From an uncultured Ignavibacteriales bacterium (GTDB lineage: Bacteria > Zixibacteria > MSB-5A5 > GN15 > JAAZOE01): a DNA stretch of 64,000 bases. Below, piece by piece: positions 1 through 64,000 of the stretch. Numbering within the stretch: the stretch's first letter is position 1; each line of letters begins with the position of its first letter. Both the position numbers and the translations under genes were made by a program. Below the pieces are notes generated by a model. The model saw only the letters and a list, made by a program, of their open reading frames with translations, did not search any database and was not told where the DNA came from. The DNA is taken from contig CAZGAV010000011.1 in the NCBI GenBank assembly GCA_964523575.1, forward strand, positions 2,294 to 66,293. The letters run 5' to 3'.

Positions 1-1
1 T

Positions 2-1942
2 ACCGATATAAGCACAGACATCCAGGTGGTTCAGGGTTCGACTTATCTGTTATCATTCGATTATTCGGAAACCCCCGACAGCCCGGATGCGACCGGGATA
101 CTCCATGGGAATTTCGACGATGATCCAAACCCGGAGGTGTTTATTGCCGGGACCACTTACTGGTACACCTATGCCGCGACATTATATGATTACGCCTCTG
201 AAAGCGGATTCGGGCTGGCCTACTATTATAACAATCTCGATTTCCCGGCCCTTGCTTCACAACTGGGCTATTTTGATGGTGACGAGCTTCTGGATGTGGT
301 GATGACCCGTATTACACCATCTGTCCAATCGGTCGTCTTATCGGGTGATGGCGATAATTCATTTTCCGTTTCCGATTTTGACGATCCCACATCAGCCGCG
401 CCCAAGGGCGGCACTATCGGTGAATTCACCCGCGACGGCTACATAGATTATGCGACCGTCCAGTACAACGGGGTGAATATTTACGCCGGCGGTTCCGATC
501 CGTTATTCGATAAAGTCGGTTTTGTGGGGGTATCGGGTGAGGCCATGTCGGTCAATTCCGCCGATTTTAACGGTGATGGATATGACGATTTGGCCATAGG
601 CACCGACGCGGGAGTCAACATTTACCTCGGCGACAGCGTCGGCGGTTTCAATTTCGCCCACTTTTACAGCCAGCTTTATGGATCGCTGGATATTGTCGTA
701 ACCAATGAAGGGAGTGATTTCGACAACGACGGCAACTATGATCTGTGCATATCGACTCCATCGGTCGGCGGCGCTTACAGCGAAATGGTAGTGTATCTGG
801 GCAACGGCGATGGTTCTTTCGAACAGAATGTGATACTCACCGTCAAGGGTCAGATTTTCGGAAACCGCGTGGGTGATATCAATAATGACGGCGAACTGGA
901 TATCGTCTACGTCAACGGCGCCAAAGAATATGCCGCGATTCTGTTTGGAGACGGCGACGGGTCATTCACCAACGAATTGCGCTATGATATCGCGTTCCGT
1001 AATCCCCGGTATATTGATTGCTTTGACGTCGACCTCGACGGCGACCTCGATATCGCCGTAAACGCCAACCGTTTTTATCCCAGCAATTCTCTTTTCCTGT
1101 TGAAAAACGATCTGGATCCGGGAGAATACTCGCTCAGGTCCTTAGCCGTAACCGGCGTCAATAATGTCGAGCTCGAACTGGTATCGGCCAGCGGGAGGCA
1201 GTTCAATAATTTCCGCAACACTATGCCGACCGGCCAGTATTTCAAACGCAATATCGACCGGAACTCAATCATCGACGAATTCGCGGTCTTGTCGCTGGTG
1301 GAAGAGGGGGCTTATTCGCTGGTGGTTTCCCCGAAGGCCGATTGCCCGATTGGTGAACCATTCACGGTGGAATTCACTCTCGACGGCGAACTCTATCGTC
1401 TGGCCCGGGAGGCGCCGATGAATCAAGACGGATATACTTTCACGGTGTACCCGGCGGCCAACACCGAGGTTGTGCCGAGACCGGGAAAATTCGTGTCCGC
1501 CAATCCGCCGTCGTTTGCCTGGACCGGAACCGGCGATGTCGATTTTCAGCTGGCCTCCGATATCAACTTTAATCAGCTTCTTTGCGATGTGACGGTATCG
1601 GATAACCAATATGCCCCGTCTTCGGCGCTGGAAGTGACGGATACAAGTACGTTTTACTGGCGGATCAAGCCACACGGTCAAGCCTCTTATGATTGCCTGT
1701 ATGCAATCAATCTTGTCGCCACCGAAACGGGCTCGTGCGGCGATGCCAACCAGGATGGAGAGCTTAATGTGGGCGACGCCGTATTTCTCATCAATATGAT
1801 ATTCAAAGGCGGCCCCGCACCGATGCCGGCATGTATCGGAGATGCCTCAAATGACGGACACCTCGACGTGGGGGACGCCGTTTTAATCGTCAATTATATT
1901 TTCCGTGGCGGCCCGCCGCCGGCCGAAGGCTGCTGCCCCTGA
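2..1942 (+). CDS. FG-GAP/VCBS-repeat secreted protein with C-terminal dockerin-like module (5' partial)
   Basis: The frame is open from nt 2 to the GTG at 26 and there is no signal peptide, so the gene is probably truncated by the window edge. Repeated Ca-binding loops are present: NGDGYDDLAIGT, DNDGNYDLCIST, NNDGELDIVYVN, DLDGDLDIAVNA. The last 69 aa are two dockerin-like repeats (GDANQDGELNVGDAVFLINMIF / GDASNDGHLDVGDAVLIVNYIF) ending in CCP. Confidence 0.8.
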   Translation, partial: TDISTDIQVVQGSTYLLSFDYSETPDSPDATGILHGNFDDDPNPEVFIAGTTYWYTYAATLYDYASESGFGLAYYYNNLDFPALASQLGYFDGDELLDVVMTRITPSVQSVVLSGDGDNSFSVSDFDDPTSAAPKGGTIGEFTRDGYIDYATVQYNGVNIYAGGSDPLFDKVGFVGVSGEAMSVNSADFNGDGYDDLAIGTDAGVNIYLGDSVGGFNFAHFYSQLYGSLDIVVTNEGSDFDNDGNYDLCISTPSVGGAYSEMVVYLGNGDGSFEQNVILTVKGQIFGNRVGDINNDGELDIVYVNGAKEYAAILFGDGDGSFTNELRYDIAFRNPRYIDCFDVDLDGDLDIAVNANRFYPSNSLFLLKNDLDPGEYSLRSLAVTGVNNVELELVSASGRQFNNFRNTMPTGQYFKRNIDRNSIIDEFAVLSLVEEGAYSLVVSPKADCPIGEPFTVEFTLDGELYRLAREAPMNQDGYTFTVYPAANTEVVPRPGKFVSANPPSFAWTGTGDVDFQLASDINFNQLLCDVTVSDNQYAPSSALEVTDTSTFYWRIKPHGQASYDCLYAINLVATETGSCGDANQDGELNVGDAVFLINMIFKGGPAPMPACIGDASNDGHLDVGDAVLIVNYIFRGGPPPAEGCCP

Positions 1943-1973
1943 TTAGTTATCATTGATAATAATATTGATTCTG

Positions 1974-2011
1974 AGGAGGTCGTGTCGGCACAGCGAACGG
2001 CCTCCTTTTTT
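1974..2011 (+). terminator. Rho-independent terminator after the FG-GAP gene
   Basis: Stem GGAGGTCG (1974-1981) pairs with CGGCCTCC (1997-2004), with a 15-nt loop, followed by T7 (2005-2011). Confidence 0.6.
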
Positions 2012-2054
2012 TCGCAGGATCGATAGGTTCGAGGGTTCGGGCGTATTCGAGAAT

Positions 2055-2678
2055 TTATTGAATCAGGAGGGCGGACAGAAAGGCGCGGCTGACGCCTTTA
2101 TCGGCGGCCCGACGGGCTTCGTCGCTGACATCCTCGCCCCGGGCATGGCGCTGATAGAGATCAACGGCCTGCCTGATTCCGGCGACCTCATCCGAAGGAT
2201 TTTTTGCCACCGAAAGTCGTCCCGAAAGGTTATCGAGTTTATCGGTGGCTCCGCTGGCGGCCCAATAATTGACCGCCTCATAAAATTCACGTCTTAGACG
2301 CCATTTATCTTCCTTCTGAGGAGCCACTCGATGGGACATGAATTTGGCCCGAGCCTGATCGAAGAGGGTTTCGGCCTGCCCGACATCGCCGACCCGCCGC
2401 CGCACCAGGGCCAGGTTCATAACCGCCAGACCGTCGAACCACATTTTATCGTCGCCGGTGTCGAGCACCAGCAGGGCGTTGGCGTCGCGGGAGACGCGCT
2501 CCTGATCGTCGGCAAAATTGGCCGCCCAGCATCTCAATTCCAGCGCAGCGGCATACCAGTAAGAATCGGCCGGGGTGGCCTCGATGCATCGGGTCGCTTT
2601 TTTTATGGCATCGGAATAATTGCCGCGATTAAAAGCGGCGCACCCCTCATGGCATAATTGTTCGGGATCGAGAGCCAT
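2055..2678 (-). CDS. Hypothetical helical-repeat (TPR-like) protein
   Basis: 207-aa ORF 11 nt downstream of kup on the same strand. It is Ala/Trp/Tyr-rich with a helical-repeat character. No catalytic motif recognised. Confidence 0.55.
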   Translation of the reverse strand: MALDPEQLCHEGCAAFNRGNYSDAIKKATRCIEATPADSYWYAAALELRCWAANFADDQERVSRDANALLVLDTGDDKMWFDGLAVMNLALVRRRVGDVGQAETLFDQARAKFMSHRVAPQKEDKWRLRREFYEAVNYWAASGATDKLDNLSGRLSVAKNPSDEVAGIRQAVDLYQRHARGEDVSDEARRAADKGVSRAFLSALLIQ

Positions 2679-2689
2679 AATATCACATC

Positions 2690-4588
2690 CTATATTTTGA
2701 GCTGGACGCCGACTTCCATGACCTGTTCCTGCGGGATACCGTAGAAGGAAGAGGCATCGTAAGAATTACGCGAAAGGAAGGCAAAAAGATGGGCCCGCCA
2801 GAGGCTCACCAGATGATGCTTTTCCCGGACCAGCTTGACCCGCCCCAGGAAAAAGCTCGTATCCTCCAGCGGAAAATCCAGCCCCTGCCCCTGAGCCAGC
2901 GACAGGGCGATAGGAACACTGGGATTTTCCATATAGCCGTAATAGACCGTAATCTTATAGAAGCCACTACCCAGCTTGTCGATTTTCAGTTTTTCCTCAT
3001 TGGGCATGCGCGGCACCTCGACCGGCGCAAAATTGAGAAAGGCGACCTGGGAGTGGATAATTTTATTATGTTGCAGATTGTGTGTCAGGGCCACGGGCAC
3101 GCTGTCGGACTGGCCCGACATGAACACCGCCCGGCCCTTCACCCGTTCGATATCTTCGGCCAGGATGCGGGCCTGAAGCTCCTGAAAAGGTATCGACAAA
3201 TCCTTGAACTGCTCGGCCAGAATCGCCCGCCCCCGCTTCCAGGTCATCATGACCATGAGAACCATGAATCCGATGACCAGCGGAAACCAGGCGCCATGCA
3301 CAATCTTGCTGATATTGGCCGAAAAGAAAGCTATATCGACAATAATGAAGACCACCGCGGGCACACCGGCTGAGAGTGGACTCCATTTCCATCTCTCCCG
3401 GGCCACGACGTAAAAAAGCATGGTCGATATCATCATGGTCGACGTCACGGCCACGCCATAAGCGGCGGCCAGTCTGCTGGAAGATTGAAAACCAAGCACC
3501 AGCGCCAGCACCGCCACCATCATCAGCCAGTTCACCTGAGGAACATAAATCTGGCCGACATGCCGGGAGGACGTATGAATGATTCTCATGCGCGGCAGAT
3601 AACCCATCTGGATCGCCTGAGTCGTGAGAGAAAAGACTCCGGTGATAACCGCCTGCGAGGCGATGATGGTGGCCATCGTGGCCAGAACAACCATCGGGAT
3701 GACCGCCCATTCGGGCACCGTTGCATAAAAGATATGAAAAGCCTGATCGGGATGGGCCAGTAAATAAGCGCCCTGACCGAAATAGTTGATCACCAGGGCC
3801 GGCAACACCAGATAAAACCAGACCAGGCGAATCGGTCGACGGCCGAAATGGCCCATGTCGGCATAAAGCGCCTCGGCGCCGGTGACCACGAGAAAGACCG
3901 CACCCAGCACCAGAAAACCCTCAAGGCTGGCATGCATTAGAAAATTGATGGCGTACCAGGGAAGCAGGGCCCGAAAAATTCCCGGATGCTGTACGATTTG
4001 ATGTATACCCAGAGCCGCCAGAACCGCGAACCAGACCAGAATAACCGGCCCGAACATCTGCCCCACCTTGGCCGTTCCCCGGCTTTGCAGAAGAAACAGC
4101 CCGGCCAGTATCAGAACCGTGACGGGAATAATATATGGCTGAAACTGCGGCGCAATAACCTGCAGTCCTTCGACGGCGCTCATCACCGAAATGGCCGGCG
4201 TGATCATGCCGTCGCCGTAAAGCAGGCAGGCCGCGAAAATACCGACACCGATCAGGATGCGGCGGATTCTTCTCCGCCGGTCGGAACCGGATATAATCAA
4301 AGCCGTCAGGGCAATGACGCCGCCGTCGCCGCGATTATCGGCCCGAAGAATAAAAGTCATGTATTTCAGCGAAACGATAAACAGCAGGGACCAGAACATG
4401 AGCGACAGAACGCCCAGAATGCTATGCTCGGAAACGGGGATGCCATAGTCACCATGGAAACATTCCCGGATGGCATACAGAGGACTGGTGCCGATATCGC
4501 CGAAAACCACTCCCAGCGCCGCCAAGGCCAGAGCCCGGATCTGATTTTTTTTGTCTGCGACCGGAGTTTTAGACTCAGGTACCGCCAT
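2690..4588 (-). CDS. kup: KUP/HAK/KT-family potassium uptake transporter
   Basis: 632 aa. N-terminal KUP signature LGVVFGDIGTSPLYA, a polytopic N-terminal two thirds and a soluble C-terminal domain. Confidence 0.95.
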   Translation of the reverse strand: MAVPESKTPVADKKNQIRALALAALGVVFGDIGTSPLYAIRECFHGDYGIPVSEHSILGVLSLMFWSLLFIVSLKYMTFILRADNRGDGGVIALTALIISGSDRRRRIRRILIGVGIFAACLLYGDGMITPAISVMSAVEGLQVIAPQFQPYIIPVTVLILAGLFLLQSRGTAKVGQMFGPVILVWFAVLAALGIHQIVQHPGIFRALLPWYAINFLMHASLEGFLVLGAVFLVVTGAEALYADMGHFGRRPIRLVWFYLVLPALVINYFGQGAYLLAHPDQAFHIFYATVPEWAVIPMVVLATMATIIASQAVITGVFSLTTQAIQMGYLPRMRIIHTSSRHVGQIYVPQVNWLMMVAVLALVLGFQSSSRLAAAYGVAVTSTMMISTMLFYVVARERWKWSPLSAGVPAVVFIIVDIAFFSANISKIVHGAWFPLVIGFMVLMVMMTWKRGRAILAEQFKDLSIPFQELQARILAEDIERVKGRAVFMSGQSDSVPVALTHNLQHNKIIHSQVAFLNFAPVEVPRMPNEEKLKIDKLGSGFYKITVYYGYMENPSVPIALSLAQGQGLDFPLEDTSFFLGRVKLVREKHHLVSLWRAHLFAFLSRNSYDASSFYGIPQEQVMEVGVQLKI

Positions 4589-4819
4589 GCCGTCGTTCCC
4601 TCGTAATCGTCATGAATGTTTTCAATATATACGCCCCCGACAAAATAGCATGAAAAAAATTATCCCCCGTTCGGGATTAATATCGTCCGCTGTCGGGGGA
4701 ATTGTGTCCCGCCGCTGATGCCGGATGCAGTCAAGGCTCCTCGGGCGGGAGAGCGCAATGGATATTCACGAACTACTTTCACAAGCGAGTATGCCGCCTG
4801 GTCTGCGACCGAAAAATTC

Positions 4820-5251
4820 CTACCAGCCTCTCTTCTTCATAATATCGGACATTTTGGCCTCGAGGCCTTGTTCGAAAAGGAGCATCTTTTTTTGTTGGGC
4901 CTCGCTGATTTTACCCATAAGGGTCGTCAAGTCGGCCGGTTTTTCGAGAAAATCGACCGCGCCCATCTTGACCGCCTCGACGCCCTTTTCGACCGTCGCA
5001 TGCCCGGTCAGGAAAATTATCTGAAGATCCTTGTTGGTCTCGAGCATCTGTTTGAGGGTTTCAAAGCCATCCATTTCCGGCATGGCCATATCGAGAATAA
5101 CGGCGTCATACGATTTTTTCTTGATCATTTCCAGCGCCTGCATACCGCTTTCGGCGGTATCGACCATCAGCCCGCGGTTTCGCATCCGCTCGGCTATAAC
5201 GCTCGAGAATTCGGTCTCATCATCGACAATCAATACATTCGCACTCGCCAT
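4820..5251 (-). CDS. Stand-alone response-regulator receiver protein
   Basis: VLIVDDE acidic pocket, ILDMAMPEMDG phospho-acceptor context, FLTGHA, EKP lysine. No output domain. Confidence 0.9.
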   Translation of the reverse strand: MASANVLIVDDETEFSSVIAERMRNRGLMVDTAESGMQALEMIKKKSYDAVILDMAMPEMDGFETLKQMLETNKDLQIIFLTGHATVEKGVEAVKMGAVDFLEKPADLTTLMGKISEAQQKKMLLFEQGLEAKMSDIMKKRGW

Positions 5252-5331
5252 ATCCGTCCCTCTCTATCATTATATAAATTATTTACGAATCCCCATCCAC
5301 CGCCCGATAGCAAAATTCCGTTATTCGACTA

Positions 5332-5997
5332 TCAACCGGGCAATTCGAGGCGCACGGTGATTTTCTCCGGCGACTTCTGCAGTTCCGCCGATCCGGACAA
5401 CGCTTCCATGATGCGCTGAATATCGGCCGGATCGACAACCGGGCCGTCCTGAGTTCCGGCCGGGCCTTCGACGATAATTTCCACGCGGCCGCCACCCCGG
5501 TTGATCGCGATGGTCAATATATCACCTTTATGGGCCGATGACAGAATCATGCGGATAGCCGCAAACACGGCTTGTTGCAAATAAAACGGATTACTTTCGA
5601 TCTCGCCGGGGTCTTCGGCCGGCCGGGATTCCAATGTCACCCCCCGGAGGACTGCCAGCCTCCGGCTCAATTCGATCAGGTTGTTCAAAGTCTCATTAAT
5701 ATCGAATTTCTGCCTGGGCTGGTCGGCGCTGTGGGCGAAACGGTTCAGCCGTTTTATTATTCCCAGACCGCGGGCGGCCTGAGCCTGCAGGGAGGTTACT
5801 ATCCGGGCCAGTTTTTCGGCGGTGATTTTGATCTCCTCTTCCGATCCGGTCAGACGATCTTCGAGCAATCCCGTGGTCTGATCCATGATGGCTATGACAT
5901 TGTTGAGTTCATGGGAGACCGAGGCCGTGATGGCGCCGAAGAAGGCGAGACTACTGTCGCGGAGAGGGTCGTTTTGATATTTCAGTTCATCGTCCAT
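5332..5997 (-). CDS. HisKA-containing protein with degenerate ATPase domain
   Basis: H-box SVSHELNNVIAIMDQ. The C-terminal ~100 aa has the length of a HATPase_c domain, but I cannot find N, G1 or G2 boxes. No TM segments. Confidence 0.7.
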   Translation of the reverse strand: MDDELKYQNDPLRDSSLAFFGAITASVSHELNNVIAIMDQTTGLLEDRLTGSEEEIKITAEKLARIVTSLQAQAARGLGIIKRLNRFAHSADQPRQKFDINETLNNLIELSRRLAVLRGVTLESRPAEDPGEIESNPFYLQQAVFAAIRMILSSAHKGDILTIAINRGGGRVEIIVEGPAGTQDGPVVDPADIQRIMEALSGSAELQKSPEKITVRLELPG

Positions 5998-6007
5998 AAT
6001 TCCGCGA

Positions 6008-6376
6008 TTATTTATCGCGAATAACCTCCTCCATTTTCAAGATCAAATCTTCGATATTGATCGGTTTGACAAGATAATCGCGGGCTCCGGCCGGCTTTTC
6101 GAAAGATTGATTGATCGGCGAACCGTGACCGGTGATCAGCAGAACCGGAAGGTCGGGATTGGCCTGATTGATGCGCCGCAAAACCTCGAGGCCGTCCATG
6201 CCGGGCAGTTTCAAATCGAGCACGACGACGTCGAATTTTTCGCCTCCGATTTTGCGCAAGGCCTCGTGACCATCGAGCGCATAAGCCGCTTCGATATCCC
6301 GGTAGCTGAGCCGCTCGACCATCGTGCTGACCAGCTCTTCCTCGTCGTCAATCAGCAGGGCCTTGAATTTCGGCAT
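6008..6376 (-). CDS. Stand-alone response-regulator receiver protein
   Basis: LLIDDEEE, VVLDLKLPGMDG, LITGHGS, VKP. 122 aa. Confidence 0.9.
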   Translation of the reverse strand: MPKFKALLIDDEEELVSTMVERLSYRDIEAAYALDGHEALRKIGGEKFDVVVLDLKLPGMDGLEVLRRINQANPDLPVLLITGHGSPINQSFEKPAGARDYLVKPINIEDLILKMEEVIRDK

Positions 6377-6390
6377 GATAATTCTCCCGG

Positions 6391-8097
6391 TTAGGCGGTT
6401 TGTACGGGCAGGATAACGATGAAGCGAGTGCCCTTGCCGAGCTCGCTCTCGACCTCAATTTTGCCGCCCAGTTTTTCGACGATATCCCGAGTGATCGACA
6501 ATCCCAGACCGGTGCCGAATTCCCGCTTGGTGGAGAAGAACGGCTCGAAAATATGCTGTAGATTTTCAGCCGGGATACCGGTGCCGTTGTCGGTCACGGC
6601 GATGGTCACCGAATCGCGGTCGGGGCAGGCGACCGAGATATCGACTTTGCCGTCGGAATCGACGGCGGCGAAAGCGTTGTTGATAAGGTTCAATAACACC
6701 TGCTGCAACTGCCCCCGGTCGCTGACGATAGACGGCAAATCGTCGGCGAAATCGTAGGTAATATTGATATTGCGATGCAAGGCCTCGGTGCGCTGGAACC
6801 CGACAACCTCATCGATCAATTCCCGGATGTTGATCTGTTCCCGCCGAATTTCCATCCGTTTGGCAAAACCCAGCAGGCGATGGGTGACCTTACTGCACCG
6901 GTCCACCGACTTGACGATAGAATTCACCAGCCCCAGCATCTTTTCCCTCTGCGGAAACTCGGCCGAAAACCCGACCAGGTCATGAATCAATCCGGCTTTT
7001 TCATTGATGATGGCCATCGGGTTGTTGATCTCATGGGCGACACTGGCGGCCATGCGGCCGATGGTGGCCATTTTATTGGTGTATTCCATATTATGAAATT
7101 CTTTGGCCCGCCGCAGGTCGGCCTCACGCAGTTTCTTGGTCATATGATCGGCGCCATAGATGATAACCAGCAGAATCAAGGCCGTGCTGACTGCCAGAAA
7201 CCAGAGCACCTGAGAACGGTGCCCCAGCCAGTGACTGAAATGACCCTCGAGCCGTTTGATGACGATTAATACAAAAGGTGATCCTTCAATCTGCGTGTAT
7301 CCGGAAACTACCCATTTACCCTCCTCCCGGTTTTCCTCGACAATTTCCCGGGCACTGGACATCGGAGGCACTTCGATGGCCGCTTTTTTAAGAGCGGGAC
7401 CGTAAAAAACCGAGGCCGTCTGCAGGATGCCGTCCTTGTTCATGATGAAGGCGTCGGTGTAGCGGTCGAGATTGAGCGAATAGACCTGGCGGTTGAGCAA
7501 TTCCATATCGAGGGTCGCCCGGAGGATATAGAAACCGCCGGGATTACGGTCGTGCTTGAAGGCAATCACGAAATGGGGAAAATTCCGATATCCCATAAAG
7601 ACGTCGCTGACATAAGAACCGCGAAGGACGACTTCATGAAACCAGGACTGGTCTTCATAACTGCGGTTCTTCAGGTCATAGGGACCGGTATAATAGGACT
7701 GCAGGCCGGTCGAATCAATCAAGCCGAGATCGATAAAACCGCCGAAGGAGTTTTTGAGATTACGCAGGGTCGAAGCCAGGGCCGAATCGCTTTCCAAAGC
7801 CCGGTGCTCATGTTCGCTGATCACCAGCGCCAGCGCCGAGCGCCTTTCCTCAATCACCGATTCGAGAGTGCGTTTGGTATTGGACAGAATCTGAGTCACG
7901 GCGTAATGGCTTTCGGTCCGGTAGGCATCCTTGTCCTGGAGATAATTGATGATGGTCAGGACCACCAGCGGGGCCAGGGCGACCAAAAAGGTGATGACGA
8001 TGATGTTGCGCCGCAAACGGCGATATTGCGGAAATTTGGTCCCGACCAACTCCGGCGGCAAATTGTGCTCTTCGAATTTTTTCTTCTGGCGACTCAT
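6391..8097 (-). CDS. Membrane sensor histidine kinase with Cache-like extracytoplasmic domain
   Basis: Two TM segments flank a ~250-aa sensor domain. H-box AASVAHEINNPMAII; N box LLNLINNAFAA; G boxes DNGTGI and GTGLGLS. Confidence 0.9.
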   Translation of the reverse strand: MSRQKKKFEEHNLPPELVGTKFPQYRRLRRNIIVITFLVALAPLVVLTIINYLQDKDAYRTESHYAVTQILSNTKRTLESVIEERRSALALVISEHEHRALESDSALASTLRNLKNSFGGFIDLGLIDSTGLQSYYTGPYDLKNRSYEDQSWFHEVVLRGSYVSDVFMGYRNFPHFVIAFKHDRNPGGFYILRATLDMELLNRQVYSLNLDRYTDAFIMNKDGILQTASVFYGPALKKAAIEVPPMSSAREIVEENREEGKWVVSGYTQIEGSPFVLIVIKRLEGHFSHWLGHRSQVLWFLAVSTALILLVIIYGADHMTKKLREADLRRAKEFHNMEYTNKMATIGRMAASVAHEINNPMAIINEKAGLIHDLVGFSAEFPQREKMLGLVNSIVKSVDRCSKVTHRLLGFAKRMEIRREQINIRELIDEVVGFQRTEALHRNINITYDFADDLPSIVSDRGQLQQVLLNLINNAFAAVDSDGKVDISVACPDRDSVTIAVTDNGTGIPAENLQHIFEPFFSTKREFGTGLGLSITRDIVEKLGGKIEVESELGKGTRFIVILPVQTA

Positions 8098-8139
8098 CCC
8101 GCACCATAGAAAAAAGGAACGCCCCGAAGGTTTCCGGGG

Positions 8140-9399
8140 CTAAGAACTTTTCTTATCCTCACCGCCTTCGGTGTCGTGGCCGCGATCGACCGCTTTCATA
8201 TCGCTGGCCTTTTTGTAGGCGGCTTTCATCACCTGCGCCAGCTTGTCGATATTGACTGGCTTTTCGAGGTAGGCAAAAGCGCCCAGCTCTTCGGCGGTGG
8301 TTTTCTCCCGCTCCGATCCATGGCCGGTCAGGATGATCACCTCAACTTCCGGATGATCATTTTTAACCCGCCGCAAAACCTCGATGCCGTTTATGCCGGG
8401 CATCATCAAATCCAGCACCATAACGTCGGGCGCGTCTTTGGCCAGCATATCCAGCGCCTGTTCGCCGTCGTAAGCGATGGCCGAAGCCAGATCGCGCGTT
8501 TGAAGCCGTTCTGAGAGGGTGTGCACGAACTCTTTTTCATCGTCCACCAGAAGAAACCGCGGCGGGACTTCGATATTCGACCAGGGATTGATCGACGGCG
8601 TCTGATATTTGGGGCCGATCCGGGTGCTGACTTCCCTGACTCCCTCAACATCGGACGCGATTTCCATCAACTTTTCCTGATGGCGTTTCATCCGCACCAT
8701 GTAATCGTTGATAAGCAGAACCACACTGCCGTTTTCGGATTGGACCTCGACGTCATGCCCGGCCTCGGTCAGAGCCCGGCTGACGGTGGCCGACAGCACG
8801 AAATCCCGCGCCGCCTGAAGCGAACGCTCCGTGCTTCGAACCGGTTCACTGCCGGCGTAATCGACGATCATCCGCACCGCCGTCTCCAGCGGCGTATCAT
8901 GCATGGGGACGACGATGTCATAGAGTTTTTCATCGTAGGCCGGCCGGTCGATCAGGCGGGTCGTGCAGGTGTAATTCTGCTTGTCGTCATTGTGTATCAA
9001 TTTTCGGGCGTCTTTGTCCGAAAGAGCCTTGAGCTTCATGGCCTGTTCGACCCGGTAATCGAGGTTGGCGATAATCAGGACCCGAAGAATATGCGGAATG
9101 GTCGTCGGCAGAAGATGGCCGGCGCATCCTCGGATGACGACGTTGTCGGCGACAACCAGTTCGGCCAGAACCAGCCTGAGAGCGGCGATATTTTTCTCCC
9201 ATTCGCGCGTCAGGCGATTAAAAAAAGGTTCGGCCCCGGACAACGAGCGTGTCAGTTTTTCCGGATCGATTTCGAACCGTTTTGAGGTCTCTTCGATGAG
9301 TTTTTGATCGAGACGTTGGTATCCAAGTTGTTCGGCCACCCGGGCCGCCACCTCATCGCCGTTGCAATACGTTCCGCTGAAAATCGTGATTATTGCCAC
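8140..9399 (-). CDS. Cytidylate-kinase-like / BON-like / receiver three-domain protein
   Basis: The N-terminus IITIFSGTYCNGDEVAARVAEQLGY resembles the cytidylate-kinase-like family with a lysine-less P-loop. The central segment VEVQSENGSVVLLINDYM...VEGVREVSTRI is BON-like. The C-terminal REC shows LLVDDEKE, VLDLMMPGINGIE, ILTGHGS, LEKP. Confidence 0.8.
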   Translation of the reverse strand: MAIITIFSGTYCNGDEVAARVAEQLGYQRLDQKLIEETSKRFEIDPEKLTRSLSGAEPFFNRLTREWEKNIAALRLVLAELVVADNVVIRGCAGHLLPTTIPHILRVLIIANLDYRVEQAMKLKALSDKDARKLIHNDDKQNYTCTTRLIDRPAYDEKLYDIVVPMHDTPLETAVRMIVDYAGSEPVRSTERSLQAARDFVLSATVSRALTEAGHDVEVQSENGSVVLLINDYMVRMKRHQEKLMEIASDVEGVREVSTRIGPKYQTPSINPWSNIEVPPRFLLVDDEKEFVHTLSERLQTRDLASAIAYDGEQALDMLAKDAPDVMVLDLMMPGINGIEVLRRVKNDHPEVEVIILTGHGSEREKTTAEELGAFAYLEKPVNIDKLAQVMKAAYKKASDMKAVDRGHDTEGGEDKKSS

Positions 9400-9750
9400 T
9401 GCCTTCTCCCTTGCGTCCCCTTCGCTTTTCCAACAATCGCATATTAATCTGTATGCCCATGAGAAGCAAGTACTAAAACTAAGCGCGCGTCCGGCCCCAA
9501 AGGCCCTGAAAATACCGGGAATACCATTACGGACGCCGCTTCTATCGGGATATTATTTATCCTCTTTTCATTTCAGAGTTCACTCTGACGATGCGGGGAA
9601 AAAAGGCTTGCTCCCTACCGGGTGCGTGGTTATTATGATGCCTGCAATAAGTATCGAATATCCGGGGTCGGGATGCATGACGAGTGGATGCGGCCGGGTT
9701 TGACCGCAAGCGGCCGGTCGACACGAATCAGGTAAGGTGAGGAAGTCGCC

Positions 9751-10308
9751 ATGGATAACATTCAAGCCGAAGATATCATGATCGCTCTGGACAGCTACCC
9801 CCATGTTCCCTATTGGTTTTCGCTTCGTCAGGCGATCGTCGAAATGGAAAAGGCTCAGCTTGAAGTTGACGGCCGCAAATCTCTGCCCCGGGTGGTGCTG
9901 GTGTTCGATGAACAGTACCGGCTGATGGGCATAGTCAGGCGGCGCGATATTCTCCGCGGTCTGGGGCCCAATGCCATGCAGGAATCCAAAGAACGGGCCG
10001 GCGAAACCGATCCTCGAATCAAGCGCGATCTGCGCGCTCCCGATGCCGCCGGGCGGGCCAGCATCGAGGATATCCGCAGGCGGGCCGAGCGCCCCGTCAA
10101 CGAGGTCATGACTCCGATTCGGGTGACCCTGGCCAGCGATACACCATTGATGGATGTGGCCAACACCATGGTCGTCCATAACGTCAGCATCATCCCCATT
10201 CTAAAAGACGGCGCCGTCGTGGGCGTGGTGCGTTCGACCGATGTTCTGCATCGAATCGATAAAGAAATCATGAGGGATTCGACGGCTAAGACCGATACAT
10301 CTGAATAG
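9751..10308 (+). CDS. CBS-pair domain protein (paralog 1 of 3)
   Basis: 185 aa. It aligns by eye over its full length with the ORFs at 54817 and 55449. It carries CBS-type beta-alpha-beta motifs and ends ...IPILKDGAVVGVVRSTDVL. Confidence 0.85.
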   Translation: MDNIQAEDIMIALDSYPHVPYWFSLRQAIVEMEKAQLEVDGRKSLPRVVLVFDEQYRLMGIVRRRDILRGLGPNAMQESKERAGETDPRIKRDLRAPDAAGRASIEDIRRRAERPVNEVMTPIRVTLASDTPLMDVANTMVVHNVSIIPILKDGAVVGVVRSTDVLHRIDKEIMRDSTAKTDTSE

Positions 10309-10420
10309 AGACGGATGGCGGTTGAAGAGAAATTTTTCGATATGAGCGGCTTCGATTAAGGCTGCGCGGCGGGAGAATCAGTCGGCCGTGAGACTGAAAC
10401 TGTCACAACGGGGTAATTGA

Positions 10421-12634
10421 GTGGCTTCAAAAAAGATCCTGCGGATATTTCCCTTTCTGGGCTGGTTTGAGAAATACACCGTCGATAAACTGCGATCGGA
10501 CCTGATTTCCGGCCTCACCGTCGCTCTGGTGCTGGTGCCGCAGTCGATGGCTTATGCGCAGCTGGCGGGCTTACCGGCTTATTACGGTCTTTACGCCGCT
10601 TTCCTGCCTCCGATGGTGGCCGCCCTGTTCGGGTCCAGCCGCCAACTGGCCACCGGCCCGGTGGCGATCGTCTCCCTGATGACGGCGACGGCTCTGGAAC
10701 CGCTAGCCACGGCCGGCAGTGACATGTACATCGTATACGCCATTCTGCTGGCTTTGCTGGTCGGGCTGTTCCAATTAATGCTGGGCGTCCTCCGGCTGGG
10801 ACTGGTCGTCAATTTCCTTTCGCATCCGGTCGTCAACGGATTCACCAATGCCGCCGCCTTGATTATCGCCACTTCGCAATTATCCAAATTGTTCGGCGTC
10901 AACGTCGACAGCGCCGCCCATCACTATGAAACCGTTTACAATGTCATTAAGGCGGCATTTCAATATACTCACTGGCCGACTCTGGCGCTGGCGGCGCTGG
11001 CCTTTGCCATTATGATAATTTTACGGTACGTAAATCGCCGTATCCCCAACGTCCTGGCGGCGGTGGTCATCACCACCGTGATTTCATGGCTGACCGGTTT
11101 CGAACACAATTACAAGGCCGATCTCAGCCAGATAAAGTCGGAGATTTTTCATAGCCTGGTGCTGGTTTTCGATTCGGCCTGTGAGGGCCTGGCCGACAAA
11201 TCCGAGACCCGGGTGACGCTTCGAGACCAGTACAGCGCCACCGTCGATAATCAGGGACGGGATTCGTTTGATGCCATCCAGCTTTTATATAAATTACACA
11301 TCATCGACAGCGAAATCGAACGCCTCAAGGAGCAGTTGCGCGAATATCGTTCTGAAATGCGAGACTACTTCTTCAAGGCCGCCAATGTCGGCGGCGACAG
11401 TCTTGTTTTTTACGTGGCTGAAGAATTTCCCCCCGGGCTTCAGGCCTCCGGCGATCTATGGCGAATGAAAATCGGCAACAACCCCCTTAATCCCGCCGCG
11501 CTGACGATGACCGGCGGCGGCGCCGTGGTCGGAAATATTCCCAGCGGCCTGCCGTCCCTGAAAATACCGGGCTTTCCGGTTTCCACGGCGGTCGGTTTGA
11601 TTCCGATGGCGATGATTATCTCCCTCCTGGGTTTCATGGAAGCGATCTCCATCGCCAAAGCGATGGCGGCAAAAACCGGCCAGCGTCTCGACCCTAATCA
11701 GGAACTGGTCGGTCAGGGTCTGGCCAATATTGTCGGATCTTTCGGGCAAAGTTACGCCGTTTCCGGCTCGTTTTCGCGTTCGGCCGTCAACCTTCAGGCC
11801 GGCGGGGCCACCGGTTTATCGAGTGTTTTCAGCAGTCTGGTCGTGGCCGCGACTCTGCTGTTTTTCACGCCCCTGCTGTATCATTTGCCGCAATCGGTAC
11901 TGGCCGCTATCATCATGATGGCGGTGGTCGGTTTGCTGAACGTAAAGACTTTCATCCATTCCTGGCGGGCTCAGAAATACGACGGTATCATCGGTATCAT
12001 CAGCTTCCTTTTCACGCTCGCTTTCGCGCCTGATCTCGACCGCGGCATCATCATCGGTATCGGGCTGTCGCTTCTGCTGTATCTTCTGCGCAACATGAAA
12101 CCGGCTATCACGATGCTCTCTCTGCACCCCGACGGCACTTATCGGAGCCGGACTCGCTTCGGTCTTGATCAATGTCGCCATATCGCCGTCATCCGCTACT
12201 CCGGCTCGATTTTCTTCGCCAATGTCAGTTATCTCGAGGATCAGGTGCTGGAAACGGCGCGGTCGATGCCGGAACTGAAACATGTCCTCATCGTCGGCAA
12301 CGGCATCAATGAACTCGACGCCTCCGGCGAGGAAACCCTGGCCAGCCTCGTCGGCCGACTGCACGAGCAGGGCCTTGAGGTCTCCATGAGCGGTATCAAC
12401 GATGCCGTTCTGGACGCCATGAGACGCACGGGACTACTGGCTAAAATCGGCGAGGAAAATATTTACCGCAACGCCACCCGGGCCATCGAAAGTATCTGGG
12501 GGGCGGCCCATGAAAAATCTGATGAAATCGAATGTCCTCTTCGGATCATCCCCCTGAAGCATTTCCCGGTGGCCGATTCGGTCAAGGTCAGCCCGGCTAT
12601 CAGACCCGATCATCCCGATAATCGCCGCCGGTGA
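10421..12634 (+). CDS. SulP-family anion transporter with C-terminal STAS domain and a large internal insertion
   Basis: The N-terminus LRSDLISGLTVALVLVPQSMAYAQLAGLP is typical of SulP/SLC26. There is a STAS-like C-terminus (VIRYSGSIFFANVSYLED...). At 737 aa it appears longer than the SulP proteins I know (about 500-600 aa). Confidence 0.9.
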   Translation: MASKKILRIFPFLGWFEKYTVDKLRSDLISGLTVALVLVPQSMAYAQLAGLPAYYGLYAAFLPPMVAALFGSSRQLATGPVAIVSLMTATALEPLATAGSDMYIVYAILLALLVGLFQLMLGVLRLGLVVNFLSHPVVNGFTNAAALIIATSQLSKLFGVNVDSAAHHYETVYNVIKAAFQYTHWPTLALAALAFAIMIILRYVNRRIPNVLAAVVITTVISWLTGFEHNYKADLSQIKSEIFHSLVLVFDSACEGLADKSETRVTLRDQYSATVDNQGRDSFDAIQLLYKLHIIDSEIERLKEQLREYRSEMRDYFFKAANVGGDSLVFYVAEEFPPGLQASGDLWRMKIGNNPLNPAALTMTGGGAVVGNIPSGLPSLKIPGFPVSTAVGLIPMAMIISLLGFMEAISIAKAMAAKTGQRLDPNQELVGQGLANIVGSFGQSYAVSGSFSRSAVNLQAGGATGLSSVFSSLVVAATLLFFTPLLYHLPQSVLAAIIMMAVVGLLNVKTFIHSWRAQKYDGIIGIISFLFTLAFAPDLDRGIIIGIGLSLLLYLLRNMKPAITMLSLHPDGTYRSRTRFGLDQCRHIAVIRYSGSIFFANVSYLEDQVLETARSMPELKHVLIVGNGINELDASGEETLASLVGRLHEQGLEVSMSGINDAVLDAMRRTGLLAKIGEENIYRNATRAIESIWGAAHEKSDEIECPLRIIPLKHFPVADSVKVSPAIRPDHPDNRRR

Positions 12635-12818
12635 GAAGAGCTTGCCGGAGGCGTTTTATTGATGGGGATTGACGGCGCCGGTCTGCCATGATGCGACCCA
12701 ACCGACCCCATGTCGAATGCATTCGAGATTCGCCCAACGACCGAGGCGTTGTCCCGGCTGACTGAATCGATATATAATAATACAGACCGGAATCAAATCC
12801 CGGCCTGAGATCGAAATT

Positions 12819-13235
12819 TCAGTGAACGGTTTCCTGACTGCTTAATTCGTGGCTTTCATGGTGCGCTCCCGACAATGAATGCACTTCCATATCAGGCAGA
12901 AGCGTTTCCCAGGTCCCGAACGGTTCATCCGTGATCGACACGCACGCGTCGGCCATCCAGGTCCTGAAATCTCTCCAGTAATCGGCGCGATCGGTCGCCA
13001 GCACAATTCGAATCTCGGGCCAGACTTTCCGCAAATTCACCAGGGCCTCAAACCAGGCGTCATCCTCGGAACTCAAATGGATGACCGCCACATCGAATGA
13101 CCGCCGCGATAAGTTGTTGACCGTGCTCAGGGTGAAATCGGTTTCGAGATAGACGTCGCTTTCGCCATCCATGAATTTGTGCTCACACTGCTCCAGAAAG
13201 TCCTCATCCCTCGACAATATGATCACCTGTCTCAT
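12819..13235 (-). CDS. Hypothetical receiver-like (pseudo-receiver) protein
   Basis: I prefer the internal ATG, which is preceded by GGGAGG-N8. The track ORF extends to 13349. The layout is receiver-like (VIILSRDED, VAVIHLSSED, RIVLAT), but His sits where the phospho-acceptor Asp is expected. Confidence 0.5.
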   Translation of the reverse strand: MRQVIILSRDEDFLEQCEHKFMDGESDVYLETDFTLSTVNNLSRRSFDVAVIHLSSEDDAWFEALVNLRKVWPEIRIVLATDRADYWRDFRTWMADACVSITDEPFGTWETLLPDMEVHSLSGAHHESHELSSQETVH

Positions 13236-13367
13236 TTCGTTCGCCTCCCATCCGTACCCGGCCGGCGCCGGGCCTTCAGAAAATTTATCCCGGGGCGGAT
13301 CATCCTCTCCAGCGTCCGCCCCGGATTTATATAAAATCCAAACCGCCAATGATTATGATACTCCCCT

Positions 13368-14078
13368 TCAACTGGCCACATAGTCTTCCTCAGCCAGAGC
13401 GATAACACGGTTGAGATGATTCATGGCATCCCGAACGGAGGCCTCATCCATCACGATCCCGCCCGCGAGTTTCTGCGAGGTATCGAGAAGGTTCTTGATG
13501 AGGACCTTAGATTCGGGGTCCAGAAGGTGTTGCAACCAGATCTGGGCGTATTCGGCGTTTCGAGTTGCCGCCATCAATTGCCGGCCGGCGTTTAAATAAT
13601 CCTTTTTATCGAAATAATCCCGGGCCAGATCCCGATGATAGCGGGATAGGGCCAGTTGGGTGTGAGCCAGAACCTTGTCAAAATCGTCGGGGGCGATTAG
13701 AAATCCTCGCTGAAGACTGTCGGCCATGCCGACCATTTCCCGCGTCGCCGCCTGAAGATCCATTTTGGCTTCACCCTGAGCCAGGTCCGTCTCCTCGATC
13801 ATTATCTCGACGGCTTTCTGGACGCCGCCTATGGCCGAAACCGTATCATCAGCCCGGTAGGCCTCATGGGCCCGAACCGCGTGGGTCCAGGGATCGAGTT
13901 CATCGTAAACCCACAGGTCTTCGCCGATTATGCTATCGGTGGGCACGACAGTGGTGTCGCTTTCGGCGATGGCCGAAGCCGCCCCGGCCTCATTCTTGGG
14001 CTGGCTGTGACTGCAGGACAGAACCAGCATCGGCGGGGCGATCAGGAAGATAGCCGGGATCAGGAATTTCTTTAACAT
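13368..14078 (-). CDS. Hypothetical lipoprotein
   Basis: Signal peptide with lipobox LVLSC. The remainder is helical and acidic. Downstream of htrA on the same strand. Confidence 0.65.
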   Translation of the reverse strand: MLKKFLIPAIFLIAPPMLVLSCSHSQPKNEAGAASAIAESDTTVVPTDSIIGEDLWVYDELDPWTHAVRAHEAYRADDTVSAIGGVQKAVEIMIEETDLAQGEAKMDLQAATREMVGMADSLQRGFLIAPDDFDKVLAHTQLALSRYHRDLARDYFDKKDYLNAGRQLMAATRNAEYAQIWLQHLLDPESKVLIKNLLDTSQKLAGGIVMDEASVRDAMNHLNRVIALAEEDYVAS

Positions 14079-14146
14079 TTCTTTTGTCTCCTCTATGACG
14101 AAACCTTTAGACCGTGACGTCTTTGCTATCCCTCAGGGTTTGACCG

Positions 14147-15628
14147 TTACGGCTGAAAGGCCAGAAACAGGCTGTGTCCGTTGCGATAAACGCGAAGCAG
14201 AATCGTGTCACCCTTCTTCATCATGGAAATTTCATTGGTAAATCCATCCACCGAGTCGATTTTTCTTCTGTTGACGGCGGTGATGACGTCGCCTTCGCGC
14301 AAACCGGCGGCGTAGGCGTTACTGCCCTGATCGATATCGGTGACCGCTACGCCCTGGGTATCGTCGGCGAGACCATAATACTTCCGAATGTCGGGAGTTA
14401 TGTCCTTGACCGCGAATCCGAGACCTTCCATCATACTGTTCGGGTTGGCGGCGATCAACTGGTTATCCGAAGCCTCGGCCAGCTTGACCTTGATGTCTTC
14501 CTGCTTGCCATTGCGCATGATACTGAGATCGACGACAGTGCCGGGGCTCGTGGATGCGACCCGGTTGCGTAAATCGGAGGAATTGTTGATATCGAAACCG
14601 TCCATTTTCTGGATGATGTCGCCCGCCTGCACGCCGGCTTTATCGGCCGGGCCATCATGGACGACTTCGCTGACCAGGGCGCCGTTGGTTTTCTTAATAC
14701 CCATGGCGTTCGCGATCGATTCGTTGATATCCTGAATTGCCACGCCCAGCCAGCCGCGGACGACCTTACCCTGCTTGATCAGGGAATTCATGACATGAGT
14801 CGCCATATTGACCGGGATGGCGAAGCCCAGGCCCTGCGAACCGCCGCTCTGACTGACAATCGCGGTATTGATACCGATCAGCCGGCCGTCCATATTCACC
14901 AGCGGACCGCCGGAATTACCGGGGTTGATGGCCGCATCGGTTTGAATAAAATCTTCGTAATCGGCCAGGCCGACATTGGATCGGCCGGTGGCGCTGATGA
15001 TGCCCTGGGTAACGGTATAAGCCAGATTTTCACTCATGGGACTGCCGATGGCCAGAACCAGTTCGCCGACGTTCAGGCTGTCGCTGTTGCCCATGGATAT
15101 GCTGGGATAATCGTCGCCGTCTATTTTAAGCACGGCAATGTCGGTTTTGGTGTCGGCGCCGACTACTTTGACGGGATGCTTGTTGCCGTCGAAAGTCCGA
15201 ACATAAATACTGTCGGCGCCGTCAATCACATGAGCGTTGGTCAATATATATCCATCACTGCTGGTAATAACTCCGCTCCCCAGCCCGTATTGATGAAATT
15301 GGCGTTGCTGCGGCTGTTGCTGTTGACCGCCATGCGGATTTTGAAAAAAGTCAAAAATTGACCCGAAATCGTAGGCGTTGGCGGGCATAGTCAATGTTTT
15401 TTCCGTGGAAACCGTGACAACGGTTGGTTTGATAGCCGCTGCAATATCTATCAGGGCCTGATTGAAATCATGCAAATTGGCGATAGGTCTGTTTTCAGCC
15501 GGGACCACGTGCGTGGGGCGGGCCACTGCGGCCAACTCAATGACAAGAAAGAGACTCAGAGCGACTCCGATACCTAAAACCAAATATCTTATGCGGTGCG
15601 AATTGCCGGAATTTTTTTTCGTCTTCAT
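14147..15628 (-). CDS. htrA: HtrA/DegP-family periplasmic serine endoprotease with two PDZ domains
   Basis: Catalytic motifs TNAHV and GNSGGPL, an N-terminal membrane anchor, and two PDZ-like segments. 493 aa. Confidence 0.95.
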   Translation of the reverse strand: MKTKKNSGNSHRIRYLVLGIGVALSLFLVIELAAVARPTHVVPAENRPIANLHDFNQALIDIAAAIKPTVVTVSTEKTLTMPANAYDFGSIFDFFQNPHGGQQQQPQQRQFHQYGLGSGVITSSDGYILTNAHVIDGADSIYVRTFDGNKHPVKVVGADTKTDIAVLKIDGDDYPSISMGNSDSLNVGELVLAIGSPMSENLAYTVTQGIISATGRSNVGLADYEDFIQTDAAINPGNSGGPLVNMDGRLIGINTAIVSQSGGSQGLGFAIPVNMATHVMNSLIKQGKVVRGWLGVAIQDINESIANAMGIKKTNGALVSEVVHDGPADKAGVQAGDIIQKMDGFDINNSSDLRNRVASTSPGTVVDLSIMRNGKQEDIKVKLAEASDNQLIAANPNSMMEGLGFAVKDITPDIRKYYGLADDTQGVAVTDIDQGSNAYAAGLREGDVITAVNRRKIDSVDGFTNEISMMKKGDTILLRVYRNGHSLFLAFQP

Positions 15629-15733
15629 GACCTATTTCCCCATTTATGAGCGACGGCGTCCGGCTGAGTGAGCGAATCACCACACCGTTCGCCCGACTCA
15701 ACCGTTGTCGCTGTCGCAGTTTTCCCTTACCCT

Positions 15734-15749
15734 TGCAATGTCCGTGCCA
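15734..15749 (-). promoter_or_regulatory. Sigma-54 (-24/-12) promoter upstream of htrA
   Basis: The minus strand reads TGGCACGGACATTGCA, an exact match to TGGCACG-N4-TTGCW. It lies about 105 nt upstream of the htrA start codon, in a 239-nt intergenic gap. Confidence 0.7.
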
Positions 15750-15867
15750 AGATTGAATCGCATGATAATCAACCACTTATGAGATGCGTCTCGGTGGCAT
15801 TTCGCCTCAACGGGGCATCTTGCCACACCCGATGTAAACGATTGAATGAAGATCAAAAAGGGAAGTT

Positions 15868-17190
15868 TTAGGCTTCGGTATCGCGAGGCCGGATAGTATG
15901 CGAGACTCGAATTTCCCGCCGGGTAATAAGCCGGTAGAGGCCTTCAATCAGGAACGAGAGTGCGATCATGGCCACCAGCACCCAGATGCGGACCGGCTGT
16001 GTCGTCATTGTATGCCAGATAAGAGCCGCCAGGGCCAGACCGCAGGCGAGTGCACCGGCGATCGAGATCCAGGGGCGGCTCCCGGTCTGGCGATGAAGAT
16101 GAAAGTTGGCCAGATTGACGGCCGCAAAAATTATCAGGAATCCGGCGCTTCCCATCATCGAAATACTCGACAGGTCGAACACATTGGCTACTATAAGGGT
16201 AATGCCGGCCGTTATTAACAAACCTTCGGCCGGGCGATTCCAGACTTTTTTCTCGAGGATGGGCGGCAGTTCCCCATCACGGGCGATGGTATAGCTGAGG
16301 CGCGCCGCGCCATACAGAGTGGCATTGATAGCCGAAGCCGTCGAAAGCAGAGCGGCAACGGCGATAAGAATAAAACCAAATTCGCCCATAAAAGGCCGGG
16401 CCGCTTCGGCCAGGGCGTAATCCTGAGCCTTGACGATCTGAGGGACGGACAGATTGCCTACCGCCACCCCGGCGACCAAAACATAGAGAATGATGACAAA
16501 AATGACGGCCGAGAAATAGGCTTTGGGCAAAGTCCGCTTCGGTCGCTCGACGTCATGCGCTGTGTTGGCGATCAATTCAAACCCTTCATAAGCCAGAAAA
16601 ATAATCATCCCCCCGGCGACCAGGTTCAAAGGCGGTGACCAGGCGGCGGGCGCCAGACGGCCCCATTCGATCGTCACGAAGCCCAGACCGGCAAAGAGCA
16701 GGAGAATCGACAGCTTGACCGCGACGATCAGGAGTTCGGCGCGGCCGATGGCCTGCGTATTGAGCATATTTAATCCGGTAATGGCGACGATACTGAAACT
16801 GATCAGCAGATGACGAAAAAGAGGTTGCAGATGAGCCGGAAACAGGGCCGCACCATAACTTCCGAAGGCGAAAGAATACAGGGACAACATGACGATGTAA
16901 GAAAGCCAGAGGAGAATATTGAGTCCGCCGGTGAACAACCCGGCCCCGAAGGCTCGATCAAGAAAGGTGACTGTCCCTCCCTGACTGGGGAAGGCGATGG
17001 ACATTTTGGTGTAGGAGTATGCGGTCAGAAGAGCCACCAGTCCGGCCACCAGAAAAGCGACTGGAGAACCTCCGCGGGCGACCAGAACCGCCATCCCGAG
17101 AACCGCGAAAATTCCCCCGCCAACCATGCCGCCGACACCGATGGCTGCTGTCTCCCAGTAACCCAGTTTTTTTCCGGCGGCATTCTTCAT
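15868..17190 (-). CDS. APC-superfamily amino acid/polyamine permease
   Basis: 440 aa with about 12 TM segments. N-terminal Gly-rich motif AIGVGGMVGGGIFAVLG. Confidence 0.9.
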   Translation of the reverse strand: MKNAAGKKLGYWETAAIGVGGMVGGGIFAVLGMAVLVARGGSPVAFLVAGLVALLTAYSYTKMSIAFPSQGGTVTFLDRAFGAGLFTGGLNILLWLSYIVMLSLYSFAFGSYGAALFPAHLQPLFRHLLISFSIVAITGLNMLNTQAIGRAELLIVAVKLSILLLFAGLGFVTIEWGRLAPAAWSPPLNLVAGGMIIFLAYEGFELIANTAHDVERPKRTLPKAYFSAVIFVIILYVLVAGVAVGNLSVPQIVKAQDYALAEAARPFMGEFGFILIAVAALLSTASAINATLYGAARLSYTIARDGELPPILEKKVWNRPAEGLLITAGITLIVANVFDLSSISMMGSAGFLIIFAAVNLANFHLHRQTGSRPWISIAGALACGLALAALIWHTMTTQPVRIWVLVAMIALSFLIEGLYRLITRREIRVSHTIRPRDTEA

Positions 17191-17251
17191 CTAAGTCTGT
17201 ATCCCTTTACTGGACCGGGGACGTCGTGCGATCTCGCAGACCGGTCATTAG

Positions 17252-18097
17252 TTAGCCCGCTTTGCGTCTTACGTTCATTTCCGCCGCTTCAAGATATTTC
17301 TTTATCTTGCCTTCCGCAATGTCGAAAAGAAGTGTCAGATCAGTCTTGAGACCGGCGGATGGGGCGTCATCATGGTTGTCGCTGGTTATCACGAAGACTT
17401 TTCCCGGCAGCGTCAGTATCAGGCGTGAATAATAGAGCTCGGATCCGTCGGTCGTAATATGGTTCTCGATTATCACCCGGCAGAAGATGATCTTCTGGTT
17501 GAGCCGGGTAAGCTTCTCGGCCTCTTTGAATATATGTTCTTCGATATACATCAATCGCGGACTGTTGCGGAAAATAACATCGAGCGGAAAACCATGTCTC
17601 TGGGAAATAACCTTGGCTGTAGCCTTTTTCGCGGCTTTGGCAGAGACGTTGCTTTCCAGAATCTGGGCCACGATTTCCTGAAAGACATCGAGATCGAACG
17701 GTTTGTCCAGCATCGCCGCCACTCCCAGACTTTCCGCCTCGGCATGGGTTTTGGCGTCGCCGAAAGCGGTTATGAGCATTATGGGCGGGAAACCGCTGTT
17801 ATCATGGACAAAATCAAGTATCTCCATTCCGGTAAAACCGGGCATACGAATATCGGAAACAATAAGATCGAAACTTGCCGATTGCTCTTCATCAGTAAAA
17901 GACCCGAAGTGCTGTAATAATTCCACGCCGTTGGTGCATTCTTCGACTCGATATCCTTCTTTCGCCAGGACACGAATCAATAGCGATCTCATTTCATCAT
18001 CATCCTCAGCCAGAAGAATGGCGTATGGCTTTTCTTTTCTGCTCCGGCGCGCGGCCGAGCCATAATCGCGATTCTGCTGAGATTTCGAAGTGGCCAT
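17252..18097 (-). CDS. Response-regulator receiver fused to an HPF/RaiA-like (ribosome hibernation factor fold) domain
   Basis: REC motifs: LLAEDDDE, LIVSDIRMPGFTGME, LITAFGD, LDKP. The C-terminal ~110 aa follow the HPF/YfiA beta-alpha-beta-beta-beta-alpha pattern (LDVIFRN..IEEHIFKEAEKLTRL..IIFCRVIIEN..YYSRLILTLPGKVFVITSDN..LLFDIAEGKIKKYLE). Confidence 0.75.
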   Translation of the reverse strand: MATSKSQQNRDYGSAARRSRKEKPYAILLAEDDDEMRSLLIRVLAKEGYRVEECTNGVELLQHFGSFTDEEQSASFDLIVSDIRMPGFTGMEILDFVHDNSGFPPIMLITAFGDAKTHAEAESLGVAAMLDKPFDLDVFQEIVAQILESNVSAKAAKKATAKVISQRHGFPLDVIFRNSPRLMYIEEHIFKEAEKLTRLNQKIIFCRVIIENHITTDGSELYYSRLILTLPGKVFVITSDNHDDAPSAGLKTDLTLLFDIAEGKIKKYLEAAEMNVRRKAG

Positions 18098-18152
18098 GAC
18101 CTTTCTCCTCTAAGCAAGTGGTGGATGATTATTATTTTCTGATCATGATAAA

Positions 18153-18168
18153 AGCAAATAATGTGCCC
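18153..18168 (-). promoter_or_regulatory. Sigma-54 (-24/-12) promoter upstream of the REC-HPF gene
   Basis: The minus strand reads GGGCACATTATTTGCT with correct GG-N10-GC spacing. It lies about 55 nt upstream of the start codon at 18097. Confidence 0.65.
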
Positions 18169-18316
18169 GTATAAATCAATTGCCGCACAACGACTTAAAT
18201 GCAGACGGAATGTGTTATTCTTCCCCATTGGGGCGAATTGCCTCAAATGACGGGCAACAAAACCAATCTACGATAAATGCAGGAGATAGCCGAAATGCCG
18301 AGAAATCACCCGGCTT

Positions 18317-19687
18317 TCATGAAGCCGGTTTATCTTCGTCGTATTGTTGTAATTTCCGATAGAGGGTTTTGCGGTCGAGGCCGAGGATTCGTGAAGCCAG
18401 AGAACGATTGCCGCCAACGGTATCGAGAACATGGAGAATATAGCGGCGTTCGATCTCTTCCAGAGGAATCAGGTCGGCCGGATTTTCACTGTCGAAAGCC
18501 ATCCGCGAGCCGCGAAAATCATGCACTTTTTCGGGCAAATCTTCAGACGCGATATTATCATAAAGAGTCAGGGCCACGGCCCGTTCGATGGCATTTCGCA
18601 ATTCCCGGACATTTCCCGGCCAGGGATAATCGATCAGTTTCTGGGCGGCCGGTTGTGATATACCGACCACTTTTTTGCCCATCCGCTTGGCGAATTGACG
18701 GACGAAACGTCCGGCGATGAGCAGGATATCGTTGCCGCGGGCCCGCAGGGGCGGGACATCGAGCCGGATGACATTGATGCGGTAATAAAGATCTTCTCTG
18801 AAACGGCCTTCGGTTATGGCCGTTTCGAGGTCCTGATTCGTGGCCGTCAGAAGTCGCACATTGAAATCTGTTTCCGTTTTGCCGCCCACCGGTCGAATAC
18901 GGCGTTCCTCCAAGGCCCGCAACAGCTTGGGTTGCAGGGTCAGGGGAAAATCGCCGATTTCATCGAGCAGGAGCGTTCCCCCTTCGGCTTGTTGAAACAA
19001 ACCCTGGCGATCTTCCCGGGCATCGGTGAAGGCGCCGCGCTTGTGCCCGAATAATTCGCTTTCGAGCAGGTTTTCGGGGAGAGCCGAGCAGTTGATGGCG
19101 ACGAAAGGCTTGTTTTGGCGGCGGCTACGGTTATGCAGAGCCCGCGCCATCAATTCCTTGCCGGTGCCGCTTTCGCCTATGATCAGGACCGAGGTTTCGG
19201 TGTCGGCGATGCGGCTCAACTGCGAAAACAAGTTTATCATCGGTTTGCTTTCGCCGATAATTTCGTCAAACTGCTGTGATTCCTCAAGAGCCTCGCTGAG
19301 AAGATGGACCTTCTGCTGGAGTTCCCGGTGCCGTACGGCCCGTTCGATGGAGAGCGAAAGCAGATCGAGATCGATCGGTTTGGTGACAAAATCATAAGCC
19401 CCGGCCCGAATCGCCGCGATGGCCGAATCCATACTGCCGAAAGCGGTGATGACTATGACGGGAATATCGGGCCGATTGGCGTTGATCCTTTTGCATAATT
19501 CAATGCCGTCGATACCGGGCAGATTTAAATCGGTCAGAACGACGTCGATATCGTCATCCTTCATGCCGGCCAGAGCCTGATGCGGATCGGTGAAGGTGGC
19601 CGGCGTGAAACCCCGGCGGCGAAAATCGCTTTCCAGCAGTTTGCACATCTCATGGTCGTCATCGACGATTATTATTTTTCCGCTCAT
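18317..19687 (-). CDS. Sigma-54-dependent NtrC-family response regulator (REC + AAA+ + Fis-type HTH)
   Basis: REC: IIVDDDHE, VLTDLNLPGIDG. AAA+: Walker A GESGTGKE, sigma-54 contact loop GAFTDA (a GAFTGA variant), LLLDEIGD. The C-terminal HTH is GGNRSLASRILGLDRKTLYRKL. Confidence 0.95.
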   Translation of the reverse strand: MSGKIIIVDDDHEMCKLLESDFRRRGFTPATFTDPHQALAGMKDDDIDVVLTDLNLPGIDGIELCKRINANRPDIPVIVITAFGSMDSAIAAIRAGAYDFVTKPIDLDLLSLSIERAVRHRELQQKVHLLSEALEESQQFDEIIGESKPMINLFSQLSRIADTETSVLIIGESGTGKELMARALHNRSRRQNKPFVAINCSALPENLLESELFGHKRGAFTDAREDRQGLFQQAEGGTLLLDEIGDFPLTLQPKLLRALEERRIRPVGGKTETDFNVRLLTATNQDLETAITEGRFREDLYYRINVIRLDVPPLRARGNDILLIAGRFVRQFAKRMGKKVVGISQPAAQKLIDYPWPGNVRELRNAIERAVALTLYDNIASEDLPEKVHDFRGSRMAFDSENPADLIPLEEIERRYILHVLDTVGGNRSLASRILGLDRKTLYRKLQQYDEDKPAS

Positions 19688-21162
19688 CCTCTCTCCTCGG
19701 CCGGCAGGTAAATCGTAAATCGAGTGCCTTTACCCACCGTGCTTTCGACGGCAATCCATCCCTTGTGTTCCTCGATTATTCCGTAGGCGATTGACAGTCC
19801 CAGCCCGGTCCCCTGTCCGACATCCTTGGTCGAAAAGAAGGGATCGAAAATGAGGTTCAGATTTTCGGGAGCTATGCCCTCGCCCTGATCGGTAATATCG
19901 ATGGCCAGATAATCGCGCTCGGCGGCATCGGCGTGGGCCAGATTTTTGCGGCGATCGGGATACAATTTTATCTCAACGGTTCCGCCCCGGGGCATGGCCT
20001 GGATGGCGTTCATGACGAAATTCATCAGAACCTGCTGAATCTGCGATTGATCGACCGATACTCCCGGAGATTCGCCCTCTTCCACCAATTTCAATGTGAC
20101 CCTGGCCTTACCGGCCATCGGCCGCAGAAGATCCAGAACCTGACTGCACAACTGGCGCATGATCGTTGACATCCGGTGCGTCTGCCGCCGTCGCGCGAAA
20201 TCGAGCAATTGCCGGATAATCCTGATAATCCTCTCAGTCTGCTCGACAATGATGCGCGAATAGTCGCCGATCTCCTCCGAATCCAGTTTCTCGGTGCTCA
20301 ACAGCTTGGCCCGACCGGTAATAACATTCAAGGGAGTACCCAGTTCATGAGCGACGCCGGAGGCCAGCCGGCCGACCGTGGCCAGGCGCTCGGTGTGCCG
20401 CAATTGCTCCATGGTCGACAGCCGTTTTTCGACTTCGGCCCGCAGTTTCTCGCGGGAAAGCTGCAGCTGGGCGCACATCTGATTTAAAGCCCCGGCCAGC
20501 TGCGATAATTCGTGGTGGCCGGAAAGTGTCAGGTCGCAAGAGAAGTTTCCCTGCCCGATCCGCCGGGTTTTTTCCACCAGTTGTTTCAACGGCTGGCCGA
20601 CATATCGGTTACCGAGAATCCATAAAAAACCCAGACCCAAGAGGATCAGGACGACCGACAGAATGACGACCCGGATGGCCGTTTCCCTGGTATAATGCCG
20701 CAGACTGCCCATCGGTTCTTCCAGTTCAATGGCGCCCAGCTTCATATCTTTTGCATTGACCGGGACATAGGTGCGCATGAACTGGCGACCGTACTCATCG
20801 ACATAATGCAACGAAGTATCCCGGCCCTGTTCCACGGGGAGAAGATATTCGGGCCGGACATCGGGCGGCAAAGTCGGTTCGCTCACGCTGCTGGGATAAA
20901 TCCAGCGAATGCGGATACTGTTTTCGGCGCGGTTGATTTCATGAATTCGCCGCAACGCCCGTTCGGGATTATTCTGGAACATCGCCTCGGATACCATGCC
21001 TCCGGCCAATTGACCCAGCTGGACGGCTGTGGATTGCATATTATTGTGGAAAAGATCTATTTCGCGCCGCACCGATAAATAACCGTCGATGACGATCGTA
21101 AGCAGAATAATCGGAAATAATACAATCAGTAATTTTAGCGTCAGTCGCATAGGCCTGTCCAA
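19684..21162 (-). CDS. Membrane sensor histidine kinase (periplasmic domain + HAMP + HisKA + HATPase)
   Basis: Two TM segments flank a ~150-aa loop, followed by a HAMP-like linker. H-box SGVAHELGTPLNVI; DQGEGI and GTGLGLSIA boxes. There is a 4-nt overlap with the activator gene. Confidence 0.9.
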   Translation of the reverse strand: MDRPMRLTLKLLIVLFPIILLTIVIDGYLSVRREIDLFHNNMQSTAVQLGQLAGGMVSEAMFQNNPERALRRIHEINRAENSIRIRWIYPSSVSEPTLPPDVRPEYLLPVEQGRDTSLHYVDEYGRQFMRTYVPVNAKDMKLGAIELEEPMGSLRHYTRETAIRVVILSVVLILLGLGFLWILGNRYVGQPLKQLVEKTRRIGQGNFSCDLTLSGHHELSQLAGALNQMCAQLQLSREKLRAEVEKRLSTMEQLRHTERLATVGRLASGVAHELGTPLNVITGRAKLLSTEKLDSEEIGDYSRIIVEQTERIIRIIRQLLDFARRRQTHRMSTIMRQLCSQVLDLLRPMAGKARVTLKLVEEGESPGVSVDQSQIQQVLMNFVMNAIQAMPRGGTVEIKLYPDRRKNLAHADAAERDYLAIDITDQGEGIAPENLNLIFDPFFSTKDVGQGTGLGLSIAYGIIEEHKGWIAVESTVGKGTRFTIYLPAEERG

Positions 21163-21212
21163 TTTATCCTAATAGAATACTCAATATTGCGGCGGAAAAC
21201 TCCAAAGTCAAG

Positions 21213-23735
21213 TTAATGCGCACGCTTCGCCTGCCTGATTGCGCGTTCGCGGCGCTTCTGGTGCATGTGTTTGAGCAGGCCCGGTTCCCGCGATCCGAAA
21301 ATCTTAAAGGCCAGTAACTTGGAACCATCTTCGATTATAAAACCGGCCAATGCATAAGCCCACACGACTCCGGCCCAGCCCCAGCCGATGGGAGCCATCA
21401 GGAAGCCATACACGGAAATCAGGGTCGCTACCATTTGGGTCAATATAACTGCGGCCAAAAGCGGCGTGCCCGGTCGCGAGGACCAGAAGGGCCGCTCGGT
21501 TCGGGTGACAAAAATTGTCAGATGGCCGGCCACCGAAAGCTTGAGATACATGAAAGTCTGAAGCATATCACGGCTCAAGTTGAAAACCCTCTCACCCAGA
21601 AAGAAAAGGCCGAAAGATTCGATCACGCCAATCACGCCCAGAACAGTGGCAATCGGCAAAAGGATATGCATATCCCAGGCATCGGGACCCAGCGATTCCG
21701 TAACGCGGTCATAGGCAATGGACAGTATCGCGCCGTCGTTGAGCAGGGCCAGAAGAACAATCATAACGGCCGTAACCGGATAAAAATTGAAGGCCAGAAT
21801 CGACAGCGTCATGAACAGCAGGACCCGGATAGTTTCGGCTATTCGATAGGTGGCGTAAGCCTGCATCCTTTTGAATATTTTCCGGCTTTCGTGAATGGCC
21901 GAAATAATAACCGACAGACCCTTGGTCAGGAGAACGATGTCGGAGGCCGAACGGGCCGCATCGGTAGCGTCGGAAACGGCGATGCCGACGTCGGCTTTTT
22001 TCAGCGCCGGAGCGTCGTTGACGCCATCGCCGGTCATACCGACGATATGGTCCCGCTTTTGAAGGGCGGCTACAATATTGTATTTATGCTCGGGGAAAAC
22101 CTGGGCGAAACCATCGGCTTCTTCGATCTGGACCGGGGAAAAATCAAATGTGGCCTGATCCTCGCCGTCGGCGGAAATTTGCAGAATATTGGTGCCCAGG
22201 CCGAGTTGACGGGCTGTCTCTCGGGCGATGGCCTCCTGGTCGCCGGTGATCATTTTCACCGTGACGCCCATTTGCCGCGCCTGTTCAATGGTCGCTTTCG
22301 AATCCTCGCGCGGCGGATCATACAGAGGCAAAATCCCCAGAAACTGCCAACGGCCTTTTTTATCGGTTCGGGCCACGCCCAGCGAGCGATAGCCGCGTTG
22401 AGCGAAAGATTCGATCTCCTGCAGAGTATCTTTTTCGATATCGGCTGAATTTACCGACATTTTCAAAATGACCTGCGGCGCCCCTTTGGACACGCGGAAA
22501 GCCCGGCCGTCTTTTGGTTCAACCGCGGCTTCGGTTTTTTTATGCACCGGATCGAAGGGGATGAATTCGGTGACTTTGTAGTCTTTCAGCAGGTCTTTAT
22601 CTTCCAACCCTTCCACGACGGCGACGTCGATCGGGTCATTATCTTCTTCTCGTGAAGCCAATGCCGCCGCCAGAAAAATATCGCCGGCCGTGACCCCTTT
22701 AACGGTGAACGGTTCGGCGGCTTTTAATGAATTCTGGGTGAGGGTGCCGGTTTTATCGCTGCATAATATATCCACTCCGGCCAGTTCTTCTATTGAGGCC
22801 AGCCGGGAAACGATAGCTTTCTTGGCCGCCAGCAATCTGGCCCCGGCTGCCATAGTGACCGACAAGACCGTCGGCATGGCGATAGGAATCGCCGCCACCA
22901 GAAGCACTAACGCAAACTGCATGGTGGTGGCCAGGCGGTCGCCGCGGAAGATGGAGACGGTGAGGATAATAATAACGAGAAAGACCGCCAGGACAATGAG
23001 ATAGTCGCCGATTTTAAGCACCGCCCGCTGAAGGTGGCTCAGCCCGCCGTCTTCCTTGACCAATTGGGCCGTTTTACCGAAATAGGTCGCATCCCCGATG
23101 GCGCCGACCACAGCCCGGGCTTCGCCGCGCTTGACATTGGAACCGGAATAGACTTTCTCCTTCTTGTGACGCGACACCGGCAATGATTCTCCGGTGAGGG
23201 CCGCCTGATCGACCTGAATTTCGTCGTCGTCAATCAGAACAGCATCGGCCGGTATGATATCGCCGGACCGTAAACGGATCAAATCCCCCGGCACCAGGTC
23301 CCGAACGGGAATAATTTTCCATTCTCCGCCTCTTCTGACCCGAGCTTTGATCGCCAGAGTCTCCTTGAGAGCGGCGATAGTGTTGTCGGCCTGGTATTCC
23401 TCCCAAAAACCGATACAGGCGTTAATCAGGAGCATGGCTACGATAATACCGAAATCGCTCCAATGGCGGACGATAATCGAAAGCACCGCCGCGGCCTCGA
23501 TCATCCACGGAATCGGTCCCCAGAAATAACTCAGGAATTTCAGGATCGGATGCGTTTTATGCTCGACCAGTTCATTATAACCGTACTGCTCGTGCCCTGC
23601 CCTCACTTCGCTGTCGCTCAATCCCGCTTCGTTGAACTGAGGGATAACGGCGGCCTCGGAGTCATTATGGGATCGAGGGGCGTCATTATCCGATTGGGAC
23701 GCCGCCGGATGATCAGTCACTGCCTTTCCACTCAT
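21213..23735 (-). CDS. P-type ATPase, type IIIA (plasma-membrane H+-ATPase-like)
   Basis: P-type motifs TGES, DKTGTLT, MITGDQ and GDGVNDAPALKKADVGIAV. The N-terminus (YGYNELVEHKTHPILKFLSYFWGPIPWMIEAAAV) and the TM6 region (LLALLNDGAILSIAYDRV) resemble plant/fungal proton pumps. Confidence 0.9.
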   Translation of the reverse strand: MSGKAVTDHPAASQSDNDAPRSHNDSEAAVIPQFNEAGLSDSEVRAGHEQYGYNELVEHKTHPILKFLSYFWGPIPWMIEAAAVLSIIVRHWSDFGIIVAMLLINACIGFWEEYQADNTIAALKETLAIKARVRRGGEWKIIPVRDLVPGDLIRLRSGDIIPADAVLIDDDEIQVDQAALTGESLPVSRHKKEKVYSGSNVKRGEARAVVGAIGDATYFGKTAQLVKEDGGLSHLQRAVLKIGDYLIVLAVFLVIIILTVSIFRGDRLATTMQFALVLLVAAIPIAMPTVLSVTMAAGARLLAAKKAIVSRLASIEELAGVDILCSDKTGTLTQNSLKAAEPFTVKGVTAGDIFLAAALASREEDNDPIDVAVVEGLEDKDLLKDYKVTEFIPFDPVHKKTEAAVEPKDGRAFRVSKGAPQVILKMSVNSADIEKDTLQEIESFAQRGYRSLGVARTDKKGRWQFLGILPLYDPPREDSKATIEQARQMGVTVKMITGDQEAIARETARQLGLGTNILQISADGEDQATFDFSPVQIEEADGFAQVFPEHKYNIVAALQKRDHIVGMTGDGVNDAPALKKADVGIAVSDATDAARSASDIVLLTKGLSVIISAIHESRKIFKRMQAYATYRIAETIRVLLFMTLSILAFNFYPVTAVMIVLLALLNDGAILSIAYDRVTESLGPDAWDMHILLPIATVLGVIGVIESFGLFFLGERVFNLSRDMLQTFMYLKLSVAGHLTIFVTRTERPFWSSRPGTPLLAAVILTQMVATLISVYGFLMAPIGWGWAGVVWAYALAGFIIEDGSKLLAFKIFGSREPGLLKHMHQKRRERAIRQAKRAH

Positions 23736-23749
23736 ACTCGTCTCACAAC

Positions 23750-24295
23750 CTATTCTTCAACGGTTTCCGCGGGTACCTTTTTAATGGTTTTCAACGCTTC
23801 CCGCGCCAGAACGGCGACATGCTCCCATGGTCCCAAAGTGCGAATATCGTCCAGAACTTCAAGCACCGGCTGGCGCAAATGACGCTGGCGCTCGAGGTCA
23901 TGGAGTACATGATGAGCGCCGTTGCGCAACGATTCCGATTCCGGTCTTTCAACCAGCCCCCGAAGCAGAGGTTCGATGGCGGCCTTATTCAGGGCTATCA
24001 GGGCCTCGGCGGCCAGCCATTGAATTTCATAATCTTCATCGCTCAGGGCCTCGACGAGGTTATCACCGGTTTCGGGATCCTTGATGGTAATTAGGGCTTT
24101 GGCCGCTTCCCAACGGGCGTCATCGCCACCTTCTTTGAGTATTTTGATCAACCAGGGACTGGCTTCCCGGCCCAATTTTTCAAACTCCATTCGAGCTTCG
24201 TGCCGCACCATCCAATTTCGGTCGCTCAGGTTGTCTGCCAATCTCTTCAGTGTGGCCGGTGTCGGTTTACTTTTATCTTCGGTTTGAGCTGTCAT
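23750..24295 (-). CDS. HEAT-repeat protein
   Basis: Repeated D..W.VR..AA.AL-type HEAT/PBS-lyase repeats (NWMVRHEARMEF, DARWEAAKALI, EIQWLAAEALI). It ends 14 nt upstream of the ATPase gene. Confidence 0.8.
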   Translation of the reverse strand: MTAQTEDKSKPTPATLKRLADNLSDRNWMVRHEARMEFEKLGREASPWLIKILKEGGDDARWEAAKALITIKDPETGDNLVEALSDEDYEIQWLAAEALIALNKAAIEPLLRGLVERPESESLRNGAHHVLHDLERQRHLRQPVLEVLDDIRTLGPWEHVAVLAREALKTIKKVPAETVEE

Positions 24296-24352
24296 CTCTT
24301 CTCCTTTATCGAATCCACCTTATTTTTCTATCCTGTCATCCACATTTAATTT

Positions 24353-24368
24353 AGCAAAGCCCTTGCCA
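24353..24368 (-). promoter_or_regulatory. Sigma-54 (-24/-12) promoter upstream of the HEAT/H+-ATPase/kinase/activator operon
   Basis: The minus strand reads TGGCAAGGGCTTTGCT with correct GG-N10-GC spacing. It lies about 57 nt upstream of the start codon at 24295. Confidence 0.6.
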
Positions 24369-24648
24369 AAGAACACGGAAGTCGTCCGATGGGCCTTATC
24401 GCCATCGAGACAACAGGTTATCCGAATCCGGGAGGTCACAATGACAATTCGCGGCAATCTCGGAATGGGGCATAATGCCACAATGGGTAATGATGCTACA
24501 TCTATTACCCTACTTTCGAAGCCTGCCAGTTTTCAGGAATATGGCCCGCTGACAACTTCGGCTGCGGTAGTCTTTCTCAATATATACGGACTCAAATCGA
24601 GACCCGGCTCGCACGGTCCTGTGCCGGTCACAACGGTTTCGATAGTTC

Positions 24649-24664
24649 CGGCACGAAAATTGCA
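24649..24664 (+). promoter_or_regulatory. Sigma-54 (-24/-12) promoter upstream of the small secreted protein gene
   Basis: The plus strand reads CGGCACGAAAATTGCA. It lies about 37 nt upstream of the ATG at 24702 and is divergent from the promoter at 24353-24368. Confidence 0.65.
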
Positions 24665-24701
24665 TCAGAGAAAAATAAAAATTGTGGAAGGAGCCCACAT
24701 C

Positions 24702-25142
24702 ATGTTAAAGAAAATTGCGATTCTTTTGGGTATGGCGGCCATGATCGCCTGGCCGGGGAGTCATGCCATGGCCCAGCCCAAAACCGAATCCAATGGCGCC
24801 ATGAGCGCTCTAATCGCCTCCACCTCGCCCGATTCTATCCGTAGTCTGGACACGAAAGACGTCATCGACGCTCTGCTGATCGACGGGACCAAAATGGAAG
24901 CTTCTTATGATTCACTGCAGACCAATTTCGAAAGCCTGACAAAAATAAAGGACGATGAGGCTCGCCGGACGGAAACGGCTATTTATAAAACAGAGATGCA
25001 AACCCTGCGGGATAAACTCTCGGAAGAGATGGATGAATTGCGATTCCTGAGATCGATGTCCCAATCGGAAACGGCCGCGTCTGCCGGGGAAGTACGGGCT
25101 CAGCCGGCCAAGGTTACCAAGGGAGACGCCACCGGCCACTGA
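24702..25142 (+). CDS. Small secreted hypothetical protein (146 aa)
   Basis: The internal ATG is preceded by GGAAGGAG and followed by a signal peptide (MLKKIAILLGMAAMIAWPGSHAMAQ). The longer track ORF (from 24363) would run through the sigma-54 promoter. The mature part is helical and charged. Confidence 0.65.
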   Translation: MLKKIAILLGMAAMIAWPGSHAMAQPKTESNGAMSALIASTSPDSIRSLDTKDVIDALLIDGTKMEASYDSLQTNFESLTKIKDDEARRTETAIYKTEMQTLRDKLSEEMDELRFLRSMSQSETAASAGEVRAQPAKVTKGDATGH

Positions 25143-25225
25143 CGGCCGTCATTGGGGATGGAGAAATGAAGAGGGATGTGAAAATTTCAGTTTTATGAGG
25201 TGGATTTCCTTCCTGGGTATGTCAA

Positions 25226-25257
25226 AGGGATGCGACCGGGACGTCGCATCCCTTTTT
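25226..25257. terminator. Bidirectional rho-independent terminator between convergent genes
   Basis: A 10-bp stem GGGATGCGAC / GTCGCATCCC with a 6-nt loop, an A-run on the 5' side and T6 on the 3' side. Confidence 0.7.
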
Positions 25258-25308
25258 TAATATACTCCAATCACTCCCGGATTGCCGGGAGTTTAGTTTT
25301 CAGCGACA

Positions 25309-27726
25309 TCAGGGACAGCAGAATTCCTGAGGTCCCGGACCGGCTTTGAAAACGTAGCCGATCAGGTACACCGCATCGGCGATATTGGTCTCGCCGTCGT
25401 TGTTGGCGTCGCCGGAGCAGAGCGGATCCGGAGCCGGACCGCTCTTGAAGACATAATTGATCAGGAACACCGCGTCGGCCACATTAACGTCGCCGTCGCC
25501 GTTGGCGTCGCCGCAAACGTAATCGCAGACGTCACCGATACCGTTGCTGTTGGCGTCGGCCTGATCCGGGTTGTAAACATCGGGGCAATTATCGCAACCG
25601 TCCGGGAACCCATCAGCGTCAGTATCGACGTTATCGTCGAATCCCGGACAGATGTCACAACCGTCGGGGACGCCGTCGGCATCGGTATCGACATTATCGT
25701 CGAATCCCGGACAGATATCGCATCCGTCGGGTACGCCGTCGGCGTCGGCATCGACGTTATCGTCGAATCCCGGGCATATGTCGCAGGCGTCGCCGACGCC
25801 GTCGCCGTCGACATCTTCCTGGCCGGGATTGGCGACATCGGGACAATTATCGCAAACGTCGCCGATTCCGTCGAAATCGACATCGTCCTGTCCCGGGTTG
25901 TACAGCGCCGGGCAGTTGTCAACGTCATCGCCGATCCCGTCGCCGTCGGAATCGACAATGATTCCGGTGGGGGCAAAATGGATGAAAATACTGGTGTCGG
26001 GATCGTTATAATGTCGATATTCCCAGATTATCTTGGTGCCGTGATCGGAATAAGCGGAGCTATGCACGTCATTGATGACGACATCGTCGGGGACGGTGTT
26101 GACGATGCTCGGCGCTCCCCAGGTGGCCCCGGCATCCTCGGAGATCGTCTGATATAACGTATCGCCGCGCACAAATGAACAGGCGAAAACGTTGCTCGCG
26201 ACATGCGTCACGCGCGGGTGCCGTTCGCTGTCGGTGGTAGCCACGACCGTCGACTGCAGGAGATTTTCCATGTCGGAGCCGCCGGCGTAGAAGCAGATGA
26301 TATCGACGTCATCGGGAGCTCCATCGGTATAGTATTCCATGACAATGACGATGTTGCCGTTGTTGGCCGCGACATCCGGGTAGCGAATATTTTCGCCGGC
26401 ATTGAGGCTGTAGGTGACAGCCCCGCCGATTACGGCGTCTTCCATATCGGCAAAATTATCGCGCCGTAAAAGAAGGAAGCGCTGAGAGACGCCGGCATCG
26501 TAGGGATCATAAACGGTATAGCCATAGTGAGTCACGTGGTCGATGTCGACCGCCGTCGAAAGACACCCGGTAAAACCGTCGATCCAGGTCAGCGACGCAT
26601 AACCGGTAGAGATGGTGGTATCGTATTGATAGAAAAAGAAGGGGCCGTCAATAATATCCTGATAGCTGAGAACATGGGAAATGAGGCCGAAACGGTATTC
26701 ACCAGGGAAATAGGTGAACTCCTGGGAGCTGTCGCAGGCGATATCGGCCATCTTCATACTGTTGACGCCGTATTGCTCCCAGTTCCAGGTACTGAGGCCG
26801 AAAGTCGCCACGGCCATCGGATTATCAATAGTGATCAACTGGGTATTGGCGCCGCTATTCTGGGAGGCCTTGGGGACGAAGGTCGCGTAAAATTCAGTGC
26901 CCCAGCCCCAAAAATCGGCCGCGGGATAAGAATAATCTCCCGTAAACGAGCCGGCGCTGGGGAAGGACATGCCGTCATCGTCCGAACCGGCCCAGATGAC
27001 AGCCGTATCGTTCGTGTTCGACTCGTAAGCCATAAGCAGGGTACCGTTGCCGGCGTCGGCCAGGATGGGATGAATGAAGGCCGAATCCATGACATAGGTA
27101 ATATCCTCGGCCGTGCAATCGAGGACATAATCGCCGGAGGGATTGCTGGAAAAATCGCCGTCAACGACGATATAATAGGTGGAACCGGCATTCATGACGA
27201 CGCCCGTCAAAATTGACCGCAAACCGCATCCGAATCGGATGGCCGCAACCAGCGTATCGGCGTTGGTGCGGTAGACCCAGAGATTGGTCATGTACGACGA
27301 TTCGCAGAGGCTGATATCGACCAACTGGTTGACCGGCGGCGAATAGGAATAGACGACGTCGGGCGAGTGACCGATATTGCCAACGGACGCCTCCTGGTAA
27401 TCATCGGCGTACCCGACGGTCGTCCCGGAATCCAGGTAAGGCATGGAAGTAATCACGGTAGCGGAGGCAATATCCTCGCCGCCCTGCCGGCTTCCGGAAT
27501 TGAGCAGTTGGGAAGGAGTGAGATCGTTGATGGAGATTGTCTCACCTTCGGCCGTCAGCCGCTGGGGCGCCTGCGATACTTTTTCCGCCTGGGGTCGGTT
27601 CAAAACCAATCCCTTGGGATTATTGGGCGAAAACCCCTCGTTCGAAGGAATCGCCCCGATCGCGCCGGCTATCAAGGCTATCAAAAAGGTGAGAGCCAGT
27701 CCCGCTGTCAGACATTGACGTTTCAT
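25309..27726 (-). CDS. Secreted BNR/Asp-box protein with thrombospondin type-3 repeats and C-terminal dockerin-like module
   Basis: Signal peptide. Asp-box SEDAGATW. A run of D-x-D-x-DG-x-x-D-x-C-D-x-CP repeats (DSDGDGIGDDVDNCP...). The last 69 aa are GDANGDGDVNVADAVFLINYVF / GDANNDGETNIADAVYLIGYVF ending in CCP. Confidence 0.85.
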   Translation of the reverse strand: MKRQCLTAGLALTFLIALIAGAIGAIPSNEGFSPNNPKGLVLNRPQAEKVSQAPQRLTAEGETISINDLTPSQLLNSGSRQGGEDIASATVITSMPYLDSGTTVGYADDYQEASVGNIGHSPDVVYSYSPPVNQLVDISLCESSYMTNLWVYRTNADTLVAAIRFGCGLRSILTGVVMNAGSTYYIVVDGDFSSNPSGDYVLDCTAEDITYVMDSAFIHPILADAGNGTLLMAYESNTNDTAVIWAGSDDDGMSFPSAGSFTGDYSYPAADFWGWGTEFYATFVPKASQNSGANTQLITIDNPMAVATFGLSTWNWEQYGVNSMKMADIACDSSQEFTYFPGEYRFGLISHVLSYQDIIDGPFFFYQYDTTISTGYASLTWIDGFTGCLSTAVDIDHVTHYGYTVYDPYDAGVSQRFLLLRRDNFADMEDAVIGGAVTYSLNAGENIRYPDVAANNGNIVIVMEYYTDGAPDDVDIICFYAGGSDMENLLQSTVVATTDSERHPRVTHVASNVFACSFVRGDTLYQTISEDAGATWGAPSIVNTVPDDVVINDVHSSAYSDHGTKIIWEYRHYNDPDTSIFIHFAPTGIIVDSDGDGIGDDVDNCPALYNPGQDDVDFDGIGDVCDNCPDVANPGQEDVDGDGVGDACDICPGFDDNVDADADGVPDGCDICPGFDDNVDTDADGVPDGCDICPGFDDNVDTDADGFPDGCDNCPDVYNPDQADANSNGIGDVCDYVCGDANGDGDVNVADAVFLINYVFKSGPAPDPLCSGDANNDGETNIADAVYLIGYVFKAGPGPQEFCCP
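25624..25812 (-). repeat. Three tandem 63-bp coding repeats (TSP3-like unit DICPGFDDNVDxDADGxPDGC)
   Basis: Units are 25624-25686, 25687-25749 and 25750-25812. Units 1 and 2 differ at 7 of 63 positions. Unit 3 matches for its first ~27 nt and then diverges. Confidence 0.85.
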
Positions 27727-28265
27727 GACATAATCCTCCTACTGGTTAGCATGATGCGACGCCGCCGCTTCCGTTTCCGGCAGGCCGGAGCCCGGCTCAA
27801 TCCTCAGAAAGAGAACGGACGCCCGGCAATCGAAGAAAACTCCCGGACGCGTCGACATCTTCAAAGTTTAATATCACACAGTATCTTTCGGTACGGAGGG
27901 TGATGACAGGTGGGGACCATAAAACGTTACTGCGGTATCGAAAACACCGCCGGCCGAAAATAACCGGCGCCGTTTTATGACGGTGATAAGACGGGCGGAC
28001 GGTCTACTGGGGGAAAGGGCCGCCCGCATTGGAGGATATTCTCACTTAAGGCGTTGAACATCGGTCTCACCGGCAGGTACATGGTCATCAAAAGCCTCCC
28101 GAATCTTGCGCTGGCTGACGTATCCTCCTTTCTTTCTTTATTCGAAAATCCCCGCTGTTTGTTTCACGCGGCCTCGGAATTATTCGCCGCCAAGGGATTT
28201 CGAATATGACGCTTCACAAATTAATATAAGTCCAATTTCTATTTTTCCACGCTTATATTTTCATA

Positions 28266-30950
28266 TTATTCGGCGATAACCCTTTCCTCCCGGCCGACCG
28301 CCTCAAGAATTAAAGCCGTCTGAAAAGCTCTTTCAATCGCCTCCATAGTAACCGGGACCAGGGGCAATAAATGTCGCTCAACAACCTTTTGCCGAATGAC
28401 TATCCGCCGCCGCATAATGATCTCGCCGTCCCGGCGCAGGGTGTCGCCGGTGATATCGCACAGTTCATTGCTCAATGAAAAGGAATCGGAAACATCGCTG
28501 ATCCTCTCCGGCAGTCCACCGCTCAAAACGACGTCTATCTCCACGGTCGTCGGCTGATAAAAGACGAATTCCCGGTCAAAACAGAGGTTTTTCCAATAGC
28601 CGGTCGGAATCGTCGGATCGTTCCATTCCATTGTGCCCACCAGCCGGTTGCCGATACTCGATAGCTGACATCGATTCTGCATGCCCAGCGCCTCAAAGGT
28701 ATCCGAATGGGCCGTATGCGAAATCCGGTCGAACGAAATCAGGACGGCAGAGGGAAGAAAGCCGCGCAAAATAGACTGCGCCGCCTGAAGCTGGCTGAGA
28801 GACTGCAGGGATTGAGCCTTCAGGTTTTCATCGACCAGGCGGGCGATATTGCCCCGGGCTTCGAGATGAAAAGTGCCCGACAGCCAGTCCAGATCGACCC
28901 GGTCAAACGTTTCGGTAATCGAGACTCGGTTGCGATCCGGCTCATCGACTTCAATCGTCTGCGGTCGGCCGCCGTCGTTTATAATCAGGCCTTCCGTGCC
29001 CTGATATACCGGCGGGCAGGATTCGAATACGGCATGGCGGTTGGCCGCATCCAGATAATACCAGCGATCATCCAGACGCACCCGGATGAAAACATGGTCG
29101 AATTGGTCGCTGGGCAGGTCATCGAAAACGATACCATATTGCGACGACACCGCCACCAGTTGCGCTTCCAGATCCAGCTTTTTGCATACCAGATACAGCA
29201 GATAAGACTTATCCTTGCAATCGGCTACCCCGGAACGGATAATGGCTTCGGCCCGGCCCGGTTTGCCGATGAGCCGGAACGACGAGTCCATGGCGGCATA
29301 CTTCAGTTTGTCCCGTATCCAGTAAAAGGCCCGGCGCAAGGCTTCCCCGGCTGAACGACTCCCGGCGACAAAATCGAACAAAGGCGCCGGCAGGTCTTCA
29401 TCGCCGCTGAGCTTGCCGAAATTGTGAATCAACACCGATTGGGCCACCTCGGACCAGTCTTTCAACTCCGTGGCGCAGGCGATGACCGGGTTACTGCCGT
29501 AACTGCCGAAATAGGAATTGGTGTTCCGAACCGGCACATAGCGATGAATCGTCAATGATGTCACCTGATATTCTTCATCGTCGGATTCCTTCATCTCGAT
29601 ATCGGCCTGCCGATCCTTGCGACTGCATTTCAACCGTTGATCCTTCGGAGCCATGATCTTTGTCTTGCCGATAAAAGTCGGAAGTTGGGGATCCTGAATA
29701 GTACTGACGATGGAAAGCGGCACCCGGTCGTCGGCCACTGAAAAACTCTCCCGGCAGAGCAGACGATAACCCAATTCGACGATGTCGCCGGCGGAGAGGT
29801 CGGGCAAAATCCATGAACCCGATTTTTCCTGCTCGGTCGTGATATAAATATTCCGGGTCGGGCTGTCGCCGACCACAAACCGCTCCATCGGCAGATCAAT
29901 GACGGCGCCGTCGGCCTTGATAATCCGGCAGGCGGAGAAAAGGAGAATCTGCCGGGTGGAAAAATCGAATCCGACCCGCGACAACATCCGAGCCGCCACC
30001 GGGCGGCGGATCTCGAACGTCTCCCGCACTTTTTTGAGACACCATTCGTTGAATCCGAGCTGATAAACCTGGTCATATTCCAGGACCACCAGCCCATGAT
30101 GATCTTCCAGCTTCCAGTCGCGGCTCCGGTCGCGCAGTTGGTTTATGGACTCGACGGGGGAAAACCAGGTATCCCGCACCCCCGCTCGATAACGGTCGCC
30201 GGCAAAATCGGCCTGACCGTAAACCATCATTTTCAGTATATATTTTTCGAATTCCGGGGCTTTTTTAAGCTTATGGCAGGCCTCGGCCATGTATCCGAAG
30301 ACATGCGGATTTTTATCCGAATACCCGAGGTATTCCTCCAGCGATTCAAGAGCTATGGCGAAATTATCGTTTGTATAATGATCGAATCCGGCCCGCATGA
30401 TATCATAGTCCGGGTACTTGTCCCGAACCGTCCTCGTCTCCACCTTGTATGAAAAATCATAATCCAGACTCTTGAATTTAAGAACCGTTTTGGTTATCGG
30501 GCGTAGTTGGGGCGTCAGCAGTCGGATACGGCTCGTGTCGTCATTGGTCTTGGTGTCAATCCCGAAGGCCTGATCGATTTCTCCATTTTCATATACGAAT
30601 TTGGCGTCCTTCAGAACCAGATTGGGCGCGCCTGTCAGAAAAATATTTGAATAAATGATTCGGCGCGGGACAAAATAGACGATCTCCATCTCGCCTTCGC
30701 TCTGGTGCATGTTGATATATAGCTCGTACTTGTCAACGGGACGTCCGCGCAAGATCGAAATAACAGCGTAAAATATCCGACGCCAAATCGAAAAATCCGG
30801 GCGGAGCCGCCCGTCTTCCATATGCGGATTCAAGTTGACCCCCCATGCCTGAAGTGATTGGTCGGCTCGGCCTTCGTTGACGAGCTTAACCATCAATTCC
30901 CCCAGTTTAAAGAGGATTAAAGCCGCCGCGAAAAAACCGATAAATTCCAA
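28266..30950 (-). CDS. Membrane-anchored large protein with transglutaminase-like Cys-His-Asp core
   Basis: 894 aa with an N-terminal TM helix. The core is GVADCKDKSYLLYLVCKKL...FDHVFIRVRLDDRWYYLDA (Cys, His, Asp in transglutaminase-fold order). The preceding region resembles the DUF3857-type N-domains that accompany such cores. Confidence 0.75.
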   Translation of the reverse strand: MEFIGFFAAALILFKLGELMVKLVNEGRADQSLQAWGVNLNPHMEDGRLRPDFSIWRRIFYAVISILRGRPVDKYELYINMHQSEGEMEIVYFVPRRIIYSNIFLTGAPNLVLKDAKFVYENGEIDQAFGIDTKTNDDTSRIRLLTPQLRPITKTVLKFKSLDYDFSYKVETRTVRDKYPDYDIMRAGFDHYTNDNFAIALESLEEYLGYSDKNPHVFGYMAEACHKLKKAPEFEKYILKMMVYGQADFAGDRYRAGVRDTWFSPVESINQLRDRSRDWKLEDHHGLVVLEYDQVYQLGFNEWCLKKVRETFEIRRPVAARMLSRVGFDFSTRQILLFSACRIIKADGAVIDLPMERFVVGDSPTRNIYITTEQEKSGSWILPDLSAGDIVELGYRLLCRESFSVADDRVPLSIVSTIQDPQLPTFIGKTKIMAPKDQRLKCSRKDRQADIEMKESDDEEYQVTSLTIHRYVPVRNTNSYFGSYGSNPVIACATELKDWSEVAQSVLIHNFGKLSGDEDLPAPLFDFVAGSRSAGEALRRAFYWIRDKLKYAAMDSSFRLIGKPGRAEAIIRSGVADCKDKSYLLYLVCKKLDLEAQLVAVSSQYGIVFDDLPSDQFDHVFIRVRLDDRWYYLDAANRHAVFESCPPVYQGTEGLIINDGGRPQTIEVDEPDRNRVSITETFDRVDLDWLSGTFHLEARGNIARLVDENLKAQSLQSLSQLQAAQSILRGFLPSAVLISFDRISHTAHSDTFEALGMQNRCQLSSIGNRLVGTMEWNDPTIPTGYWKNLCFDREFVFYQPTTVEIDVVLSGGLPERISDVSDSFSLSNELCDITGDTLRRDGEIIMRRRIVIRQKVVERHLLPLVPVTMEAIERAFQTALILEAVGREERVIAE

Positions 30951-31115
30951 GAGATACTCCCGGGCTTCGGCATTTAAAATGAATGATATTAATACGGCTC
31001 CGACTGGGCCATTAACATCTATTATAATTTAGATCAGAAAGTAAATTTATGCAAGCACAACTTGAAGTGGCAGACGGGAATTGGAGCCTCGCGGCTTAAA
31101 GATACAGAGGGAAAA

Positions 31116-31880
31116 TCAAATTTTCTCGCGTTCGGCGACGCCCGGCGCCAGGTTCAGTATTTCCGGAACCGATCGGAGAACGGGTACATCATTGGGAAGG
31201 GAATCGGGATAATTCATGCCCGGCCGGTATTTCAAAACGCCGACCAGACCGGCCTTCCGGGCTCCCAGAACATCAACGTCATACCGGTCGCCGACATAGA
31301 TCATTTCCCTCGGTTCAAGTCCCGATCGGGTCACAGCCGCCTCAAAGACGGCCGGGTGCGGTTTGCGGTAACCGATCTCCGGGGAGTAGACCGTTATATC
31401 CAGATAGGGTTGCAATCCCAGGCGGACCAGATCGGAGTTCGGATATTCCGGGGCATACAGAGTATTGGATATTATACCCGTCAGGTAACCGCGTTCCTTG
31501 AGTCGGCGAAGCGTTTCCACCCCTCTCTCGCAAACCTGCATATACTTTTGAGCCTCAGTATAGACCATACGAATGAAGCGGGCGCTCACGGCCGCCGGAT
31601 CATCAACCCCGAACTCGGCCAGCAACGCCGCCGGGGCATCCGTCGCTTTCCATTCCCTCAGGGACTCACGATCAGCCGGGCGGCATTCGGACTTCAACTG
31701 TTCCAGCCGTTCATGAAATATGCCGAAAGGCGGCAGAGGGTACCCCCGGGCAACCAGATCGTCATAGCCCCGCTTATGCCCCTCGAGGTCGATCATGCGC
31801 CAGTCATGACCGCCATACTCGATCAAAGTATAGCCCAGATCGAAAAAAACGCCTTTGATATGCCGGAAGTCCATAATCAA
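31116..31880 (-). CDS. HAD-superfamily hydrolase
   Basis: Motif I GVFFDLGYTL (the second Asp is replaced), motif III/IV ...YVGDRYDVDVLGARKAG. Confidence 0.85.
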   Translation of the reverse strand: MIMDFRHIKGVFFDLGYTLIEYGGHDWRMIDLEGHKRGYDDLVARGYPLPPFGIFHERLEQLKSECRPADRESLREWKATDAPAALLAEFGVDDPAAVSARFIRMVYTEAQKYMQVCERGVETLRRLKERGYLTGIISNTLYAPEYPNSDLVRLGLQPYLDITVYSPEIGYRKPHPAVFEAAVTRSGLEPREMIYVGDRYDVDVLGARKAGLVGVLKYRPGMNYPDSLPNDVPVLRSVPEILNLAPGVAEREKI

Positions 31881-31926
31881 TAAATCTCAGCGATATCAGG
31901 TTCATAATTATTCATCGCCGTCGTCA

Positions 31927-33126
31927 TTAATAAAGCCGCTCGGCTTCGACCGTGTCCCCGGCCGCCAGAGTTCTTATGTCCACGTTCATGAGTATGAAGC
32001 CGTTGATGCCTTTGATCGATGACAGTCGTCCCGAATCCTGCCGGAGCGAAGGATAAGCCACGATTTGGTTTCCTTCTTCCTGTAATTTTACGCCTATCAG
32101 ATTAAGCCTGTCGCCCTGCACTGTCACGTCATCATGAAGGACGGCCTGCACCCGACTCGGCTCGCAGTCCTGCCCCATCATCCGAGCAATGACCCGTCGG
32201 ACATAGAGATGATACCCGGCCACGACACTGACCGGGTTGCCGGGAAGACTCAATATCCAGCTGTCGTCGATGCGGGCAAAAAGAATCGGTTTACCCGGTT
32301 TGACCAGAGCCTTATGGAACAGGATTTCTCCTCCCGATTGCCGGATAACATCCGGGAGATAATCGAAATCCCCCATCGACACTCCGCCGGTGGTGATAAC
32401 CAGATCGGAAGCTTCAAGACATCTCTTCAAAACCTCTTTCAACGATTCCTTATTATCCGGCACCATTGTCACGATTTCTCCTTGTGGAAGCCCCAATTTT
32501 TCGATAAGGGCCTGCAAAACACTCCGATTGGAATCATAGATTTGTCCCGGAAGCAACGGCGTGCCGGGTTGAGCCAGCTCCGACCCACTGCAAAGCAGGG
32601 CTGTCCGGGGTCGTGGAATAACCGATACGCGCGTCAATCCCACCGAGGCCAGAACGCCGATGTCAACCGGCGTCAGGCTTTCCCCGGCTCGAAAGAGGCT
32701 GTCTCCGACGTGGATATCATCGCCGACCGGACGGACATATTGCCCCTTGGCGACACCGTCGGCGATAAGTACCTGATTCCCTTCAAAACTGACGTCCTCG
32801 ACCTTGATCACCGTGTCGGCCCCGGATATCACCGGAGCGCCGGTCATGACTTTCACGGCATAGCCCGGCTTGAGGTTTTGATCGGGGCTGTCCCCGGCGG
32901 CCACGACCGATTGCAGAGGCAAGGACCATGGTTGACCGCCGGTCAAATCGGCTATTCGGACGGCGATACCGTCCATTTTCGAGCCTTCGAATTCGGGCAC
33001 ATTGATGGGCGACAAGACATCATTGGCCAGGGTGCATCCGACCGCTTGCAACAAGGGGACGTCCACCGGCGGCAGAGAACCGACGGCCCGGTCAATAATA
33101 TTCTTGGCCTCCTGCAGGGTAATCAT
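31927..33126 (-). CDS. moeA: Molybdopterin molybdenumtransferase MoeA
   Basis: 399 aa with the typical MoeA layout and motifs (SPINVP, MDGIAV, GAPV..GADTV, TTGGVSMGDFDY). Confidence 0.95.
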   Translation of the reverse strand: MITLQEAKNIIDRAVGSLPPVDVPLLQAVGCTLANDVLSPINVPEFEGSKMDGIAVRIADLTGGQPWSLPLQSVVAAGDSPDQNLKPGYAVKVMTGAPVISGADTVIKVEDVSFEGNQVLIADGVAKGQYVRPVGDDIHVGDSLFRAGESLTPVDIGVLASVGLTRVSVIPRPRTALLCSGSELAQPGTPLLPGQIYDSNRSVLQALIEKLGLPQGEIVTMVPDNKESLKEVLKRCLEASDLVITTGGVSMGDFDYLPDVIRQSGGEILFHKALVKPGKPILFARIDDSWILSLPGNPVSVVAGYHLYVRRVIARMMGQDCEPSRVQAVLHDDVTVQGDRLNLIGVKLQEEGNQIVAYPSLRQDSGRLSSIKGINGFILMNVDIRTLAAGDTVEAERLY

Positions 33127-33127
33127 C

Positions 33128-33571
33128 TCAGCTTAAAATCCTTATGTCATCCCCTTCGCGCAGTTTTCCCCCGGATAGAACGCGGGCAAAGACGCCTTCG
33201 CGGGGCATGATGCAATCGCCGACCAACTGGCGGATAATACAACCTTTGTGGCATTCCTTGCCGATCTGAATCACTTCGACTTCCACCGAGGCGCCCAATT
33301 GTATCCGGGTGCCGACCGCCACGTTGGTGAAATCAAGACCGACGGTGGTGATGTTCTCGGCGAAATCACCCGGCTTGACATCCAGGTCGGGATGTTCGAC
33401 CTTGACGAAACTTTCGTGTGGAAGGAGACTTAAGGGGCGATGCGAATGGCCGTGAGCATCGCCTTCAATACCTCCGCCGGCGACCACCTCGACTTCGCTG
33501 ACATTCTTCTTTTTTTGACCCTTTTGGGGTGAAATCGAGATGCGATAGATATGTGCGCCATTATTTTCCAT
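33128..33571 (-). CDS. MOSC-domain protein
   Basis: G.GIEGDAHG...PGDFAENITTVG...IGKECH pattern. I prefer the start at MENNGAH. The track ORF extends to 33628 through an Arg-rich stretch. Confidence 0.85.
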   Translation of the reverse strand: MENNGAHIYRISISPQKGQKKKNVSEVEVVAGGGIEGDAHGHSHRPLSLLPHESFVKVEHPDLDVKPGDFAENITTVGLDFTNVAVGTRIQLGASVEVEVIQIGKECHKGCIIRQLVGDCIMPREGVFARVLSGGKLREGDDIRILS

Positions 33572-33665
33572 GTTCCACCTTTTCCGCTGTCTCCGTCGGA
33601 TCGGAGATTTAATTTCGATCCCGCCCAAAACTCAGGTTCGGTTGTCGCATCAGAGCTTTCATGAC

Positions 33666-33767
33666 TTACTTTTCTTCCTCCGCCACGGCCGTCGCCCGAC
33701 GTTCGGTTTCCGGTTTGCCGCCGATATCAACCATGCGCGCCCGGCTTTGCGTCTCGACATGTGACAT
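33666..33767 (-). pseudogene. moaC: 33-codon remnant of moaC (cyclic pyranopterin monophosphate synthase N-terminus)
   Basis: An ATG 11 nt after the moaA stop encodes MSHVETQSRARMVDIGGKPETERRATAVAEEEK*. The segment RMVDIGGKPETERRATAVA matches the conserved MoaC N-terminal motif (compare E. coli HMVDVSAKAETVREARAEA). Only ~95 nt remain before the MOSC start, so there is no room for the remaining ~125 aa. Confidence 0.5.
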
Positions 33768-33778
33768 TTTTTTCAAAG

Positions 33779-34786
33779 TCAACCTCCCACCCGCCGCATG
33801 CACGGTTCCGGTTCCAGTACCGAAAAAAGCGACTGACAGCGCCGGAAACCGGGCGTGGCAATCAGCGACGTCAGGAAATCCACCAGGTTATCATCGTTTT
33901 CATATTGCTCGAGAATCCGGCCGATGTTCACCCCCTCGGCGCCGAATAAACAGCCAAAAATCTCGCCGTCGGAGGTCAGGCGCAGACGGTTGCATCCGGA
34001 GCAGAAATTGTGGCTGACCGCCGATATAAAGCTGACCCGCCCCGGCTGCCCCGAAACCCGATAACTTCGGGCCGGGCCGCCGGTGATGTCGCCGCCGATA
34101 ATCGGCTGTAATTCAAAATCGATTCTCGCTTTCATTTCATCTTCACCTATAAACCGATCCGCGCCCCATTTGGAATCAGCCGTGGGCATGAATTCGATCA
34201 GACGCAGGTCAATCGGCCGGGTCAGGGCCCATTCGGCCAGTCTCGGAATTTCATCGTCGTTGATTCCCCGGATAACCACGGTATTGACTTTGACCGAAGG
34301 AAAACGTCCGCATTCGATGGCGCTCATGATACTTTCGTAGACCCGTTCGAATCCATCAACCCCGGCGATCCGCCGGAAACGTTCGCGGTCGAGGGTGTCG
34401 AGGCTGATGTTGATGCGGTTCAGACCGGCCGCAATCAAATCCGGAATCATCCGTTTCAGGATCAAACCGTTGGTAGTGATACCGATTTGCGAGATCCCGT
34501 CGATGGCGGCGGTTTTTGCGACGAGGTCGACCAGACCCCGGCGCACGGTCGGTTCGCCCCCCGTGAATCGAATCTTCACGACGCCAAGGGAAGCGAAAAT
34601 ATCGATTAGCCGAATCAACTGCTCGTCGGTGAGGGGTTCGCGGGCCCGGAAGGTATCGGCTGCGGACCCGTAGCAATAGACACAGCGCAGGTTGCAACGA
34701 TTGGTCAGCGATACCCTCAGGTAAGTAATCTGTCGGTTGAAAACGTCGATCAGGCGTTTTCGATTATCGGAGTTATCCATAGTCAT
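33779..34786 (-). CDS. moaA: GTP 3',8-cyclase MoaA (radical SAM)
   Basis: CNLRCVYC cluster motif, a second cluster at CSGCNRLRLTSDG, and a C-terminal Gly-Gly. Confidence 0.95.
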   Translation of the reverse strand: MTMDNSDNRKRLIDVFNRQITYLRVSLTNRCNLRCVYCYGSAADTFRAREPLTDEQLIRLIDIFASLGVVKIRFTGGEPTVRRGLVDLVAKTAAIDGISQIGITTNGLILKRMIPDLIAAGLNRINISLDTLDRERFRRIAGVDGFERVYESIMSAIECGRFPSVKVNTVVIRGINDDEIPRLAEWALTRPIDLRLIEFMPTADSKWGADRFIGEDEMKARIDFELQPIIGGDITGGPARSYRVSGQPGRVSFISAVSHNFCSGCNRLRLTSDGEIFGCLFGAEGVNIGRILEQYENDDNLVDFLTSLIATPGFRRCQSLFSVLEPEPCMRRVGG

Positions 34787-35283
34787 TTGTCCGGTTTTCC
34801 TCCGTCGATCAGAGCCAGCGCATGATGCAAAGCCGGTTTGACGACGTCAAAATTTTCGACCGCCCCCTTGGGGCTGCCGGGAAGATTTATGATCAAAGTA
34901 CCGCCGGCGACGCCCGCCACTGCCCGCGACAGCATGGCATGCGGAGTGATTTTGAGCGAGACCTGCCGCATGGCTTCTTCCATCCCCGGAATTCGCCGGT
35001 CAATAACCTCAAGCGTCGCCTCCGGTGTCACATCCGATGGCGCCAGGCCGGTGCCGCCCGAAGTCAGAATCAGTTTGATGCCGGCGGCGATCCACCGACG
35101 CAACATTTCGGCAATCTGCACCCGATCGTCAGGAATGATTTCGATTTCATGAACCCGGTAGCCCGCCCCTTTGAGGCGATCTCCCAAAAGCGGCGCCGTT
35201 TCATCCGGCCGTTCACCGCTGAAGGCCCGATCACTGCAGATCAAAATGGCGGCGGTCGGGAGAGATTCCGGCTGTGATTCCAT
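34783..35283 (-). CDS. mog: MogA/MoaB-family molybdopterin adenylyltransferase-like protein
   Basis: 166 aa with TSGGTGLAPSDVTPEAT and INLPGSPKG motifs. There is a 4-nt overlap with moaA. Confidence 0.9.
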   Translation of the reverse strand: MESQPESLPTAAILICSDRAFSGERPDETAPLLGDRLKGAGYRVHEIEIIPDDRVQIAEMLRRWIAAGIKLILTSGGTGLAPSDVTPEATLEVIDRRIPGMEEAMRQVSLKITPHAMLSRAVAGVAGGTLIINLPGSPKGAVENFDVVKPALHHALALIDGGKPDK

Positions 35284-35500
35284 GTGCCGTAATTCCTATC
35301 TCCAAAAGACAATGGCCATATCGAATCGAGGGAATGTCAGGATAATTCCCGGCGTACAATTCAATGTGGATAATTTGTATCCGTATTAATTTAAACCCCG
35401 AGCCAAAGCCGGTTGTTCCCAATGGAGCGCATTTTTCAAGCTGCTGGAGTTGTCGTAACTATTTTATATTCAGCATGTTACAAAATTCACATGGCCGCCG

Positions 35501-35534
35501 GGCAGGGATGCGGCGGTTGGAGCGCATCCCTGCC
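35501..35534 (-). terminator. Terminator-like hairpin immediately after the RND pump gene
   Basis: A 12-bp perfect stem GGCAGGGATGCG / CGCATCCCTGCC with a 10-nt loop, starting 10 nt past the stop codon. The downstream T-run is weak and displaced. Confidence 0.45.
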
Positions 35535-35543
35535 TGACAGCAT

Positions 35544-38500
35544 TTACGCCGCCTTACCGATTTTGGACCGGTTCATAAAATAAAACAGAACCGGCACGAT
35601 GACGAGCGTCAGAATCGTGGATGTCACCAGGCCGCCGACCATCGGCGCCGCAATCCTCTTCATCACTTCAGCGCCGGTGCCATGACCAAACATGATCGGA
35701 AGCAGGGCGATGATCGTGGTGCTGACCGTCATCAGTTTCGGGCGTACCCGTTCGACGGCGCCTTCAACCACGGCCGCATGCAGATCGGCGATCGAATTCA
35801 ATCGTTTCTCGGCCTGATATCTCGCCACCGCTTCTTCCAGATAGACCAGCATAACCACTCCGGTTTCGGCCGCCAGTCCGGCCAGGGCGATAAAGCCGAC
35901 ATAGACGGCGACCGAGGTGTTATATCCAAAAATATAAAACAGCCAGATACCGCCCACTAATGCGAACGGCAGAGACAGCAGAACGATCAGGCTGTTGGCC
36001 AGATTTCTGAAATGCAGGTACAGGAGAAGAAAAATGATAATCAGCGTCAAGGGAATAATCAGTCGCAGTTTTTCGGCGGCGGCCTGCATATTTTCATATT
36101 GCCCGGCCCAGATCAGCGAGTATCCGGTCGGCAGTTTGATATCGGAGGCCACCGCCTCACGCGCCCGGGCGACATAGGTGCCGACGTCGATATTGCGGAT
36201 ATCGACGAAAACCCAGGCTGTGGTGCGGGCGTTTTCGGACTTGATCATGGCCGGCCCCTTATTGAATTCAAGGCTGGCCACCTGTCCCAGCGGCACATAA
36301 CCGCCGTCCGGCGTCGAAATCAGGACGCGGCGAATCGCTTCCGGATCATCCCGTAATTCACGCGAATAGCGAATATTAATCGGGTATCTTTCCCGCCCCT
36401 CGATGGTGGTCGCGATATTCATGCCGCCGATGGCGGTCTTGATGACATCCTGAATATCGCCGACCGTCAGGCCATAAGCGGCCGCTCGAAAACGATCGAT
36501 ATTAACGTCGAGGTAATTGCCGCCGGTGACCCGTTCGGCGTAAACCGACCGCGTTCCCGGCAAAGTCTTTACCGCGGTTTCGATGCGCTGGGCGATGGCG
36601 TTGAGACTGTCAAGGTTCGGCCCCATCACTTTGATGCCGACCGGCGTTTTGATGCCTGTCGCCAGCATATCGATGCGGGTTTTGATCGGCATCGTCCAGG
36701 CGTTGGTCAGACCGGGAAATTGAATCGAAGCGTCCAGGGAATCGATCAGCATCTCCGGCGTCAAACCCCGCCGCCATTCCTTTTCCGGCTTGAGCATAAT
36801 CGTCGTTTCGAGCATGGTCAAAGGCGCCGGATCGGTGGCCGTCTCGGCCCGGCCGACCTTCCCGAAAACTCTTTTTACTTCCGGGAAAGATGCGATGATA
36901 CGGTCGGTTTGCTGTAATAGCTCCCGCGCTTTGTCAATCGAGATCCCCGGCAGGGTGGTCGGCATATAAAGCAAATCGCCCTCATAAAGAGGCGGCATGA
37001 ATTCCGAGCCGATGCGGCTGATGGGGAAATAGGTAATCGCCATCAGGATCACCACCAGCGACAATACCAGCACTTTGTGCCTGAGGGCAAAATTGATCAC
37101 CGGCCGATAGAGCCAGATGCTGATGCGCGAGAGCGGATTTTTGCTTTCGGGACGAATTTTGCCTTTGATGAACAGGGCCGTCAGGACGGGGATGATGGTC
37201 ACCGAAAGCAGAGCCGAAGCCGCCATGGCGAACGATTTGGTATAGGCCAGCGGTTTGAACAATCGCCCCGACTGGCCGCCCAGAACCAGCACCGGCAAAA
37301 AGGAAATCGTGATAATCAAAAGCGAGAAAAACAGGGCCGGGCCGACCTCTTTGGCCGAATCGATGATGATCTGACTATGCGGTTTTTTGCCGGCGTCGCG
37401 TTCCAGATGCTTATGAGCGTTCTCGACCATGACCACCGAGGCGTCAACCATCACCCCGATGGCGATAGCAATACCTCCCAGCGACATGATATTGGCGTTG
37501 ATCTTAAACAGGTACATGACCAAAATCGAAATCAAAACCCCGGCGGGCAAGGTCACCATTGCCACCAGCGTCGATCGGATATGAAACAGAAATACCAGGG
37601 TGATAAGCATCACCACGATCATTTCCTTAATGAGGGTATCGCGCAGGTTATTGGTAGCCCGGTCGATCAGGCCGGAACGGTCATAAACCGGGACTATCTC
37701 GACTCCCTCAGGCAAACCGCCTTTCAATTCAGCCAGCTTGGTTTTGACCCGTTCGATCACCTTGCGAGCGTTATCACCCCAGCGGACGATAACGATGCCG
37801 CCCACGGTTTCACCGCGGCCGTCGAGATCGGCCAGTCCGCGCCTGATTTCGGGGCCGTACTGGACATTGGCAACGGCCGACAGCAAAATCGGCGGACCAC
37901 CCTTGGGCATGTGGATCGGAATATTCCTTAAATCATCCAAATCACCCACATAGGCCTGATTACGAACCATGAATTCGCTTTCGCCCAGTTCGATAAGCTT
38001 GCCGCCGGCGGCCCCCGTCGATTTTTTGACGGCCATGATGACATGGTTCAGAGGGATGTCGTAAAATTCCATCTTGCGGGGATCGACTTCTATCTGAAAC
38101 TGCCGCACGAAACCACCGACCGAGGCCACCTCGGAAACACCCGGTACCGACGACAGTTCATATTTGAGGAACCAATCCTGCAAGGAACGCAGTTCGACCA
38201 GGTCATGCTTATTGGTGGTATCGACCAGGGCGTATTGATAGACCCATCCGACGCCGGTGGCATCGGGGCCGAGCTGGGGCGTCACTCCCTCCGGTAAGCG
38301 GCCGCTCATCTGCGACAGGTATTCCAGCACCCGGCTTCGCGCCCAGTATATATCGGTGCCGTCATTGAAAATGATATAGACGAACGACAGCCCGAAATAG
38401 GAATATCCACGAACGTTTTTGGCGCCGGGGACAGCCAGCATGGCCGTCGTCAAGGGGTAGGTGACCTGATCTTCCACCACTTGAGGCGGTTGTCCGCTGT

Positions 38501-38657
38501 AACTCGTCTGGATAATGACCTGAACGTCGGACAGGTCGGGGATGGCGTCGACCGGAATATGATCGGCGGCATAGATGCCGGCAATCACCAGGATAGCAGT
38601 AATTCCCAGCACCAGCCATTTATTACGGATCGAATACTCGATCAATTTATTGATCAT
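35544..38657 (-). CDS. CusA/CzcA-family heavy-metal efflux RND transporter
   Basis: 1037 aa with 12-TM RND architecture. The N-terminus [16 protein letters not shown] and [16 protein letters not shown] are typical of the HME-RND family. Confidence 0.95.
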
Positions 38658-40266
38658 GACCGGCTCCCGGCTGGAATTTGACCAGTTTCATCCCGCAAAC
38701 CGGGCAATTCCCCGGCTTGTCCTGCACCACGCTGTCTTCCGGCATGGGGCAAACATAAACTTCGGTATTATGAGTCTGCTCGATCGGCACCAACGCCATG
38801 CCGCACTCCGGGCATTTCCCGGGGCCATACTGAAGCACATGATAATGTTCCGGCATCGGACAGGTATATATGCCCGATAACGAATCTGAGGCGGTCGTAT
38901 CCATCGACATCGGTTTATCGACTTCGGCGGCATGGTCAGAGATTTGAGTTATCGGTTTATGGACTTCGGCTTCATGAACGGAGGTCTCAGGCATCGTATC
39001 CATTGATTTCTGGCTATCGGACTTCGAGGCCATATCGCCATGCTGATGCATCCCGCCCATGCCCAGCGCTTCACTCAGCCGCGTCTCGCTGTCGAGCATA
39101 AACTGACCCGACACGACCACCCGATCCCTGGTATTCAAACCGGAGACCACCTCAACCATATCATCGTCGCCGACGGCGCCGGTAGTCACCTCCCGCGGTG
39201 AATAGGAGCCATCGCCTAAAGCGAGATAAACAACCTGCCTTTTTCCGGAATTGATGACCGCCGAGCGCGGGATAACCACTCTTTCACCCGGCAATTGCGA
39301 CCGGAGGCTGACCTCGGCGTACATATCCGGCCGAAGCGAGCCGTCGCGGTTATCGAGGTCAAGGCGGATTTCGACCTGGCGGTTGGCGTTGAGATAGGGG
39401 GAAATATATATGATTTTCCCTTCGAACGTCTGACCCGGAAGGTTGGGAAAGACCACCTGAGCCGTCTGGCCGATTTTGACGAAAGGAATATCCTGCTCGT
39501 AAATATAGGCCTTGACCCAGACGGTTGACAGATCGGCGATCCGATAAATCTCGGCCCCGGCTTTCAGGCGGTCGCCCTCATTTACTTTCTTGGCCGTGAC
39601 CACGCCATTGCCCGGTGAAATAATCTTTATCGACCGGGTGATTTCGCCGGTGGTGACCAGGTGATTGATCTGGTCCTCGGAAAGATCCCAGTTCTGCAGG
39701 CGCGTCTCGGCCGCATTCCTCAATCGAGTCAGCCCGGCGTTCGATTCGGCACCTTTTAAGGATCGATTGACGGTCAAAAATTCCTGCTGGGCGTTGGTCA
39801 GGTCGGGGGAGTAAACCTCCGCCAAAGGTTGTCCTTTGCGCACCGTTTCTCCTTCGTAGGTGACATACAATTTTTCGGCCCAGCCGTCGGTGCGAAGGTT
39901 GACGGCATAGATATTGGCCTCATCATAAGTCACATCGCCGAAAGCCCGCACCATCCGGGTTATTCTTTGCGTGGCGACCGGTGTCGTCACCAGCCCCATA
40001 TTCTGGGTTGTGGCCGGATCGATGGTGATGGCTCCAAGGGAAGCGCCGCCGTCCTTTTTAGGGGTCAACTTCATGCCGCATATGGGACAATAACCCGGCT
40101 CATCCGAAATTATTTCCGGATGCATGCCGCAGGTATAAAGTTGTTTGTGCGGAGGCGCCGGCGCCGGGTCGGAAGCTGTAACCGCCGGCGATGACGGCGC
40201 GACGATCATATAAGCGATCCCGAACCCGGCGGCGATGCATATTATGGCAATCAGTAGAGTCTTCAT
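38647..40266 (-). CDS. RND periplasmic adaptor (CusB-like) with three heavy-metal-binding zinc-ribbon modules
   Basis: The adaptor core contains barrel-sandwich and beta-barrel segments. [24 protein letters not shown] lies at the N-terminus. [26 protein letters not shown] and [25 protein letters not shown] lie at the C-terminus. Confidence 0.9.
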
Positions 40267-40271
40267 TTTTC

Positions 40272-41537
40272 TTACCTCCCGTCCCGATAACCGAGACCGA
40301 TTAATTCGCGGTATCGGGCCGTATTCTGATGATAGCTTTTCAGCAGGGTGAGCCTTTCCAGATCGATATTCAGCAAATCCATCTGGACCGACAACAGGTC
40401 GTTGAAATCGCCTTTGCCCGTTTCATAGGCGGTTTGAGCCACCTCAAGGGCGGCGCGGGCCTGCGGTAAAATATCGTTGTGATAATTATCCAGTTGTTTG
40501 GCGGCCGCATTCAGAGCCAGTCTGACATCAAAGATCTGCTTTTCGATTTTGAGATCGACCGCCTGCCGGTCGGCCCGGGCCGAGGCCAGGTTCTGCTGAG
40601 CCGCCCGGGTTTGATTTTTCTGGTTCTTGAAAAACCACAACGGCAGCTTCAGGCCGAGCTTGAAGGACAAGTAATCCTCGCCGTGCACGGCGTCCATTGG
40701 CTGATCCTTGCGGAAACTGTAATCGACGCCGACCATGAGATCGGGCCAATAATCTTTTTTGGCCAATGATAATTTCTCGCCGAACATATCGGTTTTCACG
40801 CCGGCGCGAAGTAAATCAGGATTTTGACTCACCGCCGATCCGGTATTGGAAATGTCGATGGCGGCAATATTTTCGGGCAAGGCCGGGGTCAATTCATAAT
40901 CGGCGCGCGGCGTTTCGCCGGTCAGGGTCGTCAGGAGGGCCAGAGCCGAACGCTGCATCCGGTCTATATCCAATTTGCGGTTTTGCATCCGGGACTGGGC
41001 CGTCTGGGCGCGCAGGACGTCGGTGGCCGACCTCATACCGTTGGAATAACCGGTTTCGGCGATATCGATGATGGAACCGATCAAGGCGATATTCTCATCG
41101 AGGATACTGTCGGCCAGACACCAGTATGAATATTCGTAATAGCCGTCGGTCACCATTCGCACGATATTATTCCGCCGGGCCGTGACATCGAGGGAATCCA
41201 TTGCAGACTGAAAATGAGCTATTTTGCCGCGCGAACCCAGTTTGGAAGGCCAGGGGATAGCCTGTGAAAACCCAACCACCACCGCCGACATCGGCGTTTC
41301 ATCAAGAGCCAGCGATTTCCACGGAAGGTTCATGGTCGCCAGCGATAACTGCGGATCGGGCAAAACCCCGGCGGCCTCGGCTCGATAATCTGCCGACGCC
41401 TTCTGAAATTCGGCCGCCTGAATATCGGGATTATTTTTCAGCGCCGTCTGGATCAGCGAATCAAGAACTTCTCCGGCATTGGCCGCGGCCGTCAATGACA
41501 GGCAAACTGCCAGAAGAAGCATGCCTCTTCGAAACAT
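40272..41537 (-). CDS. TolC-family outer-membrane efflux protein
   Basis: 421 aa with a signal peptide and two OEP-type helical repeats. It is the first pump gene of the C-B-A order. Confidence 0.9.
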
Positions 41538-41608
41538 GGGAATACTCCCTGTTTAAAATGATTAAAAGACAGACTTATCTGTAATCGGGAATTAAATAGG
41601 GCTGGAAA

Positions 41609-42034
41609 TCAGATGATGAGAGAAGACAGAGAGATAAAAATGGGTGGGCTATTGACGGCGGGAACCGTTTCCGGCGTCCGGGTCAAAATCGTTACCTTCG
41701 GCACTAAATCCTGAGACACGGTTTCACCCGGTTCGACCCATGTTTGATGGCCGTTGCTGTTGGGAATTTGTATATCCAGCGGCGCTTCGGCCGGTATTTC
41801 GCCCCGGTTAAAATCGCAGTGGCAACCGTCAGGACTGCCGGTCAACTGACATTGACTCCCGGCGGCTGATTCGCCCTTGCAACAGCAATGACTGGAGCAA
41901 TGACAAGTGGACCCGGACACGAGCCGCACTGATTGATGGGCCTGTAGATAGGGGGCAAAAAGCAGTGCCATAAAGGCCATGGCCACGGTGGTCAATCGGC
42001 CGACCCGAAGCGATATATTAACCAAGCGTTTCAT
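41609..42034 (-). CDS. Small secreted Cys/His-rich protein preceding the efflux operon
   Basis: Signal/anchor segment, then STCHCSSHCCCKGESAAGSQCQLTGSPDGCHCDFN (10 Cys and 3 His in 35 aa). Same strand, 71 nt upstream of the TolC-like gene. Confidence 0.6.
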   Translation of the reverse strand: MKRLVNISLRVGRLTTVAMAFMALLFAPYLQAHQSVRLVSGSTCHCSSHCCCKGESAAGSQCQLTGSPDGCHCDFNRGEIPAEAPLDIQIPNSNGHQTWVEPGETVSQDLVPKVTILTRTPETVPAVNSPPIFISLSSLII

Positions 42035-42140
42035 GATAGTTACTCAATTGAACAAACCGGGGCAAAAATAGTTCCCTTTTCTTCCAGATCGGTTCCCGGC
42101 TTCATTTTGTTTAATATCGGAACTCATTAAAATAGATAAA

Positions 42141-42557
42141 TCAAAGGGCACCCAGAATCTCGGCCGCTTTGTCATAATTTTCCGGCTTAACCCACAGGAT
42201 ATAGCCGAATCGCCCGCCCCCGTCGATAACGCCATTGGCGGCATAAGCATTGATTCCGGCATTGGCCAATTTCAGGTGGTGCTCATGAAGGGCCCCGATC
42301 CGGTCCCGCCCCTGAATCATGAAAGCCCGCTTGGGCCCGACCAATTTGATTCCGGCATCGGCCGCCGCCTTTTGCAATTGCTCCGGATTTTCGGGGAAAA
42401 AATCGAGTTGAGCCTTGTTCTCGCCGATCGGGAAAGCGGTAAAGGCCACCAGATTAACCCCGTGTTCGCTGAGATGTTCGAACAACCGGCGTCCCTCACC
42501 CGGCTGGTCGCTCACTTCGGCATAAAAATATCCCACTCTATGCACTGTTTCTGCCAT
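42141..42557 (-). CDS. Tandem ACT-domain protein
   Basis: Two ~65-aa beta-alpha-beta-beta-alpha-beta units (YFYAEVSDQPGEGRRLFEHLSEHGVNL.. and FMIQGRDRIGALHEHHLKLANAGINA..). Confidence 0.7.
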   Translation of the reverse strand: MAETVHRVGYFYAEVSDQPGEGRRLFEHLSEHGVNLVAFTAFPIGENKAQLDFFPENPEQLQKAAADAGIKLVGPKRAFMIQGRDRIGALHEHHLKLANAGINAYAANGVIDGGGRFGYILWVKPENYDKAAEILGAL

Positions 42558-42767
42558 ACCGGCGCCTCCCTTTAAAGGAACTATCTTCTCTTTGATATCT
42601 TCAAAAGCTCAATTCAGATGGCTGTGAATGTCTATAAGTATCTACGGCGCTTAACGGAATTCCATGAAGGCAAATCGTATTGTTTATTCAGAATGCGAAG
42701 GGAAGGGAACGGCCAAGGATATGGAGCCATCAGCCCGGATAGGAATACCGCGCTGTCGCATTCTGGA

Positions 42768-43136
42768 CTACGACGCGTATTTGTCGAACTTGGTCCAGTA
42801 GGCCTTGGATAATTGATAAGGCACGAAAGTTCCGGGCTGGTCGGCGTTTTCGACTCCCTCAGCCGGGACAATGATCCCCAGATCAGCGGCATAATCGAAG
42901 ATCTGGGTGATATCCGGTCTCGGCCCCAAGGGCACAGTCGGTTCCGGTCCCTCGCCGAATTCCCATTTCCCGTCCTTTTTGCCCAGCGCGCCTATATGCA
43001 CTTTGCATAAAGTGTGCAAATATTGTTGCACCGAATACTGATGATGGGCATAGAAGTCGATTTCAGGTTTGGGCATCGGGATCAGATTGTCCAAAACGAT
43101 TTCGTACTTGAAATATTTAAATGTTGCGTCGACCAT
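42768..43136 (-). CDS. Hypothetical protein
   Basis: 122-aa ORF with an ATG start. No recognisable motif. Coding status rests on ORF length and the absence of competing ORFs. Confidence 0.5.
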   Translation of the reverse strand: MVDATFKYFKYEIVLDNLIPMPKPEIDFYAHHQYSVQQYLHTLCKVHIGALGKKDGKWEFGEGPEPTVPLGPRPDITQIFDYAADLGIIVPAEGVENADQPGTFVPYQLSKAYWTKFDKYAS

Positions 43137-43276
43137 ATATTCAAAATCGGCAAAAACTGTTCAAATTTCAATAAAAAATCACAGGATTTCAAGATAGTTT
43201 CCGGCCTCACGCCGAGACGGTCGACCTGAAAACCGGCCCTGCGGCGGAATAATAGTTGTTGCCGATATAAAATGCC

Positions 43277-44614
43277 ATGATTAATTTTTATGAAAATGCC
43301 GATTTTATATTAAAAATTATCGACTTTGGAGCAACCGTGGAACCGCAGGGGATAGTATCGGGATTCAAAGAGGCCTTACAGGGCTTCGAAATCCCCCTTC
43401 AAATTCGTTTTTTCGTCGCTCTGGCGATTGCGTTCCTGATCGGCCTCGAACGTGAAAGCGCCAGCGTTCGCAAACCGCGCGTTTTCGCCGGCGTGCGAAC
43501 CTATACCCTGATCGGCGCCTATGGTTTCGGATGCGCCTGGTTGTTCCATCTGCAGGTCGAGTGGGCCTTGCCGATCGGCATGGTTTCCATCGCCGCCCTC
43601 GTGGTCGTCGCCTATCTGGCCAAATTGCGCGAGGATCATATCGGCTGGACCAGCGAAGTGGCCGCTCTGCTGACCTTTATCATCGGCGCCCTGTGTCTGC
43701 TGGCCGATCTATGGGTCCCGATGGCTCTCGGTATTGTCGGCACTTTCCTGTTATCCGAAAAATCGAAATTCGAGTTATTCGTCGAAAACCTCGATAAAGC
43801 CGAATTTTTGGCCGTCGTCAAATTCCTGCTGGTGACCCTTATTATTCTGCCGGTTTTGCCCAATCATGAATATACGACGTTCCATCTCAATCCCCGCCAT
43901 ATCTGGCAAATCGTGGTATTGGTTTCGGCCATCGGGTTTGTCGGGTATTTCCTGTCCAAAAAATTCGGCGACCGGATCGGATTATGGCTCTCGGGTCTTT
44001 TGGGCGGCATCGTTTCCAGCACCGCTGTCAGTCTTGTGATGGGTCGTATCGCGCGGCAAAATCCAAACAAAAGCGCCCACGCCCTGCAGGCTTCTATAAT
44101 CGCCGGCAGTGTCATGTACGTGCGAATCCTGATCCTGATTCTGATCATCAAACCCGAATTCATAATTCATATCTGGTGGAAGCTGGTTTACCTGGCCGTG
44201 GTCGGCCTGGTTTTATCAATTCGATTCAATAAAGGCAACGGCGTCACCGAACGGCCCAGCGTTCAGCCGCTTACTAACCCCTTTGAGATAAAACCAGCCC
44301 TGGTCTTCGCCAGCCTTTTCGTCGTGCTTTCGATTGTCACCTCGCTGACACAGGAATATTATGGGCGGGCCGGAGTTATCGTTCTGGCCGGTGTCACCGG
44401 CGTCACCGACATCGATCCTTTTATTCTCTCGATCGTCAATCAGGCGCCCGGATTCGAGACCTTCCTTTTTTCCGCGATTGTGGTATCGATGATGAGCAAC
44501 ACCATTATCAAGGGCCTTTATTTCGGTTTCCTGGCCAAAGAAGCCCGGACGGCAACCGCCTGGCGTTACGCCCTCTGGGCCGTTCTGCACCTGCCGGTTA
44601 TTTTCATCCGCTAA
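43277..44614 (+). CDS. MgtC/SapB-family membrane protein with DUF4010-like C-terminal half
   Basis: MgtC signature ALAIAFLIGLERE near the N-terminus. About 10 TM segments over 445 aa. Confidence 0.85.
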   Translation: MINFYENADFILKIIDFGATVEPQGIVSGFKEALQGFEIPLQIRFFVALAIAFLIGLERESASVRKPRVFAGVRTYTLIGAYGFGCAWLFHLQVEWALPIGMVSIAALVVVAYLAKLREDHIGWTSEVAALLTFIIGALCLLADLWVPMALGIVGTFLLSEKSKFELFVENLDKAEFLAVVKFLLVTLIILPVLPNHEYTTFHLNPRHIWQIVVLVSAIGFVGYFLSKKFGDRIGLWLSGLLGGIVSSTAVSLVMGRIARQNPNKSAHALQASIIAGSVMYVRILILILIIKPEFIIHIWWKLVYLAVVGLVLSIRFNKGNGVTERPSVQPLTNPFEIKPALVFASLFVVLSIVTSLTQEYYGRAGVIVLAGVTGVTDIDPFILSIVNQAPGFETFLFSAIVVSMMSNTIIKGLYFGFLAKEARTATAWRYALWAVLHLPVIFIR

Positions 44615-44691
44615 AACTGAATCATGAATCGCGCTGCTCAGTTATCCGCCCTGGATCGGGTTGGAGCGTGCCCGGGAAAGACTAATAAATC

Positions 44692-44725
44692 GGGCCGGGC
44701 TTGTGTTTTACCACCAGCCCGGCCC
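44692..44725. terminator. Hairpin between convergent genes
   Basis: A 10-bp stem GGGCCGGGCT / AGCCCGGCCC with a 14-nt loop. The flanks are only moderately T/A-rich. Confidence 0.4.
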
Positions 44726-44765
44726 ATCTATGCATAGCAACCGCCTGATTGCCGAATTCAGAGTA

Positions 44766-46247
44766 TCACTTTGTCAACAATTCCTCGATCCGCCCGGAGA
44801 CCGTGATTGCGGCATTGTCATAATTTGACATCACCGCCACGGTGTATCCGGAATTGAGGTACATGGCCAGGTCGCTGTTGATTCCCGGCGCTCCGCCGCC
44901 ATGCCCGATAATCCTCTGGCCGTTGACGGTCTTGTCCTGGATCAAATAGGCATATTCCAATCCGGGACGGCGCTCGGTTTTGCCGGTCGTCATCAGGTCG
45001 AATGATTCCCGGCTCATCAGCTTGTTTTGACGCAGGGCGATATCGAATTGCAGGAGATCCTCGACCGTGGAATACCCCCCGCCCGCCGGCCCGCCCTTGA
45101 TCGCATGAAGGAAAAGATTGTTGCGCAGGCCGCCTTCGGGATCGAACATTCCGTTGTAACCGACCCGGGTGTAGCCGATGGCCAGATTCGGCACCGGGCG
45201 ATCGACTTCATAGCAATCGGTGTTGATCATCCCCGCCGGTATGTAAATATGGTCGCGAACATAATCATAATAGCTCTGGCCGGTAATCTTTTCGATTATC
45301 ATCCCCAGAACAATCGGCCCGGAATTGCTGTAATGAAAATCGGTGCCCGGTTCAAATAATAGCGAATCATCGAAAATCAAATCAGCCATCTGGGCCACGG
45401 TCTTGATTTCCCACCATTTAGCGTTGAATAACTCCTCCCAGTAATCCTGCATGCCGGAAGTGTGGGTCAACAATTGATGGATGGTCACTTTGTCGGCGAT
45501 TTCCTTATTCGGTATATCGGGGAGGTATTTCCCGACCTTGTCATCCAGCGACAATTTGCCTTGCTCCATCAACTGCATAATAGCCACGCCGGTAAACATC
45601 TTGTTCATCGAACCCAGGTTAAATTTGGTATCCAGATAATTGGGGACTTGATACCGCTTGCAGGCTTCGCCGTAAACCCGGGTATAAAAGGGCACGCCGT
45701 CTTTGGCAATCAGGACCGTTCCGGAAAATTTATCTCGGGCCACGAGGTCTTCGAGGTATTTATCCATATAGGCAACGATTTCATCATCGGTCAACTTCCC
45801 TTCGGGGATATCATCGGCCGGCGCGCTGGCCGGACGGATACCGATTCGGGCCAGCCGGTAGGGCGGAAGCGAATCGATGTCCATGACGGCCGTCACCCAT
45901 TCGAACTGTCCCTGCGAATTGCGCGCCTGAAGGAGGGCCGATATCTGATAATCGGAGGCGTTGACGATTTGACGCAGATCGGCGCCGGCCATATCGCTGT
46001 AAATCATCTTGAACAACCCCAGCCGCCGGGTTGCGGCCTCGGGGTCATCCGACGGCGCCCAGTTATTATCGATAAATAACTGCCACTGGGCTTCATCGCC
46101 GGAATTGAAAGCTTCCAGAAACAGGTTCAGTATTTTCCCGACCGGGGTTTCGGGTGTCGACGGCGTATTTTGTTGCGCGCTCGCCATAGCCGCCGACAGG
46201 CAGAAACAAAGCCCTATCAAAATCACCTGAAAACGTCGTGACAGCAT
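44766..46247 (-). CDS. Secreted serine hydrolase of the beta-lactamase/PBP (class C-like) family
   Basis: Signal peptide, S-x-x-K motif SMNKMF and Y-x-N motif YSN. There is an extra ~150-aa N-terminal domain. Confidence 0.9.
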   Translation of the reverse strand: MLSRRFQVILIGLCFCLSAAMASAQQNTPSTPETPVGKILNLFLEAFNSGDEAQWQLFIDNNWAPSDDPEAATRRLGLFKMIYSDMAGADLRQIVNASDYQISALLQARNSQGQFEWVTAVMDIDSLPPYRLARIGIRPASAPADDIPEGKLTDDEIVAYMDKYLEDLVARDKFSGTVLIAKDGVPFYTRVYGEACKRYQVPNYLDTKFNLGSMNKMFTGVAIMQLMEQGKLSLDDKVGKYLPDIPNKEIADKVTIHQLLTHTSGMQDYWEELFNAKWWEIKTVAQMADLIFDDSLLFEPGTDFHYSNSGPIVLGMIIEKITGQSYYDYVRDHIYIPAGMINTDCYEVDRPVPNLAIGYTRVGYNGMFDPEGGLRNNLFLHAIKGGPAGGGYSTVEDLLQFDIALRQNKLMSRESFDLMTTGKTERRPGLEYAYLIQDKTVNGQRIIGHGGGAPGINSDLAMYLNSGYTVAVMSNYDNAAITVSGRIEELLTK

Positions 46248-46519
46248 ATTCCCTCCTTAAATAGATATCCTCATTAAGTAAAGGGCCGTCTTCAACTGGT
46301 CAACAATTTTATGTAAGCGCTTACTTATTCTTTTACCTATTAGACTATAATCTTGCCAAAAGGTTGCGAATAATTTACCATGGGCGAGGTACAATACTTA
46401 TCGTTGGCACAACATGGTACGTTTATTCCGGCCCGGGACAACCGGGCGGCAAGGCCTGCGTTATCAATGCCGGAAAATTAAACGCGAGTCTAAGCGAAGA
46501 TTTAGAAAAGGATACCGAC

Positions 46520-47299
46520 ATGGTCCGGATTCAAAATTTGTCGCGCTCATTCGGTTTGATCAAAGCTGTCGATGATTTATCGTTTGAAGTCAAAGGCGGC
46601 GAAATTTTCGCCCTGCTGGGGCCCAACGGCGCCGGCAAAACCACCACCATTAAAATTATCCTCGGCATGCTCCGGCCCGACAGCGGCACCGTCTGGTTCG
46701 ACGGACATGAGGTTTCACCGCAGGAAAACGGTTACAAGGCTCGCACCGGCTATGTCCCCGAAAACTGCGCCCTTTATGAAACTCTCAGCGGCCGCGAATA
46801 TCTCGAATTCGTCGGCAATCTGCATCATCTGTCGCCCGAATCGGTGCGGCGCAAATCCGACCGCCTTCTCGAACTCCTCGAAATCGGCGACGCCTCGACC
46901 AAACTGATCCGCGAATATTCCAAAGGGATGAAACAGAAAATACTGATTATTTCGGCTCTCCTTCATGACCCCGATTTGATTATTCTCGACGAGCCTTTCT
47001 CCGGTCTCGACGCCAACGCCGTTTCGGTTTTCCGCGAGGTTTTCCGCGAGCAGGCCCGTCAGGGCAAAAGTATCATTTTCTGTTCGCACATCCTCGAGGT
47101 CGTCGAACGGCTGGTCAGCCGCATCCTTATCATCAAAGACGGCAAAAACCTGGCCTCCGGTTCCCCGGACGAAATCATCCGCCAAACCGGCCATACCAGC
47201 CTCGACCGCGCCTTCAATGACCTCACCGGCGCCCGGGATATTGATACTCGCGCCCGGGATATTGTCGATGCCATCGGGCGGGACGATGGCGATGACTAA
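46520..47299 (+). CDS. ABC transporter ATP-binding protein
   Basis: Start chosen at MVRIQNLSRSFG. Walker A GPNGAGKTT, signature-like YSKGMKQK, Walker B LIILDEPFSGLD. Confidence 0.9.
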   Translation: MVRIQNLSRSFGLIKAVDDLSFEVKGGEIFALLGPNGAGKTTTIKIILGMLRPDSGTVWFDGHEVSPQENGYKARTGYVPENCALYETLSGREYLEFVGNLHHLSPESVRRKSDRLLELLEIGDASTKLIREYSKGMKQKILIISALLHDPDLIILDEPFSGLDANAVSVFREVFREQARQGKSIIFCSHILEVVERLVSRILIIKDGKNLASGSPDEIIRQTGHTSLDRAFNDLTGARDIDTRARDIVDAIGRDDGDD

Positions 47300-48929
47300 A
47301 GCCCGGCAGATAATCGACTGGCATCAGGTCCGGGCCATGATCGGCGTCAGCCTCAAAAACGACTGGCGCGGCGCCAACAACCCCTTCACCGGGTCGTCGG
47401 TCCGCAAAGGCAAAATTCCCGGAATCGTCATAATCCTGATCATGAATCTGGTCATGTCGATTTTTCTCGGCGTGGCTTTTCTTCTGGTGGCCGATCTGTT
47501 CACCGGTATGGTCATCGCCGCCGTTGGCGCCCTGACCGTGGTTGCCGTTCAGGTCTTGTTGGAATTCGGTAACGTCATCATCTCGCCGGACGATTATAAT
47601 ATCCTCAGCCCTCATCCGATCAATTCTCGAACCTTTTATACCGCCAAACTTATCCACCTGCTCTTTTATGTCACCCTGTTGGCGGCTTCGGTGTCGGTCG
47701 CCCCGGCGATTTTCGCGGCTGTAGCCGCAAAGTCGATATGGGCCGCGCCGGTGGTTCTGATCCATTTCTGGATAACCTGCGTTTTTGCCGCCGTCCTCGT
47801 CATGAATCTCTATACCCTGATTATCAAAAAAATCGACCGGCGGCGGCTGGAACGACTGCTCGGTTATATCCATATGCTGATGATGATCGGCTTTTATCTC
47901 GGGCTGAATATTCTCTCGCGCGTCATGAAACAGGCCCTGGTGGGACTCGATGTCAGCCGCCTGCCGTGGCTGAAGGCCCTGCCGTCTTACTGGTTCGGGG
48001 CCTGGGTCAAGCTCGCCGTCAGCGGCTGGGATGGGGAGACTTTTTTGCTGGGACTGCTGGGACTGGCCCTGCTGGCCGGCCTGGCGGCCATGGCCTTCTC
48101 CTATCTGTCATTGACCTACGCCGAATCATTGAGCCATGTGGCCTGGTCGCGATCCTCCGATATCCGCCGGGAAACACCCCGGCTGTTAAAAATCGTGGGG
48201 AAGCGAATCATGGGCTTCGAGGAACGCGCCCTGTTGATGCTGGTGCGGGCCAACTTCAAGCATGACACTCAATTTCGGATGGGCGTCCTGGGATTCTTGC
48301 CATTGATAATATTCTACATGATTTATGGCTTTATCGTGGCCGGCTCCAATGTCCGTGATCCCCTGAATCCGTTGCCGGATACTCAGGCCATGACCAATGT
48401 TTTACTTGGTCTCGCCGTCGTCATTATGCCGGCCATGATGCTGTCGCTGATGCATACCTCCAAATCATGGTCGGCGGCCTGGATATTTTATACGGCGCCG
48501 TTTGACCGGGTGAAAATGATCCGGGCCATCGATCGCCTGGTATTGATGATGCTGGTCGTGCCGATCTGCATCCTCATGTGCGCCATCTTCATCTACCTTT
48601 ACGGCAATGTCCTCCACGCTCTCCTTCACACTGCTTTCATGATGACCGTGGCCGCGACCGGATTGACTTTTTTGAACATCTTCGATATTCGCCTGCCGTT
48701 TGCGGCCGATAGTCGGCCGGGGGGGACGATGGGTGGAATGCTGGGTCCGATGATCCTGGCGGCGGCCATATTTGGCACCATTATCGCGATCGTCGCCAAC
48801 GTCGGCTATGGGGGATACCTGGGCTGGGGAATTTATATGGCCGCTTTTCTGATTTTCAATTTCCTTCTCAGCCGGGGCCGGGTCGGTCGTATCCGCAAAG
48901 TCTCCGCCACCTGGGAATTCACCGGCTGA
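47286..48929 (+). CDS. Polytopic membrane protein, probable permease partner of the ABC ATPase
   Basis: The ATG overlaps the ATPase gene by 14 nt. About 12 hydrophobic helices. No family motif recognised. Confidence 0.7.
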   Translation: MAMTKARQIIDWHQVRAMIGVSLKNDWRGANNPFTGSSVRKGKIPGIVIILIMNLVMSIFLGVAFLLVADLFTGMVIAAVGALTVVAVQVLLEFGNVIISPDDYNILSPHPINSRTFYTAKLIHLLFYVTLLAASVSVAPAIFAAVAAKSIWAAPVVLIHFWITCVFAAVLVMNLYTLIIKKIDRRRLERLLGYIHMLMMIGFYLGLNILSRVMKQALVGLDVSRLPWLKALPSYWFGAWVKLAVSGWDGETFLLGLLGLALLAGLAAMAFSYLSLTYAESLSHVAWSRSSDIRRETPRLLKIVGKRIMGFEERALLMLVRANFKHDTQFRMGVLGFLPLIIFYMIYGFIVAGSNVRDPLNPLPDTQAMTNVLLGLAVVIMPAMMLSLMHTSKSWSAAWIFYTAPFDRVKMIRAIDRLVLMMLVVPICILMCAIFIYLYGNVLHALLHTAFMMTVAATGLTFLNIFDIRLPFAADSRPGGTMGGMLGPMILAAAIFGTIIAIVANVGYGGYLGWGIYMAAFLIFNFLLSRGRVGRIRKVSATWEFTG

Positions 48930-49272
48930 CGACAGCCCTCAACCATCGAATCGAGTAATTGTCCTTTTTCCGCCTTCATCCCCGTCGCACCGAACTCAAG
49001 GAATAATTAAACGCTTGTTCAATTAGCCGCTCTGCCTTATTTTATACTCAAACCGCAGGATACTTCAGCCGACATAGGTTATAGACACAAGTCGGCAACG
49101 AAGCTTTGACAAGCCGCGCGGCGCCGTTGAACAGAATTTTTCTGGTGAGGGGGATCACCGGTTCCATCGGTTCTCGCCCGGGCATCGGTTTAAAATTGAA
49201 CGCCGACGACAGGAGGCGGTCGAAATTGTCTATTGGCAGGCAATGGGCGAGATGTATATCTCGGGCGGAAGT

Positions 49273-51642
49273 ATGACATCTATCCGAATTTTGATCATTC
49301 TCAGTCTTTTCGGGACGGCCATCGCCCTGGCCGAACCGGCGGTCAGGATCGAACACCCCGTCGTGATTTCACCCCAGGGCAATGTCAACGTCGATATTTC
49401 TCTGGACAATCCCGACAGCCTCGCCTTCGGCGGCTTTGACCTTTATATATCGTATGACTCGGCCCTGTCCCTCCAGTCGGTTTCAATGGGGCAACTTCTG
49501 ATCGATTGCGGCTGGGAGTACTTCACCTATCGCGGTGAGGGGCTCAATGAAATACGCATCGTGGCCATGGCTGAAATCAGCAACGGCGCCGCCCACCCCT
49601 CATGCTACGCCCAAACTTCGGGGACGCTGGCCCGCATCGCGTTTGTCCCCCAATGCAACCCCCTTCACGACGCCGATTTTCTTTCGATTCGTTTTATGTG
49701 GTACGACTGCGGCGACAATACCTTTTCCTCGATTGCCGGCGACACCCTGATTATTTCCCATGACGTTTACGCCTTCAATGGTCTCGACGATTTTCTCATC
49801 ACCGGGGACACCGCTTTCCCGACCCCCTACGGCGCACCCGGTCAATGCCTGCCCAATTTCCGGGGAATAGATTTCTACGGCGGCGGCATTGCGGCCATAT
49901 TCCATGATACGATACCTCCCCTCGCCCATTGTCCCGGCAATATCATAGCGGAAAACGACCCCGGCCAATGCGGCGCGAGTGTAGCTTATACCGCCTCGGT
50001 TTCGGACAACAATCCCGGAGCGACCATTACCTGCGATATACCATCCGGTTCGTTTTTCCCCGATGGTTCGACCACTGTCACCTGCATTGCCGTCGATATT
50101 CTCGATAACGCCGACACCTGTGATTTTCAGGTTAACGTCCATGATACCGAAGCGCCATCGGCCGTCTGCCCCGGGGATATGACCGTCGCCGCCGATCCCG
50201 GAACCTGCGGAGCGATTGTGCCGTTTGCGGCGGAGGTGACCGACAACTGCCCCGGCCCCACCATTTCATATTCCCCCGGACCTTCGAGTTTCTTCGAAAT
50301 CGGACCTAACCCGGTAATTTGCGTCGCTACAGACGCCGCCGGCAATGCCGATACCTGTAGCTTCACCGTCACTGTCATCGATTCCGAGCCGCCCACAATT
50401 AATTTTCCGCAAGACGTCGTCGTTCCCAACGATCCCGGCCAATGTGACGCCGAGGTCGCCTACGAGGTTACGGCCGAAGACAATTGTTCGACGGCCAATG
50501 TTTCCTGTGATCATCCTTTCGATTCCTATTTCAATCTCGGGACGACCTCCATTACCTGCATTGCCGTCGATGAAGCAGGCAATGCCGATACCGGAGTTTT
50601 TCACATAACCGTCATTGACACCCAGCCTCCGGTGGCCTCCTGCCCCGACGACACCACTCTGTACAATGAACCCGGTTTGTGCGGCGCTCATCTGGTCTTT
50701 ACTCCCACCGTTGAAGATAATTGTCCCGGCGCGACGATTTCCTGCTATCCGCCGTCGGGAGCGCTGTTTCCGACTCGGCCCCTGCCGGTCGTTTGTGTCG
50801 CCGTTGACGCCGGAGGCAATACCGATACGGTCGGCTTCACGGTCACCGTCGTCGATACTCAGCCGCCGATTGTCAATGTCCCGACCGAAGTTATTAAACC
50901 CAACGATCCCGGCCAATGCGGCACGGTTGTCGAGTTCGAAGTGAGCGTCATGGACAATTGCGCCAACGCCGTGATTTCCTGCGACCACGCTTCAGGCTCC
51001 TACTTCCCGGTGGGATTCACCGAGGTTACTTGCATCGGAAGCGACGGCTGGAACAACGCCGATACGGCGATCTTTACGGTTATCGTCTCCGACACCATCC
51101 GGCCGACTTTGTTCTGCCCCAACGATATCGAGGTCCAGAACGATTCCGGCGCCTATGGAGCCATCGTGAATTACACGCCCACCGCCGAAGACAATTGCCC
51201 CGATGTAACCATTTACACCTCGCCTCCGTCGGGCTCATTTTTCGATATTGGCACTAGAACAGTACAGGTTATCGCCACCGATAATGTCGGCAACGCCACG
51301 GTTGGCCATTTCGATGTGACCGTTACCCTCAACGATCCCGATCAGGACGGCTTCGCCACCTGGGATGATAATTGTCCCGAAACGTTTAACCCCGATCAAC
51401 TCGACTCCGACGGCGACGGTCTCGGCGATGTCTGCGACTGGCGCTACGGTGATGCCAATAATGACGATGACATCAATGTCGGTGACGCCGTTTACCTGAT
51501 CGCTTATGTCTTCAGCTATGGTCCTGGGCCGGAACCGGATCAGGCCGGCGACGCCAATTGCGACGGTCAGGCCAATGTTGCCGACGCTGTTTATTTGATT
51601 AATTACATTTTTCGCCAGGGTTCGGAACCCGGATGCCGCTGA
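49273..51642 (+). CDS. Secreted surface protein: cohesin-like domain + 6 HYR repeats + TSP3 repeat + dockerin-like module
   Basis: Start chosen at MTSIRILIILSLFGTAIALA (signal peptide). The N-domain is ...NVNVDISLDNPDSLAFGGFDLYISYDSALSLQSV.... Six ~79-aa units follow the pattern DTxPP..CP.D......G.CGA.V.......DNCPG......P.SGS.FP.G.T.V.C.A.D..GN.D.C.F.V.V. The tail is GDANNDDDINVGDAVYLIAYVF / GDANCDGQANVADAVYLINYIF. Confidence 0.85.
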   Translation: MTSIRILIILSLFGTAIALAEPAVRIEHPVVISPQGNVNVDISLDNPDSLAFGGFDLYISYDSALSLQSVSMGQLLIDCGWEYFTYRGEGLNEIRIVAMAEISNGAAHPSCYAQTSGTLARIAFVPQCNPLHDADFLSIRFMWYDCGDNTFSSIAGDTLIISHDVYAFNGLDDFLITGDTAFPTPYGAPGQCLPNFRGIDFYGGGIAAIFHDTIPPLAHCPGNIIAENDPGQCGASVAYTASVSDNNPGATITCDIPSGSFFPDGSTTVTCIAVDILDNADTCDFQVNVHDTEAPSAVCPGDMTVAADPGTCGAIVPFAAEVTDNCPGPTISYSPGPSSFFEIGPNPVICVATDAAGNADTCSFTVTVIDSEPPTINFPQDVVVPNDPGQCDAEVAYEVTAEDNCSTANVSCDHPFDSYFNLGTTSITCIAVDEAGNADTGVFHITVIDTQPPVASCPDDTTLYNEPGLCGAHLVFTPTVEDNCPGATISCYPPSGALFPTRPLPVVCVAVDAGGNTDTVGFTVTVVDTQPPIVNVPTEVIKPNDPGQCGTVVEFEVSVMDNCANAVISCDHASGSYFPVGFTEVTCIGSDGWNNADTAIFTVIVSDTIRPTLFCPNDIEVQNDSGAYGAIVNYTPTAEDNCPDVTIYTSPPSGSFFDIGTRTVQVIATDNVGNATVGHFDVTVTLNDPDQDGFATWDDNCPETFNPDQLDSDGDGLGDVCDWRYGDANNDDDINVGDAVYLIAYVFSYGPGPEPDQAGDANCDGQANVADAVYLINYIFRQGSEPGCR
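49906..51330 (+). repeat. Six tandem HYR-type coding repeats (~237 bp each, diverged)
   Basis: The repeat boundaries DTIPP, DTEAP, DSEPP, DTQPP, DTQPP and DTIRP recur every ~79 codons. Confidence 0.8.
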
Positions 51643-51829
51643 GGGTTATAATTATCAGCACACGCAATATCATAGCATGGCAACGCCCACCTGCCGGCTG
51701 TGAGTAAGAATCGCCGCACCCCGGCCGAAAGTTCCAATCTTGGACCGGGGACGGCAATTCTTTCTTTACAGGCCAATCATTGAATTGTTAAATTGAGGTT
51801 AAATCGGTCCTCTAAGCACGGGGTGAATT

Positions 51830-52240
51830 ATGAAATACGCCGTTTTATGGCTGATCCTGGTAATCGCCGTCGTCGGTTGCACCAAAATCGATTATATCGG
51901 CGAGGAATATCCCCCGACCAGCCTGGTCGATCTCTATTTTTCCATGGATGACGTCCGGCTGGAGTACAAGGTCATGGGGCATGTGGTCGCCACGGCTCAT
52001 GATATCGTCAGCGCCGAAAAAATGCAGAAGAAGATAATGGAAGAAGCCCGGAAAAAAGGCGCCGATGGGGTCGTTATTCTCGGGCTGGATCGCTACCAGG
52101 CCGGATCATCAACATCCTACACCGAGACGACCGAGACCGCCGAAACCCAAAAAGGCAGTCAATCGGTGACGACCGCCACGACCAAAACCGACGTCGAAGA
52201 GAAAAAGGAAATCCGGGCGACCTTCATCAAATATCGATGA
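51830..52240 (+). CDS. Hypothetical lipoprotein
   Basis: Signal peptide with lipobox VVGC. Thr/Glu-rich C-terminal half. Confidence 0.65.
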   Translation: MKYAVLWLILVIAVVGCTKIDYIGEEYPPTSLVDLYFSMDDVRLEYKVMGHVVATAHDIVSAEKMQKKIMEEARKKGADGVVILGLDRYQAGSSTSYTETTETAETQKGSQSVTTATTKTDVEEKKEIRATFIKYR

Positions 52241-52248
52241 CGCCGCCC

Positions 52249-52776
52249 TTAAGGCGACGGCGACAGCTTTTTGGCCAGTTCGATCATGGTCGCGATATGA
52301 TGGTCGTCATGCTCGGCAAAGAAGAAAACCATATCAACCACCCGCATCGGTTTGTTCAGTCGGGGATGTATCGCTTCCCGGGCGATGATTGATTCATCAA
52401 GTGATTCCAATCGCGCCACGATGCCCATCCGCACGGCCCGAAACGAAGCCAGTAAGGCCTCGATGTTTTTCTCATGATGCCGCCGGGCGACGGTTCGGGC
52501 ATTGGACATGTCGGCCGGGCGAAGGGTTTCCCTGCCGGCAATAAAATCGTCAATCCGCGCGTTCAGCAATTCTTCGACATCCTCCAGATGCCCGATCTGT
52601 TCCTGAATCGACCAGCTTTCTCCGTGGCGCATCGTCAATATTTTTTGGGGAAGCGATTTGACGATTTCCTCCACCCGCGCCGGCGTGCCTCTCAAACGCG
52701 TCAGGATACAGGGGTATTCCCCCTGCGGTGGATGATATTCAAATTTTCTTTCGATCCATTTGGTCTTGTCGGCCAT
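52249..52776 (-). CDS. DinB-family (four-helix bundle, metal-binding) protein
   Basis: 175 aa with His residues spaced as in DinB_2 proteins (QIGHLEDV, ..RRHHEKN.., AEHDDHHIATM). Confidence 0.75.
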   Translation of the reverse strand: MADKTKWIERKFEYHPPQGEYPCILTRLRGTPARVEEIVKSLPQKILTMRHGESWSIQEQIGHLEDVEELLNARIDDFIAGRETLRPADMSNARTVARRHHEKNIEALLASFRAVRMGIVARLESLDESIIAREAIHPRLNKPMRVVDMVFFFAEHDDHHIATMIELAKKLSPSP

Positions 52777-52953
52777 AAACCGCCCTCCTCAACAATCTTC
52801 AAAAATACAGTATAATAAAATTACTCTTATCAGAGGCCAGGAATTTCTCCCGGTTCTCCGCTCTTTTCCGATACGATTTCGGACATTTCCGGATTCAAAA
52901 AATATGGCCACTGGGGATGGGTTATTCGACCTCCGATTTACCCCCGATTGCTA

Positions 52954-52982
52954 TTGACAACCCTGAACCGCAGGAGTATCCT
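52954..52982 (+). promoter_or_regulatory. Sigma-70-like promoter upstream of the second sensor kinase module
   Basis: TTGACA (52954-52959), a 17-nt spacer, then TATCCT (52977-52982). This assumes the organism uses an E. coli-like housekeeping consensus. Confidence 0.4.
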
Positions 52983-53089
52983 AACGCGGGTAGGCAGTAG
53001 CCGATCCCGGCCGTGGTTTTTGAAAAAGAGTGACTTGAGCTCAATCTTTGTTTCCTGCCGGGGGCAGGATTTTTGGGGCGCGAGGAGTG

Positions 53090-54763
53090 ATGAGAGCAGA
53101 GTCGTCCCCGGGGTACGCTCCTTTCACGAAGGAGCACTATAGAGAACTCAGGCGAAAAACCGTCGTTCGCCTCCTGGTCACCTATCTGGCGCCGTTGATT
53201 CTTTTAGCGGCGTATTTTTTTTACCAGTATGACGCCATGCTCACCGAGGGCCGCCGCCTGCATCTGCGGGCCATCGCCGAAAATCAGGCCAATATCCTCG
53301 ACCTGTTTCTTTCGGAACGGCTGGTCAACCTTTCCAATCTGATCGACGATCCTAAGTTTGAAATCGCGCCGGCCCCCGTCAAACTTCAGGCCTATCTCGA
53401 CAATCTCCAGAAAAGCAGCAAGGCCTTCGTCGATATCGGTTCTTTCGATTCCTCAGGCGTCCAGGTGGCGTATGCCGGCCCCTACCCTTCGCTGGAAAAA
53501 CGCAATTACAGTTCCGAAGCCTGGTATCAGGCGCTCAGGAAAAAGCACGATAATTTCATCATCACCGATATTTACCTGGGATTTCGTCAACAGCCCCATT
53601 TTACCATCGCCGTCAGCCGTCTCATTGACGGCCAGTATATCGTCCTGAGAGCCACCCTCAGCCCGGAAAAAATTTACGAATATATCAGCGGGCTGGAAGG
53701 CTCCAACGAAGTCTTCACCTCGATTGTCAACAAGGCCGGATTTTATCAGGTGGCGACCCCCAATATCGGCACGCCGCTTCAGACTTCATCGATCGTGCCC
53801 CCCGAAACGCCCCGGCTGGGGACGGAGAAGGTTGATATTTCCGGCACCGATATCACCTATGCCTACTCCTGGCTCCGCACCGCCGATTGGGCCTTGACGG
53901 TGCAGTGGTCGGGCCCAGTCGATCAGGGATTGTTGACGGCTTTCGAATGGCGTCTTATTATCATCTCGCTGGTCGTCATCGGCCTTATCTTCGTCATTAT
54001 TATCAGCCGCGCCCGTAAACTGGTTGACCTGCAGATGGAATCGGATCGCACCCGGGCCCAGTTGGAACATGCCGCCAAGCTGGCCTCAGTCGGCGAACTG
54101 GCCGCCGGAATCGCCCATGAAATCAACAATCCCCTGGCCGTCATCAGCGAGGAAGCCGGCTTGATGAAGGATCTGATGAATCCGGAATTCGGAACGCCGA
54201 TTCAAAACACCGAACTAGTTCCTCATCTGGACAACATCAGCGAGTCGGTCTTTCGGTGCCGCGATATTACCCGCAAACTCCTGGGGTTTGTCCGCAAAAC
54301 CGATATCGATCTGCGCCGCCATAATATCCATACGATAATCGACGGCGTCGTTGACGGCCTGCTCGGTCCGGAGTTGGCCGTTTCCAATATCGAGGTCATC
54401 AGGCAATACGGCCGCGACATCCCCGAGCTGGTTACCGATCGCAACCAGCTTCAGCAGGTGTTACTCAACATCCTCAACAACGGTATCGATGCGATTGCGG
54501 GACGCGGCAAAATCACCATTACCACCTCCCTCGAAGGCAAGAGGGTTAAGATAACCATGACTGACACCGGCAAGGGTATAAGGCCCCAACATCTGGATAA
54601 AATTTTCATGCCCTTCTTCACGACCAAGGAGGTCGGCAAGGGCACCGGACTGGGGTTGTCGGTCAGTTACGGCATCATCAAAAATCTCGGTGGAGAGATT
54701 GCTGTGGAAAGCACGGTCGGCGTCGGGACGAGGTTTACGATTAAACTCTCGATCCGGCCTTGA
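53090..54763 (+). CDS. Membrane sensor histidine kinase with Cache-like domain (paralog of 6391..8097)
   Basis: It has the same architecture as the first kinase and aligns with it by eye (e.g. FVDIGSFDSSGVQVAYAGPY vs FIDLGLIDSTGLQSYYTGPY). H-box AAGIAHEINNPLAVI; DTGKGI and GTGLGLSVS boxes. The start is uncertain (the track gives 53048). Confidence 0.9.
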   Translation: MRAESSPGYAPFTKEHYRELRRKTVVRLLVTYLAPLILLAAYFFYQYDAMLTEGRRLHLRAIAENQANILDLFLSERLVNLSNLIDDPKFEIAPAPVKLQAYLDNLQKSSKAFVDIGSFDSSGVQVAYAGPYPSLEKRNYSSEAWYQALRKKHDNFIITDIYLGFRQQPHFTIAVSRLIDGQYIVLRATLSPEKIYEYISGLEGSNEVFTSIVNKAGFYQVATPNIGTPLQTSSIVPPETPRLGTEKVDISGTDITYAYSWLRTADWALTVQWSGPVDQGLLTAFEWRLIIISLVVIGLIFVIIISRARKLVDLQMESDRTRAQLEHAAKLASVGELAAGIAHEINNPLAVISEEAGLMKDLMNPEFGTPIQNTELVPHLDNISESVFRCRDITRKLLGFVRKTDIDLRRHNIHTIIDGVVDGLLGPELAVSNIEVIRQYGRDIPELVTDRNQLQQVLLNILNNGIDAIAGRGKITITTSLEGKRVKITMTDTGKGIRPQHLDKIFMPFFTTKEVGKGTGLGLSVSYGIIKNLGGEIAVESTVGVGTRFTIKLSIRP

Positions 54764-54816
54764 TAAATAAAGCGAAGGCGGCCGGGAAACCGGACGCCGG
54801 TTTTTAATGCAAGGGT

Positions 54817-55371
54817 TTGGCTATGGATTCAAAAACGGTTAAAGACCTTATTGTGCCGCTCGACCAGTACGCGGTGGTGCCCGAAAGCGCGACCGTACTG
54901 GATGCCATCCGGGTCCTCAAGCTGGCCCGTGCCCAGACGTCGCCGGATCGCCACCTGCCTCGCGCCGTCGTGGTCATTGATGAAAACGAAGTCGTTATCG
55001 GACAGATTGGGCATCTCGATTTTCTCGGCGCCCTGGAACCCGCCTTTCCGCCCCGGGGCGATATTGATGTCATGACCCGGGCCGGCGTGGACGATGCTTT
55101 ACTGGATTCGGTCGTCGAAAGTCAGCGTTTCTGGCAAGGCAACCTTGACGACGCCTGTCGCCGGGTGCGGGGGATAAAGGTCACCGCAATCATGCACCCG
55201 GTCACCGACAGCATCGACGAAATGGCATCCATCTGGGATGCTATCCGCAAAATTGTCAAGATCGGGGCCATGCGCATGCTGGTTTTGAGCGGCGGTGACG
55301 TCGTCGGAATCGTGCGCCTGGCCGATCTGTTTGCCGAAATAGCCGATTGCATCGACACCGTCGAGGAGTAG
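54817..55371 (+). CDS. CBS-pair domain protein (paralog 2 of 3)
   Basis: 184 aa. TVKDLIVPLDQYAVVPESATVLDAI... aligns with the ORFs at 55449 and 9751. Confidence 0.85.
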   Translation: MAMDSKTVKDLIVPLDQYAVVPESATVLDAIRVLKLARAQTSPDRHLPRAVVVIDENEVVIGQIGHLDFLGALEPAFPPRGDIDVMTRAGVDDALLDSVVESQRFWQGNLDDACRRVRGIKVTAIMHPVTDSIDEMASIWDAIRKIVKIGAMRMLVLSGGDVVGIVRLADLFAEIADCIDTVEE

Positions 55372-55448
55372 CCGCGCCGGAGAATCAACGGCGCGAAAGT
55401 GTGATTATTAACCATTGACCCGGTGATACCCGGCCGGGAGGAAGGTCG

Positions 55449-56006
55449 ATGGATACTAAAATAGTGAAAGATTTGATGGTGCCGCTCGACGAATACGCAG
55501 TGGTGCCGGAAGAAGCCACTCTGCTGGACGCCATCAATGCCCTGGAGGCGGCGCAGAAACGCCTGCCCGAGGGACGTCAGCCGCACCGGGCGGTTCTGGT
55601 TGAGGGCAAAGATAAAAGAATCATCGGGAAAGTCGGCCAATTGGCTTTCCTCAAAGCGCTGGAGCCCAAATACAATGTCCTTGGAGATATGGAAATGCTG
55701 GCCCGGGCCGGCGTCCAGCCCGATTTCATTTCGTCGATGATGGAAAATTATCAATTCTTCCAGGACAGCCTGTCCGACTTATGCTGGCGGGGTCGAAATA
55801 TCCGGGTGCGGGATGTCATGCGCCCGGTTGCCGAACATATTGACGAGAAGGCCTCGTTGCGAGAGGCCATCCATCAGATTATCATGTTGCAGACGCTCTC
55901 GATTCTGGTCACGCGCGGCCGGGAAGTCATCGGTCTTTTGCGACTTTCCGACTTGTATGAGGAAGTGGCCGCCCAGATAAAGAACGCGCCGAGCGACTGC
56001 GAATAA
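55449..56006 (+). CDS. CBS-pair domain protein (paralog 3 of 3)
   Basis: 185 aa. IVKDLMVPLDEYAVVPEEATLLDAI.... Tandem duplicate of the preceding gene. Confidence 0.85.
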   Translation: MDTKIVKDLMVPLDEYAVVPEEATLLDAINALEAAQKRLPEGRQPHRAVLVEGKDKRIIGKVGQLAFLKALEPKYNVLGDMEMLARAGVQPDFISSMMENYQFFQDSLSDLCWRGRNIRVRDVMRPVAEHIDEKASLREAIHQIIMLQTLSILVTRGREVIGLLRLSDLYEEVAAQIKNAPSDCE

Positions 56007-56024
56007 CATCGGGGGATACATAAG

Positions 56025-58058
56025 ATGCCAAGAGTCCTTCTGGTAGACGATGAAGATAAATTCCGCGAATCGATGGCCAGCCGCCTGCGATTGCGCGGCT
56101 ATGATGTCGTAGATGTGACCAACGGCGAGGACGCCATCAAAAAAGTGAGAAGCGACGACGAAATCGACGTCGTCGTTCTGGACCGCAAAATGCCGGGGAT
56201 GAGCGGCGAGCAAACGCTCAAGGAAGTTCGAACCTTCCGCCCGGCCATTCAGGTAATCATGCTGACCGGTCACGGGTCGCTGGGTTCGGCCATGGAGGTC
56301 GGCAAACTGGAGGCTTTTTCCTATTTGCAGAAACCATGCGAACTGGAAGATTTGATCAAGACCATCGAAGAGGCCCGGGAAAACAAAGTCTTCGCCATGG
56401 AGCGCTACGAAATTCCGCGCGTTGAAAAAGGCTCAGCCTGGAAATGGCTCAAAGGTTCGCACAATTCCCGGCCCGGGGTCATTATGCTGGCGGTTCTGGT
56501 GTTTATTGGCATCCTCGCCCTGCCGACGCCGAAACGGCTGATGCAAATCGTCTCGGCCCCCAAAACCGGGCAGTTGACCGACTCCAACATGGGATACGCC
56601 AGTTACCGGAAGATGAAAGACGGCGAAACTATCGCCGATTATTACAGCAAATCTTCCGGCATGGGCGTCACCCGGGTCGACGCCGACGGCAAGAAAATTT
56701 CCGAACCTCTGCCGCCGAAGGGAGTCGCCTTCAAAGCCCGCGTTATGCTGGGCATACTGGTTGTGGCCGCCATGTTCTGGGCCACCGGCGCCATTCCGGT
56801 CGGCGTCACCGCCCTGCTGGTGGGCGTCTTCATGTACTTCTTCGGCATCCTCAAACCCGATGATATCGCGGCCGCCTATGCCAAAGACTCGGTTATCTTC
56901 ATTTTCGGAGTGCTGGCCATTTCGCTGGCCATAAGCAAAACCGGACTCGACCGGCGCATCGGCCTCTTGCTTCTGGGACCGGCCAAAAATCTGGGCCGGT
57001 ATCTTTTCATTTTTCTGCCGCTACTGGGTATCGCCTGCTCGTTTGTTTCTGAGCATGCCCTGATCGCCTTCATCATGCCGCTTTTCATTATGGTTTATGC
57101 TTCCTCGGTCCGCGCCGCCGGGCTCAAAAAGGATCGGGCTTTGGCGGTCTTGTTTATCCTGTCGGCCTGCTATGTGGCCAACTGCGGCGGCCCCGGTTCG
57201 CCGGCCGCGGGCGGACGCAACGCCGTCATGCTCGGTATCCTCACCGACTACGGCATCGCTCCCTCTTTCGGGCAATGGGTGAAATACGGACTGCCGTTCG
57301 TGCCCGTTATGGCGCTGGTGATCGCGCTCTATTTTTATCTGACGTTCCGGCGAAAATTGAAAGTGACCAACCTCAATATTTCATCGCTGGTGCGGCAGGC
57401 CTCGGAAAAAATCGGGCCGATGAATAAAAATGAATATCTGACGGCGGCGACCCTGATTCTCCTGATCTTCCTCTGGATCACGGCCAGCGACCTCTACGGT
57501 CTGGGCGGGCCGGTGATACTCTGCATCGTCCTGCTCAATATCATGCGTATCCTGCGCTGGCGCGACATCGCCTCCATTCCCTGGGATGTGGTCGCCCTCT
57601 ATGCCAGCGCCACCGCTCTGGGCAAGGGCCTGGCCGTAACCGGCGCGGCCCTGTATATGGCCGACGGTTTTATCAATCTTATGCCCGATTTTCTGACTCA
57701 CGGCACCGGGCTGGCCATTGCCGCCAGCATCTTCACCGGCATCGCCACCAATTTCATGAGCGACGGCGCCACCGTTTCGGCTATCGGGCCGATCACGGTG
57801 CCGATGGCGACCATTTCCGGGACTCATCCCTGGATGGTCGGGCTATCGACGGCTTTCGCCTCATCCTTCGCCCACATGCTGATTATCGGAACTCCCAACA
57901 ACGCCATCGCCTATGCCATGGCCAAGGACCCGGTGACCGGAGAACAAATGGTAACCCTGGGCGATTTCCTGAAACATGGTTCGGCTATTTTGCTCCTGTC
58001 ATTCGTCGTCCTGTGGTTCTGGACTTTCCTGGGCTACTGGCGCATACTTGGATTTTAG
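56025..58058 (+). CDS. Response-regulator receiver fused to an SLC13/DASS-CitMHS-type (ion-transporter superfamily) permease
   Basis: Residues 1-120 form a complete REC (LLVDDEDK, VVVLDRKMPGMSG, MLTGHGS, LQKP). After a linker comes a ~440-aa polytopic domain with FWATGAIPVGVTALLVG and the re-entrant-loop-like motifs CGGPGSPAAGGRNAV and IIGTPNNAIAYA. Confidence 0.88.
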   Translation: MPRVLLVDDEDKFRESMASRLRLRGYDVVDVTNGEDAIKKVRSDDEIDVVVLDRKMPGMSGEQTLKEVRTFRPAIQVIMLTGHGSLGSAMEVGKLEAFSYLQKPCELEDLIKTIEEARENKVFAMERYEIPRVEKGSAWKWLKGSHNSRPGVIMLAVLVFIGILALPTPKRLMQIVSAPKTGQLTDSNMGYASYRKMKDGETIADYYSKSSGMGVTRVDADGKKISEPLPPKGVAFKARVMLGILVVAAMFWATGAIPVGVTALLVGVFMYFFGILKPDDIAAAYAKDSVIFIFGVLAISLAISKTGLDRRIGLLLLGPAKNLGRYLFIFLPLLGIACSFVSEHALIAFIMPLFIMVYASSVRAAGLKKDRALAVLFILSACYVANCGGPGSPAAGGRNAVMLGILTDYGIAPSFGQWVKYGLPFVPVMALVIALYFYLTFRRKLKVTNLNISSLVRQASEKIGPMNKNEYLTAATLILLIFLWITASDLYGLGGPVILCIVLLNIMRILRWRDIASIPWDVVALYASATALGKGLAVTGAALYMADGFINLMPDFLTHGTGLAIAASIFTGIATNFMSDGATVSAIGPITVPMATISGTHPWMVGLSTAFASSFAHMLIIGTPNNAIAYAMAKDPVTGEQMVTLGDFLKHGSAILLLSFVVLWFWTFLGYWRILGF

Positions 58059-58080
58059 GTTTAAAGAAGAGAGGTAATCC

Positions 58081-58569
58081 ATGCCGGATAAAATCAAATT
58101 GCTGATCGTCGATGACGAGGTCAAATATCTGGACTCGATCGCCCAGCGATTAGAATTGCGCGGCTTCGACGTCACCAAGGCATCCAGCGGAGCGGCCGCC
58201 CTTGATGCCGCCAAGGCGGGCAAATTCGATCTGGCCCTGCTTGATCTGAAAATGCCGGGCATGGACGGCACCGAAGTGCTGGCCCGCCTGAAGCAGGAGC
58301 ATAAATTCCTCGAGGTGATTATCCTCACCGGACACGGCTCACTGGACTCGGCGGTCGAATGCACCAAGCTGGGCGCCTTCGGCTATCTGCCCAAACCGTA
58401 CGAGCTGGATAATCTCCTGAGTGTGATCAGGCAGGCCTATGAGGCCCGCCTCAAGAAAAAATTCGAGCTCGACGCGGCGCGAATGGATAAAATCGCCGAA
58501 ATCGCACTCGGCTCCAGCGCCCTGGGCATTCTGCGCGAATTGTCGAAGCTGGACAACGAAGAAAAATAG
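58081..58569 (+). CDS. Stand-alone response-regulator receiver with short helical C-terminal extension
   Basis: LLIVDDEVK, ALLDLKMPGMDG, ILTGHGS, LPKP, plus a ~40-aa tail. Confidence 0.9.
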   Translation: MPDKIKLLIVDDEVKYLDSIAQRLELRGFDVTKASSGAAALDAAKAGKFDLALLDLKMPGMDGTEVLARLKQEHKFLEVIILTGHGSLDSAVECTKLGAFGYLPKPYELDNLLSVIRQAYEARLKKKFELDAARMDKIAEIALGSSALGILRELSKLDNEEK

Positions 58570-58592
58570 ACTTCCCAAGGCTGTCCGGGAAG

Positions 58593-59060
58593 GTGACAGC
58601 CGGGATAGAGACAGGGGAAAACGTGAATCTTGCGTCGCAGATCGACATCAAGGCCCCAGCGGAAAAAGTCTTCGATCTGGTCAGTGATATCGTCCGCATG
58701 CCGCAATGGATGGACAACCTGATCGAATCCGAATATTTGGCCGGTTTCGATCCGGTCCGGGCCATCGGAGCCGGATTCAGACAAAAGGCCTCGGAAATGG
58801 GCCGGGAATTCATCTACGAGGGCCGAATAACCGCTTATGACCCACCGGCCAAATTCGCCATACGCGTCGACAGCAAGGATTTTGCCCTCGAGATAACGAT
58901 CGACATCACGCCCACTCAACAGGGGTCACGGCTCGATTACAAGGCCGAAATGACCCGAGCCTCTTTCAAAATTCGTCTTCTGGCGTCGGCTTTCACTTCG
59001 GTGGCCGAAAAGACTCTGACGCGGCAGCTGAGCAATCTCAAGAAACTGGCCGAATCGTAA
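58593..59060 (+). CDS. SRPBCC (START/polyketide-cyclase-like) family protein
   Basis: The N-terminal pattern I.APAEKVFDLVSDI..MPQW and ~150-aa size are typical of SRPBCC proteins. The start is GTG or slightly downstream. Confidence 0.7.
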   Translation: MTAGIETGENVNLASQIDIKAPAEKVFDLVSDIVRMPQWMDNLIESEYLAGFDPVRAIGAGFRQKASEMGREFIYEGRITAYDPPAKFAIRVDSKDFALEITIDITPTQQGSRLDYKAEMTRASFKIRLLASAFTSVAEKTLTRQLSNLKKLAES

Positions 59061-59195
59061 ACTCCGAGCGCGAAGTTCATGACAGGTCATCGCACCACCG
59101 GCCGCGGGTCAAAAAACAGGTGTATCAATTCCAGTTTTATATTAATTTACGGTCGGTAACCATGGACTGCCTCACCCTTCTCAGGATGGTGCTTT

Positions 59196-60491
59196 ATGCC
59201 GAAAAGTACTTCGCTGGCGGTGTTGGCCTGTATGATAATTTTTCAGGCCGCACCGTTGATGGCTCAAAACGACCGGGTCCAGTACGTTCCCTATTACAGG
59301 GACCCGGCCAATGAGGAATTGCGCTTAAAACTTGATTCGCTCAAGGACGTGCGCGACAGCATTACCGATGAAATCCGCGACCGACAGGAAGAATTTAAAA
59401 AGCAGGAAAGAGAAAACCGCCAGTCTCTGCAATTCGATTTCACTGGCGTTGTCAAACCGGCCTCGCCCGACGATTTCAAATCGGAGTTCCATTTCCCGCC
59501 TGTCCGACAGTATCGCACCGGAACCTGCTGGTGCTTTTCGGGGACTTCGTTCCTGGAATCGGAAGTCTATCGGTTGACCGGAAAAAAAATCCAGCTCTCG
59601 GTGATGTACACCGTTTATCATGAGTATCTTGAAAAGGCCCGCTATTTCGTACGACAGCGCGGCCTCGAATGGAACGGCGAGGGTTCCGAAACCAACGCCG
59701 TTACCCGGATGGTTAAAAAATACGGCGCCGTACCTCTCGATGTCTATCCCGGCTATGTCGGCGATCCCCGGCATGATCATTCGGAGTTGTCCGACGAAAT
59801 CGACGCCTTTTTCGAATTCGTCAAAGCCAATGATTTCTGGGACGAGGATGCGGTGGTCGAACATGTCAAACTGATTCTCAATAAATATCTTGGAACGCCG
59901 CCCGAGACTTTCGTTTTCGAGGGGAAAACGATAACGCCCCTCGCTTTTCTACATGATGTCCTGAAATTCAATCCCGATGATTATTACAGCGTCATGTCAA
60001 CCCTGTCCGAACCGTTCTACACCCAGGGACCCCTCGAAGTACGCGACAACTGGTGGCATGACAGCAGTTATTGCAACGTGCCTCTCGATGAATGGTTCGC
60101 GGCCATCGTCATGGCCATCGATAACGGCTATACCGTGACCATCGGCGGCGACAATTCCGAACCGGGCTGGAACGGTTTCGAGGATGCCTGTATCATTCCC
60201 GATTTCGATATTCCCCAGTCTTACATTAATCAGGATTCGCGGGAATACCGGTTGTACTACGGGATCACCGGCGACGATCACGGTATCCATCTCGTCGGCC
60301 ATACCCGGATCGACGGCCGCGACTGGTTCTTGATCAAGGATTCCGGCAGTAGCGGCCATTGGGGCAAGTACAAAGGCTACTACTTCATGCGCGACGACTA
60401 CGTCCGCCTCAAAATGATGACCTTCACCGCTCATAAGGATATCCTGGCCGATCTTCTGGCAAAAATGAAACCCCTTCCCGGCGAGGAATAG
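59196..60491 (+). CDS. C1-family cysteine peptidase (aminopeptidase C / bleomycin-hydrolase-like) with signal peptide
   Basis: Q-x5-C-W context QYRTGTCWCFSGTSF, His context DDHGIHLVGH, and an N-terminal signal peptide MPKSTSLAVLACMIIFQAAPLMAQ. Confidence 0.8.
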   Translation: MPKSTSLAVLACMIIFQAAPLMAQNDRVQYVPYYRDPANEELRLKLDSLKDVRDSITDEIRDRQEEFKKQERENRQSLQFDFTGVVKPASPDDFKSEFHFPPVRQYRTGTCWCFSGTSFLESEVYRLTGKKIQLSVMYTVYHEYLEKARYFVRQRGLEWNGEGSETNAVTRMVKKYGAVPLDVYPGYVGDPRHDHSELSDEIDAFFEFVKANDFWDEDAVVEHVKLILNKYLGTPPETFVFEGKTITPLAFLHDVLKFNPDDYYSVMSTLSEPFYTQGPLEVRDNWWHDSSYCNVPLDEWFAAIVMAIDNGYTVTIGGDNSEPGWNGFEDACIIPDFDIPQSYINQDSREYRLYYGITGDDHGIHLVGHTRIDGRDWFLIKDSGSSGHWGKYKGYYFMRDDYVRLKMMTFTAHKDILADLLAKMKPLPGEE

Positions 60492-60497
60492 AAATTA

Positions 60498-61016
60498 ATG
60501 GCGGTGAAAGATATTCTGCAGTTGGGCCATCCGTTGCTTTGGGAAAAATCAACGCCGGTCGATCCGGCGGAGATGGACGTCGCCGTTTCAATTATTGATG
60601 ATTTGCGCGACACCCTTGCCGCCTTCAGACAGGATAACGGTTTTGGGCGCGGTATCGCCGCGCCCCAGATCGGCATACTGAAGCGGATGATATATATCGC
60701 CATGCCGTCCGGCGAGTTTTCCGGAGCCTTGATCAACCCGATTATCGTGGACCGAAGCGAAAACAGCGTCGAGTTATGGGACTCCTGTTTCAGTCTGCCG
60801 GGCCTGATGGTCAAGGTTTCCCGTTCGGCCGCCGTCGGGGTCGAATACGATGACCTGGCCGGACATCATCACCGCCTTGAGGCCAAAGACAGCCTCTCCG
60901 AATTATTACAGCATGAAATCGATCATCTCGACGGCCTGCTTATCATCCATCGCGCCTTATCGCCTCGGGCTTTTACAACACGGCAGGAATATCTGCGTAT
61001 CACCTCCAAAGCATAG
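60498..61016 (+). CDS. def: Peptide deformylase
   Basis: Motif 1 GRGIAAPQIG, motif 2 variant DSCFSLPG (normally EGCLS), motif 3 QHEIDHLDG. Confidence 0.85.
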   Translation: MAVKDILQLGHPLLWEKSTPVDPAEMDVAVSIIDDLRDTLAAFRQDNGFGRGIAAPQIGILKRMIYIAMPSGEFSGALINPIIVDRSENSVELWDSCFSLPGLMVKVSRSAAVGVEYDDLAGHHHRLEAKDSLSELLQHEIDHLDGLLIIHRALSPRAFTTRQEYLRITSKA

Positions 61017-61045
61017 CTTGATGGTAAATAATTGTTTCCGATGAG

Positions 61046-61405
61046 GTGACGCCTGATATGAATAATTTCGATGAAATAACCGGGGCCGAATTCGAAAAGC
61101 TGGAATTGAGAGTGGGGACGGTCGTCGAGGCCGATGATTTTCCCGAAGCGCAGAAGCCGGCCTACAAATTGAAGATCGACTTCGGACGCGAAATCGGCGT
61201 CCGGCATTCCAGCGCCCAGATAACCGACCTGTATGCCCGCGAGGAACTGATTGGTATGCAGGTGGTGGCGGTGTTGAATCTTCCATCCAAAAAAATCGCC
61301 GGGTTCACCTCCGAAGTGCTGGTCACCGGCTTCCCCGATGGCGATGGCGCTGTGGTTCTGGCGGTTCCTGAACGGTTCGTTCCCGACGGTTCCAAACTGT
61401 TTTGA
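61046..61405 (+). CDS. CsaA/YgjH-like tRNA-binding (OB-fold) protein
   Basis: [28 protein letters not shown]...R.SSAQIT pattern. 119 aa. Confidence 0.85.
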
Positions 61406-61462
61406 TCGCCGCCGGAAATTATTTAAAATAATATCAATCGCACCGCGCCGGCCCACTATTTC

Positions 61463-61491
61463 TTGACATAAATTTTAAAGTCGCTTATTAT
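61463..61491 (+). promoter_or_regulatory. Sigma-70-like promoter upstream of the lipoprotein gene
   Basis: TTGACA (61463-61468), a 17-nt spacer, then TATTAT (61486-61491). An AGGAGG RBS lies 7 nt before the ATG at 61533. Confidence 0.45.
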
Positions 61492-61532
61492 AAATTTATA
61501 CCATTTTATCTTTCTGCAGGAGGGAATTAATC

Positions 61533-62684
61533 ATGTTTTCAGGAAAATACAGGGGCTGGCTTGTCTTGTTGGTCATAGCCGGCTTCATCGTCGGTCTCAG
61601 CGTCGGCTGTTCCGATGATGACAAAACAACCGATCCCGGCAACGGCTGGGAACCACCCCCGGCGACCGATGTCGGACCCGAGGGGGATACCCTTGATATC
61701 GTCAATCAATTGAAACTGATCATACCGCCGGGCGCGCTCGATGACACAGTGAGATTCACGATCGTCCAGAACGACCCGCCGAGTGGAACGCCGGCTCCGA
61801 TGGGCCTGGTATCCAATTATTACGAGATCCAGCCCAGCGGTACAAATTTCGATCCTCCGGCGACACTGATATTGAACTACAGCGAAGCGAAACTCGGCGG
61901 TGGCGATGAGAGTACGATTCAATTGTATACTTATGACGGCGTCTGGACGGCGTTGACAACGACCGTCGATACCGATTTGAATAAAATCTCCGCTCCTATT
62001 TCACACCTGTCCGGTTACGGCGGCCTGGTCGATACAACCTCCCCGGCCGCAGAGGGTATTTTCGCCAAATTGGTTGTGGGGCGCAACATCACCTATATCG
62101 GCGCCGGCGATCCCTATCGCATCGATGCCTTTGAAGCCGTTTTCGACAGCGCCTACGCTCCCTGCGATCCCATTCAACCCATCGGAACCGTGGATGTCAC
62201 CTGCAATGACAGCACCCTGGTCTGGAATCAGAATACGGATATGTACACTTATCCCGAAACTCCGATGCCGATGGTGCCCCTGATTTCTCTGGGCGGCACT
62301 TATACTTTCGAGGTAACGGCCGGGGGCGGCGTGCCGGCCTTGAGCCGGTCGATCCTTTTCCCCGCTAACGAGCCGTATATCACCTACCCGACTATGATGA
62401 TGACCCTGAGCCGGACCGAATTCGATATCACCTGGGCCGGATTTGGGACCGGCACGATCGAATTGACCTTCATGGATTCCAACGGGCAAATTGTGGTCTT
62501 CGAGGAAACCCCCAATGACGGCAGTTATACGATTTCTTCGGCTTTGCTCAGCGGCCTGCCTTCGGGGGAATGTGTCATACTTATCAGTCATCACAACAAG
62601 GAAACCATCACCGCCGATGGATACGATTCGCGAAGTTATATCGCCGCGCGGGTTCAGAGCCAAACCATGTTTACTCTCGAATAA
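61533..62684 (+). CDS. Hypothetical lipoprotein
   Basis: Signal peptide with lipobox SVGC. A 383-aa beta-rich sequence with no recognised motif. Confidence 0.65.
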   Translation: MFSGKYRGWLVLLVIAGFIVGLSVGCSDDDKTTDPGNGWEPPPATDVGPEGDTLDIVNQLKLIIPPGALDDTVRFTIVQNDPPSGTPAPMGLVSNYYEIQPSGTNFDPPATLILNYSEAKLGGGDESTIQLYTYDGVWTALTTTVDTDLNKISAPISHLSGYGGLVDTTSPAAEGIFAKLVVGRNITYIGAGDPYRIDAFEAVFDSAYAPCDPIQPIGTVDVTCNDSTLVWNQNTDMYTYPETPMPMVPLISLGGTYTFEVTAGGGVPALSRSILFPANEPYITYPTMMMTLSRTEFDITWAGFGTGTIELTFMDSNGQIVVFEETPNDGSYTISSALLSGLPSGECVILISHHNKETITADGYDSRSYIAARVQSQTMFTLE

Positions 62685-62706
62685 CGACCAATATAGTCCT
62701 CTAAAA

Positions 62707-62732
62707 CCCCCGCCCGCGGCGGGGGTTTTTTT
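62707..62732. terminator. Rho-independent terminator after the lipoprotein gene
   Basis: AAAA-CCCCCGCC-CGC-GGCGGGGG-TTTTTTT: an 8-bp GC stem with A and T runs on both sides. Confidence 0.8.
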
Positions 62733-62921
62733 ATCCCAAAACGTCTCAAGCCGCTATTTTATTGGCGATTCGGGCCGGCATGGTCGATACCCCGGTCATC
62801 ATTTGATAATTTTCTCGTGCAGAGGCTTTGACAGGTAAGGATATTATCTTGTGACTGACAATATTTATCATGCCGGTTGCATTCAAGCCGCGACAATCAT
62901 CAGGAAATGTCGATTTACAAG

Positions 62922-62950
62922 GGCAGGCCCGACCGGGCCTGCCTTTTTTT
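62922..62950 (+). terminator. Strong orphan rho-independent terminator in a non-coding region
   Basis: A 9-bp stem GGCAGGCCC / GGGCCTGCC with loop GACC, followed by T7. It lies 190 nt downstream of the previous terminator with no credible ORF in between. Confidence 0.75.
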
Positions 62951-63076
62951 CCCACGGTCTATTAGTAATCGCAAAAAATCCGGGAACCCGGCCACAAGTA
63001 AAATTTATAAATATTTCATGGAATGAACATAGGTGTTGAACCATGGGTGGTAGAGATAACGATCGACCGCGGGTCC

Positions 63077-63104
63077 TTGACATTTGGGACCGATGCGATA
63101 TATT
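63077..63104 (+). promoter_or_regulatory. Sigma-70-like promoter upstream of the ABC exporter operon
   Basis: TTGACA (63077-63082), a 16-nt spacer, then TATATT (63099-63104). It lies 89 nt upstream of the ATG at 63193. Confidence 0.45.
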
Positions 63105-63192
63105 TCCGAATTCAATACGTGACCATATTATCATGATTACCGTATGCCTCGTTACGGCTCAACACTATTTTAGCATTTTGTGAGGTAGCTGT

Positions 63193-63963
63193 ATGACGGA
63201 TATTTCAAATCAGGCCATGATCGAGGCCAAAAACCTCTCCAGGTATTTCGGCCGATTCATGGCCATCAAGGATATCACTTTTTCCGTTCCTCAGGGCCAG
63301 ATTGTTGCTTTTCTGGGACCGAACGGGGCGGGAAAAACCACCACCATGCGCATCCTGACCGGTTTTCTGGGACCGAGCTCCGGATCGGCGGCCATCGCCG
63401 GACTGGATATCAACACGCATCGGCTGGAAGCCGCTCGGCATCTGGGTTACCTGCCCGAAAACGGTCCCCTGTACGAAAACATGACACCGCTGGAACTGCT
63501 GACTTTCTTCGGCGAAGCGCGTGGTCTGGATGGCCACACTCTCAGAAAACGAACCGACGTCGTCGTGGAACAATGCGCTCTACAGCACGTGCTGGAAAAA
63601 CCGATCGGCAAATTGTCGCGCGGCTACCGTCAGCGCGTCGGGCTGGCTCAGGCCCTTCTTCATGATCCCGACGTGTTGATCATGGATGAACCGACCGCCG
63701 GGCTGGACCCCAATCAAATTCGTGAATTCCGCACCAATCTCACCAACCTGGCCCGATCCAAGACCATCCTGCTTTCGACCCATATTCTACAGGAAGTCGA
63801 GGCGGTGGCCGACCGGGTCCTGCTGATCCATGACGGCCGGCTGGTCTTCGACGGCCATCCCGACGATCTCAAACGCGGCGGCACCATCGAGGAGAACTTT
63901 TACCGCATGACCGACTACGGCAAACCTTCCCCGGCCACCGAGGAGGAAGGAGCGGTATCATGA
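63193..63963 (+). CDS. ABC transporter ATP-binding protein (ABC-2/exporter type)
   Basis: Walker A GPNGAGKTT, signature LSRGYRQRV, Walker B VLIMDEPTAGLD, H-loop STHIL. Confidence 0.9.
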   Translation: MTDISNQAMIEAKNLSRYFGRFMAIKDITFSVPQGQIVAFLGPNGAGKTTTMRILTGFLGPSSGSAAIAGLDINTHRLEAARHLGYLPENGPLYENMTPLELLTFFGEARGLDGHTLRKRTDVVVEQCALQHVLEKPIGKLSRGYRQRVGLAQALLHDPDVLIMDEPTAGLDPNQIREFRTNLTNLARSKTILLSTHILQEVEAVADRVLLIHDGRLVFDGHPDDLKRGGTIEENFYRMTDYGKPSPATEEEGAVS

Positions 63964-64000
63964 AATCGAATGTTAAATTCAACAGCCGTATGATTGCGGT
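63960..64000 (+). CDS. Start of downstream gene, probably the ABC permease partner (3' truncated by window)
   Basis: The ATG overlaps the ATPase stop (ATGA). Only 13 codons are visible (MKSNVKFNSRMIA). Confidence 0.35.
   Translation, partial: MKSNVKFNSRMIA

Follow-up and report, generated by a model that had tools for sequence, protein, structure and literature searches.

Dockerin Modules in the Analyzed Region

Our analyses of a contiguous stretch of 64,000 nucleotides of bacterial DNA (the window) have identified three unrelated secreted proteins (viz. P0004, P0005, and P0006) that share collinear, twin-repeat C-terminal tails of 66–69 amino acids (aa), and the translations of these tails are exactly as a preliminary description of this DNA had claimed. 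In these translations each tail forms the extreme C-terminus of its protein and is directly followed by a TGA stop codon, and the pairwise identities among the three tails are 42/69, 39/69, and 35/69. This likeness is far beyond chance: the Pfam Dockerin_1 E-values of the three tails are 6.8e-9, 3.3e-3, and 4.5e-8, and a hidden Markov model (HMM) built from the three, as had been suggested, matches 134 open reading frames (ORFs) in the same genome. The features of the window are summarized in Table 1.

Table 1. Genes, modules, and residues discussed in the text (positions refer to the window)
Feature	Position	Strand	Evidence
Gene P0005, FG-GAP repeat protein	2..1942	+	FG-GAP_3, 75.9 bits
P0005 dockerin module	1733..1942	+	Translation; Pfam, 18.0 bits; three-tail HMM, 134.8 bits
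Gene P0004, 805 aa	25309..27726	-	ORF list; translation; Pfam TSP_3, 44.4 bits
P0004 dockerin module (focal), residues 737–805 of 805 plus TGA	25309..25518	-	Translation; Pfam; AF2; Foldseek
P0004 C803-C804-P805, terminal	25312-25320	-	
P0004 C770, ahead of loop 2	25417-25419	-	
P0004 C738, at -1 of loop 1	25513-25515	-	
Tandem array, 63-bp unit, 3.5 copies, 83% matches	25592..25810	-	Tandem Repeats Finder
Gene P0006, 799 aa	49243..51642	+	Translation; Pfam; AF2/Foldseek
P0006 cohesin-fold domain, residues 29–225, candidate partner	49327..49917	+	AF2; Foldseek
P0006 dockerin module	51442..51642	+	Translation; Pfam Dockerin_1, 33.6 bits; Cys class table

The focal tail, which runs from VCGDANGDG to QEFCCP, forms the C-terminal end of P0004, an ORF on the minus strand; translation of the same nucleotides on the plus strand is meaningless. 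P0004 consists of a Sec-type signal peptide, an N-terminal domain of about 590 aa, TSP3 repeats, and the dockerin, and the 63-bp tandem array lies within the TSP3 region immediately upstream of the dockerin. The cargo modules named in the preliminary description were recovered by Pfam in the case of FG-GAP, TSP3, and HYR, but not in that of BNR: the Pfam search of P0004 gave no BNR match and no match of any kind in the ~590-aa domain, where Asp-box-like motifs are visible by eye. P0005, whose tail runs from SCGDANQDG to AEGCCP, is truncated by the 5' end of the window, and its open frame in the genome contig is 982 aa long. The tail of P0006 (RYGDANNDD to SEPGCR) is preceded, in order, by a signal peptide, a cohesin-fold domain, six HYR stretches, and a TSP3-like linker. 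The genes surrounding the window dockerins are unrelated housekeeping genes (viz. a P-type ATPase, HEAT repeats, a transglutaminase-like protein, MoeA, AcrB, Kup, and SulP).

Identity and Fold of the Module

The tails of P0004 (36.2 bits, residues 739–792) and P0006 exceed the curated gathering score of Pfam Dockerin_1 (PF00404; 22.9 bits), whereas the P0005 tail taken alone scores below it, and the high score of the latter with the three-tail HMM is that of one of the seeds of this model. The Ca-loop residues are strongly conserved in both repeats of the 116 full-length modules of this genome (repeat 1/repeat 2: D1, 114/105; N3, 110/109; D5, 108/109; D12, 116/116), the consensus sequences of the two repeats are the same at 26 of 28 positions, and each helix after a Ca loop is followed by a conserved F-K-x-G-P-x-P motif. 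The AF2 model of the focal module (72-aa construct) has a pLDDT of 94.2 and a pTM of 0.83, with helices at 16–28, 36–39, and 49–60. In a Foldseek search with this model, ranks 1–33 were all occupied by cellulosomal dockerins, mostly of type I, the best of them being clostridial type I dockerins (e.g., 4fl4_G, TM 0.76/0.81, rmsd 1.8), and a profile made from 86 tails matches the CelS dockerin 2mte at 4.6e-9. The twin dockerin type-I-like Ca loops noticed earlier are thus confirmed by Pfam, AF2, and Foldseek, and the tail is, as judged by sequence profiles and predicted structure, a bona fide dockerin of type I fold. Two other assignments were considered and rejected. The best tail of the genome reaches 19.5 bits, and the focal tail 16 bits, with the NCBIfam model of GC-type dockerins (NF041540, cut-off 29), and the three window proteins are without a Por_Secre_tail match that would mark the tail as a C-terminal sorting domain (CTD) of the type IX secretion system (T9SS; PF18962/TIGR04183).

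Family Size and Taxonomic Distribution

Pfam Dockerin_1 has 127 matches at E<=1e-3 in the genome, nearly all of them above the cut-off, and about 116 full-length C-terminal modules are present in its 3.8 Mb, so that some 3–4% of the genes of this bacterium bear one and the same protein-docking tag. Its relatives in the phylum are also rich in this tag: 91 to more than 150 copies were found in each of ten related metagenome-assembled genomes (MAGs), and a survey of the phylum gave matches in 118 of its 121 genomes, with 77 of its 80 genera represented. The lineage specificity suggested previously holds at the level of the whole uncultured phylum, within which this survey was made; the tails do not score simply as ordinary Dockerin_1 modules devoid of lineage-specific conservation. 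In a search of 185,579 species genomes, the best 80 of at least 558 matches include many records of Ca. Zixiibacteriota, the others among these 80 being FCB-group, "uncultured Ignavibacteria(les)", or unclassified MAGs. The nearest relatives bear the name Candidatus Zixiibacteriota. The tail is therefore a member of a Zixibacteria-wide and hugely expanded dockerin subfamily; our literature search found no paper on dockerins in Zixibacteria.

Cargo, Cohesins, and Export

Signal-peptide-like N-termini are present in 92 of the 116 dockerin proteins, and 13 more are truncated by contig ends. Peptidases and adhesin-like propellers predominate among the cargo. The peptidases belong mainly to S8, M28, M1, M4, M14, C1, C10, and M6, and further cargo consists of adhesin-like proteins with FG-GAP, TSP3, and HYR modules. 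In a census of 60 randomly drawn dockerin proteins, which matched 51 families, the 25 commonest families comprise peptidases, FG-GAP, TSP3, Ig-like, and beta-helix modules, PAD_porph is among the cargo classes, and glycoside hydrolases (GHs) are absent from these 25. The earlier statement that the cargo is not made up of GHs is thus upheld, both by Pfam matches of the window proteins and by this census. We have rejected a cellulosome, as the dockerin cargo has no GH emphasis and the cohesin carriers hold one to three cohesins each.

Partners co-occurring with the tail, which the preliminary description had proposed to look for, were found in the form of cohesins. About 14 proteins of the genome bear cohesins; most of them contain one or two such modules, and a T9SS sorting domain is located at the C-terminus of at least seven. 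Pfam Cohesin has 14 matches, of which 4 are above the cut-off. The architecture signal peptide-cohesin-Por_Secre_tail, seen for instance in a 277-aa protein of contig C20, is found with scores of 36.3 and 32 bits (cut-off 27), and the T9SS component SprA is present. One candidate partner is encoded within the window itself. The N-terminal domain of P0006 has no Pfam match, and its AF2 model (pLDDT 77, pTM 0.80) retrieves from the PDB only cohesins among the 50 best matches listed by Foldseek (e.g., 4ums, E = 1.2e-9; 1g1k, TM 0.83). This domain belongs to a cohesin subfamily of about 190 aa marked by the motif CGWEYFTYR, of which 11 domains occur in 10 ORFs, P0006 included, with a T9SS CTD at the end of 5 of the 10. 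Cohesin and dockerin occur within one protein in P0006 and in the 890-aa protein of C66, and P0006, having a socket as well as a plug, would act as an adaptor. Operon-like grouping of cohesin genes with dockerin genes was considered and does not exceed chance, 4 of 14 being found within 3 kb versus 3.4 expected at random.

The 56 CTD-bearing ORFs and the 116 ORFs with C-terminal dockerins form separate sets; only 4 of the former also contain a dockerin, which is always internal. The dockerin-tagged proteins thus carry a Sec signal alone and no CTD. A route across the outer membrane would be provided if the dockerin were a trans-acting export ticket, the folded cargo binding a periplasmic cohesin-CTD substrate and crossing the SprA translocon together with it, with surface display as a by-product. 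A single secretion signal on some ten carriers would then serve more than 100 passengers, and the Cys staples described below would keep the plug folded in transit in an organism without the usual DsbB/VKOR machinery. The separation of the two tags, the location of cohesins on CTD proteins, the presence of SprA, and the lack of a GspD match at the family cut-off are in accordance with such an export, as are the cargo classes C10, M14, PAD_porph, and S8, members of which are direct T9SS cargo in Porphyromonas. However, we know of no precedent for hitch-hiking on a T9SS, and the stoichiometry of about 116 cargo proteins to about 7–9 CTD cohesin carriers is awkward. In addition, a type II secretion (T2SS) route is conceivable in view of three secretins (all under the GspD cut-off), two ATPases resembling PilB/GspE, and seven prepilin-like ORFs. 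None of the secretins lies beside ATPase or pseudopilin genes, except that the C33 secretin has a prepilin-like ORF at a distance of 3.3 kb, and no gene set assignable to a T2SS was found among the secretin, pseudopilin-like, and ATPase genes examined. On balance, we consider export of the cargo in association with its carriers to be unlikely.

Cysteine Residues of the Module

The Cys residues of the module occur in discrete classes, and their number is even in 106 of the 116 modules. The modules have one to three Cys pairs and a Pro-rich tail of 8–12 residues with C, CC, or GC at its end. In 98 of 116 modules, there are as many partner Cys upstream as there are tail Cys; two alternative Cys sites at loop 2 are mutually exclusive (Fisher 9e-6), and a Cys at -1 is coupled with at least two tail Cys (Fisher 6e-6); the terminal Cys that covaries with the Cys at -1 usually has Pro directly after it. 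The P0004 and P0005 tails both belong to the two-staple class "C1 + C2a + CC", and the P0006 tail to a one-staple class with a loop-2 Cys (DANCDG) and a terminal GC. The CCP end pointed out in the preliminary description does recur, but it is one of several classes and is found in 26 of the 116 tails. The same Cys positions and classes recur in homologs from other MAGs, where the count is even in 63 of 75 modules and a terminal CxxC variant is also present. The best 150 global matches contain 331 even versus 143 odd modules, a biased but noisy count in which the boundaries of tandem arrays are fuzzy. The Cys residues and the CCP end had also been described as foreign to clostridial dockerins. 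For position -1 the comparison agrees, as it is Tyr and not Cys in the aligned clostridial CelS dockerins; clostridial dockerins are also not known to have the other Cys or a CC or GC terminus. Selenocysteine read-through, by which single-Cys tails before a TGA would continue as C-U-P, was also considered and rejected, the downstream codons giving no support.

The even counts, the discrete classes, and the agreement between partner and tail Cys numbers point to one or two disulfide staples per module. In the first of these, the Cys at -1 before the first Ca loop would pair with a C-terminal Cys to form a disulfide version of the "intramolecular clasp", and this staple is predicted from the sequences to lie at the clasp position (-1) known from other dockerins, where crystal structures and mutagenesis have revealed contacts with C-terminal residues (PMC3821032). 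In the second and independent staple, another C-terminal Cys would be bonded to a Cys that lies within the second loop or just ahead of it. Tails ending in CCP would have both staples and the GCR tail the second only, and it is not obvious by what geometry two adjacent tail Cys could reach both the N-terminus and loop 2. Two observations weigh against disulfide staples: neither DsbB nor VKOR has a match in the 98.75%-complete genome, and a preference for even Cys numbers, which would be a sign of a periplasm that forms disulfides, is not seen in the cargo parts (47 even versus 41 odd, a small sample that leaves a moderate bias possible). Our literature search found no natural disulfide-stapled bacterial dockerin.

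The same two observations would fit a metal site in which four Cys hold Zn or Fe, or a reversible redox switch that would permit docking only outside the reducing cell or in oxidizing micro-niches, as would the CxxC variant of the relatives and the probable occurrence of the organism in anoxic sediment, suggested by isolate names among the matched genomes. However, 64 of the 116 modules have two Cys or none, adjacent Cys make a poor pair of metal ligands, and the two Cys pairs seem to be gained and lost independently; the module tree (73 masked columns) has almost no supported branches and is too weak for phylogenetically independent contrasts on these events. The nine-module tandem protein P0007, moreover, has exactly one pair per module (one Cys at -1 and one tail Cys, by eye), the only Cys outside these pairs being Cys2 beside the start Met. 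A role of the Cys in metal binding or redox switching hence appears quite improbable; a redox switch is in itself compatible with disulfides.

Proposed Role of the Module

The reading that we regard as probable is that of a Ca2+-binding, Cys-stapled dockerin of an expanded Zixibacteria-wide subfamily that docks secreted cargo on T9SS-anchored cohesins. About 116 Sec-exported proteins bear this module at their extreme C-terminus, and it would most likely dock onto cohesin modules, possibly in either orientation, since the consensus sequences of the two repeats are nearly identical, also at those positions through which clostridial dockerins touch cohesin. The T9SS CTD of at least seven of the ~14 cohesin proteins would lead to their delivery to the cell surface and retention there, and proteins with both cohesin and dockerin, such as P0006, would serve as adaptors. 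The homology, fold, and copy number of the module, the covariation of its Cys, the kinds of cargo, and the presence of cohesins on T9SS-tagged proteins are observed; we infer Ca2+ binding, cohesin binding, the formation and connectivity of disulfides, and surface location. Of the two functions offered in the preliminary description, surface anchoring is the best-supported reading, but the tail is not a novel signal read by a T9SS, a sortase, or an exosortase, because it is a bona fide dockerin and the genome encodes cohesin partners, one of them in the window. A ligand other than cohesin (e.g., LPS or a capsular polysaccharide, another dockerin, or a protein of the outer membrane), with the cohesin-fold proteins serving otherwise, could account for the excess of ~116 dockerins over ~14 cohesin proteins, the lack of gene clustering, and the Val-Gly/Ala and Ile-Asn residues that take the place of the Ser-Thr and Lys-Arg contacts of clostridial dockerins, but it is very improbable, as every characterized dockerin of this fold is known to bind cohesin, the Foldseek matches are nearly all cohesin complexes, and both modules co-occur in this genome, in P0006 and the C66 890-aa protein, and in known FCB systems (PMC8542988).

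If docking onto T9SS-anchored cohesins is correct, Zixibacteria hang the bulk of the extracellular proteome that serves proteolysis and adhesion on T9SS-delivered anchors in a plug-and-socket manner, a protein-degrading counterpart of the cellulosome that bears on the turnover of organic matter in sediments. A covalent dockerin clasp would also represent a natural design for stabilizing dockerins, a property that builders of designer cellulosomes already seek. Two puzzles accompany this reading, namely, paired Cys in a genome where neither DsbB nor VKOR is detectable and dockerin cargo for which no way through the outer membrane is evident.

Comparison with Known Systems

The Zixibacteria modules resemble clostridial type I dockerins (PF00404; Acetivibrio thermocellus CelS 2MTE/1DAQ, 4FL4, and 1OHZ/2CCL) in their pair of 12-residue Ca loops (D-x-N-x-D...D) with a helix after each loop, their short linker helix, near-perfect internal duplication, C-terminal location on secreted proteins, and fold (TM 0.7–0.8). 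They differ in their cargo, which consists of peptidases and adhesin-like proteins and not of GHs, in their host, a presumably diderm member of the FCB group with T9SS genes, in the additional F-K-x-G-P-x-P motif, Cys pairs, and Pro-rich end, and in their contact residues (V-G/A and I-N versus S-T and K-R). T9SS CTDs (PF18962/TIGR04183) are likewise C-terminal tags on many unrelated secreted proteins with overlapping kinds of cargo; however, they are beta-sandwich domains that are read by the secretion machinery and usually cleaved, and they are nearly exclusive of the dockerin tag. The GC-type dockerin (NF041540), presumably named for its Gly-Cys motif, is also a dockerin-derived C-terminal anchoring domain, and the tails ending in GC-x are superficially similar to it.

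Cohesins and dockerins that occur outside cellulosomes, in archaea as well as in other bacteria, were reportedly described by Peer and co-workers in 2009. Such systems share with that of Zixibacteria the presence of many dockerin and cohesin proteins in non-cellulolytic sediment anaerobes, and ANME archaea have many of these proteins, for which a role in surface attachment has been proposed (Chadwick et al., 2022, PMC9012536). They differ in lineage and envelope, in anchoring by the S-layer and not the T9SS, and in that no Cys staples have been described for them.

In known dockerin clasps, a residue that precedes the conserved loop-1 Gly by one to three positions (-1 to -3) touches the C-terminal end and stabilizes the Ca-bound fold, as does W(-1)-P75 in the Ruminococcus flavefaciens ScaA dockerin (Slutzki et al., 2013, PMC3821032). 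The covariation of the Zixibacteria Cys at -1 with a terminal Cys is alike in position, but known clasps depend on non-covalent interactions (stacking of an aromatic residue on Pro, salt bridges, or hydrophobic contacts), whereas a disulfide is proposed here, and no counterpart of the second staple, that to loop 2, has been described. A precedent for the architecture is the cellulosome-like system of Ca. Stygibacter (Cloacimonadota; Williams et al., 2021, PMC8542988), in which dockerin-tagged GH18, GH57, S8, and C25 enzymes occur and the cohesin scaffoldin has a T9SS CTD. Both are FCB-group systems in which signal-peptide-bearing enzymes with C-terminal dockerins are accompanied by a T9SS-CTD-anchored cohesin carrier. 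Ca. Stygibacter has one giant multi-cohesin scaffoldin with carbohydrate-binding modules (CBMs) and a handful of dockerin proteins for which Cys features are not reported, whereas the Zixibacteria genome encodes about 116 dockerin proteins and about 14 carriers, has no CBM or GH emphasis, and has modules with putative Cys staples. In view of these comparisons, the Zixibacteria tails appear to belong to a non-cellulosomal cohesin-dockerin display system, in which the putative Cys staples constitute the new feature.

Dockerin Tails in the Window and Their Distribution

The three collinear tails of the preliminary description are confirmed by translation, and they form the C-termini of three secreted proteins, viz. 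P0004 (which carries the focal tail), P0005, and P0006. The modules of P0004 and P0005 consist of 69 amino acids (aa) with four Cys residues in matching positions and the terminus CCP, and that of P0006 is a 66 aa variant with two Cys residues and the terminus GCR; identity between pairs of tails is 35–42 of 69. Pfam Dockerin_1 (cut-off 22.9 bits) matches P0004 and P0006 with 36.2 and 33.6 bits and P0005 below the cut-off, with 18.0 bits. The cargo parts are assigned by Pfam to TSP_3 (P0004), FG-GAP (P0005), and six HYR stretches (P0006), and the tandem array of P0004 suggests recent in-frame growth of a Ca-binding linker. The TSP3-plus-dockerin parts of P0004 (residues 699–792) and P0006 (residues 674–790) are also matched by NCBIfam NF045500, Omp28-related selenoprotein, at 77 and 43 bits (cut-off 200); hence, the C-terminal TSP3-dockerin arrangement is shared by this curated selenoprotein family. 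The dockerin tails of this genome showed no sign of Sec read-through, and the adjoining genes in the window are unrelated.

Features of the window discussed in this work
Feature	Position	Strand	Remarks
Focal tail	25309-25518	minus	C-terminus of P0004 (ORF 25309..27726, 805 aa)
63-bp tandem array	25592-25810	minus	3.5 copies, 83% matches; within P0004 TSP3 repeats, directly upstream of dockerin
P0005 ORF	2..1942	plus	Tail at C-terminus; ORF cut by window edge
P0006 ORF	49243..51642	plus	Tail at C-terminus
Predicted cohesin-fold domain	49327-49917	plus	About 197 residues, N-terminal in P0006; predicted structure
ORF, 259 aa	24363-25142	plus	No Pfam family at E<=1e-5
ORF, 570 aa	47217-48929	plus	No Pfam family at E<=1e-5

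The genome containing the window (3.83 Mb, 155 contigs, 98.75% complete) has 127 Dockerin_1 matches, and an HMM trained on the window's three tails identified 134 ORFs, 116 of which have full-length modules ending <=21 residues before the stop codon. A signal-peptide-like N-terminus is present in 92 of these 116, and contig ends truncate a further 13. In a search of 185,579 species genomes, which yielded at least 558 relatives, many of the best 80 are MAGs named Candidatus Zixiibacteriota, and the remainder carry the labels FCB group, uncultured Ignavibacteria(les), or unclassified; ten of these relatives' genomes hold 91–150+ copies apiece. Phylum-wide, matches occur in 118 of 121 genomes and 77 of 80 genera, with at least 49 in most, and among 1.84 billion representative proteins there are 57,167 matches at E<=1e-3 and 18,901 at E<=1e-10.

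The cargo was sampled from 60 random dockerin proteins of <=1,200 aa with a signal-peptide-like start, encoded off the window's contig. The families matched include peptidases S8 (five proteins), M28 (four), M1 (three), M4 (two), and M14, C1, C10, and M6 (one each), together with FG-GAP and He_PIG (five each), TSP_3 (three), LVIVD and beta-helix (two each), and PAD_porph and a beta-lactamase-fold protein (one each). In this sample 51 families were matched, and the 25 best represented include no glycoside hydrolase. The putative cohesin-dockerin system described here is non-cellulosomal and weighted to proteolysis and adhesion.

Identity of the Module and Its Cysteine Classes

Searched against the PDB, a profile made from 86 of this genome's tails matches the type I dockerin of CelS at 4.6e-9, and the same tails served as alignment input for an AlphaFold2 model of the focal tail (pLDDT 94.2, pTM 0.83; helices 16–28, 36–39, and 49–60), in which the Pro-rich tail is also confident (91 over residues 61–70). 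Foldseek ranks 1–33 with this model are all cellulosomal dockerins, mostly of type I (e.g., 4fl4_G, TM 0.76/0.81, rmsd 1.8 Å). Taken together, the profile match, the model, and the Foldseek ranks indicate that the module is a true dockerin and no look-alike. The consensus of repeat 1 equals that of repeat 2 at 26 of 28 positions. At the sites of cohesin contact in clostridial dockerins, both halves alike have V-G/A and I-N, and an F-K-x-G-P-x-P motif is conserved after each helix.

An alignment of 116 modules places their cysteines in a few discrete classes, the CCP terminus belonging to one class of several.

Cysteine classes in the alignment of 116 modules (-1, residue before the first Ca-binding loop)
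Class	Modules
Loop-2 position 4 Cys (DANCDG) and a single Cys in the tail (P0006 type)	26
Cys at -1 of loop 1, another two residues ahead of loop 2, and CC in the tail (P0004/P0005 type)	22
Cys at -1, loop-2 position 4 Cys, and CC in the tail	17
Cys at -1 and one tail Cys	16
Longer "knotted" forms (4-6 Cys in the core, 2 further Cys just upstream)	about 12
Cys-free	6
Loop-2 position 6 Cys and tail GCV[ED]	5

The number of Cys residues is even in 106 of the 116 modules, and the number of upstream partner cysteines equals that of tail cysteines in 98. The alternative loop-2 sites are mutually exclusive (Fisher 9e-6, two sites), the Cys at -1 is associated with a second Cys in the tail (Fisher 6e-6), and how far the tail Cys lies from GPxP varies with the partner (offset +1 or +2 for loop-2 position 4; +4 for the two remaining sites). 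These classes recur in other MAGs, together with a CxxC-terminal class, and 63 of 75 modules there are even. In a 720 aa public protein made up of nine tandem modules, each module has, by eye, exactly one Cys at -1 and one in the tail, the sole further visible Cys of the protein being Cys2, beside the start Met. The simplest reading of these patterns would be two independent intramodule disulfides, each linking the C-terminal tail to an upstream site. Two observations do not fit such staples: despite the very strong even-cysteine signature of the modules, no family match to DsbB or VKOR was found in the 98.75%-complete genome, and the cargo parts show no even-Cys bias (47 even vs. 41 odd).

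Probable Cohesin Partners and Possible Routes to the Cell Surface

Pfam Cohesin has 14 matches in the genome, four of them above the cut-off. The ORFs concerned begin with signal peptides; in seven the C-terminus reads ...NPFNP...SGIYFYRL...KKM.LLK, which Pfam identifies as Por_Secre_tail, the C-terminal sorting domain (CTD) of the type IX secretion system (T9SS), at 36.3 and 32 bits (cut-off 27); examples are a minimal 277 aa signal peptide-cohesin-CTD protein and an 866 aa protein. An HMM from these tails identified 56 C-terminal CTD ORFs, only four of which also hold a dockerin, always internal. The T9SS translocon protein SprA is present, and PorV-like barrels give weak matches. Clustering of cohesin and dockerin genes in this genome is not beyond chance.

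Residues 29–225 of P0006 are without a Pfam hit; ten paralogues of this domain are spread over nine further ORFs of the genome, and five of these ORFs end in the CTD. The best 50 PDB fold matches listed for the structural model of the P0006 domain (pLDDT 77, pTM 0.80) are all cohesins, and P0006 is thus predicted to be a cohesin-HYR-dockerin adaptor, with socket and plug on one polypeptide.

Cohesin proteins outside the window (C5:60574-63258, C25:6437-9151, and C66:4293-6962), some of them CTD carriers, have a second dockerin-like module that is internal, Cys-free, and located right after a "WEYFTYR" cohesin domain (...RGDINANG.PNEIADAVM.TNYFI.G...SDVNNDGI.LSVADLVYL.R.I.GD). It may be of distinct specificity or a self-capping element.

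In the mechanism that we propose, dockerin proteins would be exported by Sec, the module would fold round two Ca2+ and be stapled by one or two disulfides, and it would then dock on cohesins placed at the surface by the T9SS, either directly or via adaptors such as P0006. Passage through the outer membrane could possibly occur by T2SS, in keeping with three secretins and scattered PilB/GspE-like and prepilin-like genes, all three secretins being below the GspD family cut-off; it is conceivable, if improbable, that dockerin proteins piggy-back on cohesin-CTD proteins through the T9SS. The earlier proposal of an anchoring tag with lineage-typical Cys residues is retained, and that of a new sorting signal is abandoned, since the module is a true dockerin with probable cohesin partners.

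Comparison with Known Systems

Our literature search found no paper that treats Zixibacteria dockerins or bacterial dockerins with natural disulfide staples. Among public proteins, P0007, P0011, and P0021 are some of those consisting of 4–9+ tandem, putatively Cys-stapled dockerin modules, the inverse arrangement of a multi-cohesin scaffoldin, and the ending of P0021 resembles a T9SS CTD. At three loci in related MAGs (L010, L021, and L028) a putatively Cys-stapled dockerin is internal and is followed by a further domain, which in L021 and L028 resembles the Fibrobacter "major paralogous domain" (...TDIDGN.Y.TV.IG.Q.WM.ENL...) and in L010 is a different extension of about 240 aa.

Non-cellulosomal expansions of dockerins and cohesins are known from ANME archaea (PMC9012536), and Cloacimonadota, which have dockerin enzymes plus a T9SS-CTD cohesin scaffoldin (PMC8542988), provide a published precedent for the architecture proposed here. 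Dockerin crystal structures and mutagenesis indicate that the Ca-bound fold is stabilised by contacts between C-terminal residues and those at -1 to -3 ahead of the conserved Gly (PMC3821032). The position of this "intramolecular clasp" agrees with that of the first proposed staple, and in the Zixibacteria module the clasp would be covalent.

Follow-up and report, generated by a model that had tools for sequence, protein, structure and literature searches.

Among the closest described counterparts of the gene clusters analyzed here are the DASS/SulP sulfate transporter clusters of Desulfobacteraceae, such as Dvar_38230/38430 of Desulfosarcina variabilis and TOL2_C19430-C19470 of Desulfobacula toluolica (Sci Adv 2025, PMC11887813). 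These clusters hold genes for Cache sensor kinases, response regulators, small CBS proteins and Usp proteins, and a CBS gene adjoins the gene for the Na/sulfate symporter (PMC11887813). The authors speculated that external sulfate is the signal for the kinase, and APS/ATP or the energy status that for the CBS protein, and described the regulators as WalR-type DNA-binding proteins, which implies transcriptional control (PMC11887813).

The DNA analyzed here, a stretch of 64,000 nucleotides from an uncultured Ignavibacteriales bacterium (the window), carries two clusters with a similar set of genes, designated modules A and B. Their domain content and gene order, called in an earlier note by reading the sequence, were borne out in full by Pfam searches. 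The features are as follows.

4820..5251, minus strand, REC143, single-domain response regulator of 143 aa (Pfam Response_reg)
5332..5997, minus strand, DHp protein (weak Pfam HisKA match only)
6008..6376, minus strand, REC122, stand-alone receiver of 122 aa (Pfam; phospho-acceptor residues present)
6391..8097, minus strand, dCache sensor histidine kinase of module A (Pfam)
8140..9399, minus strand, Cytidylate_kin2/BON/REC protein of 419 aa (Cytidylate_kin2 100 bits, Response_reg 95 bits, BON weak)
9751..10308, plus strand, CBS-pair protein A of 185 aa (Pfam CBS, 52.1 bits)
10421..12634, plus strand, SulP/SLC26 carrier with C-terminal STAS domain (Pfam Sulfate_transp, STAS)
53090..54763, plus strand, sensor histidine kinase of module B (Pfam dCache_1 56.6 bits, HisKA, HATPase_c)
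54817..55371, plus strand, CBS-pair protein B1 of 184 aa (Pfam CBS)
55449..56006, plus strand, CBS-pair protein B2 of 185 aa (Pfam CBS)
56025..56405, plus strand, receiver domain fused to the carrier, aa 1-127 (Pfam Response_reg, 88 bits)
56406..56714, plus strand, juxtamembrane linker, first TM helix and periplasmic alpha/beta unit (AF2 model)
56715..58058, plus strand, DASS/SLC13 elevator-type carrier core, aa 231-677 (Pfam Na_sulph_symp, 138.5 bits)
58081..58569, plus strand, REC162, single-domain response regulator of 162 aa (Pfam Response_reg)

Compared by the cluster descriptions, the Desulfobacteraceae clusters and modules A and B have a DASS or SulP carrier, a Cache kinase and CBS proteins in common. 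In contrast to the WalR-type regulators there, no DNA-binding domain was detected by Pfam and NCBIfam in the five receiver proteins of modules A and B. Furthermore, a receiver is fused to the carrier here, and module A contains components expected of a multi-step relay, with the cytidylate-kinase-like/BON/REC protein as its last member. Similar clusters have thus already been noted, as a matter of speculation, in Desulfobacteraceae in 2025, and the receiver-carrier fusion and the predicted relay are variant features of the present modules.

In module B, the genes for the double-Cache kinase, two CBS proteins, the Response_reg/Na_sulph_symp fusion (56025-58058, 677 aa) and REC162 follow one another on the plus strand with intergenic gaps of only 18-77 nt, which is consistent with a single operon. 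The kinase ORF spans 53048-54763 and opens at TTG 53048; since a GAGGAG ribosome-binding site precedes ATG 53090, this ATG is the likely start, in agreement with the start proposed before. The kinase is composed of a TM helix, a periplasmic double-Cache domain, a second TM helix and HisKA/HATPase_c, with an AtoS/ZraS-like core. REC162 carries a conserved C-terminal tail of about 40 aa, which is kept at a related locus (L001) and resembles the tail of REC143. The best cross-module match of REC143 is REC162 (39.8% identity, C-tail motif common to both), and by sequence REC143 is the module A counterpart of REC162.

Our preferred reading of the domain content, the intact phospho-acceptor sites, the paralogy, the cross-phyla gene order and the domain fusions is that both modules are signal-transduction cassettes which act on an elevator-type anion carrier itself and not, or not only, on transcription; we assign it a probability of about 0.55. 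The periplasmic double-Cache domain of the kinase would detect an external solute, for which the anion carried by the transporter is the best candidate (probably sulfate or a related sulfur oxyanion), and the AtoS/ZraS-type kinase core would phosphorylate the FixJ/NtrC-type receivers. In module B, one of these receivers is part of the DASS/SLC13 carrier as its cytoplasmic N-terminal domain, and the presumably co-transcribed 162-aa receiver may be a second output or a phosphate sink. The small CBS-pair proteins would be carrier-associated regulatory subunits reporting an intracellular ligand, by analogy with GlnK-AmtB or SbtB-SbtA; this ligand may be an adenine nucleotide, possibly APS-like. 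Post-translational control by an external signal (kinase to receiver) plus an internal signal (CBS) is what we infer as the best reading; the same applies to the ligands, to the physical coupling of CBS protein and receiver to the carrier, to whether regulation activates or inhibits it, and to what is transported in which direction.

The two modules proved to be paralogous. Their kinases were 34% identical over 561 aa (E 8.5e-91) and the sensor halves alone 29% over 318 aa (E 1e-29), in line with the earlier visual impression that they align through both sensor and catalytic parts. The catalytic cores scored 179 bits against each other, compared to about 100-128 bits against the window's third kinase and the kinases of other loci. 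CBS proteins A, B1 and B2 matched Pfam CBS with 36.7-52.1 bits; B1 and B2 shared 45% identity (E 2e-53), and A was 25% identical to the two B proteins (E 2e-9 and 6e-8). In a profile comparison, A and B were collinear over 174 columns (hhalign probability 99.3%, E 1.6e-20), and the proposal that the three are collinear 184-185-aa paralogs thus holds over their full length. The whole 175-aa architecture, helical insert included, is common to both types, which nevertheless belong to distinct subfamilies; solved CBS pairs match the CBS query mainly at the second CBS motif (positions ~100-170). All five receivers matched Pfam Response_reg with 88-106 bits and have the receiver fold and the phospho-acceptor pocket residues intact; they were 34-45% identical pairwise, and D8, D9, D53, T81, K103 and P104 were invariant in an eight-sequence alignment. 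The signature (I/M)LTGHGS...KP is present in all five receivers as the earlier note stated, but it is not unusual: FixJ, NtrC and Spo0F align with it, and it represents an ordinary FixJ/NtrC/Spo0F-type pattern. The parts list recurs and both gene orders were correct, but the layouts differ, with the parts of a multi-step relay in module A and a simple kinase-receiver pair in module B.

Given how common receivers, histidine kinases and CBS pairs are as families, and how generic the receiver motif is, one might suspect a chance juxtaposition of common signaling genes with transporters and a generic resemblance between the modules. This is highly improbable. The paralogues exceed generic family similarity, the kinases sharing the sensor domain and the CBS proteins the full architecture. 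Moreover, the five signaling genes of module A recur in identical order in Ignavibacteria-group and unclassified MAGs (8-9 loci overall), and at one locus (L075) they form one co-directional run with CBS-SLC13.

The survey of other genomes contradicted the possibility that CBS-transporter adjacency is confined to the window. CBS A represents an A-type subfamily with the motifs YPHVPYWF, LPRVVLVFD and RRRD, relatives of which are encoded in 388 species genomes. A carrier gene directly follows the A-type CBS gene in 66 of the 75 species genomes that could be evaluated, which span more than 10 phyla; it encodes SLC13 in 48 and SulP-STAS in 18. Thermodesulfobacteriota MAGs also carry A-type CBS-SLC13 pairs (L042, L056, L060). 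Module A kinase orthologues adjoin CBS-SulP or CBS-SLC13 at seven loci (L008, L011-L014, L073, L075). The receiver is fused to SLC13 at all 80 metagenome loci; a kinase gene precedes the fusion gene at 40 of 42, with the Cache sensor type of module B in 39, a CBS gene adjoins it at 32 of 40, and a small receiver gene follows it at 54 of 66. The module B gene order is kept at four loci (L001, L088, L089, L090). Chance juxtaposition is ruled out by the counts of 66/75 and 32/40, and paralogy and conserved synteny together support the earlier suggestion of a dedicated regulatory cassette for anion carriers.

A different matter is whether the CBS proteins and receivers, rather than acting on the carrier, regulate other targets such as a metabolic enzyme, the PEP-synthase-like protein or the kinase, so that adjacency reflects only a shared regulon. 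Eight of the 40 receiver-SLC13 loci have no nearby CBS gene and three have it after the small receiver, indicating that CBS is not obligatory for this carrier; other genes, not a carrier, follow CBS at about 8 of the 75 A-type loci; and CBS pairs regulate many kinds of protein, DarB-Rel being among the structural matches of B2. However, the CBS-carrier pair stays constant as a core amid changing signaling genes, the gaps within A-type pairs are short (-59 to 188 nt), and receiver and carrier form one polypeptide chain. In an NJ tree, CBS lineages follow the type of the partner carrier, even for the SLC13-linked and SulP-linked copies of one genome (L073 and L074), which also suggests that the carrier was exchanged several times. 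We therefore consider mere co-expression unlikely, and direct action on the carrier remains the reading we prefer.

Two-copy CBS loci are rare, found in L090 and at 1 of 40 metagenome loci. B2 is closest to the single-copy CBS protein of L001 and corresponds, by sequence, to the one CBS gene that most relatives have; B1 is a lineage-specific tandem duplicate. The AF2 model of B2 (pLDDT 86.6) shows a Bateman module with a helical insert at residues 64-115. Foldseek returned 295 matches with E<=0.001; those among the matches listed were all generic CBS-domain structures, including the CBS pairs of MgtE and ClC. The only motif kept in both subfamilies that may bear on the predicted binding of an adenosine-containing ligand is G-x-x-R-x-x-D of the second CBS motif (G162, R165, D168), and A-type proteins also retain R63-R64-R65-D66. 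We propose that B2 is a regulatory subunit of the carrier. In MgtE, CNNM/CorC, ClC and OpuA/OpuC, a Bateman module is likewise the cytoplasmic sensor of a transport protein, but there it is fused, whereas here a separate 175-185-aa CBS protein with an insert of about 50 aa is encoded beside DASS or SulP. GlnK and SbtB are small nucleotide-sensing regulators that plug AmtB and SbtA. As in GlnK-AmtB and SbtB-SbtA, the gene for a small soluble regulator lies beside the carrier gene, in our case as a pair occurring across phyla with varying neighbors; GlnK and SbtB have the PII fold, while the regulator of modules A and B is a CBS pair with putative carrier binding. To our knowledge, CBS regulation of DASS or SulP carriers has not been documented.

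The receiver-SLC13 protein shares 70-88% identity over 677 aa with its best 120 relatives, all from Zixibacteria MAGs where named. The receiver residues D8, D9, D53, T81, K103 and P104 and the linker residues E129, S137, W141, G144, R149, P150 and G151 are invariant in these 120 orthologues, and the nearest solved structures of the fused receiver are those of NtrC1, NtrC and DctD. In the AF2 model (pLDDT 78.9), the first TM helix comprises aa ~150-177, followed by a small periplasmic alpha/beta unit (aa 178-230); this helix is presumably the equivalent of VcINDY TM1, to judge by where the VcINDY alignment begins. As the invariant linker joins the receiver to this helix, a direct effect of Asp53 phosphorylation on carrier activity is expected. 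The core exceeded the gathering score of Pfam Na_sulph_symp (138.5 versus 27 bits) and reached 181.6 bits with NCBIfam TIGR00785, below the cut-off of 198.6. The top 39 Foldseek matches were NaS1, NaCT, NaDC1/3, VcINDY, INDY, AtDiT and Pho90, all with probability 1.00, and according to the model the membrane part has the DASS elevator fold. Pho90 matched the model with a TM-score of up to 0.73 on the target, but with only 42 bits in sequence. Like the present protein, yeast Pho90, Pho87 and Pho91 carry an N-terminal cytoplasmic regulatory domain on a DASS-fold carrier; they differ in having an SPX domain, which senses inositol pyrophosphate, instead of a phosphorylatable receiver, in the substrate phosphate and in the eukaryotic host. 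Additional receiver-SLC13 fusion clusters exist at 30-58% identity and Usp-SLC13 fusions also occur, and the Cytidylate_kin2/BON module, receiver-fused in the window, is fused to a CBS pair at two loci (L021, L023). These swaps point to interchangeable cytoplasmic inputs serving one carrier-centered system and back the idea that REC and CBS inputs converge on the transporter.

The two Ser-Asn-Thr hairpin-tip motifs, which bind Na+ and carboxylate in VcINDY, are absent from the receiver-SLC13 protein in the VcINDY alignment; S342-E343-H344 and S579-D580-G581 stand in their place and are invariant or nearly so in the 120 orthologues. The SLC13 carriers linked to A-type CBS have M-A-H and M-N-V at these positions. 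The loss of the canonical substrate and Na+ motifs and the invariant acidic residues at the two hairpin tips leave room for a mainly sensory function: the protein might report anion flux to the two-component system as a transceptor or co-sensor, comparable to Chlamydomonas SAC1 or to DctA in relation to DcuS, and the free receivers acting elsewhere would be the real outputs. The second, free receiver is nearly always co-encoded, and the fused one could act as a phosphate sink. Yet conservation of the carrier core is very high (70-88% identity over the 677 aa), the DASS fold is intact, the free receivers have no evident output domain either, and the x-[ED]-H / S-D-G motif is common to at least 40 DASS clusters, of which many have no regulatory domain; this distribution is compatible with transporters of a subfamily that uses another coupling ion. 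A primarily sensory role is thus improbable, and we keep to a regulated carrier.

The substrate of the module carriers is probably sulfate, given the replacement of both carboxylate/Na+ motifs and the occurrence of Dsr or Sat/CysC genes next to some loci. At a module B type locus (L088), DsrC and DsrMK-like genes are found 2-5 kb upstream (DsrM and DsrK score under their trusted cut-offs), and Sat/CysC lies two genes from CBS-SLC13 at three loci (L032, L033, L038). Zixibacteria MAGs carry the Dsr pathway (PMC10591310). Sulfate-reducing bacteria also possess clusters of a DASS or SulP carrier with Cache kinase and CBS genes (PMC11887813), a further hint at sulfate. No sulfur-metabolism gene was found within the 64-kb window. 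The same cassette logic might instead serve di- or tricarboxylates (succinate, fumarate, malate, citrate) through DctB/DctD-like sensing on DASS and DauA-like SulP carriers. Dicarboxylate carriers occur in both families, the SulP protein has DauA as its second-best NCBIfam match, the receivers are of NtrC/DctD type and the kinase cores of AtoS type, and double-Cache sensors such as DctB bind C4-dicarboxylates. DctB/DctD and DcuS-DctA likewise dedicate a double-Cache kinase and an NtrC-family receiver to an anion carrier; DctD has a transcriptional output via sigma-54, however, modules A and B are without AAA+ or HTH domains, and the carrier families differ. Aconitase B, citrate lyase alpha, L-aspartate oxidase or 2-oxoacid oxidoreductase genes adjoin several related loci, about 50 of 80 have a PEP-synthase-like gene before the cassette, and a PpsR-type regulator gene lies beside the cassette in two (L001, L074); nevertheless, the neighbor survey revealed no dominant carbon-metabolism family. 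The replacement of the SNT motifs in both DASS types, the score of the SulP carrier above the sulP but below the DauA cut-off, and the Dsr and Sat/CysC neighbors at other loci also speak against carboxylates, which we regard as the less probable substrates, although they are the most serious alternative.

A more specific version of the carrier-directed reading is tentative: the receiver-SLC13 protein might be a response regulator with a secondary-active carrier as output, in which Asp53, phosphorylated by the adjacent Cache kinase, directly gates the elevator of a proton-coupled (E343/D580) sulfate carrier and the separate CBS protein adds an intracellular energy or APS signal. If true, the cassette, together with the A-type relatives that occur in more than 10 phyla, would supply the post-translational control of sulfate entry that has been missing for uncultured sulfate/sulfite reducers.

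In module A, the CBS A and SulP-STAS genes on the plus strand are divergent from the minus-strand signaling genes. The DHp protein has the H-box SHELNN but no Pfam HATPase_c match; its alignment with ZraS spans the DHp domain and a catalytic domain that has degenerated, and reading by eye showed no N, G1 or G2 box. By analogy with Spo0B and ChpT, to which no sequence relationship was found, we propose that it is a histidine phosphotransferase, and that REC122 is the first acceptor, in a Spo0F-like position. Phosphate would pass in a His-Asp-His-Asp relay from the kinase via REC122 and the DHp protein, which has no ATP site, to REC143 and the cytidylate-kinase-like/BON/REC protein, a candidate terminal response regulator, and this relay would adjoin the CBS-SulP/STAS pair. 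By sequence, matching parts are present in Spo0F-Spo0B-Spo0A and CckA-ChpT-CtrA (kinase, lone receiver, degenerate-catalytic DHp, terminal receivers); the terminal regulators of module A differ in not being predicted transcription factors, and phosphotransfer is putative here. The product of 10421-12634 is, by its domain matches, a SulP/SLC26 carrier with STAS (Sulfate_transp 353.5 bits in two stretches, STAS 47.6 bits; Pfam). With NCBIfam TIGR00815 sulP it scored 453.7 bits, above the cut-off of 380.45, which was counted as a sulfate clue; the DauA and BicA equivalogs scored under their cut-offs. A hydrophilic insert of about 125 aa is conserved in 12 CBS-linked SulP carriers. At one locus (L009), the module A kinase orthologue is split into two ORFs.

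The window, part of a Zixibacteria genome, contains two modules, A (4820-12634) and B (53090-58569), and their gene content and layout, which the earlier note had described correctly in every structural detail, are as follows.

4820-5251, minus strand: REC143, a receiver protein
module A, minus strand: 221-aa protein; REC122, a receiver protein; dCache kinase
8140-9399, minus strand: Cytidylate_kin2/BON/REC protein
9751-10308, plus strand: CBS A, a CBS protein of 185 aa, divergent from the preceding genes
10421-12634, plus strand: Sulfate_transp plus STAS (SulP-STAS) carrier of 737 aa
53090 onward, plus strand: module B kinase with two TM helices flanking dCache_1, followed by HisKA and HATPase_c
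module B, plus strand: CBS-pair proteins B1 (184 aa) and B2 (185 aa)
module B, plus strand: receiver-SLC13 protein of 677 aa (Response_reg, residues 4-114; Na_sulph_symp/CitMHS, residues 231-672)
58081-58569, plus strand: REC162, a small receiver of 162 aa

The module B genes are separated by gaps of 18-77 nt, and the base composition of the window is uniform throughout. The most probable start of the kinase is ATG 53090, which has GAGGAG in front and agrees with the start proposed in the earlier note. A promoter-like site (TTGACA-17-TATCCT) is located upstream of the kinase gene at 52954-52982, and a GC-rich hairpin with a T-run (53047-53075) lies just 5′ of its ribosome-binding site. This hairpin could be a leader attenuator of the kinase gene; an Rfam search of the whole window gave no match, the hairpin included.

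The organization of module B is conserved. The best 120 relatives of the receiver-SLC13 protein share 70-88% identity with it, and those with a named host come from Zixibacteria MAGs. In four further loci, three of them from Zixibacteriota and one from a metagenome contig, the Cache kinase gene is likewise followed by one or two CBS genes and then by those for receiver-SLC13 and REC162. A metagenome scan yielded 480 relatives, and in all 80 loci kept the carrier was fused to a receiver. A kinase gene was present upstream in 40 of 42 evaluable loci, in 39 cases with a Cache sensor, and a small receiver gene followed 3′ in 54 of 66. An adjacent CBS gene was found in 32 of 40 loci (one upstream in 28, two upstream in one, past the small receiver in three) and was missing in the other eight. 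Since most loci have one CBS gene, B2 is the counterpart of this usual gene and B1 a lineage-specific duplicate. Two variants of the module are a kinase/receiver-SLC13/REC cluster lacking the CBS gene (L096:4232-8550) and a cluster in which the CBS gene (8523-9062) follows the small receiver (L166:4170-9062). Further receiver-SLC13 clusters exist at 30-58% identity among representatives at 50% identity. In a close DASS relative, P0369 (692 aa), an N-terminal Usp domain replaces the receiver, while the binding-site motifs SEH and SDG are identical.

The CBS protein of module A belongs to a stand-alone family with the motifs YPHVPYWF and LPRVVLVFD, for which there is no NCBIfam model and which is encoded in at least 388 species(-representative) genomes. 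Named hosts are Zixibacteriota, Ignavibacteria, Calditrichota, Thermodesulfobacteriota and other Deltaproteobacteria, Planctomycetes, Acidobacteriota, Elusimicrobia, Nitrospirae, Omnitrophota, Latescibacterota, and Armatimonadetes. We fetched 80 loci of this family, 75 of which were evaluable. Immediately downstream, in the same orientation, lay a gene for an SLC13 carrier (505-560 aa) in 48 of the 75 and for a SulP-STAS carrier (730-760 aa) in 18, at distances of -59 to 188 nt; nine loci were counted as having neither, at least one of them owing to a gene-calling miss. The CBS-carrier pair is constant, and the signalling genes around it form two alternative sets. One consists of a PEP-synthase-like gene, a PAS kinase gene, and a gene for a receiver of about 185 aa, and at least the PEP-synthase-like gene was present in about 50 loci. 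The other, the five-gene set of module A, accompanies SulP in six loci (L008, L009, L011-L014) and SLC13 in two (L073, L075). At L075, this set and the CBS-SLC13 pair form a single run of genes pointing in one direction; L073 has, a few kb beyond its five-gene CBS-SLC13 cassette, a receiver-SLC13/REC162 pair. In a neighbor-joining tree of these CBS proteins, the group linked to SulP and the relay genes, which includes the window, formed its own clade, and SulP-linked subclades appeared several times amid SLC13-linked ones. For the L073 and L074 cassettes, which belong to the same genome, each CBS protein grouped with its partner carrier type. As the tree carries no support values, this sequence-based pattern of carrier partners is indicative only.

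The PEP-synthase-like protein (about 850 aa) has PPDK_N and a mobile His domain, no PEP-binding domain, and a C-terminus of about 300 aa without domain match; its scores were under every NCBIfam cut-off. Its gene precedes CBS-SLC13 or CBS-SulP pairs in other phyla (L003:142-2673, L005, L016, L017, and about 50 of L008-L087), and its stop codon overlaps the start of the PAS kinase gene; the gene for the ~185-aa receiver comes next. A Fis-type HTH considered for these ~185-aa regulators was dropped, as Pfam and NCBIfam find the receiver only. A gene for a PpsR-type PPDK/PEPS regulator adjoins the cassette in L001 and L074. Neither PEP-synthase-like nor PpsR genes are present in the window.

The two modules were proposed in the earlier note to be paralogous, and the comparison bears this out for kinases and CBS proteins. 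The kinases are 34% identical over 561 aa, beyond generic similarity. Their sensor halves alone share 29% identity over 318 aa (E 1e-29), and the score between their AtoS/ZraS-like catalytic cores is 179 bits, compared with about 100-128 bits to the third kinase of the window or to kinases of other loci. CBS B1 and B2 are 45% identical, and CBS A shares only 25% with both; a profile-profile alignment was collinear from end to end over 174 columns (probability 99.3%, E 1.6e-20). Solved CBS pairs match chiefly at query positions ~100-170, in the second of the CBS motifs. The AF2 model of CBS B2 (pLDDT 86.6) comprises a Bateman module with a helical insert of lower confidence (residues 64-115), and its structural neighbors are generic CBS pairs (CBSX2, KpsF, DarB, MgtE). 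The phospho-acceptor constellation is intact in all five receivers of both modules. Their signature (I/L)TGHG...KP, called unusual in the earlier note, is an ordinary one: the same pattern is found in FixJ, NtrC, and Spo0F. REC143 and REC162 have a common C-tail motif, A-[RK]-M-[DS]-[KD]-[IL], which is conserved in L001, too, and hints at a common downstream target.

The core of the receiver-SLC13 protein aligned with VcINDY over its whole length (~100 bits). Both SNT motifs, located at the hairpin tips, are replaced by S-E-H and S-D-G, which show no or almost no variation among 120 orthologues. The pattern x-[ED]-H / S-[DNA]-G recurs in at least 40 DASS clusters at 50% identity (representatives P0361-P0508), many without a regulatory domain. 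The SLC13 carriers 3′ of A-type CBS genes form another subfamily with 25% identity to the fusion protein and the motifs M-A-H and M-N-V. In the AF2 model of the fusion protein (pLDDT 78.9), the receiver (1-127) is followed by a linker with a TM helix (~150-177), a small periplasmic unit (178-230), and the DASS core; the best structural matches of this model were NaS1, NaCT, NaDC1/3, VcINDY, and Pho90. Because the alignment begins past the first helix of VcINDY, the extra helix is probably equivalent to TM1, which would place the receiver in the cytoplasm. Seven linker residues are invariant (E129, S137, W141, G144, R149, P150, G151), which argues for a coupling element over a loose tether. The SulP carrier of module A scored above the NCBIfam cut-off for sulfate permeases and below those for DauA and BicA. 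Its Pfam match is split in two by a hydrophilic, partly coiled-coil-like insert of ~125 aa (residues ~240-365), which was kept in all 12 aligned CBS-linked SulPs (e.g., WR[LMI]K[VI]GN, GGGAVVG). A SulP group of ~710 aa with an insert of ~90 aa has been described for SRM (Marietou, 2018).

No DNA-binding domain was detected in any receiver protein of modules A and B. The fusion partner of the Cytidylate_kin2/BON part is a receiver in the window but a CBS pair in two MAGs of deltaproteobacterial type (L021:5172-6533 and L023:2663-4024, both minus strand); by eye, the CK-like part of the window protein lacks a Walker-A GK[ST] and is therefore probably not a kinase. Together with the constant CBS-carrier pair and the exchange of receiver for Usp, the REC/CBS exchange and the lack of DNA-binding domains make direct post-translational control of the carrier the most economical reading. 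An external signal would pass from the Cache kinase via the receiver to carrier activity, and an internal one would act on it through the CBS ligand; module A would add a relay to the kinase-receiver signalling. The 221-aa protein shows a weak HisKA match and no HATPase_c. As its H-box is retained and the ATP-binding boxes are absent, it may occupy the position of Spo0B or ChpT; a PDB search revealed no similarity to either. The idea of a regulatory cassette acting on an anion carrier, central to the earlier note, is supported, and for both modules we infer the mechanism, including contacts, ligands, and sign of regulation.

The nearest description of such cassettes is an analysis of Desulfobacteraceae from 2025, in which DASS and SulP genes are shown to cluster with those for Cache kinases, CBS proteins, and Usp; its authors offer the speculation that sulfate is the signal for the kinase, and APS or energy status that for the CBS protein (PMC11887813). 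WalR-type transcription factors are described for those clusters; the window lacks them and in their place has a receiver fused to a carrier, as well as a putative relay. Marietou (2018) makes no mention of two-component or CBS genes in the vicinity of SRM transporters, and our literature search found no paper naming receiver domains together with the DASS family. Functionally, the receiver-SLC13 fusion resembles SPX-Pho90, and the CBS-carrier pair resembles GlnK-AmtB and SbtB-SbtA. Control of anion entry, especially of sulfate, after carrier synthesis is little understood in bacteria, and in sulfate reducers it is relevant to sulfate-reduction rates and isotope fractionation. The natural receiver-DASS fusion makes it possible to test directly whether an elevator transporter is controlled by phosphorylation, and the stand-alone CBS family accompanies one or the other of two carrier families that are unrelated. 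Should the mechanism prove right, these cassettes would be a bacterial counterpart to SPX-Pho90 and PII-type transporter regulators, and would set apart a large clade of DASS proteins by their non-canonical binding-site motifs.

With respect to the substrate, we give a sulfate-type anion a probability of roughly one half. The loss of the carboxylate/Na+ motifs would favor sulfate or a related oxyanion, as would the interchange of DASS and SulP, the two families to which sulfate transport is ascribed in sulfate reducers (PMC5840216). In a Zixibacteriota chromosome (CP070796, locus L088), DsrC-family and DsrM/DsrK-like genes (935-3398) precede the module B cluster by 2-5 kb in the same orientation, with a MenG/UbiE methyltransferase gene after them, directly before the cluster; DsrC scored above its cut-off, DsrM and DsrK below theirs. 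A full Dsr pathway has been reported for Zixibacteria MAGs (PMC10591310). In three loci, a bifunctional Sat/CysC gene, over the NCBIfam cut-off, is found two genes from CBS-SLC13, downstream and on the opposite strand (L032:10447-12231, L033:13537-15267, L038:13526-15256, all minus). Against sulfate count the absence of sulfur-metabolism genes from the window, the TCA-type neighbors at some loci, and the frequent PEP-synthase-like partner. A carboxylate substrate seems rather unlikely. A survey of 119 further neighbors revealed no dominant extra family. FAD-binding neighbors considered as AprA were ruled out for those checked, one being identified as L-aspartate oxidase. An NAD-dependent sugar epimerase/dehydratase gene likewise lies downstream of CBS-SLC13 on the opposite strand in L032, L033, and L038.

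Elsewhere in the window, a third two-component system (17252-23735, minus strand) comprises a HAMP kinase, a sigma-54 NtrC-type regulator, and an extra receiver protein of 281 aa, and is adjoined by a P-type cation ATPase gene. A gene for a Kup K+ transporter (2690-4588, minus strand) lies beside module A. Large proteins that are secreted or surface-located and have calcium-binding repeats of the dockerin/thrombospondin type are encoded at 26-1942, 25309-27726 (minus strand), and 49243-51642, the last having, by eye, about six repeats of ~85 aa with a conserved PGxCGA...DNCP pattern.

Follow-up and report, generated by a model that had tools for sequence, protein, structure and literature searches.

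A receiver domain fused in frame to a DASS-type carrier within a conserved two-component cassette of uncultured bacteria

Can a two-component receiver act directly on a membrane carrier to which it is fused, and what would such a protein do? This question is raised by one gene in a 64,000-nt stretch of DNA from an uncultured bacterium, called the window below. To our knowledge, response-regulator outputs are classed as DNA-binding, enzymatic, protein-binding, RNA-binding or none. With a transporter as output, direct His-Asp phosphotransfer control of solute flux would join this list. The initial annotation of the window had proposed one uninterrupted 677-codon frame in which an intact receiver (REC) is joined to a DASS/SLC13-type permease, and both the frame and the in-frame fusion are confirmed here, the latter by Pfam and by the catalytic residues. 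The apparent operon that it had described, Cache kinase, CBS, CBS, REC-permease and stand-alone REC, is likewise recovered, with spacers of 53, 77, 18 and 22 nt:

53048..54763 (+): sensor histidine kinase with dCache_1, HisKA and HATPase_c (Pfam)
54817..55371 (+): CBS-pair protein 1, 184 aa (Pfam CBS; likely true start ATG 54823)
55449..56006 (+): CBS-pair protein 2, 185 aa (Pfam CBS)
56025..58058 (+): REC-DASS fusion, one unbroken frame, 677 codons and 677 aa
58081..58569 (+): stand-alone receiver REC2, 162 aa (Pfam PF00072, E 4.5e-30)

The source is a metagenome-assembled contig, and a receiver gene and a permease gene could have been joined by mis-assembly or by a sequencing frameshift. No point was found in support of such an artefact, and it is refuted by the identical fusion protein in two assemblies made independently, one a JGI metagenome assembly and the other a Logan assembly of another run, by the same two-domain architecture in all of the best 120 among more than 1,600 database relatives (70–100% identity, 666–680 aa), and by full-length matches over residues 1–677 encoded in 80 species-representative genomes. 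The linker and the first transmembrane helix are conserved as well. The chance of an artefact is therefore practically nil, and the REC-DASS gene is real and widely conserved. At least 80 species-level MAGs under several phylum labels carry full-length orthologues at 60–90% identity, and all carriers of the family are uncultured MAGs. The annotation had also taken the fusion to be undescribed. In agreement with this, the full-text literature searched, outside the scope of which lay response-regulator surveys, contained no description of receiver/transporter fusions, of DASS proteins with a receiver or of two-component systems in Zixibacteria, and the fusion appears to have been studied by nobody.

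HMM searches of both halves with Pfam and NCBIfam found a receiver and a DASS membrane domain. Pfam places Response_reg at residues 4–114 (E 5e-25) and Na_sulph_symp (PF00939) at residues 231–672 (E 4e-40; 138.5 bits against a Pfam cutoff of 27), with a weaker CitMHS match overlapping the latter. Pfam, NCBIfam, PDB and Foldseek are concordant on the REC + DASS architecture, and the AF2 model of the protein has a mean pLDDT of 80.5. The strings quoted in the initial annotation all lie where it had put them (DDE 8–10, Asp53, Thr81, Lys103, helix 150–167, GGRNA 396–400 and TPNN 623–626). Its domain sizes needed adjustment, since the hydrophilic stretch taken as about 70 aa has 63 (residues 168–230); the membrane core has 447 aa. 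The parts of the fusion are as follows:

56025..56384 (+): REC, residues 1–120 (Pfam PF00072, E 5e-25)
56046-56054 (+): acidic pocket Asp8/Asp9 within DDE (sequence)
56181-56183 (+): predicted phospho-acceptor Asp53 (sequence)
56265-56267 (+): Thr81 (sequence)
56331-56333 (+): Lys103 (sequence)
56385..56471 (+): linker, residues 121–149 (AF2 secondary structure, pLDDT)
56472..56525 (+): DASS TM1, residues 150–167, PGVIMLAVLVFIGILALP (alignment with loop-less relatives, insert-deletion test)
56526..56714 (+): periplasmic insert between TM1 and TM2, residues 168–230 (AF2 model)
56715..58058 (+): DASS/SLC13-fold core, residues 231–677 (TM2–TM11 and two hairpins), and stop (Pfam PF00939)
57048-57056 (+): hairpin-in tip S342-E343-H344 (VcINDY alignment)
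57210-57224 (+): TM5 break G396-G397-R398-N399-A400 (VcINDY alignment)
57759-57767 (+): hairpin-out tip S579-D580-G581 (VcINDY alignment)
57891-57902 (+): TM10 break T623-P624-N625-N626 (VcINDY alignment)

The fused REC is a canonical CheY-like receiver with a complete catalytic quintet, in which Tyr100 is also present. It scores 88.3 bits against PF00072 (cutoff 30.2), its AF2 model shows the five strand/helix repeats of the (beta/alpha)5 fold, and Foldseek matches it to 3jte with a TM-score of 0.90 normalised to target. Its nearest solved relatives are the receivers of NtrC1 and DctD. Among 76 orthologues at 60–90% identity, the set on which all conservation counts of fusion residues are based, D8, D53, T81 and K103 are each kept in 75 and D9 in 74, and all five positions are invariant in a 40-sequence alignment. 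The retention of these residues in nearly every orthologue points to a working phospho-acceptor under selection.

The linker comprises, in the AF2 model, an extended alpha-5 helix, a low-confidence hinge (residues 128–137) and a conserved juxtamembrane segment. W141 and R149 are each found in 75/76 orthologues, the column conservation of the linker is 0.71, and the juxtamembrane segment, W..W/L..G..RPG, occurs also in REC-less relatives. The helix that follows had been regarded as an extra transmembrane helix posing a topology question, which is no longer tenable. The relatives P0124 and P0167, which lack the loop, begin their DASS domain with a helix that aligns to it. In addition, once the 63-aa insert is deleted in silico, the Pfam DASS match begins at profile position 8, inside helix 150–167, and no longer at 23, the VcINDY alignment starts at chain residue 17 where it had started at 27, and the VcINDY and SLC13 alignments grow by about 10–26 residues toward their N-termini. 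Because the deletion extends the alignments, the helix reads as DASS TM1 in the standard N-terminus-in topology, and an additional helix inverting the topology is ruled out by this test and by the loop-less relatives. With a canonical TM1 and a 63-aa insert before TM2, the REC is therefore predicted to be cytoplasmic and no topology problem arises. Foldseek and the deletion test agree on an eleven-helix DASS fold with two re-entrant hairpins and the N-terminus inside. As read from the alignments, the fusion is thus a protein of standard 11-helix DASS topology with its REC on the cytoplasmic N-terminus of TM1. The periplasmic insert is modelled as three short helices and a beta-hairpin (pLDDT 75–91) and is the least conserved part of the fusion (column conservation 0.56). 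It is kept in the REC-less relatives P0128, P0131 and P0133 and in a fusion that carries Usp in place of REC, is absent from P0124 and P0167, and is longer in P0153, P0156 and P0165.

The transport core finds its best sequence match among solved structures in VcINDY (E 7e-27 over residues 235–666), and Foldseek aligns it to NaCT, VcINDY and AtDiT2.1 with TM-scores of 0.80–0.82 normalised to target. It passes the PF00939 cutoff and falls narrowly under that of NCBIfam TIGR00785 (181.6 against 198.6 bits); unfused relatives of the same DASS subclade score above it (206–290 bits), and their curated family names are none more specific than the generic TIGR00785. The SNT signature is absent from the hairpin tips, which read SEH and SDG, as they do in all 45 nearest representatives. 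Therefore, substrate and coupling ion cannot be taken over from SLC13, and with TIGR00785 under its cutoff transport itself is not guaranteed. The tip and helix-break motifs are, however, kept in 74–76 of the 76 orthologues, which argues for a working carrier under selection; they are the same in unfused relatives that carry no signalling domain (P0122, P0128). The strings GGPGSPAAGGRNAV and IIGTPNNAIAYA, earlier given as re-entrant-loop motifs, fall instead, in the alignment with VcINDY, on its TM5 and TM10 helix breaks. By its motifs, the carrier is a member of an uncharacterised DASS subclade in which S-E-H and S-D-G replace SNT and an invariant Arg398 stands at the TM5 break. Its substrate is presumably anionic, and it would be coupled in another way than VcINDY with its two Na+.

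The kinase is encoded separately, and neither HisKA nor HATPase_c is matched by Pfam in the 677-aa fusion. It has a periplasmic dCache_1 domain (residues 72–285) flanked by two transmembrane segments, followed by HisKA (349–417) and HATPase_c (464–569), with a predicted phospho-His357 (codon 54116-54118) in the H-box HEINNPL. The frame starts with TTG at 53048, and an alternative ATG lies at 53090. Its best NCBIfam and PDB matches are AtoS/ZraS/NtrB-type kinase cores; the phmmer PDB search matched the kinase core only, and no sequence match linked its dCache to solved Cache domains. CBS1 is a tandem paralogue of CBS2 (45% identity over 179 aa). CBS2 is the copy conserved across genomes, being 40–92% identical to its CBS counterparts in related loci, and a PDB search gave no match from which CBS function could be read. 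REC2 has its own Asp11/Asp12, Asp55, Thr83 and Lys105, ends in a tail of some 45 aa and is closely paralogous to the fused REC (43% identical). Among the flanking ORFs of 80 loci, REC2 was accompanied by no conserved target gene, and it contains no output domain. No sigma-54 promoter match was found upstream of the kinase near 52777-53047, and the window-wide count of such matches is below chance.

Of 82 related loci, 72 have the kinase upstream in the same orientation, 68 have a CBS gene, mostly in single copy, between kinase and REC-DASS, and 76 have REC2 directly downstream, typically at +18 to +60 nt. Where CBS is absent (about nine loci and L086), the kinase abuts REC-DASS directly. Clustering of all flanking ORFs from 80 loci recovered REC-DASS in 78, the kinase in 70, REC2 in 65 and CBS in 59, REC2 and CBS being nearly as conserved as the fusion. 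No recurrent family beyond these four was found, the next one occurring in 10 loci, and the conserved neighbours gave no hint of the substrate. Likewise, no DNA-binding regulator travels with the cassette in these 80 loci; an XylR-type sigma-54 activator stands beside it in only 10.

Variant architectures also occur. In P0129, 48% identical in the core, Usp takes the place of REC, indicating that the N-terminal position acts as a regulatory slot. Locus L085 holds an unfused kinase + REC + REC + DASS module, from which a functional link between the parts follows, together with a REC-CBS fusion to whose CBS half CBS2 aligns over its full length (E 2e-14). In complete genomes (L086, L067), a minimal pair of kinase and REC-DASS occurs with no REC2 nearby. 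Some divergent fusions have lost one side: the carrier motifs are degenerate in P0127 and P0146, which keep REC, and the receiver is degenerate in P0123, where the acidic pocket and Asp are gone (NCQGQ, VETQE). The two halves can therefore lose function independently.

A cassette lacking DNA-binding output and the minimal kinase + REC-DASS pairs make direct phospho-control of flux the most economical reading. The fusion would then be a response regulator set in the membrane, with a secondary transporter as its output domain, a reading to which we assign a probability of roughly 0.6. That the kinase phosphorylates Asp53 and thereby gates transport post-translationally is likewise somewhat favoured, and the sensed signal probably switches solute transport directly, with no gene-expression step. 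In this scheme, the kinase would respond to a small molecule outside the cell, plausibly the solute that the carrier moves or one related to it. It would then autophosphorylate on His357 and act as phosphoryl donor to Asp53 of the fused REC. TM1 is, in the DASS structures solved, part of the static scaffold/dimerisation domain. DASS proteins are obligate homodimers, so two RECs would hang beneath the dimer interface. Phosphorylation of Asp53 might alter how the RECs touch each other or the carrier, by way of the alpha4-beta5-alpha5 face and the long alpha-5 linker, as in NtrC1 and DctD, the nearest receiver relatives. The elevator movement of the transport domain would in turn be freed from a brake or put under one. 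Flux would consequently change within seconds, with no transcription. The coupling of REC to carrier is conjecture, because the hinge at 128–137 is of low confidence in the AF2 model. As for the sign, our guess, after the inhibitory SPX domain of Pho87/Pho90, is that REC holds transport back until it is phosphorylated. REC2 probably receives phosphoryl groups from the same kinase and may serve as sink or timer or work by way of the CBS-pair protein, which could bring in an intracellular metabolite or adenylate signal. Phosphotransfer, the transport effect and its sign, the nature of the substrate and what REC2 and CBS do are all inferred.

The direction of signalling might also be reversed. 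The DASS domain, its main task then being other than moving solute, could report substrate binding or flux by altering the rate at which the fused REC is phosphorylated or dephosphorylated, so that the fusion is a membrane-anchored input or sink and REC2, possibly with CBS, is the output of the pathway. The missing SNT transport signature fits this idea, as do the presence of REC2 in almost as many loci as the fusion and its close paralogy to the fused REC, expected for two receivers competing for one kinase; P0127 and P0146, where REC outlives the carrier motifs, can be read in the same way. Transporter-like sensors are also known, for instance the SLC5/STAC kinases (PMC9100948), and a transceptor role has been proposed for Pho84/Pho87 (PMC7381174). 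Against it, the binding-site motifs are invariant in the fusions and common to the signalling-free relatives P0122 and P0128, which argues for a conserved transport function, and no other region of the protein is as well conserved as the core (column conservation 0.80; REC, 0.71). Besides, L086 and L067 manage with no REC2 nearby, and REC2 has neither an output domain nor a conserved target gene. Signalling from carrier to REC2 is thus considered unlikely.

Still less probable, indeed very unlikely, is a REC that is never phosphorylated and serves as a constitutive cytoplasmic cap or as an oligomerisation or targeting module, the kinase signalling to REC2 alone. Such pseudo-receivers are common (PMC12632262), and the divergent P0123 has lost its acidic pocket and Asp. 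The near-complete retention of the catalytic quintet among orthologues speaks against this for the family at large, and so does the position of the kinase, which abuts the fusion gene where CBS is absent. Phospho-gating of the carrier by the fused REC stays the preferred reading.

The module is compact (two to four genes), is present in at least 80 species-level genomes from several candidate phyla, and has halves that also exist unfused, making it tractable for studying the way in which a cytoplasmic switch controls an elevator-type carrier. SPX-regulated phosphate carriers and human SLC13 proteins pose the same question. In addition, the analysis flags a large SNT-less DASS subclade that is currently annotated as sodium-dependent dicarboxylate transporter, and a ligand-gated transport part for synthetic biology is a possible use. 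Whether these observations amount to a hitherto unrecognised class of response regulators with secondary-transporter output, a transcription-free sense-and-gate module tuned by REC2 and CBS and spread through many uncultured phyla, built on a DASS subclade with non-canonical ion coupling (Glu/His/Arg/Asp for the SNT sites), is about evenly balanced.

Among known systems, VcINDY (TC 2.A.47; PF00939; PDB 4F35) has the same fold (TM-score 0.81 normalised to target) and the same TM1-first, N-terminus-in topology. The helix-break motifs are conserved between them, GSPPNAI in VcINDY corresponding to GGRNAV in the fusion and TPPNAI to TPNNAI. At the hairpin tips, however, VcINDY has two SNT motifs binding Na+ and carboxylates where the fusion has SEH and SDG, and Pro202 occupies the position of Arg398. 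Unlike VcINDY, the fusion also has the 63-aa periplasmic insert after TM1 and the N-terminal REC. In LaINDY, Arg159, salt-bridged to Glu146, and His392 stand in permanently for Na+ at the Na1 and Na2 sites (PMC7553777). Glu343, Arg398, His344 and Asp580 of the fusion align to the Na1 and Na2 ligands of VcINDY, and by analogy Arg398/Glu343 may be a built-in surrogate for the Na1 ion, like Arg159/Glu146. The likeness has its bounds, as LaINDY gives no phmmer match and a moderate Foldseek TM-score of 0.56 normalised to target, places its surrogate residues at other sequence positions and has no fused signalling domain.

DctB/DcuS and DctA form co-sensing pairs, and DctB combines an NtrB-type core with a double-Cache sensor, as does the cassette kinase. 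The SLC5/STAC kinases CbrA and CrbS likewise couple a transporter physically to two-component signalling (PMC9100948), with transporter, STAC, HisKA and HATPase_c in one protein, an arrangement that the fusion does not have. In both of these systems the transporter feeds the kinase and the output is DNA-binding, whereas here the transporter sits on the receiver, on the output side, with no DNA-binding regulator linked to it. LacS of Streptococcus thermophilus is likewise a secondary transporter with a fused cytoplasmic phospho-acceptor domain, and phosphorylation of its IIA domain by HPr~P regulates transport (PMC10703360). It differs in its GPH/MFS-like fold, its C-terminal domain and its PTS-derived His phosphorylation, as against the N-terminal REC and predicted Asp acceptor of the fusion.

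The initial annotation had stated that permeases of this kind are normally regulated by TrkA-C inserts, if at all. Such TrkA-C/RCK-C domains are inserted in the central loop; the fusion has no Pfam match to TrkA_C at E<=0.01, and the central loop of its core (about residues 442–467) is short. The statement is incomplete, given Usp in a close relative and SPX in yeast Pho87/90/91, DASS proteins in which this N-terminal domain is inhibitory and its removal raises uptake up to eightfold (PMC7381174). Pho87/Pho90/Pho91 (PDB 8R33) match the fusion in sequence (E 7e-10) and in Foldseek fold. The SPX domain, which has no Pfam match in the fusion, where the N-terminal domain is REC, reads inositol pyrophosphates, whereas the fusion has a phospho-accepting receiver with a histidine kinase; these carriers are also eukaryotic and differ in their binding-site residues. 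What they have in common with the fusion is the design principle alone, an N-terminal cytoplasmic regulatory domain on a DASS carrier for post-translational control of flux, which for the fusion is proposed.

The initial annotation had described a single unbroken 677-codon ORF joining a receiver to a permease, and this reading holds: the frame at 56025-58058 (+) runs without interruption and contains both Pfam domains. The residues quoted for it lie at codons 8-10 (DDE), 53 (Asp), 81 (Thr), 103 (Lys), 150-167 (helix), 396-400 (GGRNA) and 623-626 (TPNN). The gene order is likewise as described, with spacers of 53, 77, 18 and 22 nt.

53048-54763, dCache_1/HisKA/HATPase_c kinase, upstream of the CBS genes and the fusion
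54817-55371 and 55449-56006, two CBS-pair proteins, between kinase and fusion
56025-58058 (+), fusion (REC-DASS), 677 aa
Fusion residues 4-114, Response_reg (Pfam, E 5e-25)
Fusion residues 231-672, Na_sulph_symp (DASS/SLC13; Pfam, E 4e-40, 138.5 bits)
58081-58569, stand-alone receiver (REC2), 162 aa, downstream of the fusion

CitMHS gave a weaker Pfam match overlapping Na_sulph_symp, and the NCBIfam DASS model TIGR00785 scored 181.6 bits, slightly below its cutoff of 198.6. Sigma-70-like hexamers lie 5' of the kinase, and no convincing intergenic terminator was found within the kinase-to-REC2 cluster. The two CBS-pair proteins are tandem paralogues (45% identical); most related genomes carry a single copy (e.g., loci L001 and L002), and about nine loci have none. 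Elsewhere in the window, 49243-51642 reads in translation as a secreted-looking protein of 799 aa. Some seven repeats, each of roughly 80 aa and with conserved Cys/Pro/Gly patterns, precede an Asp-rich stretch of thrombospondin-type-3-like character and a pair of dockerin-like repeats (GDANxDGxxNVxDAVYLIxYxF).

The fusion is genuine rather than an assembly artefact, as indicated by two independent assemblies and many two-domain relatives. The identical protein is encoded on a JGI metagenome contig and again in a Logan assembly made independently from a different run. Among 5.8 billion proteins searched, 1,647 relatives were retrieved, and the best 120 of these (666-680 aa, 70-100% identity) all carry both domains. 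When one genome per species was scanned, 452 encoded a relative; matches in the best 80, all of them MAGs, span residues 1-677 at 60-90% identity. Zixibacteria is the commonest informative submitter label among these 80, besides GN15, Calditrichaeota, Acidobacteriota, Planctomycetota/Phycisphaerales, Fibrobacteria and Myxococcota. Further searches added MAGs labelled KSB1, Latescibacterota, Hydrogenedentota, "Abyssobacteria", Thermodesulfobacteriota and Pseudomonadota. Source annotations of the relatives are generic and discordant, including "SLC13 family permease", "anion permease", "response regulator", "histidine kinase" and "sodium-dependent dicarboxylate transporter 2/3/5".

The helix between receiver and core, earlier regarded as extra, proved to be the canonical DASS TM1 on three lines of evidence. 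Alignment of the native protein to the DASS carrier VcINDY begins only at the start of VcINDY TM2. In relatives lacking the hydrophilic stretch (P0124 and P0167), window residues 150-167 line up with the first DASS helix, which in P0167 is included in the Pfam match, from profile position 3 on. Deleting residues 168-230 in silico moved the start of the Pfam match from profile position 23 to 8 with a gain of 5 bits, and the starts in VcINDY and SLC13A5 from chain residues 27 to 17 and 41 to 15, respectively. DASS proteins have their N-terminus in the cytoplasm; the receiver is therefore placed on the cytoplasmic side, and residues 168-230 form a 63-aa periplasmic insert that separates TM1 from TM2. 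The least conserved region of the protein, it is absent, about 60 aa or 100-130 aa long across the clade. The AlphaFold2 model (mean pLDDT 80.5, pTM 0.72) begins with the receiver, whose long alpha-5 helix runs to residue 127. A hinge modelled with low confidence (128-137) leads to a short juxtamembrane helix and TM1, after which come the insert, a small helix/hairpin element, and the DASS core. Foldseek matched the core to NaCT, VcINDY, NaS1, NaDC3, AtDiT2.1, Pho90 and LaINDY (TM-score <=0.82, normalised to target) and the receiver to receiver structures (TM-score 0.90).

The catalytic positions of the receiver are intact, as first noted: D8, D9, D53, T81 and K103 show no variation in a 40-sequence alignment, and 74-75 of 76 full-length orthologues retain them; 72 retain Tyr100, the residue at the aromatic switch position. 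Judged from these residues, the fused receiver appears built to be phosphorylated. The nearest solved receivers to the fused one are NtrC1 and DctD, which signal by way of altered alpha4-beta5-alpha5 dimerisation and an extended alpha-5 linker. REC2 is 43% identical to the fused receiver.

The carrier half is a non-canonical DASS protein. In VcINDY, Na1, Na2 and the carboxylates of the substrate are bound by two Ser-Asn-Thr (SNT) motifs, one at each hairpin tip (PMC7553777, PMC13394699). The equivalent positions in the fusion are S342-E343-H344 and S579-D580-G581, and the same alignment reassigns the supposed re-entrant-loop motifs to the TM5 and TM10 helix breaks; Arg398 takes the position of VcINDY Pro202. 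A common pattern holds in 45 near-complete DASS relatives of the query, whether fused or unfused (28-58% identity): the first tip has (E/D)-H, the TM5 break GGxRN and the second tip S-(D/N/A)-G. Being common to fused and unfused proteins, it is a property of a large DASS subclade, and 74-76 of the 76 fusion orthologues keep the tip and helix-break residues.

57048-57056, 57210-57224 and 57759-57767, window motif sites of the SNT-less subclade

Unfused members of this subclade pass TIGR00785. The subclade, which has ordinary members of 460-480 aa besides the fusions, is annotated as sodium-dependent dicarboxylate transporter, a label that may be wrong for both substrate and coupling ion. In the alignment, Glu343 and Arg398 fall at positions of the Na1 site and Asp580 at one of the Na2 site. 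In LaINDY, Arg159-Glu146 and His392 stand in for Na+ ions (PMC7553777). From this likeness and the positions of the three residues, we infer altered, possibly Na+-independent coupling of an anionic substrate.

The gene cluster is conserved. When window proteins were compared with 82 related loci by tblastn, 72 had the kinase upstream of the fusion in the same orientation, 68 a CBS gene between the two, and 76 a stand-alone receiver directly downstream; most of the missing genes fall at contig ends. Conservation does not extend to the window's SRPBCC and DinB neighbours. Unsupervised clustering of all flanking ORFs in 80 loci recovered only REC-DASS (78), kinase (70), REC2 (65) and CBS (59) as recurrent families, and no DNA-binding response regulator accompanying the kinase. 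The fifth cluster, in 10 of 80 loci only, is an XylR_N/V4R sigma-54 activator; it carries HTH_8, lacks a receiver and lies upstream of the kinase (L006:250-1869 and nine others). The window has neither this gene nor a sigma-54 promoter match upstream of the kinase. In five loci (L062:8713-9972 and four others), the stand-alone receiver is followed by a candidate ORF in which a cytidylate-kinase-like domain (Cytidylate_kin2) is joined to a receiver at the C-terminus.

Variants show how the parts are combined. The kinase adjoins REC-DASS without a CBS gene in about nine loci and one Hydrogenedentota chromosome; in the latter locus the second receiver is also absent. A Thermodesulfobacteriota MAG locus (L085:1-12002, JAXHVL010000180.1) carries a fused module (REC, dCache kinase, a 625-aa REC-DASS without periplasmic insert, REC and a 618-aa DASS) and, on the opposite strand, an unfused one (dCache kinase, REC, REC, DASS). 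A REC-CBS fusion of 300 aa is encoded there too, and its CBS half aligns with the window CBS protein full-length (E 2e-14). In a close relative, the ENA metagenome protein P0129 (692 aa), a universal stress protein (Usp) domain replaces the receiver, while the core is 48% identical to that of the window carrier and the SEH/GGRN/SDG motifs, TM1 and insert are shared, which suggests an interchangeable N-terminal regulatory slot. Three REC-DASS representatives are divergent. P0123 (659 aa) has lost the acidic pocket and phospho-acceptor Asp, which makes its receiver a pseudo-receiver, but keeps a carrier-like core; in P0127 (695 aa) and P0146 (676 aa) the Asp is kept and the motifs of hairpin tips and helix breaks are degenerate. 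Receiver and carrier seem able to lose function independently.

The simplest account is that kinase and REC-DASS form a transcription-free two-component module. The Cache kinase would sense an external ligand and phosphorylate Asp53 of the fused receiver. That receiver hangs from TM1, part of the scaffold domain in a dimeric carrier of the elevator type, and once phosphorylated it would alter its restraint or permission of transport-domain movement. REC2 and the CBS protein are likely modulators, which could serve as sink or timer or supply metabolite input. A transceptor is the chief alternative, though a less probable one: here the DASS domain would inform the receiver, with REC2 as the output. 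Nevertheless, carrier motifs are strictly conserved and common to unfused relatives, the DASS core is the most conserved region of the protein, and some loci lack REC2, all of which weaken it. The transcription-free module is favoured because the N-terminal domain is interchangeable (REC, Usp or none), unfused versions exist and no DNA-binding partner is present.

The ingredients are all known: both domains, two-component signalling, DASS carriers with regulatory domains, and carriers regulated by phosphorylation. What appears not to have been described is their combination, with a receiver as regulator at the N-terminus of a secondary transporter, within a conserved cassette that has no transcription factor. 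In line with the initial annotation, which took it as the best candidate for an undescribed system, no account of this combination was found in the full-text literature searched, classic response-regulator surveys lying outside its coverage. At the level of concept, precedents for such control are provided by the inhibitory SPX domain of the DASS carriers Pho87/Pho90 (PMC7381174) and by the IIA domain of LacS, which is phosphorylated by HPr (PMC10703360).
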